Assembly: GCA_002428935.1 (NCBI GenBank)
Contig: DIYG01000026.1
Coordinates: forward strand, 20,946-84,945
Direction: 5' to 3'
DNA: 64,000 bases
Origin: Halieaceae bacterium UBA6060
Lineage (GTDB): Bacteria; Pseudomonadota; Gammaproteobacteria; Pseudomonadales; Halieaceae
Shown here: positions 1 to 64,000 of the stretch, piece after piece
Numbering within the stretch: position 1 is the stretch's first letter
Layout of the letters: the number at the start of each line of letters is the position of its first letter
The notes under the pieces: model-generated
Seen by the model: only the letters and a program-made list of their open reading frames with translations
Told to the model about the DNA's origin: nothing
Databases searched by the model: none
Made by a program: the position numbers and the translations under genes

Positions 1-454
1 TCTGGCCAAAATCTGTGCGGTAGGAACGAATACCCATGGGCGAGGCCACATCGAAGAATCCCGCCACGCCAATCGTTGAGTTCACGAGAAAACGTCCACC
101 GCTCTGGGCCGCCCCCTCCCAACGCCACTGGAGCACCGCGTTGAGGGCACTCGTCATGTCGTAAAGGTTGGCAAAGAAATTCCCCACACCCCGCTGCGCG
201 GGTGCCGGCATCACATAGTCATAGCCTTTGGCGATGGGTTTCAGAGCAAAGCGGTCGAAGGTGTCGTTAAGCACAAAAATCGGCCGATTGACGAACTCAA
301 GAGGGTCATCGGCGGCAGAAGCGAGACTGGGAATCACACTGCTCGCTAGCATGATCACGCCGATCACCCAGGCGCGGCATAATGCACCGGCGGCGCCCGT
401 GAAGTGCGTGACGTGAATGCCCCGTGTTGCCCGCCCAGCCCGAGCGTTGATCAC
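1..454 (-). CDS. mlaA: MlaA/VacJ family protein, 5' part (runs off window start; start codon approximate)
   Basis: Manual translation of the minus strand gives DDPLEFVNRPIFVLNDTFDRFALKPIAKGY...GVGNFFANL...GRFLVNSTIGVAGFFDVASPMG...TDFGQ, the VacJ signature. Not in the ORF track because it is truncated. Confidence 0.92.
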   Translation of the reverse strand, partial: MINARAGRATRGIHVTHFTGAAGALCRAWVIGVIMLASSVIPSLASAADDPLEFVNRPIFVLNDTFDRFALKPIAKGYDYVMPAPAQRGVGNFFANLYDMTSALNAVLQWRWEGAAQSGGRFLVNSTIGVAGFFDVASPMGIRSYRTDFGQ

Positions 455-601
455 CCGTAGCTGCGGGTCGGCTCCAGGGCCAACTGACCTATCCCATCCC
501 ATTTCTGTTTCTTCCGCGCCCTCATTCCCTGGGCGTCAGTCCCGTGCTTGTCTACGAAGCCTTTGGGACTGCGTTTTCGAAAGCGCGTCTTCGCGCTCCA
601 C

Positions 602-1357
602 CTATGCTTTTACGTCCAACGGCTCGAAGGCGATGATACCGAGTTCATGAAACTCTCGCAGTTGCTGCCACGCAAAGGTAGCCATCTGCTCCGGGGCCAT
701 CCCCCATTCCTGTGCCAGTTCTCCCAACAAAGCGCTGACGGATTGCGCTTTTCGCTCTCCAAGCTCATAAAGAAGACGTGCAGAGGCTTGATTTAGTTCC
801 ATAAATTGCACGGCCGCGTCGCGCGTACGGTATACCAAAAGAAAGCTGGGTTCGCCGCCCTCCTCGGGCTGAAACGATGGCCCTATGCGGTGAACGGGGA
901 AGGCATAACTCGCCAGGCGTGCCGTTCCCGCCAAACGGGCGCTGACGCGGTCTGGCGACACATCGTCATCAACAAGGGCGGGGACCTCCGCCGGATCAAC
1001 ATCTACGGCCAGCTCCAACCACTCGTAATGAGCCAGCTCCGCCTCAAAGGGGCGCAGCTCGCCCTCACCAAGGCTGGTGAGATAGTCCAGAAACTCTTCG
1101 CTGATCCGCAGGAATAGCGGTGTGGAGCAGCGGTGTTTGAGAATAAAATCTCGCACCCGAGCTTCCCAGGCTGCGTCGTCATACAGGCTTCTCAGAAGGG
1201 GAAAACCCGAGCTGATAAAACCCTCAATGTTGCGGTACACCAAATCTCGATAGACCTGGAGACGTCGCTCTTCGATACCCGCCGGCGCTCCTCGGCCCTG
1301 GGGATCGCGAAGAAAGCGCGCCATTTCCTGCTGGGCTTCCCGAAGCGATGTGCTCAT
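602..1357 (-). CDS. DUF2063/HvfC/BufC-type MNIO partner protein (RiPP recognition)
   Basis: Motifs RLQVYRDLVYRN, CSTPLFLRISEEF and ELAHYEWLELA. Start overlaps the DUF692 stop (ATGA). Confidence 0.85.
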   Translation of the reverse strand: MSTSLREAQQEMARFLRDPQGRGAPAGIEERRLQVYRDLVYRNIEGFISSGFPLLRSLYDDAAWEARVRDFILKHRCSTPLFLRISEEFLDYLTSLGEGELRPFEAELAHYEWLELAVDVDPAEVPALVDDDVSPDRVSARLAGTARLASYAFPVHRIGPSFQPEEGGEPSFLLVYRTRDAAVQFMELNQASARLLYELGERKAQSVSALLGELAQEWGMAPEQMATFAWQQLREFHELGIIAFEPLDVKA

Positions 1358-2208
1358 GCTCGTAGCGCCTTCCGCTGTTGGGCGCAGGCGGCCTGGGCCT
1401 GGCGAATGCGAGCAATCTCCTGCAACAGGGAGTCCAGGGAAGGAAAATTGAAATCGCGCTCCAGGAGTGTCGGAACAGCGCCCAGGCGAGCATAGGTATC
1501 GTTGAGAAGAGCCCAGACCGGATCTATAACGTCCGTGCCGTGGGTATCGACCTTCAGGTCGTCGGCCTCATCGTAGTGTCCAGCAATATGCAGATAGCTC
1601 ACCGAGTCCAGGGGTAAAGCATCGATAAAGGTCAGCGGATCGTATCCGTGATTGATGCTATTGACGTAGACATTGTTGACATCCAGCAGCAGCTCACAAC
1701 CGCTCTCGGCCACCACGGCCGATATAAACGCCGCCTCGTCGAGGTCTTTGTGTGCCTGGGCGTAGTAGGACGCATTCTCCAGCACCAGCGGCATACCAAG
1801 GCGATCCTGTACACGACCAATCCGTTCGCTAACGTAATGCACTGCCTCGTCCGTGAACGGTATGGGCAACAAATCGTATAGATGGCCGTCGGCCGCGCAA
1901 TAGGTCAGGTGCTCGCTGTAGATCGGCACCTGAAAACGTTGCATAAGCTCTGCAACGCCGTCCAAAAGCTCATCGTCCAGGGGGTCGGGGCCACCGATAT
2001 CCAAAGACAGGCCGTGCATGATGAACGGAAAGCGTTCACCGAGTTGTTCCAGGCCCTCGCCGTAGCGCCCACCGACGCCGATCCAATTCTCTGGTGCGAG
2101 CTCCAGAAAATCGACGGAATTCGAATCCATAGACAACAACGGGCCCATAAGGGCCCGTCGCAGTCCAAGACCCGCGCCATGCGGGCCTTGAGTTTTGCTA
2201 CCAGGCAT
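1354..2208 (-). CDS. DUF692 multinuclear non-heme iron oxidative enzyme (MNIO; HvfB/BufB type)
   Basis: Motifs GAGLGLRR, HGLSL, SEHL, ENASYY, LLDVNNVY, HIAGH, DTHG and LERD. ATG at 2208 overlaps the precursor stop (TAATG). Confidence 0.95.
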   Translation of the reverse strand: MPGSKTQGPHGAGLGLRRALMGPLLSMDSNSVDFLELAPENWIGVGGRYGEGLEQLGERFPFIMHGLSLDIGGPDPLDDELLDGVAELMQRFQVPIYSEHLTYCAADGHLYDLLPIPFTDEAVHYVSERIGRVQDRLGMPLVLENASYYAQAHKDLDEAAFISAVVAESGCELLLDVNNVYVNSINHGYDPLTFIDALPLDSVSYLHIAGHYDEADDLKVDTHGTDVIDPVWALLNDTYARLGAVPTLLERDFNFPSLDSLLQEIARIRQAQAACAQQRKALRA

Positions 2209-2588
2209 TACGCACCGCCGCACTTACCTTCGCCGCATTTGCCTTCGCCGCCAGCTTTGTCGCCGCCGCACTTGCCTTCACCGCACTTGCCTTCGCCCTC
2301 AGCCTTGTCGCCGCCACATTTGCCTTCGCCGCATTTGCCTTCGCCTTCAGCCTTGTCGCCGCCACATTTACCTTCGCCGCACTTGCCTTCACCTTCGGCT
2401 TTCTCGCCACCGCATTTGCCTTCGCCACACTTGCCTTCGCCATGGCGGTCATAGGAAGCCAGGTCGTACCCACCATTCAGGCTTTGCGCGGAAAAGGGGT
2501 TTGCTTCTGCAGAGGCCAGCGGGGAGATTGCTGTCGCCAGGAAAGCAGCGCCGAGAGCTGCAGCCAGTGGTTTCTTGGAAGTTGCCAT
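2208..2588 (-). CDS. EGKCG-repeat RiPP precursor (HvfA/family II bufferin-like) with Sec signal peptide
   Basis: Signal peptide ending ...PLASA, then NPF..L.GGY, then ten EGKCG motifs. Lies directly upstream of DUF692. RBS-like AAAGGA precedes the ATG. Confidence 0.92.
   Translation of the reverse strand: MATSKKPLAAALGAAFLATAISPLASAEANPFSAQSLNGGYDLASYDRHGEGKCGEGKCGGEKAEGEGKCGEGKCGGDKAEGEGKCGEGKCGGDKAEGEGKCGEGKCGGDKAGGEGKCGEGKCGGA
2217..2438 (-). repeat. Coding tandem repeat, 48-bp unit (EGKCGEGKCGGDKAEG), about 4.6 copies
   Basis: Repeated cttgccttcgccgc/atttgccttcgccg units; variation is mostly synonymous. Confidence 0.9.
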
Positions 2589-2654
2589 AATTCAATCCTT
2601 TATCGGGTTGTTTGTCTGCCTGGGCAGTACGGATTCTTGGTCGTACTGTCGTTT

Positions 2655-2679
2655 AACGTCATTGCAATGCCTGGATTAC
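2655..2679 (-). promoter_or_regulatory. Possible ECF-sigma promoter (GTAATC-N15-CGTT) upstream of the RiPP precursor, with a 10-bp palindrome CATTGCAATG in the spacer
   Basis: Near match to the GTAACC-N16-CGAA type ECF promoter recalled for SigF-like factors. Spacing and -10 are imperfect. Confidence 0.3.
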
Positions 2680-2792
2680 CAATCCATGGAATCCCTCCCG
2701 GATGGCTAACTGAGAAACCAGCGCATTCGCAAACTATGACTGGGCCATGGTGGGGTAAGTTTCCCACCCGTCGCAAGAATAATGAGAAATAT

Positions 2793-5700
2793 TTACAATT
2801 CCTCTACGGATCTACCCCCCGTTCTGCCATACCAGTCGGCCACTTTCTGCCACTGCGCCCGCAGCCGCTTTACGGAGACGGGTCTAGAGGTGCCCAAATG
2901 TTGGGCATAGAGTGAAACCCGCAGCTCCTGCAACATCAGTTGAAAAAGGCGGAACGAAGGCGAGAGTAGCGCGACATCCGGTGCTTTTTCCAGCAGCTGC
3001 TCCATCGGCTCCGCCAACGCCCGTAAAGTCGCCTGGTGCTCCTGGTCCCGTCGATAGTTTCCCGCGAGGCGCTCAACGCGAACAGCCATGGCCTGGCCAT
3101 AGCGCGAGAGATGGCGAAACTCCTGCCAGTCCAGACACGCCAGGGCTCCCTTGGTGAGCAATCGTCGGCGCTGCGCACGCAGATCATCGTGGGCCTCAGA
3201 AAAACTGTCCGCTAACCGTTGAAAGCCTCGCTCGCTCTGCGCCATCCGTTCAAGGGTGCTTTCAAGGGTTGCACTGGCCTCGACAGCGAGGCTCATAACG
3301 CCTTTGGACACCGATCGCAGGGCCGCATCGAACGCGGCAGGACCCCGACAGTCTGAGGGGTCAGATTCCATAGCCGCCAGGGCAAGGGCCGGCAGCAGAT
3401 CCTCTAGCAATTCATCCCGCGACAGCTCCAGGGCGGCCAGGCGAAGGGTGTTTTCGTTGTCGCGAAGGAGTCGTTTCCGAAGATCGCGAAACACCGGTTT
3501 CGCACCGAGCATGAGTAGCCGTGCCAACCCCCGGCGGTGACTGACAAAAGCCTCTCCAGGATAATCGCACAAGACCCTATCGACGTGCTCACCCCGATCC
3601 GCAAGGGCTGGGTACGCGAGGATCTCGATGCCCGCCTGGCGAAAGCGATGTTCCTCGGGGAGTTCGTCAAAGTCCCAGCGGGTGAGACCCGTGCGAAGAA
3701 ACTCCTTGCCGGCCTTGTCATCATCGACGGGAGCCTCGCCCCGATAACGATCCACCAGGGCCTGCACGTCACGCCCCTGATCCATGACACGCCCCTTGGC
3801 GTCGACGATACGCAGGTTGATGCGGTAGTAGTCGTCGATCTCGCCATCACGCCAGTCGGAAGGCTGAATGACCGGCCCACCGAGTTTTCTAAGGGCCGCT
3901 CCCAAAGCCTCGACCAGCGGTTCATCCACGGGCACCAGGGTACCCAGGGCGCGATCTACCCAATCGGGAACCGGCACCAACTGTTTGCGCAGGGCCTTGG
4001 GCAATGCCTTTACCAGGGCAACGCACTTCTCTCGCAACAAACCCGGAACCAGCCACCCCAGACGATGACGGGGTAACCGATTCAGGAGCCCTACCGGTAC
4101 CGTGATCGATACTCCATCCAGTTCTTTTCCCGGAGAGAACTGATAACTGAGACGGTAGTCCTGGCCATCCCAGTGCAAGCGATCGGGAAACTGATCCGCT
4201 AAAGCCCCCGGGTCCCTGGTCAGCAATTGTTCCCGGCGTAATCGAAGCGTTGCATCATGTGCCTTGTCTTCGCCGACCCACTGAGCCAGGCCCACCGCAT
4301 TGGCCACATCGGGAGGCAGTCGCTCGTCGTAAAAGCGATACAGCGCCTCCTCGTCCACCAACAGATCCCGCCGACGCAAGCGCGACTCCAGATCTTCCAC
4401 TTCTCGTTGCAGGCGGAGATTATGCTTAAGAAAAGCGGGTTGCTTCGGCCAACGGCCTGTTAAAAGACCTTCGCGAATAAGCAGCTCTCGGCAAACCTTG
4501 GGGTCGATCTTGCTGTAATGAACACTCACCTTGTCGGCGATGGTCAAACCAAAAAGGGTTGTACGCCGCCAGGCCACGACGCGCCCCTTTGGGGGCTGCC
4601 ACCGCGGCTCGTAGTAATGCTGTTTCAGCAAGGCCGGATTGACATCCAAAACCCAGCGAGGATCTATCGCCGCAGCCATACGAGCGTAGACTTTTTGGGT
4701 CTCAACCAGCTCTCCGGCGAGAAGCCATTTGGGCGGCTTTTTATAGAGCGTAGAACCCGGGAACAACTGCAGACGTCGATTACGGGTTCCCAGATACTCA
4801 CGACGTTCGTCCTGCTGCGCAATGTTCCCCAGCAAGCCTGCGAGAAGAGCGCGATGCACCCCTGCGTAATCGCTCTCCTCGCTCAAGGTGGTCACAGCTT
4901 TCAAACCCTGGCCGCGGCAAGCAATCGTCAACTGTCGGTGCAGATCACGCCATTCACGCATCCGCAGATACGAGAGGTATTCGCGCTTACACAATTTGCG
5001 CAGCTGATTCTCACTGAGACTTTGCCGTTGCTCCTCGTAGTAGCGCCACAGATTGAGCAGCGATACAAAGTCTGAACGCTCGTCGCGAAAACGCCCGTGG
5101 CTTTGATCGGCCTGTGCCGTCTTATCGGCAGGTCGCTCTCGGGGGTCCTGCATCGCCAACGCGCTGGTTAAGACGAGGAGCTCCGGCAGTACTCCCTGCT
5201 GCTGGGCCGCAAGGATCATTCGGGCCAGAGACGGGTCGATAGGAAAGGCGGCCATGCGCCGACCGAGACGGGTCAGGCGTCGGCGCCCATCCATGGCCCC
5301 AAGCTCTTCCAGAAGGCGATAGCCGTCTCGCACCAGGCGTCCGTCGGGGGGTTCGATAAATGGAAACTTTTCCACGTCACCCAGACCCAGGTGAGCCATA
5401 CGCAGTACCACCGCTGCCAGGTTACTGCGCTGGATCTCCGGCTCCGTGAAGGGCGCACGGGCCAGGTAATCTTCTTCGCTGTACAGGCGCAGGCACACGC
5501 CGGGGCCCACGCGACCGCAACGCCCTCGACGTTGATCGGCGCTGGCCTGGGAAACGGCTTCGATGGGTAGGCGCTGAATGCAGCTGCGATACGAATAACG
5601 GCTGACCCGCGCTTCGCCGGGGTCGATAACAAATCGAATACCCGGCACGGTAACGGAGGTCTCGGCCACGTTGGTCGCCAACACCACCCGCAGTCCCCGT

Positions 5701-6545
5701 CCTCGACTGCGACCGAACACCCGCGCCTGTTCTCCCTGACTCAGGCGTGCATAGAGTGGCAACACATCGAGACCATCAACGCCGCGAAGACGCTTCGCAG
5801 TGTCGCGGATATCGCGTTCACCGGGGAGAAACACCAGCATATCGCCGGGCTCGCCATATACCCCCTGGCGAACCTCTTGCACCGTGCGCACGAGTTGCGC
5901 CAGAGGCTCCTCCCCGTCTGCCGCTTGTCGTGGCAAGTACTCCGTACGCACGGGATAGGTACGTCCGGACACCTCGATAATCGGCGCGTCATCGAAATAG
6001 CGCGAGAAGCGCTCCAGATCGATGGTTGCACTGGTGATGATAATTTTTAGATCGGGGCGGCGGGGCAACAAGCGCTTTAGATAGCCGAGGATAAAATCGA
6101 TATTGAGGCTCCGCTCATGGGCCTCATCGATGATCAGCGTGTCGTACTGACGGAGCTGTCGATCCCGCTGCATTTCCGACAGGAGAATACCGTCGGTCAT
6201 GATCTTCACCGCCGTTGTCTCGCGAACGGCTTCGTGGAAACGCACCTGATAGCCAATCAGCTCCCCCAGGGGCGTCGCCGTTTCCTGGGCGATCCGCTCC
6301 GCCACGGTGCGCGCAGCGATTCTCCGCGGCTGCGTATGACCGATGCGTTGGGTTTGGCCACGCCCCAGGCCCAGACAAATCTTGGGCAACTGCGTCGTCT
6401 TTCCCGAACCCGTTTCCCCCGCAACAACCACCACCGGGTGCTCGGCAATAGCCTTGGCGATTTCTTCCCGTCGCTCGGCGACGGGTAACTCCGGGGAAAA
6501 ATGCAAGGGAGGCACCGTCCGCGGCAGTTTCGACGCCTCAGCCAC
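2793..6545 (-). CDS. hrpA: ATP-dependent RNA helicase HrpA
   Basis: Motifs GETGSGKTTQLP, HTQPRRIAA, DEAHER, SAT, TNVAETS and QRRGRCGR; 1250 aa. Confidence 0.97.
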   Translation of the reverse strand: MAEASKLPRTVPPLHFSPELPVAERREEIAKAIAEHPVVVVAGETGSGKTTQLPKICLGLGRGQTQRIGHTQPRRIAARTVAERIAQETATPLGELIGYQVRFHEAVRETTAVKIMTDGILLSEMQRDRQLRQYDTLIIDEAHERSLNIDFILGYLKRLLPRRPDLKIIITSATIDLERFSRYFDDAPIIEVSGRTYPVRTEYLPRQAADGEEPLAQLVRTVQEVRQGVYGEPGDMLVFLPGERDIRDTAKRLRGVDGLDVLPLYARLSQGEQARVFGRSRGRGLRVVLATNVAETSVTVPGIRFVIDPGEARVSRYSYRSCIQRLPIEAVSQASADQRRGRCGRVGPGVCLRLYSEEDYLARAPFTEPEIQRSNLAAVVLRMAHLGLGDVEKFPFIEPPDGRLVRDGYRLLEELGAMDGRRRLTRLGRRMAAFPIDPSLARMILAAQQQGVLPELLVLTSALAMQDPRERPADKTAQADQSHGRFRDERSDFVSLLNLWRYYEEQRQSLSENQLRKLCKREYLSYLRMREWRDLHRQLTIACRGQGLKAVTTLSEESDYAGVHRALLAGLLGNIAQQDERREYLGTRNRRLQLFPGSTLYKKPPKWLLAGELVETQKVYARMAAAIDPRWVLDVNPALLKQHYYEPRWQPPKGRVVAWRRTTLFGLTIADKVSVHYSKIDPKVCRELLIREGLLTGRWPKQPAFLKHNLRLQREVEDLESRLRRRDLLVDEEALYRFYDERLPPDVANAVGLAQWVGEDKAHDATLRLRREQLLTRDPGALADQFPDRLHWDGQDYRLSYQFSPGKELDGVSITVPVGLLNRLPRHRLGWLVPGLLREKCVALVKALPKALRKQLVPVPDWVDRALGTLVPVDEPLVEALGAALRKLGGPVIQPSDWRDGEIDDYYRINLRIVDAKGRVMDQGRDVQALVDRYRGEAPVDDDKAGKEFLRTGLTRWDFDELPEEHRFRQAGIEILAYPALADRGEHVDRVLCDYPGEAFVSHRRGLARLLMLGAKPVFRDLRKRLLRDNENTLRLAALELSRDELLEDLLPALALAAMESDPSDCRGPAAFDAALRSVSKGVMSLAVEASATLESTLERMAQSERGFQRLADSFSEAHDDLRAQRRRLLTKGALACLDWQEFRHLSRYGQAMAVRVERLAGNYRRDQEHQATLRALAEPMEQLLEKAPDVALLSPSFRLFQLMLQELRVSLYAQHLGTSRPVSVKRLRAQWQKVADWYGRTGGRSVEEL

Positions 6546-6615
6546 GGGAAAGACCTCGCCGTGAACCTGCCGCCCAGGCTAAGCTGTGACCCCAGGCTAC
6601 CGTAGAGAGCGATCC

Positions 6616-7041
6616 GTGAACGACACCCAGAGCTTTTCCTTTGACGAATTGCAGGAAGGCCAAAGCTGCGAAATCAAACGCGAACTCACGGGCGCGGATA
6701 TCGATGCGTTTGCCGAGCTCAGCGGTGATCGCAACCCCCTGCATATGGACGCGGAGTTCGCCCAAACAGCGGGTTACCCCGATCGCATTGCGCACGGCAT
6801 GCTCCTGGCAAGTTGGGTCTCCGCCGCCCTCGCCCAGCACCTGCCCGGCCGCGGGACTGTCTACCTTCGGCAAAACCTGGAGTTTCGCCAGGCCGCGTTG
6901 CCCGGGGATGCCCTGCTGATACGTCTGACCGTCGCGGAAAAAAAGCGCCGCGGTCGCGTACTCATAGACTGTGTCATTCGTCATGGGGAGAGTGGGAAAG
7001 ACCTGTTACGCGGTCAGGCTGAGGTTATCGCACCGAGCTAG
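6616..7041 (+). CDS. MaoC-like (R)-specific enoyl-CoA hydratase/dehydratase
   Basis: FAELSGDRNPLHMD...IAHGML hydratase-2 motif; GTG start at 6616. Confidence 0.9.
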   Translation: MNDTQSFSFDELQEGQSCEIKRELTGADIDAFAELSGDRNPLHMDAEFAQTAGYPDRIAHGMLLASWVSAALAQHLPGRGTVYLRQNLEFRQAALPGDALLIRLTVAEKKRRGRVLIDCVIRHGESGKDLLRGQAEVIAPS

Positions 7042-7135
7042 GATTGGACTAACGCCGGTTAAAGATTTTCCAGCCGACCCGTGCCGATCCATGCCGACCC
7101 AAAGAGTCGGCATCGATTCCTGAGCTACAGCGCTC

Positions 7136-7666
7136 TCAGACCGCTTCGCCGCCCTGCTCCATCTCGTTAGCATCTGCTTCCGGAGGTAGATTTTCCTCGA
7201 ACTGTGCCGAGTCCAAATAGGTTAGCTGCAGGCGTACCGCCGCATCGCCGCGCCCCGACTCCGCACCCAGAACCAAAACGCTGGGTTGATTGGCTTCCGC
7301 CGTGACGGCAAAGACACCGAACATCATGGAGTTGGGATCTTGTTCATTGCGGAAGGTGCGTAGCTTTTCCGGTTCCTTAAGAGCCTGCGCCGCATTGGAG
7401 AGCAGCAGACGCAAGCCCGTGCGGAAGCTGCTAAAACTCAGCGTGCCGCGATACAGCTCATGATTGAGCGCAACGTCAAAACGCACCAAAGATTTGTCTT
7501 CCATCTCCAGATGCGTAAGGGGCACCGTTTTCCCGCCTTCGATCTCCCGATAAATGCGCTTCGCTTCCGTGCGCGTGGCCTCCAGAAAGCCGTTGTTGAG
7601 GAGATTGACCGCAACCGTTAGGAACTTATCCGTCGGAAGACTCTTGGTTTCAAGGTTTTGCTGCAT
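7136..7666 (-). CDS. Hypothetical protein
   Basis: 176-aa ORF with protein-like composition filling the space between MaoC and mnmC; no motif recognised. Confidence 0.7.
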   Translation of the reverse strand: MQQNLETKSLPTDKFLTVAVNLLNNGFLEATRTEAKRIYREIEGGKTVPLTHLEMEDKSLVRFDVALNHELYRGTLSFSSFRTGLRLLLSNAAQALKEPEKLRTFRNEQDPNSMMFGVFAVTAEANQPSVLVLGAESGRGDAAVRLQLTYLDSAQFEENLPPEADANEMEQGGEAV

Positions 7667-7716
7667 GGGAAAAGCCGGGTGGATAAAGCGAGGGCGCAGT
7701 CTAGCGACTGCGTGTC

Positions 7717-9807
7717 ATGCATGCCAGTGAGGTCTGCTATGCTCCGGCCCAAGCATTCGACGATCCCGCCACCATGATTAAGCCCCAGGGCCGGCTCACA
7801 CCCCTGGAGACCGCCGAGGTTACCTGGGACGCCCAGGGTGAGCCCCGGTCCCATCGTTACGACGACCCCTATTACAGCAACGCCGACGGCGTGGCAGAAA
7901 GTACCCATGTGTTTATCGATGGTTGCGATCTCCCCCGCCGCCTCGCGCAGCACCATCGCGGTAGCTATCGCATTGGGGAGCTGGGCTTTGGCACCGGCCT
8001 TAACTTTATCTTGAGCTGGAGAGCGTTTCGCCAGTCGGCACCGCCATCGCTGCGGCTGCATTACGTCAGCATCGACAAACACCCCTTGCGGCGCGAAGAA
8101 ATTGAGCGAGCGTTGGCCTCCTGGCCTCAGCTCGCGAACGAGGCCCGGGCCTTGGTACAGGCTGTGCCGCCCCCCGTGGAGGGCATCCACCGCCGTAGTT
8201 TCGAGGCAGGCCGGATCGTTCTCGATCTCCACTGGGCTGATGTCGAAGACGCCATCGCCGAATTGAAGCGTCCAGACCAGGCCCTGTTTGACAGCTGGTA
8301 TCTGGACGGGTTCGCGCCAAAACGTAACCCGTCCATGTGGAACGGAGAGCGTTTCAAACAACTCGCTAAGATCAGCTTTCCCGGCGCAACCGTGGCCACC
8401 TACAGCGCCGCTGGACAGGTGCGGCGAGACCTGCAGAGTGCGGGATTCGAGATCCACAAGCGCCCGGGCTACGGACAAAAGCGAGAGAGCCTCGTGGGCA
8501 CCTATACGGGCGACTCCCCTAAAGGCGATTCCCCGACGCTCAGTTCTGCTGGCTCCCAGACGACACCCTGGGACCTGAATGCCGCGAACACTCTCCCTCC
8601 ACCGACTGCCGCCATCGTTGTAGGCGCAGGACTCGCTGGCGCCCACATCGCGGCGTCCCTGGCTCGTCGGGGAACCGCTGTGACCGTCCTTGATCGAGGC
8701 TCCATTGCCGGGCGCGCCTCGGGGAACCGTCAGGGCGTGCTCTTCCATCGTCTGTCGCACCAGCGTTCCAATCTGGCGGATTTCTCCCTTTATGCCAGCC
8801 TCTACGCCACCGATCTTTACCGGCAGATGCTCGAGGAGGGCCAGGATTCCGAGATCATCGACGGCGCCCTCAATGGCTGTCTCCAGGGTTTGGACGCCGA
8901 TGCCCTGGGCGGCCCTCTGGCCGAGCTTCTAAAAGGCTTGCCGGAGCTGGGTCGTTTGGTGAACGCCGAAGAAGGCAGCGACATCCTAGGCCAAAAAATC
9001 ACCGGCGCTGGTCTCTGGCAGGCGGAGTCCGGTTGGTTCTCACCGGCCACCATCTGTCGCCGACTGCTTCGCCATCAGGGCATAGAACTACTGGAACACT
9101 GCGGAGAGCTCCGCTTACAGACTACCGAGGAAGGCTGGGATCTGCGGACAGAGACGGACAATCGCTTTGCGGCGCCGGTGGTCATTGTCGCCGGCGGTAT
9201 AGACTCCAACGATCTCCTTCCGAACTGGCGATTGCCGACCAAACCGGTGCGTGGCCAAACAACGCAAGTCCCCGCGTCGAACGATACTAGCCTGAACGCG
9301 GCCTTTTGCCACAAAGGGTATATATCTCCGGCAATGCAGGGTGAGCACTGCATCGGCGCTACCTTTGCTCCGGGAAGCGCGGACAGAGATATTCGCCCCG
9401 GTGACCACACGGAAAACCTGCACAAACTTGCCGAGGCTCTACCTGCCTGGGCAACGCAGTTGGCCAGCCTGGATACCGATAACCTCCAGGGGCGTGCGGA
9501 AGTGCGCTGCGCATCGCCGGACTACCTGCCCATGGTAGGCCCCATTCCTGACCTGGACGCTTTTCAGGAGCGCTTCGCTCCTCTAGAAAAGGATGCTAGT
9601 ACCATCATCAATCGACGGGGTGTTTTCATCCCAGGACTTTATGTGACGACTGCTCATGGCTCGCGCGGTTTGAGTTATGCCGCCCTGAGCGCGGAGGTAC
9701 TGGCCAGTGAGCTTTTCCATGAGCCCTCACCCGTTACCGCAGATATCCGGCGAGCCATCGCCCCGGCCCGTTTTCTAATTCGCGCTATGGTAAGAGGCAC
9801 CCTGTGA
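7717..9807 (+). CDS. mnmC: Bifunctional tRNA mnm5s2U34 methyltransferase / FAD-dependent oxidoreductase MnmC
   Basis: ELGFGTGLNF, WYLDGFAPKRNPSMW and KRPGYGQKRE, followed by a GAGLAG FAD-binding motif and HGSRGL. Confidence 0.96.
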   Translation: MHASEVCYAPAQAFDDPATMIKPQGRLTPLETAEVTWDAQGEPRSHRYDDPYYSNADGVAESTHVFIDGCDLPRRLAQHHRGSYRIGELGFGTGLNFILSWRAFRQSAPPSLRLHYVSIDKHPLRREEIERALASWPQLANEARALVQAVPPPVEGIHRRSFEAGRIVLDLHWADVEDAIAELKRPDQALFDSWYLDGFAPKRNPSMWNGERFKQLAKISFPGATVATYSAAGQVRRDLQSAGFEIHKRPGYGQKRESLVGTYTGDSPKGDSPTLSSAGSQTTPWDLNAANTLPPPTAAIVVGAGLAGAHIAASLARRGTAVTVLDRGSIAGRASGNRQGVLFHRLSHQRSNLADFSLYASLYATDLYRQMLEEGQDSEIIDGALNGCLQGLDADALGGPLAELLKGLPELGRLVNAEEGSDILGQKITGAGLWQAESGWFSPATICRRLLRHQGIELLEHCGELRLQTTEEGWDLRTETDNRFAAPVVIVAGGIDSNDLLPNWRLPTKPVRGQTTQVPASNDTSLNAAFCHKGYISPAMQGEHCIGATFAPGSADRDIRPGDHTENLHKLAEALPAWATQLASLDTDNLQGRAEVRCASPDYLPMVGPIPDLDAFQERFAPLEKDASTIINRRGVFIPGLYVTTAHGSRGLSYAALSAEVLASELFHEPSPVTADIRRAIAPARFLIRAMVRGTL

Positions 9808-9820
9808 TGGAGAATCGGCG

Positions 9821-10654
9821 GTGACAGCAAACCGATGGTCAGCCAATCTGCTGCGAGCATTGAAAGGGAGCGGGGTGTTTTTGCTGCTTCTTTGCGCACC
9901 CGGGCTCCAAGCGCAGACAACGACTGCCCCCAAGTCGAATCCCACGGTTCTCCGGTACACCTATGAGCTAGTGGAAAAAGTACCCCAGCCCCGAGAAAAT
10001 TTTGTCCAGGGTCTTCAGTTGTATGGCGATAGCCTTTACGTTGGCACCGGTCGCTATGGGCAGTCCCGGCTTATCGAATACGCCTTCCCAGCCATGACGG
10101 CGCGCCGAGAAGTGTCCCTGGCACCGGAGTTGTTTGGCGAAGGCATCACCCGTCTTGACGATTCCATCTATCAATTAACCTGGCGAGCCGGAAAGCTTCT
10201 GGTATACGACGCGGACTCCCTGACCATTCGCGGCAGCTATCCCATTGCCACGGAAGGTTGGGGCATCACCCACGACGGTTCGCAGCTTTACTATAGTGAC
10301 GGCAGCGCAACGCTGAGAACGTTGGATCCCCAGTCCCTCGAGGTCACCCAAAAAGTAACGGTGACACTCCAGGGACGCCCCCTTCCCGGCCTCAACGAAT
10401 TGGAATGGATCGACGGCGAGATCTGGGCCAATGTGTGGCGCGCCAACCAGCTCGTGCGCATCGATCCGACGAGCGGTCAGGTTCGGGGAATCGTTGATCT
10501 TCGTGGTTTACTCCCGGCGGCAGAACGAACCCCCGACACCGACGTACTCAATGGGATAGCCTGGGATGAGGAAAAACGCGCGCTCTGGGTCACCGGTAAA
10601 AACTGGCCGTGGCTTTATCATGTGCGACCCATTGCTTTGCCAGGCGGTCTCTGA
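9821..10654 (+). CDS. Glutaminyl-peptide cyclotransferase (type I QC), exported
   Basis: Motifs FVQGL, FGEGIT, EGWGIT, LNELE, IWANVW, VLNGIAWD and TGKNWP; signal peptide. Confidence 0.92.
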   Translation: MTANRWSANLLRALKGSGVFLLLLCAPGLQAQTTTAPKSNPTVLRYTYELVEKVPQPRENFVQGLQLYGDSLYVGTGRYGQSRLIEYAFPAMTARREVSLAPELFGEGITRLDDSIYQLTWRAGKLLVYDADSLTIRGSYPIATEGWGITHDGSQLYYSDGSATLRTLDPQSLEVTQKVTVTLQGRPLPGLNELEWIDGEIWANVWRANQLVRIDPTSGQVRGIVDLRGLLPAAERTPDTDVLNGIAWDEEKRALWVTGKNWPWLYHVRPIALPGGL

Positions 10655-10714
10655 GCGGACACCGAAGGAGACGTAAACAGGCTAGAATGGTCGTTTTTCC
10701 CCTGCGGACAACCC

Positions 10715-13660
10715 ATGAATAGCCCCACCCAGCTTCCGGTCTCTCACGAGTCTTTCATCCCTCTACGTCAGGAGCGTATCGACGCCCTGAGCCTGCGTAT
10801 CGAGCAGTTCGAGCATCGGGATACCGGCGCCCTGCACTACCACCTGGCCGCGGACAACCCCGAGAACGTATTCCTCGTGGCTCTGCGCACAGTTCCGGAA
10901 GACTCCACCGGCGTCGCCCATATTCTGGAACACACAGCGCTCTGTGGCAGCAAACGTTACCCCGTTCGGGATCCATTCTTCATGATGCTGCGCCGCTCCC
11001 TGAACACGTTTATGAATGCCTTCACCAGCAGTGACTGGACCGCATACCCCTTCGCCAGTCAAAACCGCAAGGACTTTGGCAACCTGTTGGACGTGTACCT
11101 CGACGCGGTGTTTTTCTCCCGCCTTGATCCTCTGGACTTCGCCCAGGAAGGACATCGCATCGAATTGGAAGAGCCGGACAATCCGTCCAGCAACCTGGTG
11201 TTCAAAGGCGTCGTATTCAATGAGATGAAAGGAGCCATGAGCTCCGTCGCCTCAACGCTTTGGCAGGCCCTTTGCCATCACCTGTTTCCCACGAGCACCT
11301 ATCACTACAACAGCGGCGGCGATCCGGAAGCGATCCCCGATTTGAGCTACGAGCAGCTCAAGGCTTTTTACGAAACGCACTATCACCCCAGCAACTCGAT
11401 CTTTATGACCTTCGGCGATATACCCGCCGAGGAACATCAAGCTACCTTCCATGAGCAAGCCCTAAAGCACTTTCCTCGCCTCCAGGAGCGCGTCGCCGTC
11501 GATCTTGAGAAACGCTATGAGGCCCCGCTGCGCGTATCTGAGGCTTACGCCTACGATGAAGAAGGCTCAACGGAAGCCAAAACCCATATCGTTATGGGAT
11601 GGCTCCTGGGCGAAAGCACAAAGCTGCGCGACACCCTGGAAGCCCAATTACTCTCCAGCGTCTTGCTAGAGAACAGTGCCTCGCCCCTGCAGCAGGCACT
11701 GGAAACGACGGAGCTGGGAACGGCCCCCTCACCCCTCTGCGGGCTAGAAGACTCCCTCCGGGAACTGGTCTTCTGTTGCGGTATCGAAGGCAGCGAGGCC
11801 GAGCACGAGGGAGCGTTAGAAGATCTCGTCCTGGGAGTGATTGACAAGGTCGCCGTACAAGGAGTGCCCGAAGAACAGCTAGAGGCGGTGCTTCACCAGC
11901 TTGAACTGCACCAACGAGAAGTCAGCGGCGATGGTATGCCCTATGGTCTGAATCTGATTCTCCAGGCCCTGGGCCCGGCTACGCACTACGCCGATCCGAT
12001 TCCGTCCATGGACCTCGAACCGGTTATCGCCGAACTGCGAGAGGAGATCAAAGACCCGGAATTTATCCGCGGACTCGCGCGCCGGCTGCTCCTGGATAAT
12101 CAGCATCGCCTTACGCTGGTGATGACTCCCGACCAAAAGCTTTCCGACGTGCGCCTGGAAAAGGAGCGACACCGCCTTGCGGAGCTACGCGAGTCCATGG
12201 ATCGTGAGCAACTCGACGCGGTGGCATCCCAGGCCCAAGCCCTTTTGGATCGTCAGGCTCAGGAAGACGATCCGGAGATTCTCCCCAAGGTAACCCTGGC
12301 CGATGTCCCGGCCACTCTTCCCGAGCTTAGCTGGACGGAACTTGGCGACCACGATCTGCCCTGCACCCTCTATGAGGCCGGTACCAACGGTCTGGTATAC
12401 CAACAACTCAGTTGCAGCATCGGCAACCTGAGTGACAAGGAACTGGCCATCCTCCCTCACCTAACAGGCATGGCCACGGAGCTGGGTCTAGGCGAGCGTG
12501 ACTACCTGGAGACACAGCACCAGCAAAGTTCCAACGTCGGCGCCATCAACCTGTTCACATCCATGCGCGGGGGTATTGATGACGAACAGGAAGCGCAAGC
12601 CAGTCTTGTCCTGTCTTCGAAAGCCCTGCTGCGTAAGCGTGCAGAGCAGAGCGCACTGATGCGAGACACCCTTGAGGTGCTCCGCTTCGACGAACTACCC
12701 CGGCTTCGTGATCTTGTGGCCCAGCAACGGGCGCGGCGAGAACAGTCCATCACGGGGCAAGGGCACAGCCTGGCGATGCAAGCCGCCTGTGCGGGGATGA
12801 GCCCCCTGGCTCGCCTTCACCATGAACTATCGGGCATGGAGGGCATCGCCGCGCTGCGAGGTTTGGATGACAGCCTCGATGATGCTGCAGCTTTGGAAGG
12901 CTTCTCCCAGGAACTCCAGGGACTTTATGACAAGCTGCGCAAGGCCAACTGGGAGGCACTCATCGTGGCCGAACCAGGTCAGGGACAAGCCGTTGCCGAG
13001 GCTGCGCTGGACGCCTGGGGAGACTTGCCGCGCCAGGAGGTTCAAGGCCTGAAACTGCAACCCCTTCGGGAACAGCGACATGAGTGCTGGGTTGTGAACT
13101 CGCAAGTAAGCTTTTGCGCCAAGGCCTTCCCAACGGTTCCCAGCGGTCATCCCGACGCCGCTGCCCTGACGGTTCTGGCCGGCTACCTGCGCAATGGCTA
13201 TCTCCATCGTGCGATCCGCGAGCAAGGTGGTGCCTACGGCGGCGGGGCCAGCCACGACGCGAGCACCGCCGCCTTCCGTTTCTTCTCCTACCGAGATCCG
13301 CGCATCGCCGGCACTCTGGATGATTTTGATGCCAGCATACGATGGATGAGCGCTGGCGAGCACAGCCCAGCGGCGCTAGAGGAAGCAATTCTCGGTGTCA
13401 TCGGCACCCTCGATAAACCCGGCTCACCGGCCGGAGAAGCGAAGCAGGATTTCCACAATCGACGGTTTGGCCGGGACTTTGCCCAGCGCATGGCCTTCCG
13501 GCAGGCCATCCTTCAGGTCAGCCTCGACGACCTGGTACGGGTCAGCGAAACCTACCTGAAGCCCGATGCCGCTTCCGTAGCGGTTGTCACGGGCCCCGCA
13601 GGGCATCGAGGCGATGCGCAAACCATAGAGGCCCTGGGGATGGAGGTTCGGGAGTTTTAG
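10715..13660 (+). CDS. M16C insulinase-family (PreP-like) zinc metallopeptidase
   Basis: Inverted zinc motif HILEH, CGSKRYPVRDPFF, FMNAFT, GVVFNEMKG and IREQGGAYGG. Confidence 0.93.
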   Translation: MNSPTQLPVSHESFIPLRQERIDALSLRIEQFEHRDTGALHYHLAADNPENVFLVALRTVPEDSTGVAHILEHTALCGSKRYPVRDPFFMMLRRSLNTFMNAFTSSDWTAYPFASQNRKDFGNLLDVYLDAVFFSRLDPLDFAQEGHRIELEEPDNPSSNLVFKGVVFNEMKGAMSSVASTLWQALCHHLFPTSTYHYNSGGDPEAIPDLSYEQLKAFYETHYHPSNSIFMTFGDIPAEEHQATFHEQALKHFPRLQERVAVDLEKRYEAPLRVSEAYAYDEEGSTEAKTHIVMGWLLGESTKLRDTLEAQLLSSVLLENSASPLQQALETTELGTAPSPLCGLEDSLRELVFCCGIEGSEAEHEGALEDLVLGVIDKVAVQGVPEEQLEAVLHQLELHQREVSGDGMPYGLNLILQALGPATHYADPIPSMDLEPVIAELREEIKDPEFIRGLARRLLLDNQHRLTLVMTPDQKLSDVRLEKERHRLAELRESMDREQLDAVASQAQALLDRQAQEDDPEILPKVTLADVPATLPELSWTELGDHDLPCTLYEAGTNGLVYQQLSCSIGNLSDKELAILPHLTGMATELGLGERDYLETQHQQSSNVGAINLFTSMRGGIDDEQEAQASLVLSSKALLRKRAEQSALMRDTLEVLRFDELPRLRDLVAQQRARREQSITGQGHSLAMQAACAGMSPLARLHHELSGMEGIAALRGLDDSLDDAAALEGFSQELQGLYDKLRKANWEALIVAEPGQGQAVAEAALDAWGDLPRQEVQGLKLQPLREQRHECWVVNSQVSFCAKAFPTVPSGHPDAAALTVLAGYLRNGYLHRAIREQGGAYGGGASHDASTAAFRFFSYRDPRIAGTLDDFDASIRWMSAGEHSPAALEEAILGVIGTLDKPGSPAGEAKQDFHNRRFGRDFAQRMAFRQAILQVSLDDLVRVSETYLKPDAASVAVVTGPAGHRGDAQTIEALGMEVREF

Positions 13661-13727
13661 CCTGTTCCTGTGCTAGAGCCTGAGCCCAAAGTCCGAGCCA
13701 TCTCGGCAATGGGTTAAGCGGTAGTAC

Positions 13728-14288
13728 TCAATCGGTCGCGTCGCTTGCGAGTACCACGAGGACGCGACCGGACCCGCTTTCGCCAGCTTCGAAGGCCCGC
13801 TCCCACGCCCATGGCGTCATGCGCATATTCCCCCAACTCGGATCGGCGAGGATGGCTCGCCCGTCTTCGCTGAATCCTTTGAGCACCGTGAAGTGGGCAC
13901 GTCCATCCACGGTCAACGCCGCTATGACCGGTCGGGAGAGCTGCCTAAGAGTGGTCGTAGGGACCGCAATCCCCGCCGCGCGATAGCCCTGCCTCTGAGC
14001 CAGATCGCGCAGGTCTGCAAAGGAAACGCCATCATCAAAGCTACGTTCCAGACCCTGGCGTTGGTCTTGTTCGCGCAAGCTCGTTAAGAGAAAGGCTTCG
14101 TCCGTAGGGTCGAGGTGATCATAGGTCAAGATCGTTGCCAGGGCCGCGAGACCACAGCTGAAGTCATGGGCCTGTCTGACCACGCCCTCGTCTCGGAGGG
14201 CTATCCAGGACTTAAAGTCGCTAGAACCGGCTGCCGAGGACGCACAAAGAATCAAAAAGCAGACACAGCCTATCCCGGTATCAAGCAA
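13728..14288 (-). CDS. Stand-alone C39 family cysteine peptidase with putative signal peptide (start approximate)
   Basis: FKSWIALRDEGVVRQAHDFSCG (Gln and Cys), AHFTVL (His), ILADPSWG (Asp). No ABC domain. Hydrophobic N-terminal stretch CVCFLILCASSAA. Confidence 0.9.
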   Translation of the reverse strand: MLDTGIGCVCFLILCASSAAGSSDFKSWIALRDEGVVRQAHDFSCGLAALATILTYDHLDPTDEAFLLTSLREQDQRQGLERSFDDGVSFADLRDLAQRQGYRAAGIAVPTTTLRQLSRPVIAALTVDGRAHFTVLKGFSEDGRAILADPSWGNMRMTPWAWERAFEAGESGSGRVLVVLASDATD

Positions 14289-14374
14289 ACCACAGGCTAC
14301 GGACCACGGCCACCAGGGCTTTGATCCTACGCCAGCGAGCCTGGCCCACGGTATCAACCGCCCATCGGTAGTAG

Positions 14375-14656
14375 TCAGATGTTTGGTGGTTCGTAAGCCT
14401 CGTCGATCAGGCCCTCTCGACGCATCGCCGCCAGGGTGTCCCGGCGACCGAAGTAAGCCCAGGCTAGGCAGATAACGACAAAAGCGGCGGCCGAGACTAT
14501 GACGGCAACGGGGGGCAGCGCGCCATATTCGACATAGGTGAAGTAAGCGAAGAGCAAGGTCGGTACGGGCATTAGCAACAACCAGACGACCAAACGATTG
14601 CTGCGCCGCTCGAACTCTCCATCGTTGAGCTTTTTCCTCAGGATTGGATTCTGCAT
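14375..14656 (-). CDS. Small 2-TM membrane protein, putative immunity protein
   Basis: AGGAG RBS before ATG 14656; two hydrophobic helices; lies immediately downstream of the precursor. Confidence 0.7.
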   Translation of the reverse strand: MQNPILRKKLNDGEFERRSNRLVVWLLLMPVPTLLFAYFTYVEYGALPPVAVIVSAAAFVVICLAWAYFGRRDTLAAMRREGLIDEAYEPPNI

Positions 14657-14734
14657 GGACAAAACTCCTGGCTACATCGACCAAAAACATGGCAGGAAAC
14701 GGGGAGCCTGACAAGGGCAGACTCCCCTGAGAGG

Positions 14735-15088
14735 CTACCTTGGGTAGGGCTTGGGAATGTAGCACACGGGGCAGGTCGACCCGCCGCCACCCCCGCCAGA
14801 AGCATAGTTGGGGACATAAACTCCCCAGAAGAATCCGGCCAAGGCCAGGTCGACGGCGACCACTCCTAGAATAAACGGCATTACCTCCCCTTTTGTCTCC
14901 GTCATCTGGGATTCACTGAGCCAACTAACGGACTCTGTGGGTGCCTCCGCGAACACCTGGTTGTAATCGACGATGTCCATACCCTGACCAAACCGCTGTT
15001 CCTCGGCCATGGTTGTCGAACTGGCCACCAGGGCCACAAGTAGGGGTGCAACGAAATGCCTTACCCCGGCTAGCTTTTCTATATTCAT
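14735..15088 (-). CDS. Secreted bacteriocin-like precursor: Sec signal, acidic pro-region ending LSESQMTETKGE, hydrophobic core
   Basis: AGGAG RBS 7 nt before ATG 15088. Signal ends ...SSTTMA. Double-glycine-type leader LSxxxMxxxxG(E). Core VMPFILGVVAVDLALAGFFWGVYVPNYASGGGGGGSTCPVCYIPKPYPR. Confidence 0.75.
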   Translation of the reverse strand: MNIEKLAGVRHFVAPLLVALVASSTTMAEEQRFGQGMDIVDYNQVFAEAPTESVSWLSESQMTETKGEVMPFILGVVAVDLALAGFFWGVYVPNYASGGGGGGSTCPVCYIPKPYPR

Positions 15089-15132
15089 GCGACGACTCCT
15101 TTCGTCCAACTGTGGGGTTCCCCTAACCACGG

Positions 15133-15921
15133 CTAAAACTGATACTGATACTGCAAACTGAACTGGCTGCCACCACCCTCCCCGGACAGTTCACCGAGAA
15201 GGAATAGCGTGTTGTTTCGGTTGGGCGCATAACCAAGACCCGCTCTCAGACTGATGGCATCTCGGTCATTGAACACAGGCTCCCCGTCCACACTTGACGC
15301 TTCCGCTATAGATAAGGCCATACCTCCCAGAAGCGTGACCTGGGGGTTAACGGCGAAGTTGACCATGGGCTCAGCGCGCCACTGATCTCCTGGCCTGAAC
15401 CTACCTCCGTTGAGGTGATAGCTCTCCTGACGGAGGTAAGACACTCGGAGCGACAACACGACGGGGTCTATGCTGCGATAAAGCGTGGCGGCGAGCTGTC
15501 CCTGGAAGACGCGCTCATCGTTGTCTGCCAAACCCGCCACAGAATCCCCTCGTGCTTCGATAACGATCGCTGGCCAGGAGTCTTCCCGGCGGGCCTGCCA
15601 CACTCCACCAAGCCCATAGCTATGTCCCTGTCGATGCTGCGTGCGCCCCGGTTGGCGAAGCTCGCCCTGGTTCCAATCCAGGTTCGCATTCACTTCAAGC
15701 CTTGGCGACAAACCATAGCGCAGGGTGGTGGACCACAAGCTGTCTCGATCTTCTACACCAGTAGTCGGTGTTCGATCCCGCAGGAGTAAACCTGCGGATA
15801 GCTGTAGCCGGGAATCATCAACAATCAGTTGCTCGATACTCAGCGGTGCCTGGGCTTGAACTTGGGTCTGCGTAAGCACACTCAGGGCAGAGACGGAAAG
15901 ACTGTGTTTTAAGCCGCCCAT
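15133..15921 (-). CDS. Outer-membrane beta-barrel transporter (FapF/COG4313-like)
   Basis: Signal peptide, PLSIEQLIVD N-terminus, TLRYGLSPRLEV, DPVVLSL, alternating amphipathic strands and C-terminal YQYQF. Confidence 0.8.
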   Translation of the reverse strand: MGGLKHSLSVSALSVLTQTQVQAQAPLSIEQLIVDDSRLQLSAGLLLRDRTPTTGVEDRDSLWSTTLRYGLSPRLEVNANLDWNQGELRQPGRTQHRQGHSYGLGGVWQARREDSWPAIVIEARGDSVAGLADNDERVFQGQLAATLYRSIDPVVLSLRVSYLRQESYHLNGGRFRPGDQWRAEPMVNFAVNPQVTLLGGMALSIAEASSVDGEPVFNDRDAISLRAGLGYAPNRNNTLFLLGELSGEGGGSQFSLQYQYQF

Positions 15922-16079
15922 GATGGGTGTCTCTCGGGAAGATCGATGGGAACAGCATCGCCTCAGGAGGCCCCTAGCTCCACATCATCGATGGGACTCT
16001 TCCGTCGATTTCCGTCAAGCTTGCCCGGGGACCGCGGGGCAAGCATACTCGCGGCCCGCGATCTCACGAGAACTAGCTA

Positions 16080-16772
16080 ATGCTGAGCAAATTTCCCCAG
16101 ATCCTGCCTTCTGTCACCTCCCGCAGCCTGGCCCAGGGCCTGGGTCTGGCTCTGATATTCCTGAGCGGTTGCGCCAGCTACCAGTCTGAATATGAAACGC
16201 GACTGATCGGGAGCCTGCCCAATCAGCGTGAGGTCACGATTGACGAGGCACAGAGCTTCCCTGGAGATGTGTTGTGCGGCCGCTACACCAGTCTCACAGG
16301 ACAGGGGTTCTCCTTTGTGACCCGTGACTTTGTCGTCACTCCTTACACGGTACTTAACCGGGCCAGCGAGCTGGAGCTATCGGTTTTCTGCGCTAAGAAT
16401 CCAAGGGCTGCTCTGCTCGAGAACACCGGTCTGGGAGCCTGGGACGACGACCTGCAGATCGCGACCCGCCTCCGCGATGATATGCGAGCTATCGATAACG
16501 CGATTCGCACCTACTACCGTACCCGGCACGGCATGCCAAAAAATCTCGACGTGTTGCTAGGGGAAGACCTGGGTCTCGATGAGACAAGCCTTCTGGACCC
16601 CTGGGGTAAGCGCTATCGCTACGACCCCGGTCTCTCCGGGCGCACCAAACCCATCTTCGAACTCATCAGCTATGGCGCCGACGGCCTCTCTGGGGGAAGC
16701 GGGGAAAACGCCGACATGCGTTATTCGCAGTTGGAACTCCTGGAACACATGTTGCGCGTGGAGGGGCTATAG
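16080..16772 (+). CDS. Lipoprotein with C-terminal GspG-like (T2SS pseudopilin) domain
   Basis: Lipobox FLSGC and DPWGKRYRY...LISYGADGLSGGSGENAD motif. No G-FTLIE prepilin site. Confidence 0.75.
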   Translation: MLSKFPQILPSVTSRSLAQGLGLALIFLSGCASYQSEYETRLIGSLPNQREVTIDEAQSFPGDVLCGRYTSLTGQGFSFVTRDFVVTPYTVLNRASELELSVFCAKNPRAALLENTGLGAWDDDLQIATRLRDDMRAIDNAIRTYYRTRHGMPKNLDVLLGEDLGLDETSLLDPWGKRYRYDPGLSGRTKPIFELISYGADGLSGGSGENADMRYSQLELLEHMLRVEGL

Positions 16773-16775
16773 CGC

Positions 16776-18503
16776 CTACGCCAGGGGAAATATGAGCGGC
16801 AGCAAGAACAATACGACAAGGGAATAGGAAACCGATACGGGAAGACCACAGCGCAGATAGTCGCTGAAACGATAGTTACCCAGGTTTTGCACCATGAGGT
16901 TGGTGGTGTACCCGTAGGGGGTTAGAAAGCTGGCACTGGCACCATAGGCCACCGCCATGGCAAAGGGTAAAACGGACAAGCCGTAGCTTTCGGCCAGGCC
17001 GTAGGCCACGGGGAAGGCGAGCGCAGCCGCCGCGTTATTGGTCATCAGTTCCGTGAGCAAGAGCGTGCTTAAATACACCCCCGCCAGCGCCACATAAGGT
17101 CCTCGACTCGCCAGGTGCTGGTGGAGGAAATCCGCGATATTCCCCACCAAACCCGTATTGGTCATGGCCTGCGACAATACCAGGGCGGAAGCGATGATCA
17201 TGACGATTTCAAAGGGAAAACGCCGCCGTAACTCACCGGGGCGTACCACCCTAAGCCCCAGCATCAGCACCAACATGGCCGCGAGCCCCTTGATCAGCGG
17301 CACGATAGCCAGCGCCGCCAGGGTCACCACCACCAGCATCGCCACGCCCATGAGCACATCCACGAGCGCGGGCAACTGCACCTGCACAGAACGAGAGCCG
17401 ACTACCAAAAAATTCTTATCCACATTCCGCCGGCCATAGAAATCACCACCGGCCGCCAGCATCAGGCTGTCGCCCGCCTGTAAGCTAATACTCCCGAGTT
17501 TTCCCGATAAACGTTGTCCGCCCCGACGCAGACCGACGACGGCCGCGTCAAAGAGGGAACGAAAGCCCGAGTTTTTTATGGTTTTGCCTTCAACGGTAGC
17601 GCCGGGCAGAACCACCACCTGGACCAGATTACCCCGCAGCAAACCCTCTTCGGCGGCGAAGGTTCGCAAGCCGTCGAAACGTTCCAGAACGCTGACCCGG
17701 GCGATATCACCCGAGAAAATCAGCTTGTCCCCCGCCTCGATGTGCTCCTGGGGTGCCACGGGTGATATGAGGTGGTCGCCACGAACGATCTCTACCAGGA
17801 ATAGTGCGTCAAGTTCGCGAAGGCCATTGTCGGCGATGCTGCGACCAATCAACGGAGAATCCGCCATCACCTCGGCTTCCACCAGGTATTCAGCAATGGA
17901 GATGGCTTCCCTTTCCCGATGGGGTAACAACCTCGACGAAAGAAACATGGCGGCAAGACCAGCCAGCGTCGCAGCGAATCCGATGGGGAGAAAGTCGAAG
18001 AAGGCCAGGCCCTCCCCTGTCGCATCCTCCAGAAAAGAACTCACGATGAGGTTGGTGGAGGTCCCGATCAAGGTCATAGTGCCGCCAAGCACCGCCGCAT
18101 AGGACAGGGGCAGGAGCAGGCGACTCGGTGGGTGATGAGGATTTTCACGCAAGGTGTTAGCCAGGGTGGCAACCACCGCCGTGTTGTTTACCACCGCAGA
18201 AAAAATACCCGTAACAAGGCTGATCCGCAGCAGCGACCAGCGATACCCCTTCACCACCAGTCCGCGAGCCAAACGCGACAACCAACTCAGCTTCTCAAGG
18301 CCAATGGACACGAGGATCAATAGCGTCAGGGTCACGAGCCCCTGATTGGTCACCTTATCGAGCAGCGCTGTGGTGTCCACCAATCCACCAAAATAGGCAG
18401 CTCCCATGGCCGCCGTGAACAGCCATGCGGGAGAAACGCTGCTGAAGACCAGGCCGTAAAAAAGGCCTAGGAAGATCGCCGCAATGTAGAGTTGTTCGAG
18501 CAT
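16776..18503 (-). CDS. SLC13/DASS family permease with TrkA-C domains
   Basis: SAVVNNTAVV, LGGTMTLIGTSTNL, TELMTNNAAAAL and FLTPYGYTTNLMV. Confidence 0.92.
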   Translation of the reverse strand: MLEQLYIAAIFLGLFYGLVFSSVSPAWLFTAAMGAAYFGGLVDTTALLDKVTNQGLVTLTLLILVSIGLEKLSWLSRLARGLVVKGYRWSLLRISLVTGIFSAVVNNTAVVATLANTLRENPHHPPSRLLLPLSYAAVLGGTMTLIGTSTNLIVSSFLEDATGEGLAFFDFLPIGFAATLAGLAAMFLSSRLLPHREREAISIAEYLVEAEVMADSPLIGRSIADNGLRELDALFLVEIVRGDHLISPVAPQEHIEAGDKLIFSGDIARVSVLERFDGLRTFAAEEGLLRGNLVQVVVLPGATVEGKTIKNSGFRSLFDAAVVGLRRGGQRLSGKLGSISLQAGDSLMLAAGGDFYGRRNVDKNFLVVGSRSVQVQLPALVDVLMGVAMLVVVTLAALAIVPLIKGLAAMLVLMLGLRVVRPGELRRRFPFEIVMIIASALVLSQAMTNTGLVGNIADFLHQHLASRGPYVALAGVYLSTLLLTELMTNNAAAALAFPVAYGLAESYGLSVLPFAMAVAYGASASFLTPYGYTTNLMVQNLGNYRFSDYLRCGLPVSVSYSLVVLFLLPLIFPLA

Positions 18504-18654
18504 CTTGCCAGTGGATTAACGCCGAAGCGCGAGCATACGCGCTGGCAGGCCCGGTTGCCATGGAACAATGATCGTTTACACTCTGCCAGCGCCGCAGAGC
18601 GCGCCGTCTTATCCCCTCCCCCCAGGGGGAGCCATCTCACGTAAGGAGAACAAT

Positions 18655-19026
18655 ATGATTGGTTACGTCACCATTGGTGTCAGCGATATGGAGCGCGCCA
18701 AGGCTTTCTATGCAGAGCTACTAAAGGACATGGGGGCCAAGGTAACGGCTGATATGGAGCGCATCGCCTTTATCGGAAAAAGCATGGCTGATCCGATGAT
18801 CGCAGTCTGCATTCCCTACGACGAAGAGCCCAATCACCCGGGCAATGGCAACATGGTCGCCATCAACGCCGAGACCAAGGAAAACGTCGATGCGCTGTAC
18901 AAGAAAGCCGTCGACCTGGGCGCGACTTGCGATGGCGAACCAGGACAACGTATCCCGGACGTGTTCTATGGCGCTTACGTCCGCGACGCCGATGGCAATA
19001 AGCTGGCCTTCTACGTATTTGGCTAA
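18655..19026 (+). CDS. VOC/glyoxalase family protein
   Basis: MIGYVTIGVSDMERAKAFY...GNGNMVA...YGAYVRDADGNKL; AAGGAG RBS. Confidence 0.92.
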   Translation: MIGYVTIGVSDMERAKAFYAELLKDMGAKVTADMERIAFIGKSMADPMIAVCIPYDEEPNHPGNGNMVAINAETKENVDALYKKAVDLGATCDGEPGQRIPDVFYGAYVRDADGNKLAFYVFG

Positions 19027-19107
19027 GCTGCTGACAAGTACCGCGGCGCCCGCTCGGGGCGACCGCGGTAAGCTGGGATTCGCATCCCGCATGTCCAAGA
19101 GCCCCCT

Positions 19108-19866
19108 ATGCAATTCTTAAAATCCCTGGAAGTCCGTTTTCGGCGTTGGCGGAATCGCGTCATCGCGCCGAAGCGCTATCAAGGGGATGCGGTTTACTGT
19201 CCGGTCTGTGAAGGGAGCTTTTCCCACTTTCTTCCGGCGGGCACGGGTGCGCGTCGGCGTGAACAAGCCGTGTGCCCCGTGTGCCGAAGTCGCGAGAGAG
19301 ATCGCCTGAGTTGGCTATTTATCCGTGATCGACAGCAGGAACTATTGCAGCGTCATATGCAGTTTCTGCACATCGCCCCAGAACCGCGTTTGGGCGAGTT
19401 CTTCTTCAGCACCATTGGTGAGGGTTACATCACCGCGGATCTAATGCGCAAAGACGTCATGGTGCGCCTGGACGTGCAGGACATGGTCTATCCCAACGAG
19501 ACCATGGACGCTATTTACTGTAGCCACGTACTCCAGGATGTACCCGATGACAAGCAAGCCATCGACGAGTGCTTCCGAGTCTTGCGGCCGGGGGGCTGGG
19601 CGGTGATGAACGTACCCATTTTTGCGGACAGTACCGCGGAAGCCACCACACCGGGGAACGTCCGGGCAAGCTGGGATCGGCGCCCCGATGAACACGTGCG
19701 AGACTACGGTTTGGACTACACCCAGCGACTAGAGGCGGGGGGATTTTCCGTCACGGTCTACAGCGCTGAAGATCTGGTACCCGACCAGTCCCAACGTCAG
19801 CGCATGGGTATCGATGGCCCCCGGACCGGTTACGTGCATTTCGTGCGCAAACCCGAGGCCGCCTAA
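19108..19866 (+). CDS. Class I SAM-dependent methyltransferase with N-terminal CPVC zinc ribbon
   Basis: Two CPVC motifs, LHIAPE, CSHVLQDV, FRVLRPGG and EHVRDYG. Confidence 0.85.
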   Translation: MQFLKSLEVRFRRWRNRVIAPKRYQGDAVYCPVCEGSFSHFLPAGTGARRREQAVCPVCRSRERDRLSWLFIRDRQQELLQRHMQFLHIAPEPRLGEFFFSTIGEGYITADLMRKDVMVRLDVQDMVYPNETMDAIYCSHVLQDVPDDKQAIDECFRVLRPGGWAVMNVPIFADSTAEATTPGNVRASWDRRPDEHVRDYGLDYTQRLEAGGFSVTVYSAEDLVPDQSQRQRMGIDGPRTGYVHFVRKPEAA

Positions 19867-20558
19867 GCCCCAAACTCATAGCCCATAAGGGCGATTTCCT
19901 TGGCAAAGAGCTCTGCGACCCGCTGTCGAGACGCATCGTCGAAATACTCCACGTAGGGCTTGCGCTCCACGGCTACGCCGGTCTTCTCTCGCGGCAGGGG
20001 CTCGGGAAGCTCTAGATCCAGGCGCTGCCGTAATTCCTGAAGGGCAACACCGAGTTCGCGAAATTCAAACACGCGGTCCACCATGGGTTCCTCGCCATCG
20101 AAATACAGCTCGCCGTCTCTGGGCAAACGGTGGGCTTTGCGGGCGAGATAGTCGCCAAAGGGCAGCATAGGCTTTCCCTGACCATGCTTCTTCCACAAAT
20201 AGTAGGAGACGACTTTGTCCCAGGGATTCCGCTCAAAACAGAAGGTGAAATACTCAGACCAGATACCTTCACCGACGAGCTCTCGAATACGCCAGGCTGG
20301 CATATGCTCGTAGTAAAATGCCCCGAGGAGGCTGGAGTGCCGCGGGATCAGCTTTCGCAGCAGCTTGTGACGATTATAGGCCGCTCCCAGGGCCGACGTA
20401 GGTCCGTAGTTACGCGGAATACCGGAGGCAATGTTGTCCTCCATATGGGAGACAATGTCTCCCTCCGCACATTCTCTCGCCAGAGCGACCTCCAGGGAGC
20501 TACCGGCGGTTTTATGGGTTTTGACAAAGATGAACCGGTGTTCATGACTGATGATCAT
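19863..20558 (-). CDS. Sulfotransferase family 2 protein
   Basis: 5'-PSB motif FVKTHKTAGSS and 3'-PB motif RNPWDKVVSYY. Confidence 0.88.
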   Translation of the reverse strand: MIISHEHRFIFVKTHKTAGSSLEVALARECAEGDIVSHMEDNIASGIPRNYGPTSALGAAYNRHKLLRKLIPRHSSLLGAFYYEHMPAWRIRELVGEGIWSEYFTFCFERNPWDKVVSYYLWKKHGQGKPMLPFGDYLARKAHRLPRDGELYFDGEEPMVDRVFEFRELGVALQELRQRLDLELPEPLPREKTGVAVERKPYVEYFDDASRQRVAELFAKEIALMGYEFGA

Positions 20559-21850
20559 AGGTTCTTGGTATCCGCAGTCTCCGTCTCATGAGCTGATGTC
20601 TCGGCCAGGGCAAACAGGTAGAGACCGATAAAAAACCAAAGCATAAGGCTCGACCAGGACGAATACCAAGCGGGATGGGTGTTAATGGGAAACAGCATGC
20701 CCGTTAAGGCTACGCCATAGGGCAAGGCCCGTGATCGCGCGGCGGCGGAAGCCCGTCGCCAGGCCTGCAACAGAACACCGACCAGAAGCGCGTAACCCAG
20801 CAAACCGAATACCCCCGTCTCACTACCCAGATCCAGCATCAACTGATGGGCGTGGGACCCACGGCTACCGGCTGAGCCCGCGAGGGGTTTCGCCCAGTGA
20901 TCGTCGGCACTAGCGTAGTCTGCATAGGCATAACGAAACCCCCTGGGACCAACGCCGTTCAGGGGGTTGTCAGAGAACATGCGTAGGGCCGTTCCCCAGA
21001 TAGGCAAGCGCTTTCCTGAGGCCCGGTTCAGCGTTTCATAGTCGGGATGCTCCACGGCTTCCACCAGAACATCGCTGCGCTGACGCACCCAGTCGCTTCC
21101 GCCATAGGCCACCAGCAGCGCCATGACCGCCGCCAGAGCAAAAGCACTGACCCGTCGCGGTGCCAGATACCCTCGCCCGTGGTAGTAAACGAGCAGGACT
21201 GCCAGCTCTACCGCCGCAACGATCCACGCTGCACGCTTCCCAGAAAGGGCCACCAGGGTCAGCAGTAAAACCACATAGGCCAGGGAAGCGGTTGTCGACC
21301 AGTTTCGCAGCGTTGTTACTACCGCAACGGGCATGAGTAAGGCCAGGGTTAGACCAAACTTGATGTTGTCGTCATCACCGAACAGCCCATTGATATAGCC
21401 CTCGCCAACACCGTACCCCAGGGTATTTCGCCCCGTCACAGCCTGAAGCAGACCATCAAAACACCACAGGCCCAACAACACCGTTACGGCATAAGCGATG
21501 ACTGCGAGTAAACGACGTTGGGTGCGCTCCGCATCGTGACTCAAGGCATACAGCGCCAGCAGCGCCGCACAGGAAAAGGGATAACGCAAACTTCCAATGG
21601 TGCTGAGGCTAGCTTTCTCCAGCGCTACCGCGTCGACAAGGGCAAGGATCATGGGGGTGACGAAAAGCAGGTACAGGACAACCAGCCGCCGCCACGGGGC
21701 TCCTGCAGCAAAAGCGGACGCGCGAGTCAGCAAAACCACGCCCAGGAGCGACAGAAAGCCCATGGGGATCTCAACCATGCGCCCAAAGGGAAGGAGAGCC
21801 AACGCTGCGACAAGCAGCATGGCGACGAGAGTGAGGCGCGGGTTACCCAT
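20555..21850 (-). CDS. O-antigen ligase (WaaL/Wzy_C) family membrane protein
   Basis: About 11-12 TM segments; SGKRAAW, R..IW..ALRMFSDNPLNGVG, HAHQLMLDLGSETGVFG. Confidence 0.85.
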   Translation of the reverse strand: MGNPRLTLVAMLLVAALALLPFGRMVEIPMGFLSLLGVVLLTRASAFAAGAPWRRLVVLYLLFVTPMILALVDAVALEKASLSTIGSLRYPFSCAALLALYALSHDAERTQRRLLAVIAYAVTVLLGLWCFDGLLQAVTGRNTLGYGVGEGYINGLFGDDDNIKFGLTLALLMPVAVVTTLRNWSTTASLAYVVLLLTLVALSGKRAAWIVAAVELAVLLVYYHGRGYLAPRRVSAFALAAVMALLVAYGGSDWVRQRSDVLVEAVEHPDYETLNRASGKRLPIWGTALRMFSDNPLNGVGPRGFRYAYADYASADDHWAKPLAGSAGSRGSHAHQLMLDLGSETGVFGLLGYALLVGVLLQAWRRASAAARSRALPYGVALTGMLFPINTHPAWYSSWSSLMLWFFIGLYLFALAETSAHETETADTKNL

Positions 21851-21983
21851 GCGGTGTTCCAATTCGAGGCCGCGCTACTATGCGACGGGAGACGGCCTTC
21901 GTCAAAATGCCACTAATGCCAACTCGCCATTACCTCCCGGTGCGCTAAAATCCGAGCGCTGTGAAACTCGCCCCCCCGAAAGT

Positions 21984-22601
21984 ATGCTGAAGCTCCGACA
22001 TACCCGCCCCCTGTTCGTTGGCGGCACCCGCTATTGCTTCCAGCATCCGGAACACGCCAATCGCTGCGTCAAGGTTTTGCGCCCGGATCGCACGGGACAG
22101 GCCCGAAAGCTTCTGCGACGGGACTTCAAGCGTCATCTCCCGGCACGCTTTCTGGATGATCAACGGAAAGAAATTGCGGCCTATCGGGAGCTCCTGACCC
22201 GCGCAAGTGAAACCCTGTGGCGCTACGTGCCGCGCTATCACGGCACGGAAGAAACGGACATGGGGATTGGTATCGTCACCCAGCTCATGCGCAATACCGA
22301 CGGCAGTTGGCCGAAGAATCTCCAGCAGCTTCTTCCCCAAGGGATGACCCCGGATCTCGAAGAAGGCATTGATGAGTTCGTCCGCGCGGTACAGGAACTC
22401 CGCATACTCAGTCGGGACCTGCTTCCCCACAACATCATCGCCGTGGAAGAGGAAAACGGCATCCGCGTTATGCTCGTCGATGGCATTGGCAATGCGGAGC
22501 TGATTCCGCTTTCCACCCATCTGGGCTATTTCGCCGATCAGAAAACTCGTCGAAAAATCGCTCGCTTCCATCAGCGTTGCAAGGCGTTATTGCCGGACTA
22601 G
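21984..22601 (+). CDS. YrbL-family kinase-like protein (Kdo/WaaP-related fold)
   Basis: GGTRYCFQHP..RCVKV, ETDMGIG, RDLLPHNI and LVDGIG. Confidence 0.82.
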   Translation: MLKLRHTRPLFVGGTRYCFQHPEHANRCVKVLRPDRTGQARKLLRRDFKRHLPARFLDDQRKEIAAYRELLTRASETLWRYVPRYHGTEETDMGIGIVTQLMRNTDGSWPKNLQQLLPQGMTPDLEEGIDEFVRAVQELRILSRDLLPHNIIAVEEENGIRVMLVDGIGNAELIPLSTHLGYFADQKTRRKIARFHQRCKALLPD

Positions 22602-22671
22602 GCCGAACTAGGTCTGGCTAAGCCTGGCTGGTAGCTTTCCAAGCATGGACCCTTATCGACGATCTCCTCGC

Positions 22672-23649
22672 TCAGGGAGCGCTTGCGCAATGCTCTCCCG
22701 CCCAGTCCAAAATAGCTTCCGTAAGTCTTAGGCGAAGGCCAGAGAAACTGTGGTCGGTGGGTAGCTTGAGGGTACTCAGGTACATCCTAGGCTCCTCAAG
22801 ATAGGCCCTGACCACAGGATCGAACATCTGCGCCGGAGGCGTCGCCTGGTCCCGATCACCGGCGATCATCAGCACAGACTTACCCACTAATCCCGGAGCA
22901 AACCGCTCCGTATCAAGCTGCTCTCGCGGTGTGGTGCGCAGCTCCGCCCCAAGCTTGTTTCCATCAAGACCTCGGAGCATAAACAAGCTATCGGCGTAGG
23001 CTTGGAGGCGTTCAAACAGCAGCCCTCCGTCTTCGGCACCGTCTTTCCACAGAGCGAGATTCGCCGGAGCCAGGGCCATGACGCAGCGTAAAGCGGGATC
23101 TTGAGAACCCGCCGCCAGGGCCGTATACCCGCCCAGGGAGTGACCGAGCAGGGACAGAGCCGTGGGATCGATGCGCAGCGCCCTCAGCTGTTCCTCCGCC
23201 CGCAACCAACGGAGTACCGTTGCCGTGTCCTCGGTCAGATGTGCAATACGGTACTCACCTTCCGCGCCCCAGGCACCGCGATAATGAAAAAACAGGCTAT
23301 TAAAACCTGCGCGGCGTAGGGCCTGAGCCAGGTCGAGATTTCGTTCGTTGCCGGGAAAGCCGTGGAGGAAAACCACCGTCGGGTGCGGCCCTGCACCGGC
23401 CGCGAGATAGATATGCCCCGGTAGACGCGCTCCGTGACTGGGTATGGTCAATTCGACGATGGACGCGGGATGAGCACCATCATCAGGGGGATCTGCCACC
23501 AGTGGCGTCGCCTCAGTCGTCGCCCACACCAGGGGTGACAATAGCGAACCCAATAACAACACCAGGAGTCTGCGAACCGTGAGCACTTGTTTATCCTCCA
23601 CACCATCGATTTGACCGGACCCGAGTTTGCCTGACCCGGGCGCATTCAC
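22672..23649 (-). CDS. Exported alpha/beta hydrolase
   Basis: LHGFPGNE, GHSLGG nucleophile elbow, DHSF; hydrophobic signal region. Confidence 0.85.
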   Translation of the reverse strand: MNAPGSGKLGSGQIDGVEDKQVLTVRRLLVLLLGSLLSPLVWATTEATPLVADPPDDGAHPASIVELTIPSHGARLPGHIYLAAGAGPHPTVVFLHGFPGNERNLDLAQALRRAGFNSLFFHYRGAWGAEGEYRIAHLTEDTATVLRWLRAEEQLRALRIDPTALSLLGHSLGGYTALAAGSQDPALRCVMALAPANLALWKDGAEDGGLLFERLQAYADSLFMLRGLDGNKLGAELRTTPREQLDTERFAPGLVGKSVLMIAGDRDQATPPAQMFDPVVRAYLEEPRMYLSTLKLPTDHSFSGLRLRLTEAILDWAGEHCASAP

Positions 23650-23727
23650 CTACGCAGAGGATGAGTGCAAATTGACCTCCCCCAGCCGCGCGGTTAGTTT
23701 AGCGGGCTTTGTTTCGGAGCAAGAATA

Positions 23728-24912
23728 ATGAGCAAGTCCATCCCCAGAGATAACGCCAATGACTACAACCCCGAGATCGTTGCCGAACGACAGCGCTTTA
23801 TCGAAGAGACCACGGGGGCGACGCTAAATCACACGAAACAGTTCTCCTTCAATCCCGAAGACATGTCGGGGAACATCGAGAGCATTTTTGGCGTTGCTCA
23901 GGTTCCTATCGGCGTCGCCGGTCCGCTGCTGATCAATGGCGAATATGCGCAGGGCGAATTCTACGTGCCCATGGCGACGGTAGAGGGCACCATGCTCGCC
24001 AGCTACAACCGGGGCATGAAGGTCATTCGCGAAGCCGGCGGCGTGACTACGACGGTGGTCGGCCAAGCCATGCAGCGCGCGCCCTGCTTTGTGTTTCACA
24101 ACGCCCGCGACGCCCGTGACTTCGATCGCTGGCTCGTGGAGAACTTCGGCCAGATCAAGGAGGTAGCTGAAAGCACAACTTCCGTGGGCAAGCTCGACGA
24201 AATCGAACACTACTGCGCGCACAATTTTGTCTACACCCGCTTTAACTACTCCACCGGGGATGCCGCCGGGCAAAACATGACCAGTCGCGCTACCTTCGTT
24301 GCCTGCGAATGGATTCAGGAAAACTACCCCACCTTGCGTCACTACCTGCTGTCGGGCAACTTCGATACGGAAAAACGCACCTCCTCGGTCAATCTCCTCA
24401 AGAACCGCGGCAAGCGGGTCACGGCAGAGATCACCATTCCCCGGGAAATCTGTGAGCGAAACCTACGCATAACTCCCGAAGCCATGCACTACGGCCAGGG
24501 CATTACCACCCTCGCCTCCTTCCTGACCAACTCGTCCAACAACGCCGCACACCCGGCAAATGGCCTGGCGGCGCTGTATCTCGCTACGGGTCAGGACATC
24601 GCCAATATCGGCGAGTCCAACCAATGCACGGTATACAACCGGGTCACCCGAGAGGGTGACTACGAGTTCTCCGTAACACTCCCGGCACTTATCGTGGCCA
24701 GCTATGGCGGCGGTACGAGCCTACCTACGCAGCGAGAGTGCCTGGAGATCCTGGGCTGCCATGGCAAAGATAAAGCCTTGAAGCTAGCGGAGATCGCCGC
24801 GGCGCTGGTGGTGGCCGGTGAACTGTCCCTGGGTGCAGCAACGCGAGTTGACAAGGTCACGCGCAAGAACGAATGGGTTGATGCCCATGAGCGGTTAGGC
24901 CGTAATCGCTGA
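23728..24912 (+). CDS. hmgA: Hydroxymethylglutaryl-CoA reductase, class I-like
   Basis: VPIGVAGPL, PMATVEG, TGDAAGQNM, GNFDTEK, ATGQD, YGGGT and C-terminal AHERLGR. Confidence 0.88.
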   Translation: MSKSIPRDNANDYNPEIVAERQRFIEETTGATLNHTKQFSFNPEDMSGNIESIFGVAQVPIGVAGPLLINGEYAQGEFYVPMATVEGTMLASYNRGMKVIREAGGVTTTVVGQAMQRAPCFVFHNARDARDFDRWLVENFGQIKEVAESTTSVGKLDEIEHYCAHNFVYTRFNYSTGDAAGQNMTSRATFVACEWIQENYPTLRHYLLSGNFDTEKRTSSVNLLKNRGKRVTAEITIPREICERNLRITPEAMHYGQGITTLASFLTNSSNNAAHPANGLAALYLATGQDIANIGESNQCTVYNRVTREGDYEFSVTLPALIVASYGGGTSLPTQRECLEILGCHGKDKALKLAEIAAALVVAGELSLGAATRVDKVTRKNEWVDAHERLGRNR

Positions 24913-25010
24913 AACTGTGAGCCACCTCACACTTTACCGCGAGTGAATTGCTAGCCGATTGCGGCACCCGTAGCGTTGATTTCTCTGCCCTTCTCGCTGG
25001 AGTAACGCGT

Positions 25011-25445
25011 ATGACCTGGGCCATAGCGGGTGCCGTTGTAGCCATCGCCCTAGTTCTGTTGCGGCTGACCACTGCGTCAAGCGCAACGGGAACCTCCTCT
25101 CGACGGAAAACGCCGCAGCAGCGTTCCGTAAAATCGTCCACGGCGGCATCCTCTGCCATGGACACTCCCTATTCCGCCGTGTCCATCAAACCCGGCCCGC
25201 GCAGCTGCCAGGCCGCGCGACAGCAGGAAAATGTCCGCTACCTGAAGCGCTTTGCTCCGGAACTCCCACTGCCAACCTGCGGGGAGAGCTCCTGTTCCTG
25301 CGTGTTTACGCAACACAAGGATCGCCGTCGCGAACTGGAGAGCGAGCGACGCATGGGCTTTGGGCTGCAAAGTGAACTCTATGGCGCCTCGGGAGAGAAA
25401 GAGCGCCGCCGGCGACGAGGACGGCGCAGCGGCGATCAGTCCTGA
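25011..25445 (+). CDS. Hypothetical membrane-anchored Cys/Arg-rich protein
   Basis: GGAG RBS, N-terminal TM helix, C..LPLPTC....CSC...H.DRR. Confidence 0.7.
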   Translation: MTWAIAGAVVAIALVLLRLTTASSATGTSSRRKTPQQRSVKSSTAASSAMDTPYSAVSIKPGPRSCQAARQQENVRYLKRFAPELPLPTCGESSCSCVFTQHKDRRRELESERRMGFGLQSELYGASGEKERRRRRGRRSGDQS

Positions 25446-25467
25446 AGACGAGGTAGAGCCAGGTTTC

Positions 25468-26421
25468 TCAATACCCGCGGGTGAAATCCACGAGCCCGTG
25501 TAGAGGCTCACCGCGGCGATAGCGCCCCAGGTTGTCCAGAAACTGGCGAGCGATGGCGTGGGTCTCCGTGGGCGCCGCCGTATGGGATGTCAGATACAAG
25601 CCCGGCAGTGACCACAGCTCACTGCCCTCCTCCAGGGGTTCCTCGGCGAGCACATCGAGCACCAGGGCACTGAGACCGCCAGACTCCAGATGCTGAAGTG
25701 CCGCAGGTAAATCCAAGGCATTGGCCCGCCCAGCGTTCATGACAATCGCGCCAGGGTTCAGCGCGTCGAGAAGCCTGTCATCGGCCAGTCTTGTGGTCTG
25801 CTCCGTCTGAGGAAGCAAGAGCGCAAGCACGTCGAGCCCCCGGGCAAACTCAAAGCGCTGATCCATCCCGTAGCAGCGGCGACAACCCTCTACCGGGTGC
25901 CCATCGCTATTTAGGCCGACGACCTCGTCAAAAAACGGCGCGCAGCGTAGCGCTACTTCCCGACCGATACTGCCCACCCCGGCGATCCCCAGGCGCTTGT
26001 CGCCCACACCTCGATCAGGCCGATCGTCCCAATGGCGCGCCGTCGCGTGGCGGAGAATCGATCGCTCCAGAGCCAAGACCCAACCCAACACATACTCGCT
26101 CATGGCAGCGCCGAACATGCCCTTGGCTGCCGTCAACTGATAGTCTCGGCGAGGGTGGTCGATAAATGGGGTGACGCCCGCCCAGGTGGATTGGACCCAG
26201 CGCAAACGGGGCAACTGCGAGAGCATCGGGGCCAATTGATCCGGTGGTCCCAGTGCTATTTCTGCGTCCTGTTCGGATGGCGTGAGAGGCCGGACCGTAT
26301 CGATGCGGGAGAGGTGGACATCGGATGGCATGGCTTCGGCCAGGGCCGTCTCCAGGGCTGCCGCGCGAGGGCCGACGACAAGCACCGGCGGTGTCACAGG
26401 GCCCGAGCCGAGTGTTGCCAC
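25468..26421 (-). CDS. D-isomer-specific 2-hydroxyacid dehydrogenase (GhrA-like)
   Basis: WAGV, GVGSIG, LLPQT, NAGR, LDV...EP and TSHTA. Confidence 0.9.
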   Translation of the reverse strand: MATLGSGPVTPPVLVVGPRAAALETALAEAMPSDVHLSRIDTVRPLTPSEQDAEIALGPPDQLAPMLSQLPRLRWVQSTWAGVTPFIDHPRRDYQLTAAKGMFGAAMSEYVLGWVLALERSILRHATARHWDDRPDRGVGDKRLGIAGVGSIGREVALRCAPFFDEVVGLNSDGHPVEGCRRCYGMDQRFEFARGLDVLALLLPQTEQTTRLADDRLLDALNPGAIVMNAGRANALDLPAALQHLESGGLSALVLDVLAEEPLEEGSELWSLPGLYLTSHTAAPTETHAIARQFLDNLGRYRRGEPLHGLVDFTRGY

Positions 26422-26493
26422 GGCCCCTCCTGCTGTCGCCTGCTGTGGTCTCCGTACGGCCTTTGCAAAGGTCTAGGGCTTACGATCGAGGGC

Positions 26494-27447
26494 TTACGAC
26501 TGACGAGCTAGGGTCAATGGTGAAACAAAACCCGGTGGCTTCAGAGCGAGCACGGGTGTGCCGCAGCCCGCGAGGATAGACTCCGTGGTCGCGCCGATCA
26601 GCACTCCCGGGTTCGCCGACGTTCCAACGGTTCCCAAAACGAGCATGCCCGCCGCCGTCTCGTCGACCATACGATGGACTACCGGCACTGCCCGCCCTTC
26701 AATTAAGTGAGGCTTGACGCGCAAGGGGTCTGGGGAAATGCTCTCTATACGTTGCACGATACGTTTGAACCACTGTTCGCTGTCCCGCCGCTGTTGGGTG
26801 CGGTACACCTGCAGCTCGGACTCGCTGAGACCCAGTTCCGTATCGCTTAACAGCTCCGCGCCATAGGGATTCCAGGCGTGAACGACATGCAGATCGCCAT
26901 CTCGGGTATCGGCCAGGGCGAGAGCTGATTCAGCCAGGGTGATGGCAAAGGCCTCCGCCGCCGTGGTTTCCGCGGCCAGTTCTCGATCAAGGGCCAAGAC
27001 CACGTTGTTGCTCTGAGTCAAACGCTCCGGATGCAAGGCCCATACGGTACAGGGGCATTTGCGCATAAGGTGCATGCCCGTTGCGTTCAAACCGATACCG
27101 CTGGCCACCTGCACCGGCTCGCTGATGTGCACCACGAGATCGAAATCCTGCTGCACCACCTGCTCCGTGATGGTGACAAAGGGCACGCCCGTAAACACGG
27201 AGTAGTCAATAACCATGTGCTCAGCAAACTGGTCCACGATCCGGCGCAAGCGCTGAAATGCTCGCGACCAACGGAGCTTGCTCAGACGCTCAATGACGCC
27301 CCGGTTATCCTGATGACTGGGTGGGGGTTCAACAATCTCGCATACGGTAATCGCCGATCCGTGGGCCGCCGCGACGGCAACCACTTGAGCTAGACACTCG
27401 GCATCGTCGATCTCAGCGTAGACAAGAATGTCCCGAAACTGCTTCAA
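26494..27447 (-). CDS. Tandem-domain universal stress protein (UspE-like)
   Basis: HLMRKCPCTVW, VHAW, LVLGTVG...GVLIGATTESIL. Confidence 0.9.
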   Translation of the reverse strand: MKQFRDILVYAEIDDAECLAQVVAVAAAHGSAITVCEIVEPPPSHQDNRGVIERLSKLRWSRAFQRLRRIVDQFAEHMVIDYSVFTGVPFVTITEQVVQQDFDLVVHISEPVQVASGIGLNATGMHLMRKCPCTVWALHPERLTQSNNVVLALDRELAAETTAAEAFAITLAESALALADTRDGDLHVVHAWNPYGAELLSDTELGLSESELQVYRTQQRRDSEQWFKRIVQRIESISPDPLRVKPHLIEGRAVPVVHRMVDETAAGMLVLGTVGTSANPGVLIGATTESILAGCGTPVLALKPPGFVSPLTLARQS

Positions 27448-27468
27448 GGTAGTGCTCCACCGATAACC

Positions 27469-29982
27469 TCATGGGGTATCTTGCCCGGTAACGGGCTCCC
27501 AGTGAAGGTCTCCCGCATAACGCACCACTATGGCTCCATCATCATACACCGCGAAGAGCTTGAGCCAGCCGTTGTCGGCCAGATGCCGCACATGCTCGTG
27601 GCGCTCCAAAATATCGTTAATGGCGGCTATGGGCGCCGCCAGAAACACGGATAGGCGCATGGGCTCGTGGACGGGTTTCTCGCCATTGTGCACCGACTGC
27701 AGGGGCAAACCCACCCGCAGATCGCCACCGTTACCCTCAAAGACACCAATGCTGGCGCCGACCACGTTATGGAGTGTTTTGTTGCCGCTGCCGAAACGCT
27801 GGTTATCGACCGTGGATCCGTAGTACTGGAGGCTAATCCAACTGGCCACCACCATGGGGGCGGTCATGATGAGTTCCAGCACACTAAAGTCTTTGTCTTC
27901 TCGATAATCGTAGGAGTGGAGAAAGCTCCGCCCACCGAGATCTAGCCGTTGGCTGAGTTCCCTCGGGGCAGCGATGAAGCCCGCGCAACCGGCCAGCCCC
28001 CACTCGGGACGCACATCGCTCCAGTCACGACTTTTCCGCAGCACCGCCGCGTGCACGTCTTCGTTCGGGGCCAGGGCGAGAAGCTGCCGGCGTTCGCCTC
28101 GCGCCAGGTTTCCGGCCTCAGCGAGATCACGGCGCAGTGCTTTAACAGCCTGGTAGTGGGAAGGAGGCATGCCGTCTTCATCAAAGAGCGAGAACTCGTC
28201 GGTGGTGGTGTTGTGGAGCGCCGCGACGAATACTGTGTCCTCAGGAATACCAAGCCCCCGCTCCGCTAAAGCCTCGCGCACCGCCGGGTTGTTGAGAATC
28301 AAAGCCGCGATACGTGCACTCGCTTCTCCCGTTTGCCCACCGCAGGCCCCACAGTCCAGACCCGCGCCATGGGCATTGTTAGTCGTTGTCGAGCCATGAC
28401 CGGCCAGAAGGACCAGGGGCGCAAAACCCTTGGTCAGGGACATGCCTCGCAAGATGGACTCGGCGAACTCAATCTGCCGATCCAGGCCCACCTCTTCCCC
28501 GCCGGTTAGGGAACGAAGTTGTGGTCCCAGGTCCCGCGCCAGGCGCGGGGGCAGGCCTCGATGACGAGGATGAGGTTCTGGTCTGGACAGACCCAGGCTG
28601 TGGGCGGCGAGCTTCAGCGCGTAGGCCAACCCATAGCTCTCGACAAACACGAAGCATGAGACCGCCGAGCTCCGAAAGGCGCGCCAACCATGGCTCAGTT
28701 GCCGCCGCAAACGCACGCGCCGAGACAGGCGTTCAGTAATGTCCTCGGGCTGGGCATGCACGGCCTCGCGCACGGCCAGCGCCGGCTCCAGCAGCACCGG
28801 ACAATGGGCCGGCCCGCGCTGCCCGTCTAGAGGGATGTATTCAACGGGTAAACCAAAGAAACCGGCGAAGCCCAGGGTCTCGATGCGGTCATTGACCGAC
28901 TCCAGCGCGCGACGGAACACCTCTGAGCGCACATCGATGCAAAATACGGCCTGGGCATCTGGCCGCCGCACGGCGGCCGAAGCCCCCCCACCGCGCAGGG
29001 CTGTTATGGCTCCCCGCTCCCAGGCTTGCTCATAGGCTTCGTGAATCAACAGCTTGAGCCATTCTTCACGCTCCAGAGGACGCTGCGTATCCGCCTGAGG
29101 AAGCGCAAGGTTGATCGCCCGACGCCAGGCAAGTTCCGCACCCTCATCGGTGTAGGCCCGGAGCAGCAAAAGCTCCCAGGCGAGGCGCACGGCCAACAGA
29201 TCGACGACGAATTCTGGGGCATTGCCCGCCAATTCTTGTTGCCAACTTTGGTAGCGGGCGTAGGCCACCCAACCACCGACGCTCATCAGCAAACGGTGCA
29301 GATACAGCTCGAGAAGAGACTCTGGCACCGCCAGTCGCTGCAATGCGTATTCACAAAGGGCCTCGGGGGAATCCGGTAACTGACCCAACTGCTCCTGGGC
29401 TCCGTGAAGACCGAGGATCGTATCGCTGCAATCGATAGCCGCTTCCTGCTTCCAGGCGCTGTAGGGCCGCAGATGGGCGAACGGTGATGGCCAACTCGCC
29501 TGACCCGCGTCGAAGTATCCCGCCGCCCAATGGGACACCCGCTCCAGCACCTGTCCCGACCAATCTTGGTCGCTGATCTGCCCACAAACCTCCGCGCAGT
29601 GAGGAAGGGCTTTGGATTCCGTGTCCACACCCGTCGTAAGATACTGTTGCAAATCATCCGCACGGAACTGCTCGCCCAGATCTCGCCGTGCAATAGCGGC
29701 CTGAAGATCTCCAGCGGTAATCCGCCCTTCCGCCAGAGCGTCGCGGTAAAACCCTACGGGCATCAGCATACGTCCATCACAAGCCAGGCTCACTCGACGA
29801 GAAGCAGCCTCAAAGCGCTCCTCGGCAAAGCCCAGAAATGGATTAACGGCAACAAACTGATCCAGGGGCCACAGGGGGGCAACGCGTTTGACCACCGACG
29901 CCACAGCTTCACGCACCGCGGGCTTAGCCGGCGGACGATTACCGGGGAGATGGCGAACAACAGCCGATTCTCGAATGGTCAT
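27469..29982 (-). CDS. dabA: DAB inorganic carbon pump subunit A (DUF2309/UPF0753, beta-CA-like)
   Basis: WPLDQFVAVNPF, zinc ligands FCIDVRSE / GHGS / LDCGACGG, RSRDW-like KSRDWSDVRPEWGL, SGNKTLHNV. Confidence 0.93.
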   Translation of the reverse strand: MTIRESAVVRHLPGNRPPAKPAVREAVASVVKRVAPLWPLDQFVAVNPFLGFAEERFEAASRRVSLACDGRMLMPVGFYRDALAEGRITAGDLQAAIARRDLGEQFRADDLQQYLTTGVDTESKALPHCAEVCGQISDQDWSGQVLERVSHWAAGYFDAGQASWPSPFAHLRPYSAWKQEAAIDCSDTILGLHGAQEQLGQLPDSPEALCEYALQRLAVPESLLELYLHRLLMSVGGWVAYARYQSWQQELAGNAPEFVVDLLAVRLAWELLLLRAYTDEGAELAWRRAINLALPQADTQRPLEREEWLKLLIHEAYEQAWERGAITALRGGGASAAVRRPDAQAVFCIDVRSEVFRRALESVNDRIETLGFAGFFGLPVEYIPLDGQRGPAHCPVLLEPALAVREAVHAQPEDITERLSRRVRLRRQLSHGWRAFRSSAVSCFVFVESYGLAYALKLAAHSLGLSRPEPHPRHRGLPPRLARDLGPQLRSLTGGEEVGLDRQIEFAESILRGMSLTKGFAPLVLLAGHGSTTTNNAHGAGLDCGACGGQTGEASARIAALILNNPAVREALAERGLGIPEDTVFVAALHNTTTDEFSLFDEDGMPPSHYQAVKALRRDLAEAGNLARGERRQLLALAPNEDVHAAVLRKSRDWSDVRPEWGLAGCAGFIAAPRELSQRLDLGGRSFLHSYDYREDKDFSVLELIMTAPMVVASWISLQYYGSTVDNQRFGSGNKTLHNVVGASIGVFEGNGGDLRVGLPLQSVHNGEKPVHEPMRLSVFLAAPIAAINDILERHEHVRHLADNGWLKLFAVYDDGAIVVRYAGDLHWEPVTGQDTP

Positions 29983-30002
29983 GGGTAGATCTCCTCGATG
30001 AC

Positions 30003-31574
30003 TCAGCGAGACGCCCGCGACTCGACGTCGCTTAGCGCCATGAACTGATTGATGAGTTGATTGATGTAGAAACCGTTGGACAGGTGGACCCAGAAAGCCT
30101 GCCAGCGCCGATTACCTTCGGCGGCGGGCAGATACCACTGCAAGGCGGTAATGCCGCCAAAGGCCAGCAACACAAATCCCATGAGCAAGACCTGTATCGA
30201 ATTCAAGGGCCCCGCCGCCGGTACCGCTGTCTCAAAAACCACGGCTGCCAGCGCCTGCAAGGTGAAATAGAGTCCGGCCACTACCGTGGCCGTGGTCGCC
30301 GCCCGCGCGAGCACCAGGAAAGAAGGTGCTTCCCGCCCCGACTGGATAAGCAGGTGCATGGCTCCCAGGACTAAGATGGCGCCGAGGCCGACAATGGCGG
30401 GCTTGTTCGCCAGGGTCATGCCCATCCAATTGCTCCAGGTGAAGAAGATGACACTGGCAATGCCCAGGCTCGCCAGCACCAGGGGAAGGCGAACCGCTGG
30501 TGACGGCTCTGCCGCCGCACGACCCCGAGCCATGTCAACAACACTGCCCGAGGACAGAAACGCGTGCGCCTTGTACAGGGAGTGGGCGATGATATGGAGC
30601 TGCGCCGATGCAAAGGCACCAAGGCCACACTGCAATAGCATGAACCCCATCTGAGCCACGGTGGAATAAGCGAGTGCCCCTTTGATGGTTCGCTGCGTCA
30701 TCATCACCAGGGAGCCGAATAGTGCCGTTAAACCGCCGACAAGGAGCAACAAATACAGCGCCGGCCCCTGGGTAACGATCACGTCCGCGAAACGGATAAT
30801 CAGAAATCCCCCGGCATTGACGATTCCCGCATGGAGCAGCGCTGATACGGGTGTGGGTGCCTCCATGACCTCAGCCAACCAGCCGTGGGTGGGGAATTGG
30901 GCAGATTTGAGTATCGCCGCAAGCACCAGAAACAATGCCGGTGCGGTCAAAGGTGGTGCCTTTGGATTCGCCGCCAGCTCCGCGATGACGGCAATGTCAG
31001 CGGTACCCGTGCGCAGCACCAGCAACAGAGCCGCCAGAGCCAGGGCCAGGTCGCCGCAGCGGGCAAGAAAAAACTTTTTCCGCGCCGCCAGATGAGCCCG
31101 TGGACGATCGGGGTAGAACAACAGCAGGCGATGAAGGGAAAGACTCATGGCCACCCAGGCCGCAAGCAACAGCCAAACGCTGCCGGCGACGACGAGCAGG
31201 GACACGCTGGCCAGGGTTTGGCAAAGATAGGAGAGAAATGCGGCCTGGCGAGGGTCGCCACTGAGATAGCCGTGGCTGAAGCGAACCACAACAGTGCCGA
31301 CAAAGCTGATCAAGGAAACCATGGCAATGCTGACGGCGTCGATGCGCAAAAGCAGAAGCTGCCCAGCGACACCAGGAGCCTGCAGGCTCTGGGGACCCTG
31401 AAGGACAAGAACCCCGATGCAAGTCATCGCGCCAAGCAGGGCCAGCAAGCCCCCACCAATACTGGCCGTGCGCGCGGCCTGCTGACGATAGTCGTGCCCA
31501 GGTCGGCTCAATAATCCGCCCACCAGCCATGCGAGGGCTGGGGCGAGAGCCAGTAGGCCGAGGGAAACCGCCAT
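30003..31574 (-). CDS. dabB: DAB pump membrane subunit B (NuoL/ND5-like proton-conducting transporter)
   Basis: KSAQFPTHGWLAEVMEAPTPVSALLHAG, LAYSTVAQMGFM and HSLYKAHAFL; directly upstream of dabA. Confidence 0.9.
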   Translation of the reverse strand: MAVSLGLLALAPALAWLVGGLLSRPGHDYRQQAARTASIGGGLLALLGAMTCIGVLVLQGPQSLQAPGVAGQLLLLRIDAVSIAMVSLISFVGTVVVRFSHGYLSGDPRQAAFLSYLCQTLASVSLLVVAGSVWLLLAAWVAMSLSLHRLLLFYPDRPRAHLAARKKFFLARCGDLALALAALLLVLRTGTADIAVIAELAANPKAPPLTAPALFLVLAAILKSAQFPTHGWLAEVMEAPTPVSALLHAGIVNAGGFLIIRFADVIVTQGPALYLLLLVGGLTALFGSLVMMTQRTIKGALAYSTVAQMGFMLLQCGLGAFASAQLHIIAHSLYKAHAFLSSGSVVDMARGRAAAEPSPAVRLPLVLASLGIASVIFFTWSNWMGMTLANKPAIVGLGAILVLGAMHLLIQSGREAPSFLVLARAATTATVVAGLYFTLQALAAVVFETAVPAAGPLNSIQVLLMGFVLLAFGGITALQWYLPAAEGNRRWQAFWVHLSNGFYINQLINQFMALSDVESRASR

Positions 31575-31706
31575 GATTCAACTACTCTGAACAGGTCTGG
31601 CGGCACTCTACGAAAATACGGCTCCAATAAATAATTGAATCTTTTAACGCTTTATTTAAACTTATATTAACTAAAGATAATTGAAATCACTTGATATACT
31701 CTTCCT
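31575..31706. promoter_or_regulatory. AT-rich divergent promoter region between dabB and the LysR gene
   Basis: Strongly AT-rich; ATAATTGAA occurs twice (about 31631 and 31678). Typical setting for LysR T-N11-A boxes. Confidence 0.55.
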
Positions 31707-32606
31707 ATGCCGCTGAATTACAAGCATTTAAAGTACTTTTGGACCGTCGCCCACGAGGGCAGCCTCGCGCGAGCATCGGAAGTCCTCCACGTGTCGGCGC
31801 CCGCTTTATCCGTGCAAATCCAAACCCTGGAGGACCAACTCGGCCACGCCCTTTTCGATCGCAAGGGACGTCAGCTGGTCATCAATGAGGCAGGCCGCGT
31901 TGCCCTCGACTACGCTGACACCATCTTCACCGCCGGCCAAGATCTCGTAGGCACCCTCAATGGCCTGGATGCTAGAGCAAGACAGGTGATTCGCGTGGGT
32001 GCCATAGCAACGCTCTCCAGAAACTTTCAGGTCGCTTTTCTCAAGCCTCTGCTCCAGCGGGAAGACATCGACATCATCGTTCGCTCCGACGGCTTAAACG
32101 TACTATTGGAGGAGCTAGAAGCGCTCCAGGTAGATGTGGTGCTGGTCAACTCACCGCCAACGGTGAGCCATGATATGCCCTGGCTCGCCCACCTTATTGA
32201 CGACCAGCCCGTCAGCCTTGTGGGTTCTCCAGAACGAGTCCGTCCTGATGACGATGTGCGGGAGCTCATCGCCAGCCAACCCCTGATCTTGCCCTCTACC
32301 GCCACGGGAATTCGTAACAGCTTCGATGCCTGGCTGGATCGCGAGGGATTAAAGCCGCGCATCGTCGCCGAAGTCGACGATATGGCCATGATTCGCCTGC
32401 TTACCCGCGCCGATCACGGTGTAGCCGTGGTCCCTCCTATCGTGGTTCGCGACGAACTGGATAGTGGGAGGCTGGTGGAAGCGGAGCATTTTGACGCCTT
32501 GCGGGAGACCTTTTACGCCATCACCCTTAAGCGGCGCTTCGAAAACCCCCTGGTTCGCGCCGTATTGGACGAACACTACAAATCGGATCAATCCTCCTCG
32601 GCATAA
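31707..32606 (+). CDS. LysR family regulator (NhaR-like), probable dabBA regulator
   Basis: LNYKHLKYFWTVAHEGSLARASEVLHVSAPALSVQI HTH; divergent from dabB. Confidence 0.9.
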   Translation: MPLNYKHLKYFWTVAHEGSLARASEVLHVSAPALSVQIQTLEDQLGHALFDRKGRQLVINEAGRVALDYADTIFTAGQDLVGTLNGLDARARQVIRVGAIATLSRNFQVAFLKPLLQREDIDIIVRSDGLNVLLEELEALQVDVVLVNSPPTVSHDMPWLAHLIDDQPVSLVGSPERVRPDDDVRELIASQPLILPSTATGIRNSFDAWLDREGLKPRIVAEVDDMAMIRLLTRADHGVAVVPPIVVRDELDSGRLVEAEHFDALRETFYAITLKRRFENPLVRAVLDEHYKSDQSSSA

Positions 32607-33094
32607 ACAGGCTCGCAGCGTCCGTAATACTGGGAGGGCCGCAACTCGCCCAAGCTGCCAATCATGGCGTGTCGGCTGTGCACGCTGCGATACAAATCGC
32701 TCTCATCGAATGCATCAAACACGATGATGGTGACGTTAAGCCCCTCGTTTCCCGTGGTTTGAAACAAGGTCAAATGACGCTGGGCGAAGCGAAGCTCTAG
32801 CTCTGCCGAGAACTCACCCCGGAGCATGCTCGCCGTATTCGCCTCGCGATCGATGGTAAAACGAAATTCCAGAGGTTCCGCCGCATCACGCAGACCCTTC
32901 TCCGGACCCGCTACCTGCGGATATCGACAGTCGAGCTGAACCGGCGCGGCCTCAAGGGGTAGCGTAAAGGCAAAGGCCAGCGACGAAAGCAAGGCCGCGA
33001 GACCCGGACAAGCTTGCCGGGATTTCCGTACCCCGAGGTTAGGTGGGCACAGGTTTAGCTTTGGTGGGGTGACGTAAGGACGCTGATCTGACAT
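32588..33094 (-). CDS. Hypothetical exported protein
   Basis: Signal-like segment ending ..PLEA; C-terminal HSRH...PSQYYGRC. Start uncertain. Confidence 0.65.
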   Translation of the reverse strand: MSDQRPYVTPPKLNLCPPNLGVRKSRQACPGLAALLSSLAFAFTLPLEAAPVQLDCRYPQVAGPEKGLRDAAEPLEFRFTIDREANTASMLRGEFSAELELRFAQRHLTLFQTTGNEGLNVTIIVFDAFDESDLYRSVHSRHAMIGSLGELRPSQYYGRCEPVYAEED

Positions 33095-33223
33095 GGGCTC
33101 CTCCTAAGCCACAGGCTACACCCGTGGGCCGCCGCAACGAATGAGACTTTCGAAGGAGGTGTACGGAACGGAAGGAGGAGACGCAAGGGGTCGATCTAGA
33201 ACGACCGACCCCTCAAGACTGTC

Positions 33224-34303
33224 TCAGGCCGCGTCGTCGGTCTGCAAGGCGCCGCGGCGGAGTTGATCGCGCTCCATGGATTCGAACAGGGCCTGGAAGT
33301 TGCCTTCGCCAAAGCCCTCATCCTCCTTGCGCTGAATAAACTCGAAGAAAATCGGCCCGATAAGCGTTTCGGAGAAGATCTGCAGGAGCAGACGCGGCTC
33401 CCCATCGGTGGTGCCGTCAAGAAGAATACCGCGCGCCTGGAGTTCACCGGTGGGTTCTCCGTGGCCGGGCAGACGCTCCTCAAGCATTTCATAGTAGGTG
33501 GCCGGCGGAGGCGTCATGAAGGGTACCCCCAGTGCTTTCAATCGATCCCAACAGGCCAGGAGATCGTCACAGGCAAAAGCGATGTGTTGAATACCTTCGC
33601 CGTTGTAGGCCAGTAGGTACTCCTCGATCTGACCACCTGAACCGCCCTCCTCGTTCAAGGGAATACGAATCTTGCCATCGGGAGCCGTCATGGCCCGGGA
33701 CTTGAGCCCGGTGTATTCGCCCTTGATATCGAAGAAGCGAATTTCCCGGAAGTTAAACAGCTTCTCGTAATAACCGGCCCAGTAGTCCATGCGACCGCGA
33801 TACACGTTGTGGGTAAGGTGATCAATGGTATGGAAACCACAACCCTCGGGATGGCGCTCAACGCCGTCGAGGAACACAAAATCGATGTCGTAGATTGAAG
33901 AGCCTTCCTCATAGCGGTCTATGAGATACAGAATCGCGCCTCCGATACCACGGATCGCCGGAAGCTTCAGCTCCATGGGCCCGCAGGGAATATCGATGGG
34001 TTGAGCACCGTTCTCCAGGGCGAGCTTGTAGGCCGCCGCCGCGTCGCGGACACGAAACGCCATACCGCAGGCGCTGGGTCCATGCTCTTGCGTGTAGAAA
34101 CCTGCGGGCGATGCCTTCTCGTAGTTGACGATAAAGTTGATGTCGCCCTGGCGCCATAGATCCACGTCCTTGGTCTTGTGATGGGCAACGTGGGTAAACC
34201 CCATCATTTTGAAAGTGGGCTCAATAACACCGCGCTCCACCGCCGCGAACTCTACAAATTCAAAGCCGTCCAGGCCCATGGGGTTTTCAAAGAGGTCTGC
34301 CAT
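33224..34303 (-). CDS. hppD: 4-hydroxyphenylpyruvate dioxygenase
   Basis: [33 protein letters not shown] and [16 protein letters not shown]. Confidence 0.97.
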
Positions 34304-34446
34304 CGTCGGTCTCCCGCTGAAGATTTGAAGTTATGGGGTTTAGGGTAGCGTCTATACTGAGGCAGATTCGTGCTTTCTATTGCGCAGTTTTATGCTTATA
34401 GGCAATTATATGGCTCATATTGTTGTCTTTTAGACGGATACCACCT

Positions 34447-34911
34447 ATGAATCTCGACCGCACTGACCGAAGGATTCTCGCCGCCTTGCAATCCGAGGGG
34501 CGAATCAGCAACGTTGAACTCGCCGAGCGTGTGGATCTATCCGAGTCCCCCTGCTTGCGTCGGGTCCGGGCCCTGGAGGAAGAAGGCATCATCGCCGCCT
34601 ACCGGGCGACGCTCGATCAACGCCGCATAGGGCTAACGGTAACCGCATTTGTCCAGGTACAACTCGAGAAGCACGATGATCGCAAGACCAGAGCGTTTCT
34701 GGACAGCGTCGCCAATGAAGAGCACATCGTGGCCTGCCACGCCATGAGCGGCGCCTACGATTATTTGCTCAAGGTCGTAGCCCGAAGCATGGACCATTTT
34801 TCAGAGATTGCCATGCGCGGCATCCTCCGTTTTCCCGGCGTCAAAGACATCGAGTCGAGCTTTAGTCTGCAGACGGTTAAGCAGGATGCGCCGCTGCCGG
34901 TGGAGAGCTAG
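34447..34911 (+). CDS. Lrp/AsnC family regulator, divergent from hppD
   Basis: LDRTDRRILAALQSEGRISNVELAERVDLSESPCLRRVRALE. Confidence 0.93.
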   Translation: MNLDRTDRRILAALQSEGRISNVELAERVDLSESPCLRRVRALEEEGIIAAYRATLDQRRIGLTVTAFVQVQLEKHDDRKTRAFLDSVANEEHIVACHAMSGAYDYLLKVVARSMDHFSEIAMRGILRFPGVKDIESSFSLQTVKQDAPLPVES

Positions 34912-34958
34912 ATTCAACCATTGGAGCTATACAGCGAAAGAGTGTGCTCCCGGTAAAC

Positions 34959-34995
34959 AAAAAAAACCCGCACCGGACTATCCGATGCGGGCTTT
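34959..34995 (-). terminator. Rho-independent terminator downstream of the TonB receptor gene
   Basis: Minus strand reads gcccgcatcgga-tag-tccggtgcggg followed by a T8 tract. Confidence 0.8.
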
Positions 34996-35011
34996 GCGTT
35001 TCGACCAACGC

Positions 35012-38000
35012 TTAGAAACGGACGGACAAACCTACCCGAAGTTCCCAGAGAGAACGCTCTTCTTGCACGTCGTTGATGTTCCGGTCCGTGAAGCTCTCAA
35101 AGACATAACGCCCCTGATCATCAATCGATGAATCGACGACCTGCTGCGAGAAGAATTGAGCTTGCGTCTGCACGCCCCAATCATCGTTGAGCATGTTAAG
35201 GAAGTTATAGACCTTGATGTAGCCAACACCTTTGATGTCGTTATAGATCGGAAATTCCTGATCAAGACGTAGGTCTAAACGATAGCTCCAGTCGGCGAAC
35301 TCTTCATTACGTTTGGTAAAGCCGGTGCTGAGACCTTCGCGACGACGCCATGCATCGAAAGCGTCGTAATCAAAAGAGTCAGCGAAAACGACCGCCGGAT
35401 CATCAGGCCCCGTGGGCACGTAAAGCAAGTGACGACCGAAGAAACCGTCGCCTTCCAGATCTTGAGAACCCATTACGTAGCTTTGCGGCTGACCTTCTTG
35501 CCAGAAGCTGTACAGCGAGAAACGAGTTTCATTGTCGCCAAAGAACTTCTGGCGATAGTTCAAGCGGAAGGTGAAGCGATGGGGAATCACGTAGTTGCTG
35601 GTGGCAGCGGCCGGTTCGACGATGTCATTCAGAGCCACATTGCCGAAGTTTGAAGCTGCCACAGAGGAAGTCATGGGGCTCACATCTTCCGCATCCGTGT
35701 AGGCGTATCCAAACAGGAAGTCCACACCATTGTCGAAGAACTTGCGCACGCTAACGCTGAAGACGTGTGCTTCTGGATTCTGATTGGAGTTCGTCAACAT
35801 GTAGTTCTCTTCGCCAAGACCATCTACGAAGTCGTAGATAGGTTGACCCAGAACCGTCGTACCCACCTGCTGCTGAGAAACATCAACGTAATAGGCTACG
35901 TCTTCACCGCGGGTATAAAGATAGTCCGCATCGATTATGTAGCCGTTCCAGTCGTAGGTCGCTCCAAGGGAGAACTTCCATTCCGATGGTTGCTCGTAAT
36001 CAGGATCAACCAGAGCAAGGAAGGAATCACTGGCGTCTTCATCGGATACGGCGAGCACGTCATCTACTAGAGACTGAGGAACATCATAGCCCGGGCGCTG
36101 CTCACGACTGAGATCTAAGGAATCCTCGGAACCTGGCAGAATCGTCGCGCTACTGTCGAAGTTCCGGAGCTGGAACTGGGCGTTAGAGATACCGTCGTTG
36201 GAGTAAGAATTACTCAGCCAAACGTTGGGGTTACCGCCGGAGTACAGACCAAAACCTCCTCGAATGGTGAGGTCATCATTGTAATCCCAGGTGACGCCGA
36301 CACGAGGCATGAACAGATCCGTTCCATCAATGGTCTCGTCATTTCGGAACCCGTAGGCATCAGAAAACGCCTGGTTGAACCGAGGAGCATCGTCAGTCTC
36401 CCACCACTCGTAGCGCAGTCCAACGGTTACGTTGATATCGTCGCCGATAGAGAAGTCATCCTGAATAAACACGGCATTAAGCGTGTTAGTGAAACTCGCT
36501 GCGGCATCATTTGGATCGTTGGTTCCGCCACCGCTGCCGTAGTAGATCCGGCTGGGACGACCTAGTTCAAACTTGTCCAATCCCGTGGTGCCACACTCTG
36601 CGTTATCAAAACGTCCCTGAGCGTCCAACGCCGCACAGAAATCTGGGTTGCCCGCGGAGTCATCGAAGTAGTCGTACTCGCCGCCATTGGAGTGCTGCAC
36701 AAAGAGATTAAAAACATCCAGCTCTTCACGATGGTAGCCGAAGGTTATGTTGTGATCGTTGAACAGATACTGGGCGTTAAGGCGGAAATACGTTGCATCG
36801 TAGTTCAGATCGTTGGCCTGACGAGAATCGTCGGCACCGAGATAAATTGTGTTTCGGTCGATATCGGAGATCTGATGATCGCCAAAGTCCAGTGGGCCCA
36901 CGGTCACCTGGCTATCGTTCTGCTCTTGGGTACCGATGAACAAATCTGTGGAGAAGTTATTGGTCCACTGGCTCGACAGGAAGCCTGAGAACGTCGTGTT
37001 CTCGTCACCCTTCACGTAGTAGTGATTTTCGAACTCGAATTCGTTGTCGTCGCTATCGGAAGCACGATCCTGGAAACCTTCGTAGTAGTTGTAAACAAAG
37101 GAGGCTTGGTGGGTTTCGTTTATATTCCAATCAACCCGGGCGAAATACTTCTCACCTTCCTGTGAGCCGTCACCAGGTAGGCCGCCCGGATCATAGTTGT
37201 AGGTATTTTGAGCAATATCGCGCACACGGTTGAAATCACTTTCGCTCAACCACGGACGCTCTTCGCCACTTCCGGAACCCGCAAAGCCCTGGGCAAGAAA
37301 TCTCGGGACTTCCTGCTTCTCGTAGGCAAAGCTAACGAAAAGCGTGTCTTTAATCAGAGGGCCCTGACCAGAGAAGCCGTAAAACTTCTCTTCGTAGGGA
37401 TCGATGTTGAAAGGAACTCCCTCAACTTCGTCGCCACGTAAGCTGTCGTCGGTGTACTCGTAAAAGGCACTACCGTGCCACTCGTTCCCGCCGCGCTTGG
37501 TTACCGCGTTGATGTTACAGGCGGAGAATCCGCCATAGCGAACGTCAAAGGGAGCGATCTCAACCGCTACCTGCTCTACCGCATCAAAGGGGAAAGGCAT
37601 CCCCGTCGCGGTGCCATAACCGTTGTCGTTCAAACCAAACTGATCGCTGTAGCGAACGCCATCGAGAGTTGTGGTGTTGAAGCGAGGACTTTTTCCGGTG
37701 CAGTTAACAGCACCTTCGTCGCCTTGGACATTGATACGCGGATCCATGGCGAATACGTCTTTGATATCTCGATCGAAGGCAACGGCGCTTTCGAGATCTT
37801 CAATTCCAAAGTTAGCTGAAGGACCCGGCGCTACGTCAAACGTCTGCGCCTGGCCCAGCACGATAACCTCCTCGATAGCACTGGCTCCACCCACAACTAA
37901 TGGCAGCTCGTAAGCACCACCCAGGGATATCGATTGCACAGTGGTTTGCTTCACCCCATTTACGCTTACAGCGTAGGGGCCACCAACGGCAAGGTTACGG

Positions 38001-38242
38001 ATAGAGTAGGTGCCACTCTCGTTGGCTCTCGTGGTACGGCGGGTACCAGAGCGCTCGTCGACCACCAAGATTTCAGCTCCAGCAGCGGGGTTTCCCTGCG
38101 CATCAACCACTCGACCGGTGATCTCCGCTGACTGTTGCTGGGCGTAAGCGGCGACCGGCAGCATAGCTACGCCGGCTGTGCTCGCAGCAATCGCACTGAC
38201 AAGAGCTTTTCGTACAAATACCTGACTAAGTGACTTCTTCAA
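35012..38242 (-). CDS. TonB-dependent receptor, Oar-like, with N-terminal carboxypeptidase-regulatory-like domain
   Basis: Signal peptide, ITGRVVDAQG..AAGA, plug motif GGFSACNINAVTKRGGN and C-terminal LSVRF. Confidence 0.92.
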   Translation of the reverse strand: MKKSLSQVFVRKALVSAIAASTAGVAMLPVAAYAQQQSAEITGRVVDAQGNPAAGAEILVVDERSGTRRTTRANESGTYSIRNLAVGGPYAVSVNGVKQTTVQSISLGGAYELPLVVGGASAIEEVIVLGQAQTFDVAPGPSANFGIEDLESAVAFDRDIKDVFAMDPRINVQGDEGAVNCTGKSPRFNTTTLDGVRYSDQFGLNDNGYGTATGMPFPFDAVEQVAVEIAPFDVRYGGFSACNINAVTKRGGNEWHGSAFYEYTDDSLRGDEVEGVPFNIDPYEEKFYGFSGQGPLIKDTLFVSFAYEKQEVPRFLAQGFAGSGSGEERPWLSESDFNRVRDIAQNTYNYDPGGLPGDGSQEGEKYFARVDWNINETHQASFVYNYYEGFQDRASDSDDNEFEFENHYYVKGDENTTFSGFLSSQWTNNFSTDLFIGTQEQNDSQVTVGPLDFGDHQISDIDRNTIYLGADDSRQANDLNYDATYFRLNAQYLFNDHNITFGYHREELDVFNLFVQHSNGGEYDYFDDSAGNPDFCAALDAQGRFDNAECGTTGLDKFELGRPSRIYYGSGGGTNDPNDAAASFTNTLNAVFIQDDFSIGDDINVTVGLRYEWWETDDAPRFNQAFSDAYGFRNDETIDGTDLFMPRVGVTWDYNDDLTIRGGFGLYSGGNPNVWLSNSYSNDGISNAQFQLRNFDSSATILPGSEDSLDLSREQRPGYDVPQSLVDDVLAVSDEDASDSFLALVDPDYEQPSEWKFSLGATYDWNGYIIDADYLYTRGEDVAYYVDVSQQQVGTTVLGQPIYDFVDGLGEENYMLTNSNQNPEAHVFSVSVRKFFDNGVDFLFGYAYTDAEDVSPMTSSVAASNFGNVALNDIVEPAAATSNYVIPHRFTFRLNYRQKFFGDNETRFSLYSFWQEGQPQSYVMGSQDLEGDGFFGRHLLYVPTGPDDPAVVFADSFDYDAFDAWRRREGLSTGFTKRNEEFADWSYRLDLRLDQEFPIYNDIKGVGYIKVYNFLNMLNDDWGVQTQAQFFSQQVVDSSIDDQGRYVFESFTDRNINDVQEERSLWELRVGLSVRF

Positions 38243-38475
38243 GGCAATACCCCTCCCCGGGCAGGACGCTGAAGTTGGACATCAAGAAACGCGGGCAGCG
38301 TATGCCTGCTATGTTGCAGTTTTGTTACAGCCCGACCCCAGCCGTGATATTGGTAATATCACCAGAAAGATGAAACTTCATGGAAAAACGGTGGACAAAG
38401 TCTAGTTTGGCCAAGGGCACGTCCGCCTCTAAATTTTAGGCGGCTCACCGCGACGGAGGCGAGCGGCGGATCTTG

Positions 38476-38760
38476 CTAGGTGGCCAAAGCCCTGGCCCAG
38501 ATGGGCAGTACGGGGACCCTACGCTGCCCCTTGTCGTCTACCGCTCGCCAGCTCACTCGGTACTCGATGTTGCGACCGTGATGCCAGGCACGCCCTACCA
38601 GTTCGCTGGCTGGCAGGCGCATAACGCTGATTTCCCACGGACGTTGCTGACTGATCCAGGTGACATACCAATCGGCCTGATTCATTAGGCCGCGGCGAAA
38701 CTCCACTGCACTCGCAATTATGTCGTTATCCTGCGAATGCACCATCGGGACTTCCCGCAT
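38476..38760 (-). CDS. Possible small hypothetical protein
   Basis: 94-aa ORF in otherwise intergenic space; no motif recognised. Confidence 0.3.
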   Translation of the reverse strand: MREVPMVHSQDNDIIASAVEFRRGLMNQADWYVTWISQQRPWEISVMRLPASELVGRAWHHGRNIEYRVSWRAVDDKGQRRVPVLPIWARALAT

Positions 38761-38870
38761 GGCACTGGTCCTATTACCGCAATAAGGGGATCTGATTTTT
38801 GCGAAGTTCGTCGTCGAGAAAGATGATGTGCGTCAAGAAAACCATCGACAGGGGCCGCTTTCCTTGAGCG

Positions 38871-40358
38871 GTGTATAGTCCCCCTTTTAAACCTGTGGGA
38901 ATACAACCTTTGCGTATCCTCTGCCATCACAGCCTGCGCCTGGCTTGCATCGGTCTCCTGGCTATCGCACTACCGGGCGTCGCGAGCGACGACTACGACT
39001 ACTTCAGCGCCAACCGACAACTCATCCGCAATGGCGTGCAAGCGGTGCTCACCTGCAACGGCCTCTATACATCCCGGCGCAGTCTTGAGCAGGTATTCGA
39101 CCAGGAACTGGCCTATCTTGGCGATGATGTGCTGGGCTCCGCCGAGGGTGGCCCGTATACCCTTCATCCCCGGGAACAAGCGGTTACCGTCGGCGGTGGA
39201 GAGCATGGCCCAAGCATAAGCGCGGCCTTTCGCAGGGGCATTGGCTGTGTGGTATTAGCTCCCGACAGCCCTCTGGAGGCGATAGAGTCCTTGCCTAGCC
39301 TAAACCTCGCCTCGCCACCGGGAGACGCTCGCCAGATACCCTGGCCCCTGGGCGATGCCGGAACCCGACAGCCTGCCGACCCGGCCGTCGATATGGCGGC
39401 TTTGCGAGCGGCTTCCGACTGGGCCTTCGATCGGGATACACCAGAGCAGGACACCATCAGCCTGTTGGTGGTCCACAACGGCCAGATCATTCACGAGCGC
39501 TACGCCGATGGCTTTGACTTCACCACGCGTACGCGCACCTGGTCCACGGCGAAAAGCATCGCCGCCACCCTCATCGGTCTGCAAGTTGATGCGGGCAACT
39601 TGTCCCTCGACGCCCCCCTGGCCATAGACTGGCTCCCCGCGATGCCTGTAGGTGCTGACGACCCTCGTCATGCCATCACCCTGCGCCACGTCATGAATAT
39701 GTCCAGCGGCCTGTATCCCGTAGACAGCTTTGGCATGGAGTACGCCACGGGATCGGGCCTGGCCTATTGGGCCGGCGCCAGCTCTGTGGCAGGGATGCGT
39801 AACCGCGGTTTAGTGAGAACACCGGGCACCCATTGGGACTACGAAAACTACGACACACTGTTAGCGGTATACGCCTTAAAACAGACCCTGGGCAGTGATC
39901 AGGCGTACCTCGAGTACCCCCGAAAGCGCCTGCTGGATCGCCTTGGCATGCGCTCTACCCTGCTGTCCACGGATCGCTTTGGCGACTTTATTCTTAGCAG
40001 TCAGGTGTACACGAACGCTCGCGATCTGGCGCGATTTGGCTTGCTATACCTAAACAACGGTCAGTGGGAAGGCGAACAACTGGTCTCAACCGAATGGATC
40101 GACTTCGTAAGAACCCCTGCGCCAGCCTCAAGCGTTCGCGGTCATGATTACGGTGGCCAGTTTTGGCTGGTTCCCGATGACCGTAAAGACGATGTACCAG
40201 CCGATGCCTACAGTACCGCCGGCAATCGCGGTCAATACGTCATCATCGTGCCCTCTCACGATCTGGTCGTCGTTCGGCGCGGCCTTGATTACGGGGCCCA
40301 AGGATTTGATCGATGGGATCTGCTCGCAGAAATCCTCAAAGCGGTTCCCACTAGCTGA
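38871..40358 (+). CDS. Exported serine hydrolase (beta-lactamase class C-like family)
   Basis: SxxK (STAK), YxN (YEN), ARDLARFG and AGNRGQ; signal-like N-terminus. Start uncertain. Confidence 0.9.
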   Translation: MYSPPFKPVGIQPLRILCHHSLRLACIGLLAIALPGVASDDYDYFSANRQLIRNGVQAVLTCNGLYTSRRSLEQVFDQELAYLGDDVLGSAEGGPYTLHPREQAVTVGGGEHGPSISAAFRRGIGCVVLAPDSPLEAIESLPSLNLASPPGDARQIPWPLGDAGTRQPADPAVDMAALRAASDWAFDRDTPEQDTISLLVVHNGQIIHERYADGFDFTTRTRTWSTAKSIAATLIGLQVDAGNLSLDAPLAIDWLPAMPVGADDPRHAITLRHVMNMSSGLYPVDSFGMEYATGSGLAYWAGASSVAGMRNRGLVRTPGTHWDYENYDTLLAVYALKQTLGSDQAYLEYPRKRLLDRLGMRSTLLSTDRFGDFILSSQVYTNARDLARFGLLYLNNGQWEGEQLVSTEWIDFVRTPAPASSVRGHDYGGQFWLVPDDRKDDVPADAYSTAGNRGQYVIIVPSHDLVVVRRGLDYGAQGFDRWDLLAEILKAVPTS

Positions 40359-40391
40359 GCCGACACGGGCTACTGACTCCCTACCGCTTTC

Positions 40392-40411
40392 GGGATCCTA
40401 ACCAGGATCCC
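40392..40411 (+). terminator. Hairpin after the serine hydrolase gene (probable terminator)
   Basis: Perfect 8-bp stem GGGATCCT-aacc-AGGATCCC followed by a pyrimidine-rich tract. Confidence 0.55.
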
Positions 40412-40666
40412 AAACCTTCTTCCTCTTCACTATTGTTTTAAGTGCCCGCAGCCGAGCGGAGCACTAGTACACCGGAGCATCTCGCCTCCGGTGCGCCAAT
40501 CTCAGTGCTGCTTAAGCAAGTAAAGGCCTGGAAACCCCAGAGTCTTGTCCATGTTTTGTCTACATTATGAATTGGGATTTTATTCCCAATATTTGCAAAA
40601 CACTCCAATTGGGATTATTTTCCCATTCAACGTTCATCACGTATGACCTGATCTGGAGAAATAACC

Positions 40667-41875
40667 ATGGGAAGTGTGCGAGACATCGAGCAATGGCGTA
40701 GTCAGATTCTTGAAGATAGCGAGGCAATTCTTGCGACCTTGGCGCAGGACGGCGATCAGAAAGGCAGCCAACCGACAAATCTTGATTCGGCAACCGTGAC
40801 CGACGCTAAGGTCGGAGAAATACTGCGGTCCAGCCCCTGGGCATTTAGCACCCGGCGCGTCGACCGCTCCGTCGCCCAGACGATCCTCCCCAGTGCGACG
40901 CCGCAAGCCGGCGATCTGGTGCTGGCTCGCGTTGATGCCCTGGGCCATCACGCGAATCTCCAGCTCACGGATGGACGTCGGCGGCGGCTTTTTCCTGGTG
41001 ACACCATCGTCGTCGCTTACGGAAATCGCTACGCCTGCGAACAGTTTGAGGCACGAGTTCCCGACCACCTGGGACCTTGCCACCTGGTAGCAGGAGGCGG
41101 CATCGCATCGCACGCCATAAGCTGGCATACGCGCATCTCTCGAGGACCAACACGGATTACCCCTCTCGGGATCCTGGGAACAAAAGAAGGCCGCGCGCTC
41201 AACCTGCGGGACTTTGCCATCAAGGCGCCATCAAAGGATCAAAACCGTAGCTCTGCCAGTCCCTCGGTGATCGCGATTCTCGGTACCGCCATGGATGCCG
41301 GTAAGACCCAGACGGCGGCGTTTCTCCTACGCGGTCTGCGATCTGCTGGATACCGTGTGGGCTACGTGAAGATCACGGGCACAGGCGCCGGAGGCGATAC
41401 CTGGCTGCTGCAGGATGCCGGCGCGGATCGGGTTCTAGACTTCACCGACGCCGGAATGGCGTCCACCTATCTCGCGGACATGCCACAGATCGAGGCCGCC
41501 ATGGACACGCTCCTGGGAGATATGGCCATACAGGGTATGGATATCGTAGTCATGGAGGTGGCCGACGGCGTATATCAAAGGGAAACCGCCCAACTCATCG
41601 CGGGCAAGACCTTCGCCCGCGCCGTTGACGGTATGGTCCTCGCCGCGCGGGATGCCATGGGAGCCAGCGCCGGTGTGTCCGTCGCCGGCGCATCAGGCGT
41701 CCCCATCCTCGCCCTGAGTGGACTCCTCTGCGCCTCACCCCTCCAGCGCCGAGAAGCCGAAGCCGCAACGGGTATTGCATCGGCGGATCGCGAAGAACTG
41801 GCGACGGCATCCATCGCCCAGGGATTGTTCGATCAAATCAAAATCGGCCAGCTGAATCAGGAGGTCTGCGCATGA
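40667..41875 (+). CDS. DUF1611-type P-loop protein
   Basis: VVAYGNRYA..QFEA, GTAMDAGKT P-loop, KITGTGAGGD and MEVADG. Confidence 0.8.
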   Translation: MGSVRDIEQWRSQILEDSEAILATLAQDGDQKGSQPTNLDSATVTDAKVGEILRSSPWAFSTRRVDRSVAQTILPSATPQAGDLVLARVDALGHHANLQLTDGRRRRLFPGDTIVVAYGNRYACEQFEARVPDHLGPCHLVAGGGIASHAISWHTRISRGPTRITPLGILGTKEGRALNLRDFAIKAPSKDQNRSSASPSVIAILGTAMDAGKTQTAAFLLRGLRSAGYRVGYVKITGTGAGGDTWLLQDAGADRVLDFTDAGMASTYLADMPQIEAAMDTLLGDMAIQGMDIVVMEVADGVYQRETAQLIAGKTFARAVDGMVLAARDAMGASAGVSVAGASGVPILALSGLLCASPLQRREAEAATGIASADREELATASIAQGLFDQIKIGQLNQEVCA

Positions 41876-42765
41876 TCGCTCAGCCCGTGGAAAACGCCAT
41901 CTCCGAGCTTCCCCTCGCCGCCCTCCTCCAGGGTGGCGAAACAAAGGCCGCCCCGAAGCTGGACTACCTCAGCTACATACCGAGCAACGTAAACAGGCTG
42001 CTTGAGCCACTCGTGTTTGTCCATGGCTACAGCCGTCGAGCAGAAGATCAACTGAACGCTTTACAGGAGTTGAGCGAGCGCACATCGCGAGCCCTCATAG
42101 CCCCCTGCTTCACAAAGGAGCAACACCGCCGGTATCAGCGTCTGGGACGAGGTTCCGATGGTATGCGTGCCGATGCCTACTTCAACGCCTGTCTGGAGCA
42201 CGCCGCCGAGCAACACGAGCTCTCCGTGGATCGCATCATTCTCCTCGGGTATAGCGGTGGCGCCCAGTTCAGCCATCGATACGCCATGATTTACCCCCAA
42301 CGCGTCGCGCGCTTAATTGCCATCGCAGCGGGGTGGTACACCTTCCCCAATCCCGAGGTGAGCTTCCCCTACGGGTTGGCCACGGCAAGAAAACTTCGCG
42401 CCGTCAGCATCAGCCCAGAGCAGTTCCTCCGCATTCCCATGACCGTGCTGGTTGGCGCCAAAGACCTGGACACAGTGAACCTGCGCCGCAACGTCGAGCT
42501 CGACACACAACAGGGAAGCACCCGCGTCGAACGTGCTCGCCGCTGGGTCCTCGCCATGCGCATGGCCGCGCGTTTGTACCGCGTACCCGCCGACATCAGC
42601 TATCAGGAAGTGCCCGGCATCACCCACAGCTTCGATGAGTTTGTGGCACGAGGGCATCTCATCGAGCTGGCCTATGCAGCGATCGATGACACCCCCGTAC
42701 AAGGCTCGTCGACAGAGGAAACAGGCTCAAACTACGCCGAGGAGTCTCGTCATGGCGAGAGCTGA
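41872..42765 (+). CDS. Alpha/beta hydrolase (GYSGGAQF family)
   Basis: FVHG, GYSGGAQFSHRY, AAGWYT, FPYG and HSF; ATGA overlap with the upstream gene. Confidence 0.85.
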   Translation: MIAQPVENAISELPLAALLQGGETKAAPKLDYLSYIPSNVNRLLEPLVFVHGYSRRAEDQLNALQELSERTSRALIAPCFTKEQHRRYQRLGRGSDGMRADAYFNACLEHAAEQHELSVDRIILLGYSGGAQFSHRYAMIYPQRVARLIAIAAGWYTFPNPEVSFPYGLATARKLRAVSISPEQFLRIPMTVLVGAKDLDTVNLRRNVELDTQQGSTRVERARRWVLAMRMAARLYRVPADISYQEVPGITHSFDEFVARGHLIELAYAAIDDTPVQGSSTEETGSNYAEESRHGES

Positions 42766-43954
42766 AGCCTTGGCAGATCCTGTTCCCGCCCGCGAAAACG
42801 ATGAGCCCAAGGACCAGGAAGTCACCCTCACAGAACCGGCGACCACGGAGCCGACGGCGCAGCCCGGTGGTGGAGGCCGTCGTGGTTTCCTCCGCTTTGC
42901 GTCGGCGTTGCTGCTTTTGGCCTTGCTTATCCCTGTGAGCCACTGGATGCACTTTCAGGCCACGCATATCGTATCGCGCAACGCCTTGGTCCGCTCACAC
43001 CTCTCCCAACTTGGGGTCCGTGGCGAGGGCATTGTAGAAACGATTCACGTCCGCGCCGGAGATACGGTACGTAGAGGTGACCTCCTGGCCCAGTTGGACG
43101 ACCGGCATCTGCAGGCACGACGCGCGGCCTCGGAGGCGGCCCTGGCGACTTTGGAACAACGTATTGCCCTGGAGAGCGCAGAGCTCCGCTTTGCCCGCCG
43201 CGGTGCAGAGGTCGACCTGGCTCAGGCCACGGCAGAATATGCCCGCATGCGCGCCGAAGCCGAAGCGGCGCGGCTACGGGCCGAAGATGCGAGGGCTTTT
43301 CACGCCGCTCGCGATGCCCTGGCCGACGATGGGGCGATTTCCCGGGAAGTGATCCGCGACGCCGCAGCGAAAGCCGCCACGGCCAAGTCCATGGCCCAGG
43401 CCGCATCGGCATCAGCGGTGGGTACCGTTGCCTCGCTACAGGCCGCCGAACTGGCCATCGAAGCCCTCGCCCTTAGGGAAGCGGAGCTCAAGGTTTTACA
43501 GGCCCAGAAGCGCGAGGCGGAAGCAGAACTCGCCCAGGTACAGAGCGATATAGAAAGCATGCGTATCTTGGCGCCCGCCGACGGCGCCGTGGTACGACGC
43601 CTGGCGCAACCGGGTATGGCGGTGGAAACGGGAACACCCATTCTCAGCCTCTGGTTGGTAGACGACACCTGGATCGAAGCCTGGATTCCCGAGGAACGCC
43701 TCGGTGAGCTGGCCCAGGGTAGCGCGGTGCAGGTCTCCTTCCCGGCCCTTCCCGGTGAGCGCTTCGCCGGAACCGTCGCCCGTATCGGTCTGGCGACAGA
43801 TTTCGAGATGCCCCAGGACTACCTTCCACAAACCCGGGAAGCCCGTATGCGTCCAACCCCACTGGTGGGTGTGGAAGTCCGCATCAGCGGCGCACCGGAG
43901 TTGATTCGTCCCGGCTTATCAGCGGTGGTCGATATCCAGCGGGAGGGTTCGTAA
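42752..43954 (+). CDS. HlyD/EmrA family membrane-fusion (periplasmic adaptor) protein
   Basis: N-terminal TM anchor, lipoyl half-motifs VRAGDTVRRGDLLAQLD and ILAPADGAV, Ala-rich coiled coil, IRPGLSA. Confidence 0.92.
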   Translation: MARAEALADPVPARENDEPKDQEVTLTEPATTEPTAQPGGGGRRGFLRFASALLLLALLIPVSHWMHFQATHIVSRNALVRSHLSQLGVRGEGIVETIHVRAGDTVRRGDLLAQLDDRHLQARRAASEAALATLEQRIALESAELRFARRGAEVDLAQATAEYARMRAEAEAARLRAEDARAFHAARDALADDGAISREVIRDAAAKAATAKSMAQAASASAVGTVASLQAAELAIEALALREAELKVLQAQKREAEAELAQVQSDIESMRILAPADGAVVRRLAQPGMAVETGTPILSLWLVDDTWIEAWIPEERLGELAQGSAVQVSFPALPGERFAGTVARIGLATDFEMPQDYLPQTREARMRPTPLVGVEVRISGAPELIRPGLSAVVDIQREGS

Positions 43955-43957
43955 GTC

Positions 43958-45838
43958 ATGGCCACCGGTAACGCAGTAAATACCCCGTCGCGCAGACTCT
44001 TTATCGACCGGCAACGCATTCCAACGGTCTGGCTGCGCGTCCTTCTCGGGGTTGCGGTCCTGCCATTGATCGCTCTGAACCTGCGCATGCTAGCTCTCGG
44101 AGCGGCCGATCCTTCGGGCCTGCTCAGCATCGGAGAGTGGCTTAACCACTCCATGAATTTAAACTGGGTGGGCCCGGCAGACCGAAGCGTGGTGCTTTAC
44201 ATCCTTCTCCTGCCCTTCGCCGCGCTACTTATCGCTCTGACCCGCCTGACCCTTGGGATTCGAGTCCTGGGTTTTCGCGCCATACTCATCGCTATTGGTT
44301 TTCAGGAAATCGGTTTGCTACCGAGCCTGCTGCTGATACTGCTCATCGCGACGACGGTGGTTCTGGTCCGTCCCATGATGCGCCGCTCCGGCATGCCTCT
44401 GTATGCGCGGGTTGCGGTGATTCTATGTATCGTCGCGACCACCATGGTCCTGAGCCTCCTCGCCGGCAGCTGGCTGAACTCCGCCACCCTTTGGAGCATG
44501 GCGTTTTTTCCTGTGGTCATCCTCGCCATGCTCGCGGAAAGCGTTGCAGATACCGTCGCTCGCGAAAACACCGCCATGGCTGCCTGGCGCACAGCGACCA
44601 CCATTACCCTGGCCGGAGTCATCGCCGGACTCAGTCAAGTCACCGTGATTCGCGAACTGGTGTTGGCCTGCCCGGAACTGCTCGCCACGCAAACTGCGTT
44701 GATCGTTTTTGTATCCGAGTTTTTGGATCTCAGGCTGTTCGAAAGCTTTCGCCCTGGCGAAAACAAACGCCAGGATGCCGAGGCTGCCCGAGGGCATGTG
44801 GTACTGGTACGCAATCGCTTTGGCGCGGCTCCCATCGCACAAACATCATCTGGAGCCCCGCGCCGCTACCGTCGTGCCGCCCTTCAGCCGTTTATCGACG
44901 GCCTCCGCGCACAAGGTTTCAAGGTCGATGTTGTTGAGGGCGATAGCAGTTTGCCGTCAAAGCTCCGCAACCTCGCCGGTTCGCGATCCCCGTCTTCCTC
45001 CGCCCCACCTCTGGTCATCAACTGCGCCGGTGGTATGCACGGAGCCGGTCGCCTTGGCCAGGTCCCGGCCATCTGCGAAATGCTTGGACTGCCCTATTCA
45101 GGGCCTGCGCCTCAGGCACCGGCACTCTTGGATGATCGCAGCGCACAGCTCTCGGTTCTGGGCCGTGCGGGTTTGTCGGTGCCGAAGACGCTCTCTCGGG
45201 ACGAAGCTGAGACCCTCCTCGCCCGGGAAGACACGAGACTGTGGGTCCGTCCTCGCTTTCAAGGCGATCGCAGCGCGACTGCCGTCCGTAGCCAACGACA
45301 ACTTCGGCGGGCACTCGAACGTACGGAAGAACGTTTTGGTACCGCCATGATCGAAGCGATACCTAGGGGCCGAGGACTTAGCGCCGTGGTGCTTCAGCCC
45401 CAAGATGATGCAAGAGCTATGGTCCTACCGCTGCTGGAAAAGCTCCCGAGTACGGGCCGCTTTCAGCAAGCTCATGGTCTATCCGCGGAGCATGGGTCAG
45501 CCATACGACAGCAAGTGATTGCCTGTGCGCGCGCCCTCGGGTGTCGCGACCTGGCGCGGATTGATCTGATCTGCGACGAGCAGGGCCGTATCACTATCGC
45601 GCAGGTGCTAGCCATCGAACCTTTGTCCAAGAGCGGACCTGCCCACCGCGCTGCGGCCCTCGCCGGCCTTTCACCCGCAGATCTCGGTGAAAAGGTACTG
45701 CAGTCCGTCCTCACCCGAACAGGGACCGGCACTGATCACAAATACTCCGGCCCAAAGGTGTCGGCTACTCGTAATCCAACTCAAAACAAGAGGAGTTCAT
45801 CAGCGTGCGTTACTTTGCACTCATCCGCGACGGCATAG
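43958..45838 (+). CDS. 7TM_transglut-like membrane domain fused to a degenerate D-Ala-D-Ala-ligase-like ATP-grasp domain
   Basis: LLLPFAAL..LTRLTLGIRVLG, FFPVVIL...E, PELL and LDLRLFE (7TM). Then VINCAGG...GQVPAICEMLGLPYSG and RDLARIDL (Ddl-like). Confidence 0.8.
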   Translation: MATGNAVNTPSRRLFIDRQRIPTVWLRVLLGVAVLPLIALNLRMLALGAADPSGLLSIGEWLNHSMNLNWVGPADRSVVLYILLLPFAALLIALTRLTLGIRVLGFRAILIAIGFQEIGLLPSLLLILLIATTVVLVRPMMRRSGMPLYARVAVILCIVATTMVLSLLAGSWLNSATLWSMAFFPVVILAMLAESVADTVARENTAMAAWRTATTITLAGVIAGLSQVTVIRELVLACPELLATQTALIVFVSEFLDLRLFESFRPGENKRQDAEAARGHVVLVRNRFGAAPIAQTSSGAPRRYRRAALQPFIDGLRAQGFKVDVVEGDSSLPSKLRNLAGSRSPSSSAPPLVINCAGGMHGAGRLGQVPAICEMLGLPYSGPAPQAPALLDDRSAQLSVLGRAGLSVPKTLSRDEAETLLAREDTRLWVRPRFQGDRSATAVRSQRQLRRALERTEERFGTAMIEAIPRGRGLSAVVLQPQDDARAMVLPLLEKLPSTGRFQQAHGLSAEHGSAIRQQVIACARALGCRDLARIDLICDEQGRITIAQVLAIEPLSKSGPAHRAAALAGLSPADLGEKVLQSVLTRTGTGTDHKYSGPKVSATRNPTQNKRSSSACVTLHSSATA

Positions 45839-46371
45839 ATCCGGCGCCCTTTCTTGAAGAAATCGCCTCTATGAACCAGGCCTGGGACATTGCTACAGGG
45901 CGGCAGGACAAAATTCGTGTGCAACGCGAGGCCCTGGCCATTCCCCTTCGCGGTCTGCGTAAATCTGCCCTCCAGGGACGGAAGCGCCGCGACGTCTGTG
46001 AGAGCCGTTGGACCAGCGGCTCAAAGGACTTTCCCCTGGCCTGCGAGTTCATTCGCGACACCGCCAGCACCCTCGGTTGTGACCCGGGCCGAGCCAAGAT
46101 CGTCAGTCTTCCCCCGGGACGTCGGGTTTATCCGCACATCGATCGAGGCGACTACTACCGCCTCCACGGCCGTTTTCATCTGGTTCTCCGCTCCTCCCAC
46201 GGCTCCCTACTCCGGGCCGGTAAGGAAACTCAACGACTCCAGCCCGGTGAGCTATGGTGGTTTGACAACAAACAGGTACATGAAGCCTGGAATGACGGTA
46301 CGGAGAACCGCATTCATCTGATCTTCGATTTGTTACCCCACACGCACCGCCTGGCCGCCACAGGAACTTAG
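45805..46371 (+). CDS. Aspartyl/asparaginyl beta-hydroxylase family Fe(II)/2OG dioxygenase
   Basis: HID...RFHLVL...[12 protein letters not shown]...RIHLIFD; GTG start with AGGAG RBS, overlapping the upstream gene. Confidence 0.85.
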
Positions 46372-47261
46372 GTCAGGCGACAGTCCACACCAGCCTGGCG
46401 ACACGCCGCCACGACGGTGTTACGCAATAGGCAGGCGATGGTCATGGGGCCAACGCCGCCGGGAACCGGAGTGATAGCGGCGGCTTGTTGCGCCGCTTCC
46501 TCATAGGCCACGTCACCGACCAAACGCCCTTTGTCCTGCCCGGGAACCTCGACTCGATTGATTCCCACATCGATGACCACGGCACCGGCTTTAACCCAAT
46601 CGCCCCGAATCATCTCGGGGCGACCCACTGCCGCCACGAGAATGTCGGCGCTACGACAAAGCGCCGGAAGGTCTTTCGTACGGGAATGGGCAATGGTCAC
46701 CGTGCAGCTTTCCCGAAGGAGCAGTTGCGCCATGGGCTTGCCCACGATATTGCTGCGCCCGACCACAACAGCGTCCTTCCCCGCCAACCCCTCGGGGAAC
46801 ACTTCCTTGAGCATCATCAGACAGCCAAAGGGAGTACAGGGCACCAGGGCATTCGGATCGCCATTGGACAGCCCGCCTGTATTCATCGGGTGAAAGCCAT
46901 CCACGTCCTTGGCCGGGTTGATCGCTTCGATCACACGCTGAGCATCGACATGAGCTGGCAGGGGAAGCTGGACCAAAATCCCGCTGACGGCGGGATCCTC
47001 ATTGAGCCTAGCTACCAGCGCCAAAAGCTCTTCCTCGCTGGTACTGTCTGGCAGCTTATGCTCAAAGCTGCGCATACCAACCTCGAGGGTTTGCCGCCCT
47101 TTATTGCGGACGTAGACCTGACTGGCGGGGTCTTCACCCACAAGAACCACGGCGAGGCCAGGCGTTAAGTCATGGGTCTGGCCCACGCGCTCAACTTCTT
47201 CTTTAACTCGATCACGCAAGGCCTTGGCCATGGCTTTTCCATCAATCAAGGTCGTACTCAT
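46368..47261 (-). CDS. folD: Methylenetetrahydrofolate dehydrogenase/cyclohydrolase
   Basis: [35 protein letters not shown] and [11 protein letters not shown]. Confidence 0.98.
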
Positions 47262-47583
47262 TCGGTCCTCGTAACCCTATTTCTGTCCTAAAGAGGCGGC
47301 GGTAATACCTCTCATTTAAGTGTGCCTATTGTACCGCGCCATCGTCGCTGAGCGGGTAGGCCGGGAGGCGGTCAGCGCGAGCTTCCAGCTCTACAGATTG
47401 CAATCGCGGCTAGCGGGAACACCTGATTGGCGATCGGTCGCGCCCAAGTAGCTGTGAGGGGAATTTCAAAAAACCATCAGATTTTTGTCATGGGACTTTA
47501 ACCCAAGGAAGCGAGAGTTTTGCGCGCTGTTACCTGAATCGAAGCTGGCCGCCGCCTTTCTCGTCCACTTCCCGGAGCCCATC

Positions 47584-50079
47584 ATGAACACGCCTCGTAG
47601 ATCCAAGCCCTTCGCCACTGCGATCGTCTGTGGTCTAACGGTATCCACGTTCGCCGAAGCGCAAACCTCCGGCGCTATCGAGGAAACCGTAGTTTTCGCG
47701 ACCTCCATCAAGCAATCTGAAGCTTCCGCCATTTTGACCAAGCGCGAGGCGCTGAACGTCGTAGACGCAATCTCCGCGGACACTATCGGGCGCTTTCCCG
47801 ATCAAAATCTCGCCGATTCCCTTGCCCGTGTTCCCGGCATTGCCATCGAAAGGGATCAGGGCCAAGCAAGGTACGTCAATCTCCGCGGCGCGCCATTTCG
47901 CTACACAGCCATCGGCTTTGATGGTATCGACGTCCCAGGCGCTGAGAACGGTCGTATTCCCCGTTTTGACAGCTTCCCTGCGGTCATCACCCGCCAGCTA
48001 AAGGTCAACAAGGCCGTAATGGCCAACATGCCCGGCGAGGCCGTGTCAGGCTTCATCGACATCGAAACCCATAGCCCCTTCGACCAGGAGGGCTGGGGAG
48101 CAGCCGTGGACTTTGGCTTGGGTGAGCAGGATCTCGGCGGTGGCGACGTGGAGCGCGGCGCCCTTCGCTTGAGTTGGTCCGGCGAGCGCTTTGGTGTGTT
48201 GGGTTTTTACTCCGAGAACAGCCGAGAGCAGACTACCGACAACCGCGAATTCGAATTTGGCCTTAGCGATGATGGAACGCCCATCCCAGTAAGTGTCGAC
48301 TTTCGTAACTACGAAATAACCCGATCGGATCAAGCCTACGGCGGCACCCTGGAATACCGGGATGAGGGAGCTATCTCACGGGTCTACTTCACAACGCTTT
48401 ACTCCGAGTTCACCGATGAAGAACAGCGCAATCAATTTGTTTTTGACTTCCTGGCGCCGCAACCGGGCTTGACCGCAGAGGGGGCTCCACTTTCCGTGAG
48501 TCGTGTGCTCCAGGACGGTGTTTACGAGAACAGCACGTTTACCAATACATTAGGCATCGAATTCGAAGTCGCCGGCTTCGACGTTCATGCCGCGTACAAC
48601 TACACGGAAACGGAATTTCTGCAGAACCTTCCCCTGCCCTTCGAGACGGCAGGTTTTGCGGCGGTTGTTAATGACACTCCCGTCCCATTCCTCGGGGATT
48701 ACGACTTCAGAAGCCAGACCGATCCCAAGTTATTCCTCAGTTCACCACTAGCCCCCGGAGCGTCCGCGGACCCGGCTGACGCAGTGTTTCTTGCCCAGCT
48801 GGGCATCGTCGTCTTCAACCCTCTGGATCAGGAGATCGATAAGTTCAAGCTCGACATAAATCGTGAAATAAGTGCGGCATCGAGTATCGATTTCGGCTTA
48901 CAGCTTGATCAGCGCGAAGCCGTGGGAGGCTCACTCAATCAGGCGGTCTTGCCGTTCCCAACGGACTCCGTGAACATCAACGACTTCAACACGGGTCGAC
49001 TCTGGCGATCGAATCTCACCAACACCATTGGTGGCACCTACTATGACAATGCGGGGCTCAATCAGGCGTGGCGCGACACACCGCTCTATCCATCGAACGA
49101 AATACCGCCAAACCTGAGGGTCAATATCAACGAGGACATCCTCGCGCTGTATGGCATGTACACGCAGCAGTTTCCCTGGGGAAGTGTGGTGCTCGGGCTA
49201 CGGGTTGAACAGACCGATGTGGAAAATCAGGGCCTGGACGGACTCGTTATCGAAGATGACTTCACCAACTGGTTACCCAATGCGCATCTCAACTACAGCT
49301 TTACCGAAGATCTTCGACTCCGGGTTTCGGCCAGCTCAGGGGTGAATCGACCCACCTACAATGAATGGCGCGCCACCGCGGCCATCGATCCCATCGAAAT
49401 GGAAATCCGTGGTGGGAACCCCAGGCTCGAAGCGGAAGAGTCCTATGGGGTTGATGTGTCCCTAGAGTACTACCTTGAGAACGGTGGCCTGCTCTCTGCC
49501 GCTTACTTTTATCGTGTCGTCGACAACGTCATCTACGCAGATTCCGCTCCCGTAAACGGTGGGATATTTGATCCGGCCTTGGCCGATCAGGATTTCACTT
49601 ACATCGGTTTCCTCAATGGCGATGACGGGGAGTTCACGGGCATTGAACTCAACGCGGTGTACTTTGCCGACGCGTTGTTGCCCGGACTCGGGGTAAGCGC
49701 GAACGTCACCCTGGCCGATTCAGAGTTTACCCAGCAGAACGGTGAGACTCAGGGATTGCCCGGCACCTCAGACATGATCTACAACGTCGCCCTCTTCTAC
49801 GAGAACTTTGGATTCTCCGCCCGCCTTAACTATAGCTGGCGCGACGAATGGATCTCACCCATCGAAGATCCCGAGGAAGTGTGGGGCGAGATGGAACGCC
49901 TGGATGCTCAAATCAACTACACCCTGCCCTTTGACCTTTCTGGCGCCGAAGCGAGTGTCTACGCCAGTTTCAACAACCTAACCGATGAAACCGATGTGCG
50001 TTTTGCGGGAAATGGAACGATTAATCAGGCAGAGAGCTTTGGATTTCACTACTTACTCGGTGTCCGCCTGAACTACTAG
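47584..50079 (+). CDS. TonB-dependent receptor
   Basis: Signal peptide, DTIGRFPDQNLADSLARVPGI..ERDQGQARYV.LRG plug motif, aromatic C-terminus VRLNY. Confidence 0.93.
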   Translation: MNTPRRSKPFATAIVCGLTVSTFAEAQTSGAIEETVVFATSIKQSEASAILTKREALNVVDAISADTIGRFPDQNLADSLARVPGIAIERDQGQARYVNLRGAPFRYTAIGFDGIDVPGAENGRIPRFDSFPAVITRQLKVNKAVMANMPGEAVSGFIDIETHSPFDQEGWGAAVDFGLGEQDLGGGDVERGALRLSWSGERFGVLGFYSENSREQTTDNREFEFGLSDDGTPIPVSVDFRNYEITRSDQAYGGTLEYRDEGAISRVYFTTLYSEFTDEEQRNQFVFDFLAPQPGLTAEGAPLSVSRVLQDGVYENSTFTNTLGIEFEVAGFDVHAAYNYTETEFLQNLPLPFETAGFAAVVNDTPVPFLGDYDFRSQTDPKLFLSSPLAPGASADPADAVFLAQLGIVVFNPLDQEIDKFKLDINREISAASSIDFGLQLDQREAVGGSLNQAVLPFPTDSVNINDFNTGRLWRSNLTNTIGGTYYDNAGLNQAWRDTPLYPSNEIPPNLRVNINEDILALYGMYTQQFPWGSVVLGLRVEQTDVENQGLDGLVIEDDFTNWLPNAHLNYSFTEDLRLRVSASSGVNRPTYNEWRATAAIDPIEMEIRGGNPRLEAEESYGVDVSLEYYLENGGLLSAAYFYRVVDNVIYADSAPVNGGIFDPALADQDFTYIGFLNGDDGEFTGIELNAVYFADALLPGLGVSANVTLADSEFTQQNGETQGLPGTSDMIYNVALFYENFGFSARLNYSWRDEWISPIEDPEEVWGEMERLDAQINYTLPFDLSGAEASVYASFNNLTDETDVRFAGNGTINQAESFGFHYLLGVRLNY

Positions 50080-50151
50080 TTGACGGGTCCTGCGAGTAAC
50101 GGACTATCACCCCGGGCCGTGACCTACGGCCCGTTCGCTCAGGAAAACCTT

Positions 50152-51054
50152 ATGATCAGAATCATTGTATTGGCGTTGCTAACGTTCGTGACGCTGCCTT
50201 CCGTCGCGGATTCGTCTCCCGTTTCAACACCTGAGGCGGGCCAGACCGAAGCCAGTCTTTTAAGAAGCTATCGGCGACTTCTGCCTCTTGAAGGGGGCTC
50301 CAACTTCCGTGACCTGGGTGGCTACCCAACCAGGGACGGGCTGACCATACGGCGTGGCCAGCTGTTCCGCTCCGGTGCCATGGCCGGGCTCACCGCCGCC
50401 GATATGAACTACCTCAACGAGTTCGGTTTTCAAACCGTTGTGGATCTGCGTTCGGCGGAAGAGCTCGAGCTTTATCCCAACTCCTGGGTGACGCAGGCCG
50501 ACATTGACTATCTCTACCACGAGTACTCAATGATGGAGCTGATGAAACAGGCAAGCTCGCAGGGAGAGGCCATTCGCGGAGACTACAGTGCCATGTACCA
50601 ATACATGGCGGACATGCTGAAGCCGCAACTGCGCCTGTACTTTGATGCGCTCCTCGCTGGCAGCACTCCCCTGGTTGTGAACTGTTCCGCCGGCCAAGAT
50701 CGCACAGGAATAACAAGCGCCCTCCTTCTCGCGACACTGGGCGTGGAGCGAGAACTCATCTTTGAGGATTATCTGCTGTCCACGGACTTTCGCCGCCCGG
50801 GGAACGAAAAAGGGGATGTTGACCTGGAAGCCGCTGCAGACACCAACGCTTTTGCAGCCATGATGCTTAAGTACGCGGAACGACAGGACAGCGAACGGCC
50901 CAACCCCCTGGTGACCGCCGACGGAACTCCCTTCCTCGCGTTCACCTTCGCAGCCATAGAAACCCGTTACGGAAGTATCTCGAAGTACCTTGAGGACGAA
51001 ATCGGGGTAAGCCTGGCAGAACAGGCACAGCTTCGAGAGATGTATCTGGAGTAA
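50152..51054 (+). CDS. Exported PTP-like cysteine phosphatase (Y_phosphatase3 / IphP-like)
   Basis: NFRDLGGY, VVDLRS..E, CX5R loop NCSAGQDRTG and EDYLLS; signal peptide. Confidence 0.9.
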   Translation: MIRIIVLALLTFVTLPSVADSSPVSTPEAGQTEASLLRSYRRLLPLEGGSNFRDLGGYPTRDGLTIRRGQLFRSGAMAGLTAADMNYLNEFGFQTVVDLRSAEELELYPNSWVTQADIDYLYHEYSMMELMKQASSQGEAIRGDYSAMYQYMADMLKPQLRLYFDALLAGSTPLVVNCSAGQDRTGITSALLLATLGVERELIFEDYLLSTDFRRPGNEKGDVDLEAAADTNAFAAMMLKYAERQDSERPNPLVTADGTPFLAFTFAAIETRYGSISKYLEDEIGVSLAEQAQLREMYLE

Positions 51055-51076
51055 CGCGGGATTTAGGCGTAGGCGG

Positions 51077-51484
51077 CTAACGGGAGCGGCGATTCTCCGC
51101 AGAGTTTACCGTCTCGCCTCCGTTTTCTTTCCAGGACTGGTAGCCTCCATCGACATGTGCGACCGCCTCCAGCCCCATATCCTGAAGCGTCGCAGCGGCC
51201 AGCGCTGAACGCCAAGACGATCGGCAAAACAGCACCAGCTCTTTAGCCTCGCCCAAGGCCTCCTTGTAGTAGGGGCTATCCGGATCCACCCAGAATTCGA
51301 GCATACCTCGGGGGGCGTGAAAGGCGCCGGGGATCGTGCCCTCTCGCTCTAGTTCTCGGGCGTCACGGATGTCGACAAAGAGCACGTTCGAGTCATTCAG
51401 TTTGTCTTTGGCTTCGTCGATGCTCAGGCTGCGTACGCGGGCGTTCGCCTCAGCAACCAGTTGCCGGGAGGATTTCTTCAACAT
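51077..51484 (-). CDS. Rhodanese-like domain protein
   Basis: FVDIRD.REL.REG.IPGAFHAPRGMLEFWVDP and FCRSSWRS. Confidence 0.9.
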   Translation of the reverse strand: MLKKSSRQLVAEANARVRSLSIDEAKDKLNDSNVLFVDIRDARELEREGTIPGAFHAPRGMLEFWVDPDSPYYKEALGEAKELVLFCRSSWRSALAAATLQDMGLEAVAHVDGGYQSWKENGGETVNSAENRRSR

Positions 51485-51596
51485 TACCGGGTGCCCATGT
51501 TTTCGGGGTGGGATTCTAACGCAGCTTGAGCTGGCTGAGCGTATGCTCCTTGGTGCTAGAAAGAGCTGTTTCCCATGTGCCAAGAAAGCACCTTTT

Positions 51597-51625
51597 GGAG
51601 ATGGTGCCGACGAGAGGATTTGAAC
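51597..51625 (-). repeat. 29-bp direct repeat of the tRNA-Thr 3' end plus 5 flanking nt (att-like site)
   Basis: GGAGATGGTGCCGACGAGAGGATTTGAAC is identical at 51597-51625 and 54781-54809. Confidence 0.92.
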
Positions 51626-51712
51626 TACTGTATCCCTGAAGAGGGGCGCTTGCGGCGACACGTGGATTAAAGGACTTCCTCACTTGCGTTCGCTTAACCG
51701 ACGGTAGATTTG

Positions 51713-52366
51713 TTATGAGAGTATGTCACGAACAGATCGGGTTTTGGGCCTTAAGGCTGGAGCACCTATTGAGCCGTCTAAAATCCCCGCCTGAGAAAGT
51801 CGAGCATGAACAGCTTTCCTGTACCTTTCCTTTGGAACTCGCCACGCATAGTGAGGAATCTTTAGGACTCTGTTCTTTCCAGAAAACTGCCGTAGAAGAA
51901 TGTCCTCTACGTCGTTCCCAAAAGCGACCAGCGTACAAGAATCCGCGCCAATTCGCGAAAGCTCAGCACGAAGCCTGTCACAGTGCTCCAGCTCTTCCAC
52001 GGGGTGCTGCCGAAGATACTTCCTCATGTTTTGCGAGGATGGCTCCTTAAAGTCCTTTATTACATCTGTCATGTAGCCACCCCAAAGCGGGGTCCCTTCC
52101 AGTGCAAACCGCGCTTTATAGACCTCGCCGTTTTCACCGTGGAAGTTTGACAGCGGCATCTCTACATCGATAGTCGAGATGTTAAGTCCAACCATCACAA
52201 AGTTGGTGTGTAGTTGCCTCAGCACTAAACCATAGTTCGACTCATCAAAGACGGACAGATCTCCCATATTGCTCTTCGGACGCCCGTTTGCAGCGGGCCA
52301 TATTGCCCAGCTGGCAAAGAACCCAAATTCATCTCTGACAAGTTCAAAAATCTCTCTTGTTACCAA
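51713..52366 (-). CDS. Hypothetical protein, possibly uracil-DNA-glycosylase-like fold
   Basis: SWAIW, MVGLNIS, NFH, YMTDVIK, LVAFG and IPHYA; motif order resembles UDG-superfamily G.N and HPS elements. Confidence 0.6.
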   Translation of the reverse strand: MVTREIFELVRDEFGFFASWAIWPAANGRPKSNMGDLSVFDESNYGLVLRQLHTNFVMVGLNISTIDVEMPLSNFHGENGEVYKARFALEGTPLWGGYMTDVIKDFKEPSSQNMRKYLRQHPVEELEHCDRLRAELSRIGADSCTLVAFGNDVEDILLRQFSGKNRVLKIPHYAWRVPKERYRKAVHARLSQAGILDGSIGAPALRPKTRSVRDILS

Positions 52367-52978
52367 AGCCCAGCCCTCAAATGCGGATGCTTTTCAATAT
52401 CGGATGCCACTCTCTAAAACTCTCTGTTCATTGGTAGGTAACACTAATCCCACAGGATTCTCCACACCTCTAGCCTAGGTAGGTAAGTTATGAGTGGGCC
52501 ATGACTAACACCTAGTAAAACAGGCCTGTCATCTGCTCGGTAAGAATCAACGTAGCTGATCACCAGTACCAAGCCTTCTTTGTTCTGAGCGACTAGTGCT
52601 GAACTTTTCTGGATTCAAGCCAGTACTAGCGGCACAACGCGCCTCCTTATAACTCAGAAGCTACTTGAAGTGGTTTGCGGGCCTAAGGCGCGGGTCGGCA
52701 CGGAACACCTATGGCACACAGCAACGGCTGGGTTCTCATTCTAGCTAGGCGAAGTCTCTCTATGTTAAGCAGATGGATTGGCCTCGCCCCTTTTACTGAG
52801 CTATCACTCTTCAACGACTACGCCCGTCGTCAGGCTTGCTGTCGCCCTATAAGAGCAATATTCTCAGCAAGAGTTCGCCTGCTTCCATTAGAACCCGATG
52901 GGCAGCCTCGCCGCTGTTCGGAATGGATAGCTCTAGTGTTTTGCAGCCTGCTTGCCGCCTAGTGGTAGATATAAAAAT

Positions 52979-53990
52979 ATGTCTGAAGAATCGAATACGA
53001 GCACGCCAGCACTGTCGGCAGCTGTAATGTCAGCAGAAGATAGTCACTTCGTCGTCATACCCTGTGAACCCTCTGAATTCGGCGGTTTCGTTTCCGGCCT
53101 TCTTGGAAAGGCTCAAGTTATGAAGGGGGCCGTGGAGGGAGTGTTTGATGTTGGCTTCGAAGAAATTGAGAACGTCTTTCACCTGGTTGCCACTAGAGTA
53201 AAGGATCAAAATGAGGGGTCGCTAGCGCACTTTTCGATTACGGTGCACTACGATAATGGAACTTCAATCACGCATCATGACGTTTCGCAGTTTCGGAGCT
53301 ACAACCCTGTCGAATCGTGCCACCCTTTTGAGGTTGTGCTGAATTTTACGTACCTAATCAGCTTTCCCAATAAGTCATCTCCGGAAAAACAAGAGATCCA
53401 AGTGGCAATGGTTGCGGATAGTGACGCTGCCAGAAACCGCCGCAGACATTACACGGATGGTGCCTTTGAGTATGAAATTCACTACACAAATAGAACCTGG
53501 GCAACAGATATCGGCAGCCTACTCAAGAATCATGGCGAAAGATTCATTGAGCGAACAGCAAAACTGAAGCGTTTTTTCCGTCGATACAACGACATCTTTC
53601 TATCCACACTTAGCTCCGTAGTTTTAATTAACTAAAGTAATCATTGCCTGGGTGTTACACGCGTTTAACACATTCGGGAGTTATTCCCGACTTGATACGC
53701 TTTCGGGTGCGGAATTCGTTGAGTTACTTCGATTCACCGTGGGAGGGGTGGCAGTCTTAACCGTACTTGCGGTACTTCTTCGTTTAATAGTAAAAATCAC
53801 TGAATATCACATCTATCAAAGTCTAGATTCGTTCATTGTTTTGTCATCGTCTGACGAAGAGCGGCGTAAGAAGGTGAAGAAGAAGGTCTTTCGCAAGTGG
53901 GCCCTTATTGGCGCTACTTGGGCGTCAAGTATTATGGCCGGGCTCGTGGCTAACTACATAAATCATGCGGGGTACTTTTTACCCTCATAA
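52979..53990 (+). pseudogene. Frameshifted membrane protein (soluble N-domain plus C-terminal TM helices), split at about 53630
   Basis: Frame 1 stops at TAA 53633 inside a hydrophobic helix (LSSVVLI). Removing one base continues it as TKVIIAWVLHAFN into the 53652-53990 ORF. Confidence 0.65.
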
Positions 53991-54374
53991 ATTGAAAAGG
54001 CGGAACACGCGATACTATCCGAGCGACGTGCTCTCCAATAAATGCGGGCCGTACCTACCTCCTTCTCACGTTCTCTTTAGAATCCCTCGAAAACCCTTAG
54101 TCCCTCTGTGAGCGCTTACTACTTGTCGCCTCCGGAGCCACTCATAGCTGTCTCACCGACCCCAGCTAATACTAGGCGCATCATAGGTCATCAGCGACCT
54201 TGCGTGGCTTGCCCAGTGGTCGGAGCCCCAGCTGTTTCCGAATATAAAGAGACCCCAAACTTGCTTTTACGCTAGAGCAGTCTCACCCCAAGCCACCCCC
54301 GATCTCCTTGCGCTCCCCGAGGGTTGTGAGTATCGATAGATAGCTCACAGAATAGACCGAAGATATGGTTCACG

Positions 54375-54775
54375 AATTTCAGCAATAGCATAAAAGCGGT
54401 TCACAACAACGAGCGCCTCCACGAGGCCTTGAGAGGCTGGCACCCGGCGGAAGAGTATAGAACTTCAGCTTGCGAACACCGGCCGGCTGAGGTGCCCCAG
54501 TACCCGTTCTACGACAACACGGCGAAGGTGACGAAATGCAACCGTATCTGTATGGGGCGCCGCAAGATCAACCTCGGCGCGGTCTTTGCCGGCCAGTTCG
54601 TCGGGGCCAGGGAAGTCGCAGACGATGTCTGGACCGTCAGCTTCATGGAGTATGATCTGGGTTTATTCGACAGAACCGTTAACCGAGTAGAGCCCGTTGG
54701 GGGGGAACCCCTTCGCTCTGAAAGTGTTACCCACGTCCTCGGAATAAACTGTCACCGATGTGACGAGAATGGACC
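54375..54775 (+). mobile_element. IS481-family transposase C-terminal remnant with terminal repeats
   Basis: NNERLHEAL...PAEEY...VTKCNRICMGRRKINL..VFAGQ.VG.REV.DD.W.VSFM.YDLG. The native-looking end NPFALKVLPTSSE* follows a frameshift in the G7 run at 54699-54705. Tandem end repeats at 54725 and 54750. Confidence 0.8.
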
Positions 54776-54785
54776 CTTTGGGAGA

Positions 54786-54861
54786 TGGTGCCGACGAGAG
54801 GATTTGAACCTCCGACCCACGCATTACGAATGCGTTGCTCTACCAGCTGAGCTACGTCGGC
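54786..54861 (-). tRNA. tRNA-Thr (CGT)
   Basis: GCCGACGTAGCTCAGCTGGTAGAGCAACGCATTCGTAATGCGTGGGTCGGAGGTTCAAATCCTCTCGTCGGCACCA; 76 nt cloverleaf, anticodon CGT, encoded CCA. Confidence 0.97.
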
Positions 54862-54998
54862 GCGATGTCATTCGATGATGGTCGTTCGATATACGCGAGG
54901 GCGCGCATTCTAAATCCCCGCGCCGTAGGGCACAAGCATCGGCTAAACGCTCAGCAAATAGCTCTGGCGATAAAAGCCTTCGGAACCTCTAGAGAGCG

Positions 54999-55883
54999 TC
55001 ACCCTTCACCACCACGCTTACTAACCCATTGATAAAACGCCTGGTTGGCAACCGACAGTTTTCGATTTCTCCGCCTGGCCAACATCAGATCCACCTCCAA
55101 AGCAGGGCTAAGAGGAACAAAGCGAAGCTGCTGCTCTCGCTCCGCCATCAAGCGCAGGCCCAGAGTGGCTCCAACACCCTGTTGGGCCATGGCTATGAGC
55201 AAAGGAAGAAAATTCGTTTGCATACGCACATCAGGCCGGATTCCTTCCGCTTCACAGCTGCGCAAAAACAGATCACGAATGTAATACCCGGATTCGTACA
55301 TCAGCAATGGCAGCCCGTGGAGATCCTGAATACGCAGAAAACGGCGCCGCGCCAAGGGATGATCGGGATGGAGAGCGACGCAAAGCTTCTCTTTCAGTAG
55401 AGGCAAAAAGCCTAACTCAGCGTCATCCGGTTGAGGCTTCCCTGCGATGACCCCTAACTCCAATTCGCCCTGCCGAAGACGGTGTTCGACATCCTGGGTA
55501 CCAAGCTGGGTAACACTCGCCGTCAACTGCGGTTCCCTGCGTAAAAACGCGCCCAGGAGATCCGGGAGATGGTAAGTCGCGACCATCGACGGGCAGGCGA
55601 TGCTTACCTGTCCTGAAAGCAAGCCTTTGAGGCTATGCATATCATCCTGCAAGGCCGCTACATCGGCCAACACCCGATCAGCATGAGCAAGTAGCCGCTG
55701 CCCCTCCACGGTAAGCCATGCGGTAGATGACCCACGATCGATAAGACACAAACCCAGTTCGGCTTCGAGTTTTTGCACAGCGATGCTTACGGCGGGCTGT
55801 GCCATATCGAGCTCCCGCGCCGCCGCACTGAATCCCCCATGTTTTGCCACGGAAGCAAAGATTTCGAGCTTACGCAGATCCAT
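54999..55883 (-). CDS. LysR family regulator, probably GcdR-like
   Basis: MDLRKLEIFASVAKHGGFSAAAREL..AQPAVS; divergent from glutaryl-CoA dehydrogenase. Confidence 0.9.
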   Translation of the reverse strand: MDLRKLEIFASVAKHGGFSAAARELDMAQPAVSIAVQKLEAELGLCLIDRGSSTAWLTVEGQRLLAHADRVLADVAALQDDMHSLKGLLSGQVSIACPSMVATYHLPDLLGAFLRREPQLTASVTQLGTQDVEHRLRQGELELGVIAGKPQPDDAELGFLPLLKEKLCVALHPDHPLARRRFLRIQDLHGLPLLMYESGYYIRDLFLRSCEAEGIRPDVRMQTNFLPLLIAMAQQGVGATLGLRLMAEREQQLRFVPLSPALEVDLMLARRRNRKLSVANQAFYQWVSKRGGEG

Positions 55884-55979
55884 ATTCTGAGAATATATAT
55901 TTCATATGTATCATATATTTTATCAATATATCTGTAATTGCTACTATCTAGACACTCACGTAATAGCAGAGCTATATCC
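55884..55979. promoter_or_regulatory. AT-rich divergent LysR/gcdH control region
   Basis: ATATAT...ATATG..CATAT...ATATAT dyads containing T-N11-A spacings. Confidence 0.55.
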
Positions 55980-57167
55980 ATGGCAGACAAACATTCCACC
56001 TGGACGAAACTTCGCTGGGAGGATCCTTTCCTCTTAGAGTCCCAGATCAACGACGAACAACGAATGGTCATGGATAGCGCCCGCTCCTATGCCCAGGAGC
56101 AGCTTCTTCCTAGAGTCAAAGTCGCGTTTCGCGAAGAGAGTACTGATACGGCCATCTTTACGGAGATGGGGCAACTCGGCTTACTGGGGTCGACCATATC
56201 GGGCTACGGTTGCCCAGGTGTGGACTACGTCTCCTACGGTCTTGTTGCTCGAGAAGTCGAACGAGTCGACTCGGGCTATCGTTCCATGATGAGCGTTCAG
56301 TCGTCGCTGGTCATGTATCCCATTTACGCCTACGGGAGCGAAGAACAGCGAGAGCGTTTCCTTCCAGCTCTGGCCCGCGGTGAGTCCATCGGTTGTTTCG
56401 GTCTCACGGAGCCAGACCACGGCTCAGATCCCGGCGGCATGATTACTCGGGCCCGCAGTTGCGACGGTGGTTACCGCCTGTCCGGGGCCAAGATGTGGAT
56501 CACCAACTCCCCTATTGCCGACGTGTTTGTGGTGTGGGCTAAAACCGATGACGATGTAATTCGGGGCTTTATCCTGACCGCAGACATGGACGGCCTATCG
56601 GCACCCAAGATCGAGGGCAAACATGCCCTACGAGCGTCCATTACGGGAGAAATCGTGATGGAGGACGTATTCGTCCCCGAAGCGAATCTTCTTCCCAATG
56701 TGCAAGGTCTGAAGGGACCTTTCGGCTGCCTTAACAACGCCCGCTATGGGATTGCCTGGGGAGCCCTGGGCGCCGCCGAGTCCTGCTGGCATGCAGCCCG
56801 GAACTACACCATGGAGCGCCATCAGTTTGGCCGTCCCCTGGCCGCAAACCAGCTAGTCCAACTTAAGCTCGCGGATATGCAAACGGAGATCGCCCTCGGT
56901 CTTCAGGGCTGCCTTCGCGCGGGGCAAATGATGGGAAGCGACGGTATTCCGCCAGAACTCATCTCCCTCATCAAACGCAATTCCTGTGGCAAGGCCCTGG
57001 AGATAGCACGGAAGGCTAGAGACATGCTTGGCGGCAACGGTATCTCCGACGAGTACCCGGTGATGCGCCATATGGTCAACCTTGAAGTGGTCAACACCTA
57101 TGAAGGCACTCATGACATTCACGCTTTGATATTAGGTCGCACACAAACGGATATCCCGGCCTTTTGA
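55980..57167 (+). CDS. gcdH: Glutaryl-CoA dehydrogenase
   Basis: [37 protein letters not shown] and [10 protein letters not shown]. Confidence 0.95.
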
Positions 57168-58384
57168 CCATGGGCACCCTTGACGGACTGAAGGTTCTCG
57201 ACCTGTCGCGGATTCTTTCGGGGCCCTGGAGCGCCCAGCTCCTCGCGGACCTCGGTGCCGATGTAATAAAAGTCGAACAGCCGGAGCGTGGCGATGATAC
57301 GCGCGGCTGGGGGCCTCCCTTCGCCGAAGCACCGACTCAATCTACTGACGAGGGCTCGTCGAATCGCGAGGCCGCCTATTTCCTTTGCGCCAATCGTGGC
57401 AAGCGCTCTATCACCCTGGATTTCAAGCATGAGGACGGCCTTGCAGAAGTACGGCGTCTGGCCAGGGATTGCGACGTCCTCATAGAGAACTTTAAAGCCG
57501 GAGCCCTGACGCGCATGGGCCTGGGCTACGACACCCTGGCACAGGAAAATCCTGGATTGGTCTACTGCTCAATTACCGGTTTTGGACATACCGGACCCTA
57601 CCGCGACAAACCCGGCTACGACTTCCTGGTCCAGGCCATGGGAGGCCTGATGAGCGTTACTGGTGAGAGCGACGATCAACCCGGGGGCGGCCCGCAAAAA
57701 ATTGGTGTAGCCCTTTCGGATATTCTCACGGGCCTGTATGCAAGCACGGCGGTTTTGGCTGCCCTACGCGAGCGCGATAAATCGGGCAAAGGTCAGCACA
57801 TCGATCTCGCGCTACTGGACGTCACTACCGCCTGCCTGGCAAATCAGGCAAGCAATTACCTCATCGGCGGGGTTGTCCCCGAGCGCCTGGGGAACGCACA
57901 CCCTAACATCGTGCCTTATCAGTCCTTTTCCACGAGCGACGGTCACATGATCCTGGCCGTGGGTAACGATCAGCAGTTTGCCCGCTTTGCCACGGTCCTG
58001 GAGCGCCCTGAACTGGGTGAAGACCCTCGCTTTGCCACTAACGCCGCCCGTGTTGAACATCGACGGGAGCTCCTGGCAATCATCGAACCTCTTTTAAAAA
58101 CCCGCCCCAGTGCTGAATGGTTGCAGCGCTTTGCGGATGTCAACGTACCAGCGGGCCCTCTAAACACCATTGACCAGGTGTTTTCCGATCCCCAGGTGCT
58201 CGCACGAGACATGGTTGTTCCGATGACGCACGAAAGCCTTGGCGAACTCGCCCTGGTGGGGAACCCCATAAAGCTGTCGCGAACCCCGATTACCTACCAA
58301 AGGCCGCCACCCACCCTCGGCGAGCACAATCCCCGAGATCCATCGACGCGCACAAGTTGGCTAGATACTTCAACAGAGAGTTGA
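57164..58384 (+). CDS. Family III CoA transferase (CaiB/BaiF; likely succinyl-CoA:glutarate CoA-transferase)
   Basis: [38 protein letters not shown] and [12 protein letters not shown]; coupled to gcdH. Confidence 0.92.
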
Positions 58385-58441
58385 TTCGTCGTCTCCAGTG
58401 GTAACGAGATTTTCTACGAACAGACTCAGGGCCTAGGGACC

Positions 58442-59854
58442 TCAACACTCCACAAAGCTGACCGGCACTTCCAGGACGTTCACTGCCAAGCCACCGCGAG
58501 CGGTCTCTTTGTATTTGTCCTGCATGTCTCGCCCCGTGTCGCGCATGGTCTTGATTACCTGATCCAGGGACACGTAGTGCTCCCCGGATCCACGCAGCGC
58601 CATTCGTGCAGCGGATATGGCCTTGATGGCTCCCATGGCATTGCGCTCGATGCAGGGCACCTGCACTAGGCCACCGATAGGATCGCAGGTCAGCCCGAGG
58701 TTATGCTCCATGGCGATTTCCGCCGCGTTCTCAACCTGGGCTGGGGTGCCCCCGAGCGCTTCCGCGAGAGCTCCCGCGGCCATGGAACAAGCGGAGCCCA
58801 CTTCGCCCTGACAGCCCACCTCGGCCCCCGAGATGGAGGCATTGATCTTGTACAAAATACCGATAGCGCCAGCCGTAAGCAGGAAGCGACAGATATCGTC
58901 CTCCGTGGCACCCTGACAGTGACTCATAAAGTACTTGAGCACAGCGGGAATAATCCCCGCGGCACCGTTCGTCGGCGCCGTTACGATTCGCCCTCCCGCC
59001 GCGTTTTCTTCATTCACCGCCAGGGCGTAGAGCGTCACCCAGTCCATGGTATTGAGCGATGAATCACCCAGGGAATCGCTCTGCACCTTTAACTGGCGAT
59101 ACAGCTGAGCCGCGCGACGCTTAACCTTGAGACCGCCGGGCATAATGCCCTCAGTGTGACAACCTCGATCAATGCAGGACTCCATCACGGACCACAGCTT
59201 GAGGAGCTGCTCCCGTATCACCTCCTCTTCGCGCCAGGCCCGTTCATTGGCCATCATCAAGGCACTGATCGACAGGCCCTGCTCGCGACACTGATCAAGG
59301 AGGCTCGCCGCCGTCGAAAAAGCGAAGGGCACCGGTGTGGGGTCATCGACAATTAAGTCTTCCCCCGAAGCCGCGGACTCGTCGAGAACAAACCCACCGC
59401 CGACGGAGTAATACACGCGACTCAGTAGAGCCTCTCCCCCTTCGTCGACGGCGGTAAATCGCATGCCGTTGGCGTGATAGGGCAGCGATTCACTGCGATG
59501 CATGATGAGATCATTGCGATAACTGAAATCAATGCGCTGTTTGCCAGCGAGGAGCAACCAGCCCTCTTCACGCGCCCGCTCCACGCGTTCGGCGATGCCA
59601 TCCACAGCAACGTTCTCTGGCGTTTCGCCTTCCAAACCGAGGATCACCGCCTTGGGAGAACCATGACCGGCGCCCGTCGCGCCGAGGGAGCCGTACAGCT
59701 CCGCACACAGGCGTCGCGTAGGGGATAGGAGTCCTTGGGCCTCCACTAAAGCGACGAACTGACGCGCAGCGACCATAGGTCCTACGGTATGGGAGCTGGA
59801 CGGGCCGATCCCAACCTTGAAGAGATCGAACACACTGATGCTCAACGCTTGCAC
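58442..59854 (-). CDS. sdaA: L-serine ammonia-lyase (Fe-S dependent)
   Basis: [42 protein letters not shown] and VPCIERN. Confidence 0.97.
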
Positions 59855-60026
59855 CCTCTGTCGTATGATACCTCGCAGAATTATCCTTCGACCGATGGAG
59901 GAATGGCTACTCTTTTAGCTGCTAGCTATAACCTCATATTGCCCATGGAATTAAAAAGGCAGAACACTTGCTACCTTTGGCCGAGACCGGCCCAAACAAT
60001 CCTAGTAACTCCTTAAGGATCTCGCC

Positions 60027-61175
60027 GTGCAGAAGCTTACTCGCACCCTCGCAAGCCTTGTGACCCTGAGCCTCGGAGGGCTCAGCGCAGCCTTGGGTTC
60101 CGCCAAAGAATTACCCTTGGAACGCCTCCGCCTGCCTCCGGGATTCGATGTTTCTGTGTACGCGGAGGTAGAAAACGCGCGTCAGATGACGCTCGGCGAA
60201 AGGGGTGTGGTCTACGTAGGCAGCAGGCGCGCAGGAAAAGTCCACGCGGTGCTCGATCACGATGGGGATTTCCGTGCCGACGAAGTTGTGCTCGTGGCTG
60301 AAGATCTGAGCCTGCCATCTGGAGTAGCGTGGCGTGACGGCGATCTCTATGTGGGTGCGGTATCGACCATCTATCGTTTTCCGGGTATCGACGCGGCCTT
60401 ACCCCAGATCCCGGAGGCCGTTGTGATCACCGATCAACTCCCCGGAGAGCGCCATCACGGCTGGAAGTACTTGAAGTTCGGACCCGACGGCCTGTTGTAC
60501 CTGCCGGTGGGAGCCCCTTGCAATATTTGCGATCCTGAAGAGCCCTTCGCGACGATACTGCGCCTGGACATCAATGCCCCAGAGAACTGGGATATCGTCG
60601 CCCGGGGTGTGCGCAACAGCGTTGGCTTTGACTGGGACCCCGCCACGGGCGACCTGTGGTTCACGGACAACGGTCGCGATCATCTTGGCGACGAACTGCC
60701 GCCCTGTGAACTCAATCATCTTAGCGACGCCGGCCAGCATTTCGGCTATCCCTATTTCCATGGCGCAGGGATCGCCGACCCAGAATTTGGCGAGGCTGGC
60801 GCCGAGGCCAGCGAGTACCGCGAGCCCGCCCTCACCCTCGGCCCTCACACCGCACCGGTGGGCATGACCTTCTACACCGGTCGGCGTTTTCCCCAGCGCT
60901 ATCGGAACGATGTGCTGCTCGCGGAGCATGGCAGCTGGAATCGTAGCGACGAAGCCGGACCGACAGGCTATCGACTCATGCACGCCGAGCGAGACCGCAA
61001 TGGCGATCTCCGTTATGAAGTCTTTATCGACGGCTGGTTAAACGAAGACGGCACGCGTTGGGGACGCCCGGCCGATATCCTGGAACTGCCCGACGGCAGC
61101 TTGCTAGTCTCCGATGATCACGCGGGGGTGATCTATCGTATTAGCTACTCCGCCGCCCCAGAAGGAGCCAATTAA
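60027..61175 (+). CDS. PQQ-dependent sugar/sorbosone dehydrogenase family protein, exported
   Basis: HHGWKYLKFGPDG.LY..VGAPCNIC, GVRNSVG, HGSWNR and GRPAD; signal peptide. Confidence 0.9.
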   Translation: MQKLTRTLASLVTLSLGGLSAALGSAKELPLERLRLPPGFDVSVYAEVENARQMTLGERGVVYVGSRRAGKVHAVLDHDGDFRADEVVLVAEDLSLPSGVAWRDGDLYVGAVSTIYRFPGIDAALPQIPEAVVITDQLPGERHHGWKYLKFGPDGLLYLPVGAPCNICDPEEPFATILRLDINAPENWDIVARGVRNSVGFDWDPATGDLWFTDNGRDHLGDELPPCELNHLSDAGQHFGYPYFHGAGIADPEFGEAGAEASEYREPALTLGPHTAPVGMTFYTGRRFPQRYRNDVLLAEHGSWNRSDEAGPTGYRLMHAERDRNGDLRYEVFIDGWLNEDGTRWGRPADILELPDGSLLVSDDHAGVIYRISYSAAPEGAN

Positions 61176-62071
61176 TCCGTCGGAGTTTGCGTCAATCCTT
61201 CTATGGCACGCTGCACATCGAGGGTTCGCTGCGCCTGCTCCCGGTGAAGGAGTTCCACCATGCGCCCTTCCACACGAATGACGCCTTTTCCCTGATTCTC
61301 CCGCTGCGTAAACGCTTCCACCACGATCTCTGCCCAGGCGAGCTCCGTTTCCGTTGGCGCGAAAACCTCATTGGCGATGGAAAGCTGCGAGGGGTGAATC
61401 AGCGTTTTGCCATCAAATCCGTAGTGCAGACCCTGAAGGCATTCTCGTTCCAAGCCATGGTTGTCCTCGATATCGTTAAACACCCCATCCAGGGCGATCA
61501 AGTCATAGGCCCTCGCTGCAGTTACCAACACTGAGAGCGCGTAAGCAAAGCAGGATCGATGTTCATCGGGGACGGCGCGCTGGGCCTTCGCCAGATCATT
61601 GGTCCCCAACACAAATGCTTGCAGCCCCGTGCTGGCCGCCGCTTCGGCAAGTTCTGCCAAAGCCATCAGCGCCTTGGGGGTCTCGATCATCGCCCAAATA
61701 GGTAGCTCACTGGCGCCGCAGGCCGTGAGGGCGGTTCGCGCCTCGGTGAGCATGGCAACGCTTTCAATTTTAGGTAGGAGCAGTGCATCGGGCCTTGCCT
61801 CGGCTACCGCTGCAAGATCGTCATGTCCCCAGGGGGTGTCGAGACCATTGATGCGAACCACCACCTCCCGCGCGCCGTAACCGCGGCCATCGACGGCGGT
61901 GACCACCCTATCGCGAGCTTCGGATTTGACCTCCGGAGCCACGGCATCCTCAAGATCGAGAATCAATACATCGGCCGCAAGTTGCCGGGCCTTCTCCAGA
62001 GCCCTCGGGTTGGCGCCGGGCATGTACAAGCAAGAGCGTCGGGGTCGGAACGATGGCCGCGCGTCAGTCAC
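61172..62071 (-). CDS. CitE/HpcH family CoA-ester lyase (malyl-CoA lyase/thioesterase-like)
   Basis: RRSCLYMPG, ILDLEDAV, MIETP, GTNDL, DGVFND and GKTLIHPSQ; GTG start at 62071. Confidence 0.9.
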   Translation of the reverse strand: MTDARPSFRPRRSCLYMPGANPRALEKARQLAADVLILDLEDAVAPEVKSEARDRVVTAVDGRGYGAREVVVRINGLDTPWGHDDLAAVAEARPDALLLPKIESVAMLTEARTALTACGASELPIWAMIETPKALMALAELAEAAASTGLQAFVLGTNDLAKAQRAVPDEHRSCFAYALSVLVTAARAYDLIALDGVFNDIEDNHGLERECLQGLHYGFDGKTLIHPSQLSIANEVFAPTETELAWAEIVVEAFTQRENQGKGVIRVEGRMVELLHREQAQRTLDVQRAIEGLTQTPTD

Positions 62072-62867
62072 GGAAGTTCCCCACACGCCCCTCCATACCC
62101 GCGGCAATCGCCTCCAATTGATTCGGCGAACCAATGAGGGGTTCCTGAAGCTCCGATTCGCGAAGGAGCAAGGTCGCTGCATCATCGTGGCTTACGGTAT
62201 TGAGCAAAGCCTTGGCGGCCTGCACCGCGTCGGGGCTTTTCGCAACGATTTCTGCGGCGAGCTCCAAAGCCCTCTCCCGAGGTGTCTCGCTGAGGTGCGT
62301 GGCAAAGCCGTATTCCTTGGCCTCTTCTCCGCTAAAGACGCGGCCCGTGTAGGTCAGTTCCCGAAGAACGTCGTCGCGGGCCAGAGCCCGCATAATCGGC
62401 GTCCCTGCCATATCCGGCACGAGGCCCCATTTGATCTCCAGGATCGACAGCTTCGTCTCCGGGTGCACCAGGCGCATATCACTTCCCAGCATGATCTGAA
62501 AACCACCGCCCAGGGCGGCTCCATGAACTGCTGCGATCACCGGCACCCGTAAGCTACGCCAGCCCCAGACGGCCTGCTGTGGTCGATTCGCAATACCGTG
62601 GGTACGGTCCGTGAGACGTTCCAGCTTGCCCTCGGAGCTGTCGGCGTTAGCCATGGCAGCAAACAAAGACATGTCCAGCCCCGCGCAAAACGCTCGCCCT
62701 TCGCCCGACATGACCACCGCGCGAACGGAACGCTCACTATCCAACATCGCCGCCGTATCGATAAGGGCATCGAACAGCTCGTTGTTTATGGCGTTCATTT
62801 TGTCCGGTCGGTTCAGGCGTACATCGGCGACCCCGTCTTGGATGGAAACGCTCAGTACATCGGTCAT
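62064..62867 (-). CDS. Enoyl-CoA hydratase/isomerase (crotonase) family protein
   Basis: LNRPDKMNA, AFCAGLD, GAALGGG and EIKWGLVPDM. Confidence 0.93.
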   Translation of the reverse strand: MTDVLSVSIQDGVADVRLNRPDKMNAINNELFDALIDTAAMLDSERSVRAVVMSGEGRAFCAGLDMSLFAAMANADSSEGKLERLTDRTHGIANRPQQAVWGWRSLRVPVIAAVHGAALGGGFQIMLGSDMRLVHPETKLSILEIKWGLVPDMAGTPIMRALARDDVLRELTYTGRVFSGEEAKEYGFATHLSETPRERALELAAEIVAKSPDAVQAAKALLNTVSHDDAATLLLRESELQEPLIGSPNQLEAIAAGMEGRVGNFRD

Positions 62868-63667
62868 TCATCTGCTCCTTTATCGCTGGGGTCAGGATTT
62901 GTAAGACGGAAGGCATCTGCATCCAGATGCGTGGGGAAAGACTCCCGATATCTCAGTAATTCAGCGCCACTAAAACTCACGGTGGCGATGCCATCGCGGT
63001 CACCGAGATCGGTGAGCACCTCACCTCGGGCATCAATGGCCATGCTGTCACCGCGGTATTCCAGGCCGTTTGCATCGCTACCGATACGATTCACGCCAAC
63101 CACGGCAGCGAGATTCTCGATAGCTCGGGCCTGGAGCAATACGCGCCAATGATGAGCGCGAGGTGCCGGCCAATTGGCCACGTAGAACAGCAGATCGTAA
63201 TCCTCGCGATTGCGACTGAATACGGGGAAGCGCAGGTCGTAACAAACCTCGGGTTTGATGCGCCAGTCACGCCAGGACAACACCACGCGTTGGTCACCGG
63301 CCGCGTAGCGTTTATGCTCGCCGGCCATGCGAAACAAATGACGTTTGTCGTAGCTTTGCACCGTATCCGGTGTGACAAACAACAGCCGGTTATAGACAGC
63401 ACCCCGATCTTCGATGGCCACGCTGCCCGCGACGGCGCAATCGTAGTCCCGCGCGATAGCGCGCATCCAGACTTGCGTGGGACCACCCGGGGCTTCCGCA
63501 TTGGCCAGGGCGTTCATGGAAAAACCCGTGGTGAACATCTCCGGAAGCAGGATGAGATCCGTCTGCGGGTTGTTTCGCGCCAGAGTCGCGGTGAACTGCG
63601 CCCGATTGTCTTTGGGGTTTTCCCAGGCCAGCTCGTGCTGCACCAGGGTGACTCTTAAATCGTGCAC
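62864..63667 (-). CDS. yafV: Omega-amidase YafV (nitrilase family)
   Basis: Catalytic triad motifs LPEMFTTGF, YDKRHLF and VCYDLRFP; ANWP..R..HW. Confidence 0.9.
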   Translation of the reverse strand: MHDLRVTLVQHELAWENPKDNRAQFTATLARNNPQTDLILLPEMFTTGFSMNALANAEAPGGPTQVWMRAIARDYDCAVAGSVAIEDRGAVYNRLLFVTPDTVQSYDKRHLFRMAGEHKRYAAGDQRVVLSWRDWRIKPEVCYDLRFPVFSRNREDYDLLFYVANWPAPRAHHWRVLLQARAIENLAAVVGVNRIGSDANGLEYRGDSMAIDARGEVLTDLGDRDGIATVSFSGAELLRYRESFPTHLDADAFRLTNPDPSDKGADE

Positions 63668-64000
63668 AAGCGCCTCCCAGCCTCCAAAAGGGTGTCATGC
63701 GCCTTGGCAAAACAGAAACGCAATATTTTCTGAGCTGGCGGATCGGCGTAAAACAGTGAGATGGGAATCGCCGCAACCCCAAACTCTCGGGTCCAGCGCT
63801 CGCAAAGTATGTAGTCTTCTTCGTCGCTCAAAGCGCTGTAATCTAGCAGTTGAAAAAAGCTCCCAGAGGCCTTGGTCCAGGCAAAACCCGAGCCCTCTAT
63901 TGCGTTTAAAAAACAGTCGCGCCGGGCCTGGTAGTTCGCCGCGAGGGTTAGGGGGTAGTCCGGCTCCTCCGCCATGAAATCGGCAAGGGCATGCTGCACC
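63655..64000 (-). CDS. ybdL: Methionine/kynurenine aminotransferase YbdL-like, C-terminal part (runs off window end)
   Basis: GSFFQLLDY, GVAAIPISLFY and LRFCFAK; overlaps the yafV start. Confidence 0.85.
   Translation of the reverse strand, partial: VQHALADFMAEEPDYPLTLAANYQARRDCFLNAIEGSGFAWTKASGSFFQLLDYSALSDEEDYILCERWTREFGVAAIPISLFYADPPAQKILRFCFAKAHDTLLEAGRRLCTI

Follow-up and report, generated by a model that had tools for sequence, protein, structure and literature searches.

So far, only two systems that pair a periplasmic C39 peptidase with a FapF-like outer-membrane barrel have been studied. One is the Fap machinery of the Pseudomonas functional amyloid, comprising the barrel FapF and the peptidase FapD; its substrates are Sec-dependent, and their export needs the periplasmic C39 but no ABC transporter (Rouse et al., Nat Commun 2017, PMC5557850). 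Periplasmic C39 activity has been established experimentally for FapD (PMC5557850), and the substrate of this peptidase is still unclear. The other is the nap island of Neisseria, harboring the barrel NapF, the C39 peptidase NapP (with a signal peptide stated in S1 Fig) and Nap peptides with a GG motif (Poncin et al., PLoS Biol 2025, PMC11798529). In this case, processing is a proposal: in the authors' model, the pre-peptides are cytoplasmic and possibly pass the inner membrane via the holin-like NapH, then undergo periplasmic C39 cleavage and export through the barrel (PMC11798529).

Related C39 domains operate in the PCAT/T1SS exporters of class II microcins and bacteriocins (e.g., PCAT1, ComA, LagD), where they are fused to ABC domains and, in T1SS, the outer membrane is passed via TolC. 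Double-glycine leaders cut by C39 domains usually form the very N-terminus of a precursor that is cytoplasmic and has no Sec signal, canonically with I/V at position -4 and G/A/S at -1.

The locus considered here was found in a 64-kb window (the whole stretch of DNA that was analysed). As judged by homology, both the nap island of Neisseria and the Fap machinery of Pseudomonas are distantly related to it, and its four genes likely represent one unit of the Nap/Fap type for the two-step export of a ribosomal peptide, operating without an ABC transporter. Systems of this kind have already been published (nap island, 2025); what distinguishes the cassette is the two-part Sec-plus-GG leader of its precursor. 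The genes and their parts are as follows (all on the minus strand).

13728..15921, minus strand: four-gene cassette (barrel, precursor, two-helix protein, C39 peptidase, co-oriented)
15133..15921, minus strand: 12-stranded barrel of the NapF/FapF-like family, 262 aa (AF2, Foldseek, profile, hhalign)
15853..15921, minus strand: predicted signal peptide of the barrel, M1-A23 (sequence reading and homologue alignment)
15820..15852, minus strand: conserved mature N-terminus of the barrel, QAPLSIEQLIV (family motif [QD]-x-PL-[ST]-I-E-x-L)
15136-15150, minus strand: C-terminal beta-signal of the barrel, YQYQF (sequence)
14735..15088, minus strand: precursor (cargo) gene, 117 aa, ATG start with an AAGGAG Shine-Dalgarno (homologues and HMM)
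15005..15088, minus strand: Sec-type signal peptide of the precursor, M1-A28, ..TTMA|EE (sequence reading)
14885..15004, minus strand: pro-leader, E29-E68 (F46 of the 'AF' motif and a double-glycine-type motif)
14738..14884, minus strand: predicted mature peptide, V69-R117, 49 aa (conservation and register)
14375..14656, minus strand: two-helix inner-membrane protein, 93 aa (HMM E 6e-38)
13728..14357, minus strand: stand-alone C39 peptidase of the NapP/FapD type, ~209 aa (PF03412, NCBIfam, BLASTP)
14172-14174, 14154-14156, 13893-13895 and 13842-13844, minus strand: codons of the catalytic Gln, Cys, His and Asp of the C39 peptidase, respectively

All four co-oriented ORFs listed in the preliminary description of this DNA are present, each component occurs once within the window, and the cassette contains no genes beyond these four. 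The order barrel-precursor-2TM-C39 is kept in 34 non-redundant Halieaceae-type loci, each of which was counted when the profile HMMs of all four proteins matched at E <= 1e-9; such an arrangement is far beyond chance. In the Halieaceae genera sampled, the cassette is intact throughout, and the barrel is kept with the remaining genes in every complete locus. The designation 'ABC-free' given earlier holds for the 64-kb window, which has no ORF uniting a Walker A motif with LSGGQ; this is the extent of DNA covered by the evidence, and an ABC partner could be encoded elsewhere in the genome.

The link to the known systems is most evident in the barrel. Its AF2 model (pLDDT 85) has 12 strands, as in FapF, and its top structural matches in PDB are the FapF entries 5o67/5o65 (Foldseek against 5o67_A: E 9.6e-14, TM 0.74, 17% identity), followed by the COG4313 channel 4rl8 of P. 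putida (E 2e-9, TM 0.69). The profile of the 66-sequence barrel family also retrieves the FapF sequence (E 1.5e-13), in line with the relatives anticipated in the preliminary description. The Pfam family PF13557 is matched by 12 of the 66 members but, in the Pfam search, not by the barrel of the window itself, and the COG4313/PF13557 channels, which are regarded as importers of hydrophobic compounds, are not known to be associated with C39 or cargo genes. The published NapF aligns with the barrel as well (hhalign, 94.5% probability, E 7e-8), sharing the ADLPLTIED-type N-terminus and LRYGL. In Neisseria-like contigs, the barrel profile matches the genes preceding NapP-like C39s with E-values down to 1e-104.

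At its N-terminus, the barrel seems to be cut after VQA, the counterpart of the AxA site of the homologues and NapF (the NapF signal peptide, residues 1-19, ends ..AYA|DLPLTIED). The signal peptide of the window's barrel is weak. In the mature N-terminus that would follow, Q24, P26, I29, E30 and L32 are almost invariant in the family alignment, and the motif recurs in the barrels of loci L042, L045 and L047 and in NapF. The FapF-type N-terminal periplasmic coiled-coil and linker are absent from the 262-aa protein: its first strand begins at residue 39, ~15 residues past the predicted cleavage. FapF-type barrels form trimers with a gated helical plug; in the monomer model of the window's barrel, a short helix is present at residues 27-30, and the PLSIEQL motif may be a candidate counterpart of the FapF plug helix.

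The peptidase matches PF03412 with E 1.8e-12 and 47.7 bits (Pfam gathering threshold 22) and carries the motifs VVRQAHDFSCG ... AHF ... LADPSWGN, the oxyanion Gln being placed six residues ahead of the Cys. As previously described, the catalytic set is intact: Gln62, Cys68, His155 and Asp172 (numbering based on the TTG at 14357) occupy columns that do not vary among 14 homologues. The ORF ends ~35 residues past the catalytic Asp, hence the protein lacks an ABC domain. Most of its homologues possess a C-terminal tail that is missing here.

The closest NCBIfam model is FapD (NF058616, 55.6 bits); since this score is far under the equivalog cut-off of 330, the kinship with FapD proposed earlier stands, but the enzyme should be regarded as a relative of FapD and not as FapD itself. 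The second-best model, FilB of Acinetobacter (NF050078, 'putative pilus system C39 family peptidase', E 2.6e-13), is also a stand-alone non-ABC C39; the score is 50 bits against a cut-off of 475, other fil-like genes are absent from the cassette, and no mechanistic literature on FilB was found. For the PCAT models, scores do not exceed 27 bits. The C39 catalytic domain itself is alike in PCAT/T1SS: a profile search of PDB with the peptidase yielded PCAT1 (2.5e-9), a double-glycine (LahT-type) protease domain (2.3e-8) and ComA (1.3e-3). NapP is 33% identical to the peptidase (BLASTP, E 8e-23).

Unlike the PCAT/T1SS domain, this C39 is unfused and predicted to be exported. Translation may start at TTG 14357 or at TTG 14288, and the N-terminus is hydrophobic with either, in accordance with the preliminary description; the export-type N-termini of the barrel and the precursor are hydrophobic too. 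The corresponding stretch upstream of the C39 domain is present in 47 of 48 family loci. An automatic gene call (P0012, 151 aa) starts past this stretch and removes the conserved residues W, R and D of the peptidase. The TTG start has a poor Shine-Dalgarno.

The precursor has about 50 homologues of 97-120 aa. It was recognized with its HMM at E 4e-31, and the pro-leader HMM matched it at E 6e-19 as the sole such match in the window; Pfam and NCBIfam searches with the precursor gave no match. The protein starts with the Sec-type signal MNIEKLAGVRHFVAPLLVALVASSTTMA|EE, with K5 and R10 in the n-region, FVAPLLVALVA as the h-region and TMA in the c-region; an N-terminal signal is kept in all cargo found. 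It is followed by LSESQMTETKGE at residues 57-68 (L57-S-E-S-Q-M62-T-E-T65-K-G67-E68) and then by a hydrophobic core. Read in the double-glycine register, these residues are L57(-12), S58(-11), Q61(-8), M62(-7), T65(-4), G67(-2) and E68(-1). The leader family of the cassette agrees with PCAT/T1SS substrates at L-12, S-11, E-8, M/L-7 and G-2, but the leader of the cassette is internal (residues 29-68). The leader motif noted in the preliminary description was found in its place, whereas the cut at TKG/E proposed there has to be moved, since the register puts it past Glu68 (TKGE|V). The predicted position is a register argument; Glu at -1 differs from the Gly/Ala/Ser of known C39 sites. The low-confidence AF2 model of the precursor has a leader helix at residues 59-65, a break around the predicted cut at 66-70 and a core helix at 71-98.

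Cleavage at the predicted site would leave a peptide built of a hydrophobic helix with Asp80 and FWGVYVP, a Gly6 run and C106-P-V-C109. Conservation within the cassette peaks in the core, which has a mean pairwise identity of 52% (57% in its hydrophobic part), D80, L83, W88, V92 and P93 being invariant or almost so among the homologues; the pro-region is the least conserved segment (32%). Such conservation of the core is unlike that of classical bacteriocins. The 49-aa core contains two Asp (of which D80 is conserved) and two basic residues. It is very hydrophobic and could remain in the inner membrane.

In each of the 34 Halieaceae-type loci, the gene of the two-helix protein separates that of the precursor from that of the C39. 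Both termini of the protein are basic, the predicted topology is N-in/C-in, and family searches gave no significant match. It is conserved together with the core, and small 2-TM genes follow the cargo in distant loci as well, much as small membrane 'immunity-like' genes follow the Gly-rich or hydrophobic cores of the PCAT/T1SS cargo. The protein is a candidate immunity or handling partner of the peptide; an immunity function is somewhat less likely than not.

The leader turned out to be shared far beyond these loci. Altogether, 85 unique cargo proteins combine a Sec signal with 'AF' and LSxxEMxETxG-x in the double-glycine register. In their logo, anchored with a regular expression that fixed positions -12, -7, -4 and -2 and left the remaining ones free, L occupies -12 in 76 of the 85, S -11 in 52, E -8 in 61, M -7 in 68, T -4 in 69 and G -2 in all 85; position -1 is A, R or E. 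Hence, the tagged family departs from the canonical leader in having Thr at -4 and A/R/E at -1. The hosts are Halieaceae, Chromatiaceae, Ca. Tenderia, Thiotrichaceae, Sulfuricurvum, a sponge symbiont and Neisseria-like contigs. The C-terminal cargo behind the tag is variable and spans 25 to about 290 aa, and the barrel and C39 are found alongside it across phyla. The expectation that barrel and C39 pairs would bear variable cassettes of a precursor and small membrane proteins was thereby borne out. In one distant case (L045), a weak match to the class IIb bacteriocin model TIGR03949 (lactobin A/cerein 7B; 16.8 bits, E 0.004, below the cut-off of 21.5) covers the leader and the first part of the core; the precursor of the window gave no match to this model.

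The Neisseria locus mentioned in the preliminary description proved to be real and has been published as the nap island (PMC11798529). In Neisseria-like contigs, 'LSQKEMKETEGA' cargo with the same Sec signal and leader is encoded directly after napF, and the published NapB matches the last 33 residues of a tagged cargo of 145 aa in related contigs. The common leader is a reason to revisit how the Neisseria nap peptides are annotated. The cassette resembles the nap island in its homologous barrel and stand-alone C39 with small peptide and membrane-protein genes between them, but the cassette and most of its relatives depart from the nap model in having a bona fide Sec signal ahead of the leader. 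The nap cargo is cationic and helical, whereas the cargo of the cassette comprises a hydrophobic helix that contains Asp and a CxxC tail behind it, with no evident likeness to the printed NapA/B/C. Judged by gene content rather than homology (these genes are very short), no counterparts of NapR/NapH/NapI were recognized in the cassette. Moreover, the nap island is a low-GC acquired region with degenerate genes in contrast to the intact Halieaceae cassette.

The following scheme is consistent with these features. Sec would translocate the 117-aa precursor, and signal peptidase I would take off residues 1-28. Since the leader is internal behind the Sec signal, its cleavage would be periplasmic. 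The C39 peptidase, presumably exported or anchored through its own hydrophobic N-terminus, would recognize the ~40-aa pro-leader by the double-glycine-type motif (L-12, M-7, T-4, G-2) and cut after Gly67-Glu68, freeing the 49-aa hydrophobic peptide, in which the C-terminal CxxC might close a small disulfide loop. Asp80 may hold the core just under the threshold for retention in the inner membrane. The 12-stranded FapF/NapF-like barrel would then move the peptide over the outer membrane, and the 2-TM protein may shield the membrane of the producer from the peptide or handle the latter.

That the machinery is of the kind described can be assumed with good confidence; that the peptide actually leaves the cell is somewhat less certain, albeit still rather probable. 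The released peptide is probably membrane-active. Overall, the Fap-like scheme of Sec export, periplasmic cleavage and passage through a barrel put forward in the preliminary description is supported by the homologies, gene order and leader, and all of the computational checks suggested there turned out in its favour. The toxin option it offered has been weakened by the finding that the core is the most conserved part across Halieaceae, which favours a conserved physiological role over that of a strain-specific bacteriocin; an antibacterial toxin is hence rather unlikely. Candidate roles include self- or kin-directed action, as with the Neisseria Naps, signalling, and cell-surface assembly.

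The high hydrophobicity of the core invites another interpretation, namely, that after Sec targeting the core halts translocation and stays in the inner membrane (N-out, with a cytoplasmic CxxC tail), the periplasmic pro-domain is trimmed off by the C39 next to the membrane surface, and the product acts with the 2-TM protein, the role of the barrel being separate or accessory. The ~22-residue helix (Kyte-Doolittle mean 2.15; AF2 helix at 71-98), the joint conservation of the core and the 2-TM partner, and the gene of a YidD-like membrane-insertion factor in some distant loci fit this arrangement. Nevertheless, it appears improbable. The conserved central Asp renders the insertion energy of the core positive (+1.9 kcal/mol by a crude estimate, -2.15 with D80 replaced by Leu; the family median, equally crude, is +2.8), the tail breaks the positive-inside rule in most homologues, and the barrel is never lost from a complete locus. 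In the relatives, the same leader fronts soluble or Gly-rich cargo of up to ~290 aa, which cannot be membrane anchors.

It is likewise improbable that the same machinery serves a self-assembling surface or matrix subunit, i.e., a Fap- or Fil-like fibre, with the 2-TM protein as an assembly or handling factor. The nearest named peptidases do serve an amyloid (FapD) and a putative pilus (FilB), the cargo core is conserved above the enzymes in a cassette spread over the Halieaceae genera sampled, and some distant cargo is of low complexity, rich in Gly/Asn/Ser/Tyr or Met (L047, L028). Unlike the Fap system, however, the cassette lacks FapA/B/C/E genes (Pfam and NCBIfam searches gave no FapA/B/C-like ones), and the mature peptide is only 49 aa long with one hydrophobic helix. 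The absence of amyloid repeats (Asn/Gln-rich in the FapB/FapC type) reported earlier was confirmed for the window cargo with TRF, which detected nothing beyond the Gly6 codon run and the YQYQ tail. Membrane-active class II peptides typically feature GxxxG-type helices and Gly-rich tails.

A motif followed by a hydrophobic helix and a short tail is also the layout of C-terminal sorting domains. The precursor resembles them, and its pro-region is acidic and soluble, so one might envisage a sortase- or rhombosortase-like process in which the C39 removes a C-terminal anchor and the acidic ~40-aa pro-peptide is exported as a signal. This is very improbable: the pro-region is less conserved than the core, and in the relatives a constant pro-region precedes a long variable C-terminal part, which is the behaviour of a leader. 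In all known C39 substrates, the leader is N-terminal to the product (PMC5557850). Finally, processing in the cytoplasm by a C39 that has no functional export signal and relies on a PCAT/T1SS or another exporter from a different locus, the barrel being an unrelated COG4313-type uptake channel for hydrophobic compounds, is scarcely credible, despite the uncertain C39 start and the PF13557 matches among the barrel relatives, in view of the conserved residues ahead of the short gene call, the nearly universal hydrophobic stretch, the company of barrel and C39 with cargo across phyla, the lack of an ABC ORF in the window, and the Sec signal of the substrate itself, which places the leader in the periplasm.

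Returning to export through the periplasm and the barrel, there is about an even chance that the Sec signal with the ~40-aa pro-leader ('AF' and LSxxEMxETxG-x) constitutes a general address label of a widespread unnamed two-step pathway. If so, a periplasmic C39 and a FapF/NapF-type barrel would export cargo from ~25-aa peptides to ~290-aa proteins in Gammaproteobacteria, Neisseria-like Betaproteobacteria and Campylobacterota. This would make Fap and the gonococcal nap island specialised or degenerate offshoots, some of the annotated gonococcal peptides would derive from tagged cargo as its remnants, and the Halieaceae cassette would represent the pathway in its cleanest minimal four-gene form. 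The cassette would further open a route to the long-sought substrate rule of FapD. In the cassette, in contrast to Fap, the substrate and recognition motif are evident. With one barrel, one protease, one substrate, one membrane partner and an obvious recognition motif, the cassette makes three questions testable: what such proteases cleave, how a hydrophobic peptide leaving Sec reaches an outer-membrane barrel in the absence of ATP, and what the secretion signal is. Having retrieved 85 distinct cargo proteins, the Sec-plus-GG leader can be used for mining new secreted peptides and proteins.

As to the genomic setting, no promoter-like sites were detected in the cassette region, and the one terminator-like site lies inside the precursor gene, which is fewer than in shuffles. 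The sequence of the cassette is present in the DNA runs of one coral metagenome only, pertaining to a marine Halieaceae-like bacterium, and the Halieaceae-type cassettes occupy two different genomic contexts.

The four-gene cassette on the minus strand of the window (13728–15921) is a variant of the recently described Nap/Fap-type export of Neisseria and Pseudomonas, combining a periplasmic C39 peptidase with a 12-stranded barrel. The preliminary description had proposed ABC-free peptide export via Sec, periplasmic C39 cleavage and a dedicated barrel, an interpretation supported by all the computational tests it named; localisation, cut site, barrel export and immunity are what we infer. The most useful feature of the cassette is that it displays a shared two-part address tag, i.e., a Sec signal followed by a double-glycine (GG)-type pro-leader. 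The four co-oriented genes anticipated from the sequence, including a 262-aa barrel ending in YQYQF, were all recovered as ORFs:

15921..15133, minus strand: outer-membrane barrel, 262 aa, C-terminus YQYQF
15088..14735, minus strand: precursor, 117 aa; AAGGAG Shine-Dalgarno precedes ATG
14656..14375, minus strand: two-helix membrane (2-TM) protein, 93 aa
TTG 14357 (alternative TTG 14288) to 13728, minus strand: C39 peptidase, Pfam PF03412
14172-14174 (Gln), 14154-14156 (Cys), 13893-13895 (His) and 13842-13844 (Asp), minus strand: catalytic codons of the peptidase, in invariant alignment columns

The intergenic gaps amount to 44, 78 and 17 nt. In an ORF scan of the 64-kb window, all components were single-copy and ABC-like ORFs were absent. 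The window sequence occurs in the DNA runs of one coral metagenome only and in no RNA runs. Scanning for promoters and terminators gave no promoter-like site and a single terminator-like one, which lies inside the precursor gene; shuffled sequences contain more.

Among the four proteins, only the peptidase matched a database family (Pfam, NCBIfam), namely PF03412 (E 1.8e-12, 47.7 bits vs. the cut-off of 22). Its best NCBIfam models are two non-ABC C39 peptidases, FapD (55.6 bits) and FilB (50 bits), both far under the equivalog cut-offs; no PCAT model exceeds 27 bits. Hence, the suggested kinship with FapD holds as the best model match, but equivalog membership failed. The Gln/Cys/His/Asp set is intact as previously noticed, each residue lying in an invariant column. 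The hydrophobic N-terminus, also noticed before, turned out to be a family trait: a hydrophobic 12-residue stretch ≤50 residues upstream of the W..RD..VV.Q..DFSCG block was detected in 47 of the 48 family C39 loci. Many of these N-termini are textbook signals, e.g., MSRRGN...ILLASCLLVAGSVSLPVSTVRA/DD, and the window version reads ...GIGCVCFLILCASSAAG/SSDF. The catalytic domain would face the periplasm regardless of whether the segment is cleaved or anchoring; periplasmic action has been shown experimentally for FapD (PMC5557850). The public automatic gene call P0012 (151 aa; window 13728–14183) starts 3′ of both the W..RD..V residues and the export signal. It is too short, since it drops conserved residues, and, lacking the export signal, it would lead annotation pipelines to call the window peptidase a cytoplasmic C39 fragment. 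The barrel, precursor and 2-TM protein gave no significant match in Pfam, NCBIfam or PADLOC, only chance-level ones (8xMP, E 0.03; PspM, E 0.11).

From the family alignment, AlphaFold2 yields a confident barrel model (pLDDT 85) with 12 main strands. In the PDB, FapF chains take all the top ranks (E about 1e-13, TM 0.74, 17–19% identity); the COG4313 channel 4rl8 comes next (E 2e-9), ahead of autotransporter barrels, in agreement with the FapF/COG4313 relationship envisaged earlier. A narrow profile (11 sequences) found no match among PDB sequences. A 66-sequence profile drawn from 503 relatives (HMMER search of 1.84 billion representative proteins) matches the FapF sequence (E 1.5e-13); of the 66 members, 12 match PF13557. 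Taken with the fold, the broad profile match therefore identifies the barrel as a true, distant FapF homologue. The mature N-terminus bears a conserved Q-A-P-L-S-I-E-Q-L about 15 residues ahead of the first strand, a possible counterpart of the FapF plug helix. Barrel relatives of ~400 aa were considered as true FapF and rejected, matching neither NCBIfam nor, by phmmer, FapF.

In the precursor family, a Sec-type signal is followed by a variable “AF” region, the motif L-x4-[ML]-x-E-T-x-G-x and a hydrophobic segment (PL..LAIAGVD..L.G.FWGVYVP), after which GGG and usually CxxC are found. The leaders were aligned on the invariant Gly, taken as −2, by a pattern fixing −12, −7, −4 and −2 and leaving the remaining positions free; the 85 unique leaders thus aligned carry L−12 (76), S−11 (52), E−8 (61), M−7 (68, plus L−7 in 16) and E−5 (53) on the N-side and T−4 (69), G−2 (85), −1 A (35), R (21) or E (15) and P+3 (50) near the predicted cut. 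Apart from the permissive −1 and the Thr at −4, this is the canonical double-glycine register (L−12, S−11, E−8, L−7, I/V−4, G−2). It predicts a cut after G67-E68, correcting the TKG/E proposed initially. The leader of one relative matches a class IIb bacteriocin model weakly (E 0.004, under the model's cut-off). The AlphaFold2 model of the precursor (helix 59–65, break 66–70, helix 71–98) is of low confidence (pLDDT 60) and gives weak support. In the literature outside subscription journals, no description of such a Sec-plus-GG leader was found.

A CxxC near the cargo C-terminus, often past a Gly run, is present in the window (14762–14773, C106-x-x-C109) and in the loci L047, L048, L002 and L054. 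It recurs in otherwise unrelated cargo (GGGGGGSTCPVC, GGGG..DGCHNCHK, FGYCGSCYN, GGGECTSC, TGCHVC), is missing in some precursors (P0093–P0100) and may either close a disulfide loop or serve export as a further signal.

The Sec passage of the hydrophobic core is the weakest step of the proposed model and forms the basis of the main rival explanation. On a crude, position-independent Hessa-type scale (best 19-residue stretch), the window core has an insertion energy of +1.9 kcal/mol; nearly all relatives range from +1.6 to +4 (median 2.8), with the two divergent second-copy precursors above the others, and TM2 of the 2-TM protein is at −1.3. With Leu in place of Asp80, a nearly invariant residue, the core would come to −2.15 (computed), and we infer that the conserved Asp80 keeps this segment translocatable.

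The protein search returned few close barrel relatives (11), 39 peptidase relatives and about 50 precursor relatives, the named ones of the latter two belonging to Haliea, Chromatocurvus or unclassified Pseudomonadota MAGs. The order barrel–precursor–2-TM–C39 is kept on contigs bearing cassette homologues. A peptidase-alignment scan (one genome per species) yielded 59 loci, and four profile HMMs run on six-frame ORFs recognized all four genes, in order, at 34 non-redundant loci, representing Haliea, Chromatocurvus, Pseudohaliea, Halioglobus, Kineobactrum and Sediminihaliea along with Halieaceae and unclassified MAGs. The context of the window, a CitMHS transporter and a T2SSG-like lipoprotein gene on one side and a PreP M16 peptidase on the other, is common to about 24 loci; in some Haliea loci (L001, L003/L004, read directly), the intact cassette resides between fumarase and DUF885 genes. 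Its integrity in two contexts is good evidence that the cassette is a functional module.

The divergent lipoprotein-like gene (window 16080–16772, plus strand; ..LIFLSGC..) encodes a C-terminal domain of the type II secretion GspG-like kind and shares synteny with the cassette at about 20 loci. It was discarded as a candidate component because of its absence from the second context, and is probably not a part of the cassette. The tail of the 2-TM protein (window 14375–14400; homologues in L001, L003 and L006), predicted to be cytoplasmic, bears a conserved acidic Y-[ES]-P-P, e.g., EAYEPPNI, DAYSPPEH and ETYEPPREVF. Two MAGs closely related to the window possess tandem precursor genes (L002, 6779–7141 and 7318–7671; L008, 3674–3967 and 4190–4504); in the first copy, the leader (MIETEGD) and CxxC tail are retained, with the hydrophobic core swapped for the Pro-rich WPRAFSSPPVSRPLATYAWTIVVPGV.

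The similar Neisseria locus mentioned in the preliminary description does exist: the nap island includes NapF (“homologue of FapF”), NapP, the GG-motif NapA/B/C, NapI, NapH and NapR (PMC11798529). NapP is a C39 peptidase with a signal peptide (1–23), and in the proposed model, Naps are cut by NapP in the periplasm and secreted via NapF; they displayed no antibacterial activity and promoted autolysis (PMC11798529). Homology links the window barrel with NapF (hhalign 94.5%, E 7e-8) and the peptidase with NapP (33% identity, E 8e-23); therefore, this sort of system has already been published. The difference lies in the precursor: Naps are treated as cytoplasmic pre-peptides, crossing the inner membrane maybe via a holin-like protein (PMC11798529), whereas the cargo of the window and most relatives has a Sec signal and then a GG-type pro-leader. 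Cargo of the latter design also occurs on Neisseria-like contigs whose NapP is 80–87% identical to the published one.

Gonococcal NapB (..LINGMRGVAVGAVAGG/ITGYAGSTGKNTDIRR) corresponds to the last 33 residues of a longer cargo (145 aa) encoded on related contigs; on the Neisseria-like metagenome contigs L069 (546–1061) and L070 (5095–5595), a Sec signal and “LSQKEMKETEGA” make up the N-terminus of this cargo. L067 has a NapP 92% identical to the published protein; there, the cargo ORF ends just past the signal peptide (5437–5490) and the barrel is in three pieces. In view of the NapB match and the broken L067 cargo, the annotated gonococcal Nap peptides may, in part, be remnants of Sec-plus-leader cargo.

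With Fap, the cassette has in common the fold of the barrel and a periplasmic C39; still, it fails the FapD equivalog and lacks the periplasmic coiled-coil of FapF, FapA/B/C/E and amyloid repeats, the last as originally stated. With PCAT/T1SS it shares the C39 catalytic domain and, apart from −1 and −4, the leader register, differing in the lack of an ABC fusion and in the inverted topology.

Mean pairwise identities over the 34 Halieaceae-type loci are 38.5% for the barrel, 44.1% for the C39 peptidase and 32.0% for the 2-TM protein; in the precursor, they are 36% for the signal peptide, 32% for the pro-leader, 52% for the mature core and 57% for its hydrophobic part. The identity of the core is the highest; thus, constraint within the system is strongest on the product, and all the Halieaceae genera sampled conserve the cassette. 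Such core conservation is the opposite of the diversification expected for a strain-specific bacteriocin. A conserved physiological role fits better, e.g., signalling, surface assembly or, as for Naps, an activity on the membranes of the producer or its kin. Cargo varies in the wider family and is often followed by small 2-TM genes, a pattern that does look like toxin–immunity pairs. Cargo domains taken by eye for nuclease/RNase toxins had no significant Pfam match (best GIY-YIG, E 0.015, below the cut-off), so no toxin domain is claimed.

The neighbourhood survey confirmed that distant barrel+C39 loci hold differing cargo behind the same N-terminal design. In Chromatiaceae, Ca. Tenderia and a gammaproteobacterial MAG, “LSDQEMKETEGA” precedes Gly-rich bacteriocin-like peptides; the Thiotrichaceae cargo is a Gly-rich peptide ending in GGGG...CHNCHK, with two 83-aa 2-TM genes after it. 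The 313-aa cargo of a Sulfuricurvum sp. MAG (L028, 3959–4900) carries “LSDMEMTETKGE”, as in the window, and then ~255 residues of Met/Gly/Ala/Gln-rich low-complexity repeats. Further loci were found in Litorirhabdus and in a single-cell assembly labelled Rhodobacteraceae. The sponge symbiont MAG “Gammaproteobacteria bacterium AqS3” has at least five (L043, L051, L053, L055, L057), ordered cargo–C39–barrel, with cargo of 25–285 aa and nearly identical signal-plus-leader regions; this looks like a cargo-swapping arrangement. A metagenome scan with NapP-type peptidases gave >531 relatives; among the best 80 loci, 53 contain a barrel and 35 a leader-bearing cargo, usually directly 3′ of the barrel.

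Some distant loci carry additional elements. At its C-terminus, the Sulfuricurvum barrel is extended by a fusion of about 200 aa. A Chromatiaceae locus (L042, 3610–3978) and a Ca. Tenderia locus (L047, 3576–3980) harbor, between cargo and C39, a YidD-like protein (TIGR00278, “membrane protein insertion efficiency factor”, E 2e-15) with a Cys-rich tail fused to it. A second protein of these loci, secreted, conserved and about 300 aa long, belongs to no family; both may be additional parts of larger forms of the system. Metagenome loci with a C39 followed by a barrel were considered as fap operons and instead assigned to a third architecture. Recorded in soil metagenomes (L135, 5255–7876; L139, 5366–7800; L143, 2297–4835), it comprises a secreted ~145–160-aa cargo with a signal peptide and “PMSSSELDAVKG/L”, the C39, and then a ~400–440-aa fusion protein, whose N-terminal part resembles an excisionase/MerR-type HTH and whose C-terminal part matches the barrel profile.

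Follow-up and report, generated by a model that had tools for sequence, protein, structure and literature searches.

A widely conserved operon of a Halieaceae bacterium that may trim, hydroxylate and export an acidic aspartate-type product

The five genes at positions 40667-46371 of the window, i.e. of the whole 64,000-nucleotide stretch of Halieaceae bacterium UBA6060 analysed here, form a real, widely conserved and unstudied operon. We call them A to E. They encode a P-loop NTPase, an alpha/beta hydrolase, a HlyD-type adaptor, a membrane protein with a degenerate Ddl fold and a protein of the Asp/Asn beta-hydroxylase family. We propose, as a tentative reading to which we give somewhat less than an even chance, that this operon acts on an acidic, aspartate-type peptide or polymer, trimming and hydroxylating it and exporting it by way of an unusual membrane channel, i.e. 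that it joins an enzyme core to an export route. The original prediction knew of no description of this combination of genes, and a search of the literature found none either.

All five reading frames lie on the + strand, as first described, and the tight coupling that had been read from their overlaps and one 3-bp gap is present at every junction. By ORF coordinates, gene A (40667-41875, 402 aa) overlaps gene B (41872-42765, 297 aa) by the 4 bp of an ATGA, B overlaps gene C (42752-43954, 400 aa) by 14 bp, C is separated by 3 bp from gene D (43958-45838, 626 aa), and D overlaps gene E (45805-46371, 188 aa) by 34 bp. The B/C overlap takes the start of C at the ATG at 42752, which is the likely start given the GAGGAG ribosome-binding site before it; a start near the first GTG of the frame, implied earlier, is corrected accordingly. 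The extent of the D/E overlap is a correction too. E starts with a GTG accompanied by AGAGGAG, a choice backed by homologues whose alignments begin at residue 1, and its stop overlaps the stop of the convergent folD. In the proposed reading, the operon would be a single unit. The HlyD protein had been said to have no ABC, RND or MFS pump beside it, and indeed a scan of the flanking ORFs from 33 to 52 kb and of the ten largest remaining ORFs of the window found no such gene. None of the five proteins matched a PADLOC anti-phage defence model. Genes for TonB-dependent receptors flank the operon at 35012-38242 and 47485-50079, and another lies 4 kb upstream in a related locus (L079).

The leader (40540-40660) is AT-rich, as had been noted, and contains promoter-like and operator-like elements. 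A palindrome, O1 TGGGATTTTATTCCCA (TGGGA-N6-TCCCA, 40573-40588), lies upstream of a putative -35 hexamer, TTGCAA (40593-40598, + strand; TTGACn in relatives), whose column is kept as TTGAC in nine related loci. We infer this -35 from the phylogenetic footprint, because a consensus scan did not call TTGCAA (8/12 matches). The putative -10, TATTTT (40616-40621), follows 17 nt after it and is overlapped by a second palindrome, O2 TGGGATTATTTTCCCA (40610-40625). O2 is found 54-74 bp 5' of the A start in nine loci (L007, L008, L009, L010, L013, L015, L016, L017 and L068), and the second, upstream copy is also present in L008, L009, L010 and L017. The position of O2 over the putative -10 suggests that the operon is under repressor control. 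The module itself carries no gene for this putative regulator.

The order A>B>C>D is kept in about 30 independent genomes of at least five phyla, with carriers in Gammaproteobacteria, Acidobacteriota, Planctomycetota, Krumholzibacteriia and delta/Myxococcota, while the genes flanking the operon in the window are conserved with the module in no related locus. Hence, the arrangement reflects more than chance. The expectation that the five genes are conserved together thus holds for A-B-C-D across several phyla but not for E, which joins this arrangement only in 18 close gammaproteobacterial loci. The cultured type strain Chromatocurvus halotolerans DSM 23344 (L009) carries the operon with all five genes, and Acidobacteria bacterium Mor1 carries the four-gene core. 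Further genes recur nearby: many ABCD loci carry additional PahZ1-like paralogues that have signal or lipoprotein peptides, and in several the neighbours include LPG_synthase_C (aminoacyl-lipid synthase-like) genes. Very acidic secreted proteins adjoin some operons, one of them poly-Asp/Gly (L091:4416-6113) and another with (AAEE)n (L006:12517-14643).

The putative export route consists of C and D. C is a HlyD adaptor, as predicted (Pfam HlyD_D23 72.5 bits, HlyD_3 56.9 bits; TIGR01730 99.2 bits for a cut-off of 94.9), similar to EmrA (4tko, E = 6e-13), with an acidic cytoplasmic tail of 44 aa and a single TM segment (aa 45-63). EmrAB-TolC-type tripartite efflux likewise has an adaptor of this kind, anchored by an N-terminal TM helix. 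Yet, the conserved neighbour of C is a PF14402 protein and not an MFS, ABC or RND pump: in more than 40 related loci C always sits beside D and never beside a classical pump, a count that covers neighbouring genes, beyond which a distant partner may exist. This agrees with the proposal that the 7TM protein is the partner of HlyD. Also unlike EmrAB-TolC, the A-E module has no gene for an outer-membrane factor.

The architecture of D, a 7TM domain fused to an ATP-grasp fold, had been called correctly (7TM_transglut, PF14402, 61.5 bits for a cut-off of 25, aa 77-265; Dala_Dala_lig_C, 30.3 bits). Its membrane part (aa 24-255, nt 44027-44722, + strand) has about eight TM helices, N-in, and includes PF14402, for which we found no structural or sequence similarity to a known transporter, a point against the export role proposed here. 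The cytoplasmic Ddl-fold domain (aa 280-590, nt 44795-45727, + strand) has a profile E-value of 1e-29; the AF2 model, with a pLDDT of 84.5 overall and about 90-97 over aa 300-590, contains all three subdomains of the fold and matches Ddl/VanA in Foldseek (E = 2e-14, TMt up to 0.80). D has this three-subdomain fold in common with DdlB and VanA, but its Ddl domain is tethered to a membrane domain, and substitutions have removed the ATP lysine, the GEDG motif, the second Glu of EE and the E-x-N Mg ligands. Aligned with VanA, D shows K→R, SGSS→QGDR, EE→EA, E305→Q and N307→L: the ATP lysine and Gly-Ser loop of VanA, vfvKPARSGSS, read lwvRPRFQGDR, and the Mg-binding E305 and N307 are replaced in Q549-V-L551, leaving the degenerate motifs VRPRFQGDR, IEA and AQVLA. 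This decay goes together with the presence of A and B. In a motif table of 56 relatives, not one of the 32 D proteins whose locus also carries A/B has the Asn, while K, E and N are all kept in 19/19 without A/B; the remaining five, also degenerate, come from contigs that are short or cut. Most ABCD-type relatives have the lysine changed to R or otherwise replaced. Having lost ATP and Mg binding, the Ddl fold would have a docking or substrate-binding role at most.

A second arrangement of the same enzymes bears on the role of C-D. Operons of Tateyamaria and others, likewise undescribed, contain the same three enzyme families as A, B and E of the window in reversed gene order, with an ABC half-transporter in place of C-D, and are usually followed by a two-component system. 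All five of the other loci sampled (L088-L092) read E>B>A>ABC_membrane/ABC_tran exporter without C-D, at 64-68% identity to the window protein for E, 36-42% for B and 39-43% for A. There, A and B retain their catalytic motifs, and the operons contain no ATP-grasp at all. Together with the degenerate D, this exchange argues that A, B and E are an enzyme core, C-D a swappable exporter and D not a synthase, and it strongly supports the logic of making or tailoring a product and then exporting it that had first been suggested.

The same evidence weighs on the more specific claim that D is a membrane synthase/exporter like CapB/CapC, whose ATP-grasp would ligate acidic amino acids while the 7TM domain translocates them, with A, B and E as accessories. 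Relatives in which an intact ATP-grasp is fused to the same 7TM domain or lies beside it do exist. Those of L033 and L039 sit with HlyD, as C-D without other partners, and those of L046-L077 are accompanied by a GGT, a KamA-like enzyme and an AlgE-like porin; for these ancestors or paralogues the model probably holds. For the D of the window it is highly improbable: neither Mg ligand is left, the ATP lysine and the Gly/Ser loop are gone, Dala_Dala_lig_C scores 30 bits against 120 bits in L033, and the enzyme core does without any ATP-grasp elsewhere. The expected likeness of the 7TM domain to CapC/PgsC also failed to appear when the profiles were compared, no homology being detectable (hhalign probability 0.4-0.5%, E ~ 0.1). 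The likeness to CapBCA/PgsBCA and CphA is conceptual only, these being membrane-associated or ATP-dependent amino-acid homopolymer systems; CphA-like and GGT (CapD-like) genes recur near modules related to that of the window, but unlike CapBCA/PgsBCA the operon has no CapB/Mur-ligase-type gene.

Within the enzyme core, B had been predicted to be a hydrolase of the GxSxGAQF type related to poly(aspartate) hydrolase PahZ1, and both parts of this prediction stand. B is an alpha/beta hydrolase with a GYSGGAQFSHRY motif (Pfam domain search), and its best PDB matches by phmmer are PahZ1 (9o7u, E = 7.4e-16; 6ve6, 9.6e-13) and LpqC (3d0k, 2e-12). Its triad Ser128, Asp198 and His252 and its substrate-positioning Arg218 are invariant in 41 family members and map onto the catalytic residues S126/D194/H249 and the substrate-positioning R215 of PahZ1KP-2 (PMC13017698). 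B is thus predicted to be an active hydrolase. It has the fold family, the GxSxGxQFxHR motif, the triad and the Arg in common with PahZ1 of Sphingomonas sp. KT-1 and Pedobacter sp. KP-2 (6ve6, 9o7u), at about 25-30% identity across the aligned region. Unlike PahZ1, B is coupled in translation to a P-loop protein and in other genomes fused to one: about 25 of the best 120 A homologues are A-B fusions of 650-700 aa, in one of which (P0207) residues 390-654 are 44% identical to B, and the fusion genes, too, are found in the C-D context. B has no predicted signal peptide or TM segment, for which reason we read it as cytoplasmic. PahZ1 has been assayed on synthetic thermal polyaspartate and its natural substrate is unknown (PMC13017698), a point against the aspartate-type reading.

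The origin of PahZ1 enzymes in polyaspartate degraders (PMC13017698) raises the question of catabolism, with exogenous polyaspartate- or cyanophycin-like material imported through the flanking TonB-dependent receptors and degraded by B; the receptor gene upstream in L079 would fit. Yet, the flanking genes do not travel with the module and a signal peptide is missing from B. Furthermore, HlyD/EmrA-type adaptors and ABC_membrane-type half-transporters are exporters. We therefore see only the slimmest chance that the operon is catabolic.

Gene A is harder to place. It had been called a DUF1611 protein, which the Pfam threshold does not bear out: the DUF1611_C match spans only 44 residues around the P-loop and reaches 18.4 bits, for a cut-off of 25, and the N-terminal domain matches no family. 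The C-domain (aa 197-400) is a SIMIBI-class P-loop NTPase with the Walker A motif GTAMDAGKT, followed by KITGTGAGGD and EVADG. The N-terminal domain (about aa 45-195) is beta-rich, new and highly conserved, and no relative of it was found in Pfam or the PDB. AAA_26 is also below its cut-off; the best Pfam match is MobB, marginal at 29.3 bits for a cut-off of 26.6 (TIGR00176 stays below its cut-off, at 27.5 bits for 76.2). MobB is a non-enzymatic GTP-binding protein, and MobB proteins lack the N-domain of A. With the AF2 model of A (pLDDT 83, the most conserved loop being modelled at pLDDT < 50), Foldseek retrieved SRP54/FtsY, DUF1611 2obn, BioD, MeaB, MinD and Wzc, all on the C-domain only; 2obn, at rank 6 with a TMq of 0.36, is found among generic SIMIBI matches. 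That the fold match is generic for SIMIBI NTPases counts against the role proposed for A below, as do the non-enzymatic nature of MobB and the poorly modelled loop. The family is large, with more than 1333 homologues of A and 640 clusters of its N-domain at 50% identity.

Iyer et al. reportedly predicted systems of 7TM_transglut (PF14402) plus ATP-grasp in 2009. In Pseudomonas, rloABC encodes a 7TM protein (RloB), an ATP-grasp protein (RloC) and a hydrolase (RloA), with envelope-related phenotypes (PMC12239564). By analogy, the window module might serve envelope homeostasis under osmotic or envelope stress, making and then processing a periplasmic peptide or modifying an envelope component, with no secretion and with C as a scaffold. 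The triad of 7TM domain, ATP-grasp fold and hydrolase parallels that of Pseudomonas aeruginosa, PF14402 is common to D and RloB (the NF052267 RloB model matches D weakly, at 29.9 bits for a cut-off of 900), and the PahZ1-like paralogues of many ABCD loci are periplasmic. The differences make this unlikely all the same. The ATP-grasp of the window is Ddl-like instead of RimK-like; it is also fused to the 7TM part and has degenerate catalytic motifs. The hydrolase is of the alpha/beta type and not a retropepsin, D lacks the fused, inactive periplasmic transglutaminase-like domain of RloB-type systems, and a HlyD adaptor comes in addition, as does a P-loop protein; the module has no transglutaminase-like domain, retropepsin or RimK-type ligase. 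B appears cytoplasmic, and the E-B-A trio is elsewhere coupled to a classical ABC exporter. An EmrA-type adaptor, moreover, normally bridges to an outer-membrane channel.

E belongs to the Asp/Asn beta-hydroxylase family, as had been predicted (Asp_Arg_Hydrox, PF05118, 71.8 bits for a cut-off of 22.6), i.e. to the soluble AspH-family Fe(II)/2-oxoglutarate oxygenases. Its homologues number 992 at E <= 0.001, and the best 120 of the 992 are 63-78% identical. In the alignment with the catalytic domain of human AspH (E = 2e-9) the metal His (PHID, VHEAW) and the 2OG Arg (ENRIHL) match, and E looks catalytically active. PF05118 also includes the lipid hydroxylases LpxO and OlsC, which counts against an Asp-type reading of E. 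One might then speculate that the operon tailors and exports an amino-lipid or other lipid, with E as an LpxO/OlsC-like acyl hydroxylase, B as an esterase or acyltransferase and the exporter flipping or extruding the lipid. E does match LpxO and OlsC weakly, B has weak matches to PHA depolymerase/esterase models, LPG_synthase_C genes lie near ABCD in several loci, and the ABC partner is, like MsbA, a half-transporter. But the matches of E to the NCBIfam models of LpxO and OlsC reach 16-17 bits for cut-offs of 450-500, no TM segment is predicted in E, its best solved relative is AspH, a peptide hydroxylase, and both the GxSxGxQFxHR motif and the Arg specific to PahZ1 are retained in B. A lipid product is thus quite improbable.

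AspH-type enzymes act on peptide-bound Asp/Asn, and modifying enzymes with an ABC exporter and a two-component system are a typical RiPP layout. The module might hence mature and export a ribosomal (RiPP-like) peptide or an acidic secreted protein, such as those found beside some operons: E would hydroxylate its Asp/Asn, B would be a peptidase, A a chaperone or NTPase, and C-D or the ABC protein the exporter. We give this little chance, as the window leader contains no plausible precursor ORF and none is conserved beside the module in other loci, the ABC exporters of the E-B-A loci have no C39 peptidase domain, and the closest relatives of B cut a homopolymer, not leader peptides.

We return to an acidic aspartate-type product. 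A and B would act jointly on an amide-linked oligomer or polymer of this kind, B cleaving or transferring beta-aspartyl-type amide bonds and A providing NTP-dependent activation, loading or gating. E would hydroxylate Asp/Asn-type residues, and C, anchored by one TM helix, would with D, the 8-TM PF14402 protein, carry the product across the envelope; we infer both the outward direction and the way C-D would be energised. In at least nine loci, ABCD adjoins genes that resemble cyanophycin synthetase (E = 8e-82 to CphA1) and an S51 cyanophycinase-like gene, and the recurrence of the former points to an Asp-based polyamide. The additional PahZ1-like paralogues and the alignment of E with AspH are further hints to such a product. 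Against it, the window operon has no evident polymerase gene, and no cphA-like gene or cyanophycinase was found in it, in the flanking ORFs or in the largest ORFs scanned in the 64 kb. A bolder version, which we find rather doubtful, would make C-D an unrecognised class of envelope-spanning exporter, in which the PF14402 protein takes the place of an ABC, RND or MFS pump beside the EmrA-like adaptor, and would make A a BioD/CobQ-like carboxylate-activating ligase that, with B as PahZ1-like partner in a new ATP-dependent enzyme pair, replaces the dead ATP-grasp, the product being an oligo- or polyamide rich in beta-hydroxy-aspartate.

If the proposed working is true, C-D would provide a new inner-membrane partner for HlyD/EmrA-type adaptors, and the operon the first functional handle on the large unstudied family of A. 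It would also give a physiological context to PahZ1-type "polyaspartate hydrolases", and D would be a clean evolutionary case of a ligase domain decaying to a pseudoenzyme after a further pair of enzymes has come in. The question is directly testable, since cultured Chromatocurvus halotolerans has the five-gene operon and Acidobacteria bacterium Mor1 its core. A polyamide rich in beta-hydroxy-aspartate, should it exist, would be a strong chelator of Ca2+ and Fe3+, which would be relevant to a coral-associated marine bacterium.

Genes A to E lie tightly coupled on the forward strand (40667-46371), and their coordinates and junctions confirm the five reading frames first proposed. Gene A (40667-41875, 402 aa) overlaps B (41872-42765, 297 aa) by the 4 bp ATGA, B overlaps C (42752-43954, 400 aa) by 14 bp, a gap of 3 bp separates C from D (43958-45838, 626 aa), and D overlaps E (45805-46371, 188 aa) by 34 bp. 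Shine-Dalgarno-like GAGGAG or AGAGGAG sequences precede C and E, and folD is convergent with E, with overlapping stop codons. The flanking genes (TonB-dependent receptors, a beta-lactamase-family protein, folD, a phosphatase and a rhodanese) recur in none of the loci compared, hence the module is self-contained. Housekeeping functions account for the ten largest other ORFs in the window, and neither these nor the flanking genes include an ABC, RND or MFS pump or a cphA-like gene. The only Rfam match in the window is a tRNA outside the operon. A defence-system reading was dropped because none of the five proteins matches a PADLOC model. Elsewhere, the window encodes a DabA/DabB-type inorganic-carbon transporter pair (27469-31574, reverse strand; DabA 886 bits, with a Proton_antipo_M subunit).

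Relatives of D were scanned in one genome per species, which gave 77 loci; these were compared by ORF clustering and by tblastn, the five window proteins serving as queries. The order A-B-C-D is kept in about 30 loci, in Gammaproteobacteria (Halieaceae, Woeseiaceae, Chromatiaceae, Methylococcaceae, Thiobacillus), Acidobacteriota (including isolate Mor1), Planctomycetota, Krumholzibacteriia and delta/Myxococcota. E is restricted to 18 loci from close gammaproteobacterial relatives and to marine/TARA contigs; Chromatocurvus halotolerans DSM 23344, a type strain in culture, has all five genes. Joint conservation of the five genes therefore holds for A to D and fails for E, which is a clade-specific extra on a widely conserved four-gene core. 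The only sequencing runs found to contain the operon sequence are DNA runs with the label 'coral metagenome'.

The most informative result is that a trio of E, B and A occurs with two alternative partners, C-D or a classical ABC exporter. E has 992 homologues, the best 120 of which are 63-78% identical. We sampled five that are unlinked to D, from Tateyamaria and four metagenomic contigs (loci L088-L092). In all five, E is followed by homologues of B (36-42% identical) and A (39-43%) and by an ABC exporter (ABC_membrane plus ABC_tran), as in L088:8001-12093; in most, a HisKA/OmpR two-component pair comes next. These operons contain no C, D, HlyD, 7TM or ATP-grasp gene and keep the catalytic motifs of A and B. 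They are a second undescribed operon type, found in Tateyamaria and other bacteria. That the same trio accompanies either partner suggests that A, B and E are the functional core and that C-D does the exporter's job. Since the ABC protein has its own ATPase, A is not merely a transporter motor. In L089 and L090, a conserved GTGAATGAAAATGAAAATAG.CGTTAAAAAACAAT element, different from the operator of the window, lies about 150 bp upstream of E, and a conserved lipoprotein gene is found just upstream. In loci L001, L002, L006 and L045, an ECF sigma/anti-sigma pair lies between C-D-E and divergent B and A homologues; c27, the gene following the latter in L002, L006 and L045, was ruled out as an ABC exporter.

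C matches HlyD_D23 (Pfam, 72.5 bits) and is an EmrA-like adaptor (4tko, 6e-13; TIGR01730 exceeds its cut-off) with one transmembrane helix (aa 45-63) and an acidic, poorly conserved cytoplasmic tail. D joins 7TM_transglut (61.5 bits) to Dala_Dala_lig_C (30.3 bits). Hydropathy and an AF2 model (pLDDT 84.5) give it about eight transmembrane helices, a positively charged cytoplasmic N-terminus and a C-terminal domain that is also cytoplasmic. This last domain adopts a complete Ddl fold (Foldseek TMt up to 0.80); all top 50 Foldseek matches of D are Ddl, hence none is informative for the 7TM part. The original prediction also likened the system to CapBC, yet homology of the 7TM domain to CapC/PgsC was rejected (hhalign probability only 0.4-0.5%), and Pfam at E <= 10 gave a single chance-level CapC match (E = 4.5), in a distant relative.

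A synthase role for D, as first proposed, is refuted for the D of this window. Compared with VanA, with an accompanying profile alignment, the ATP lysine motif vfvKPARSGSS has become lwvRPRFQGDR, GEDG has become GRLG, IEE has become IEA, and the Mg ligands E305-x-N307 have become Q549-V-L551. Among 56 relatives of D, the Asn is absent from all 32 proteins whose locus also encodes A or B, most of which also lack the Glu and Lys, whereas K, E and N are retained in 19 of 19 proteins without A or B; the remaining five are degenerate and lie on contigs too short or truncated to judge. In some of these 19 intact cases the 7TM and ATP-grasp parts are separate genes, alongside GGT and a KamA-like radical-SAM enzyme; the others are fusions accompanied only by C. 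The degenerate and the intact type occur together in one Thiohalocapsa MAG, as an A-B-C-D-E locus with degenerate ATP-grasp (L005) and a C-D locus with intact ATP-grasp and no A or B (L039). The invariant residues of the family cluster in the membrane domain and many are charged (R96, R102, R107, R138, R151, E194, R211, E240, E254, D257, R259), which, with the lost catalytic residues, makes D a conserved membrane protein with a pseudo-ligase domain. Loci L046-L077 (e.g. L069-L071, L075) include clusters in Planctomycetota, Eisenbacteria and Bradyrhizobium with the order GGT, PF14402 7TM, intact ATP-grasp, in some cases an AlgE-like alginate-export porin, KamA-like radical SAM and lamin-tail-domain protein; such clusters resemble a capsule-type polymer system around an ATP-grasp ligase.

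B scores above the cut-off for an alpha/beta hydrolase family (29.6 bits against 25.8), and its best solved relatives are PahZ1 poly(aspartic acid) hydrolases (9o7u, E = 7e-16; 6ve6, 1e-12), a kinship that the original prediction named for GxSxGAQFxHR hydrolases and that is now verified. PahZ1KP-2 uses S126, D194 and H249 for catalysis and R215 to position the substrate (PMC13017698); the corresponding residues of B are Ser128, Asp198, His252 and Arg218, invariant among 41 family members from the loci. B has no signal peptide or transmembrane segment and is thus cytoplasmic; many ABCD loci also encode further, longer PahZ1-like paralogues that bear a signal or lipoprotein peptide.

E (Asp_Arg_Hydrox, 71.8 bits) matches human AspH over the catalytic domain of the latter (2e-9). 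E keeps both metal-binding histidines and the 2OG-binding arginine, with Asp at +2 after the first His, and looks active. A truncated cyanophycin-synthetase-like gene (E = 8e-82 to CphA1) adjoins ABCD in at least nine loci, although the window's own operon has no cyanophycin-type synthetase. Also often nearby are a peptidase-S51 cyanophycinase-like gene, YheC/D ATP-grasp, LPG_synthase_C-like proteins, and GGT or lamin-tail-domain proteins. The cphA-like neighbours, the PahZ1 kinship of B and the family of E together suggest that the product may be an aspartate-based amide-linked oligomer or polymer. Extremely acidic secreted proteins adjoin some modules: a 565-aa protein with long poly-Asp/Gly tracts (L091:4416-6113) and a subtilase behind about 250 aa of (AAEE)n (L006:12517-14643).

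Gene A, labelled DUF1611 in the original prediction, is the one mislabelled protein: DUF1611_C scores 18.4 bits against a cut-off of 25, so only membership of the same P-loop class is retained; MobB reaches 29.3 (cut-off 26.6). The family, with more than 1333 homologues, is very conserved. About 25 of the best 120 homologues are proteins of 650-700 aa, and residues 390-654 of one, P0207, are 44% identical to B, hence these are natural A-B fusions; C-D accompanies them too. Invariant positions include W58, TRRV62-65, GD82-83, H95, R121, Q126 and AGGG142-145 in the N-terminal part and, in the P-loop part, the Walker A G206-x4-GKT214, K235-x-TGTG, D258/D261 and E297-x-x-D300. Cys138-His139 was rejected as a catalytic dyad, as it is not kept in the orthologues of the ABC-exporter operons. 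The AF2 model (pLDDT 83) has a beta-rich N-terminal domain and a P-loop C-terminal domain. Aa 121-159 (nt 41027-41143; NRYAxEQFE...AGGG) are the most conserved stretch, yet have pLDDT < 50; the segment is predicted disordered and may fold only on a partner or substrate. No solved relative was found by single-sequence or profile search. Foldseek matched only the C-domain, always to SIMIBI-class NTPases (SRP54/FtsY, DUF1611 2obn, dethiobiotin synthetase, MeaB, MinD, HypB, Wzc). The N-domain is covered by no Pfam family and forms 640 clusters at 50% identity in an exhaustive search. Its only Pfam partners in ten unusually long members are the P-loop domain or a transposase, and no architecture was seen besides P-loop, fusion to B and transposase artefacts. 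The signature GT-x-x-D-x-GKT followed by K-x-TG suggests a likeness to BioD, CobQ and DUF1611-type enzymes, among which several are carboxyl-activating.

The AT-rich leader holds two copies of the palindrome TGGGA-N6-TCCCA (40573-40588 and 40610-40625). Nine related loci keep the second copy 54-74 bp upstream of A. It follows a conserved TTGAC by 17 nt and would thus overlap the -10 element. This placement suggests a repressor operator, and to our knowledge the motif matches no familiar regulator. A sigma-70 consensus scan of the leader called no promoter, which was placed by the footprint across related loci only. A rival explanation, maturation of a RiPP or protein, is weakened by the leader of the window, which has no plausible ORF for a precursor peptide.

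Among studied systems, rloABC of P. aeruginosa (PMC12239564) is the nearest that has this 7TM domain. An Rlo-like periplasmic role is a rival reading of the operon; the two systems share only the 7TM family and the general theme of 7TM, ATP-grasp and hydrolase. Lipid tailoring, catabolism and the original model with D as synthase are further rivals. Neither ABCD(E) nor the E-B-A operons with an ABC exporter are described in the literature searched; the module itself is real and conserved. The idea that it builds, tailors and exports a product thus stands in outline, except for D as the builder. The most likely working, which we hold tentatively and at slightly less than an even chance, is that A-B(-E) would act on an acidic Asp-type oligomer or polymer that C-D would export.
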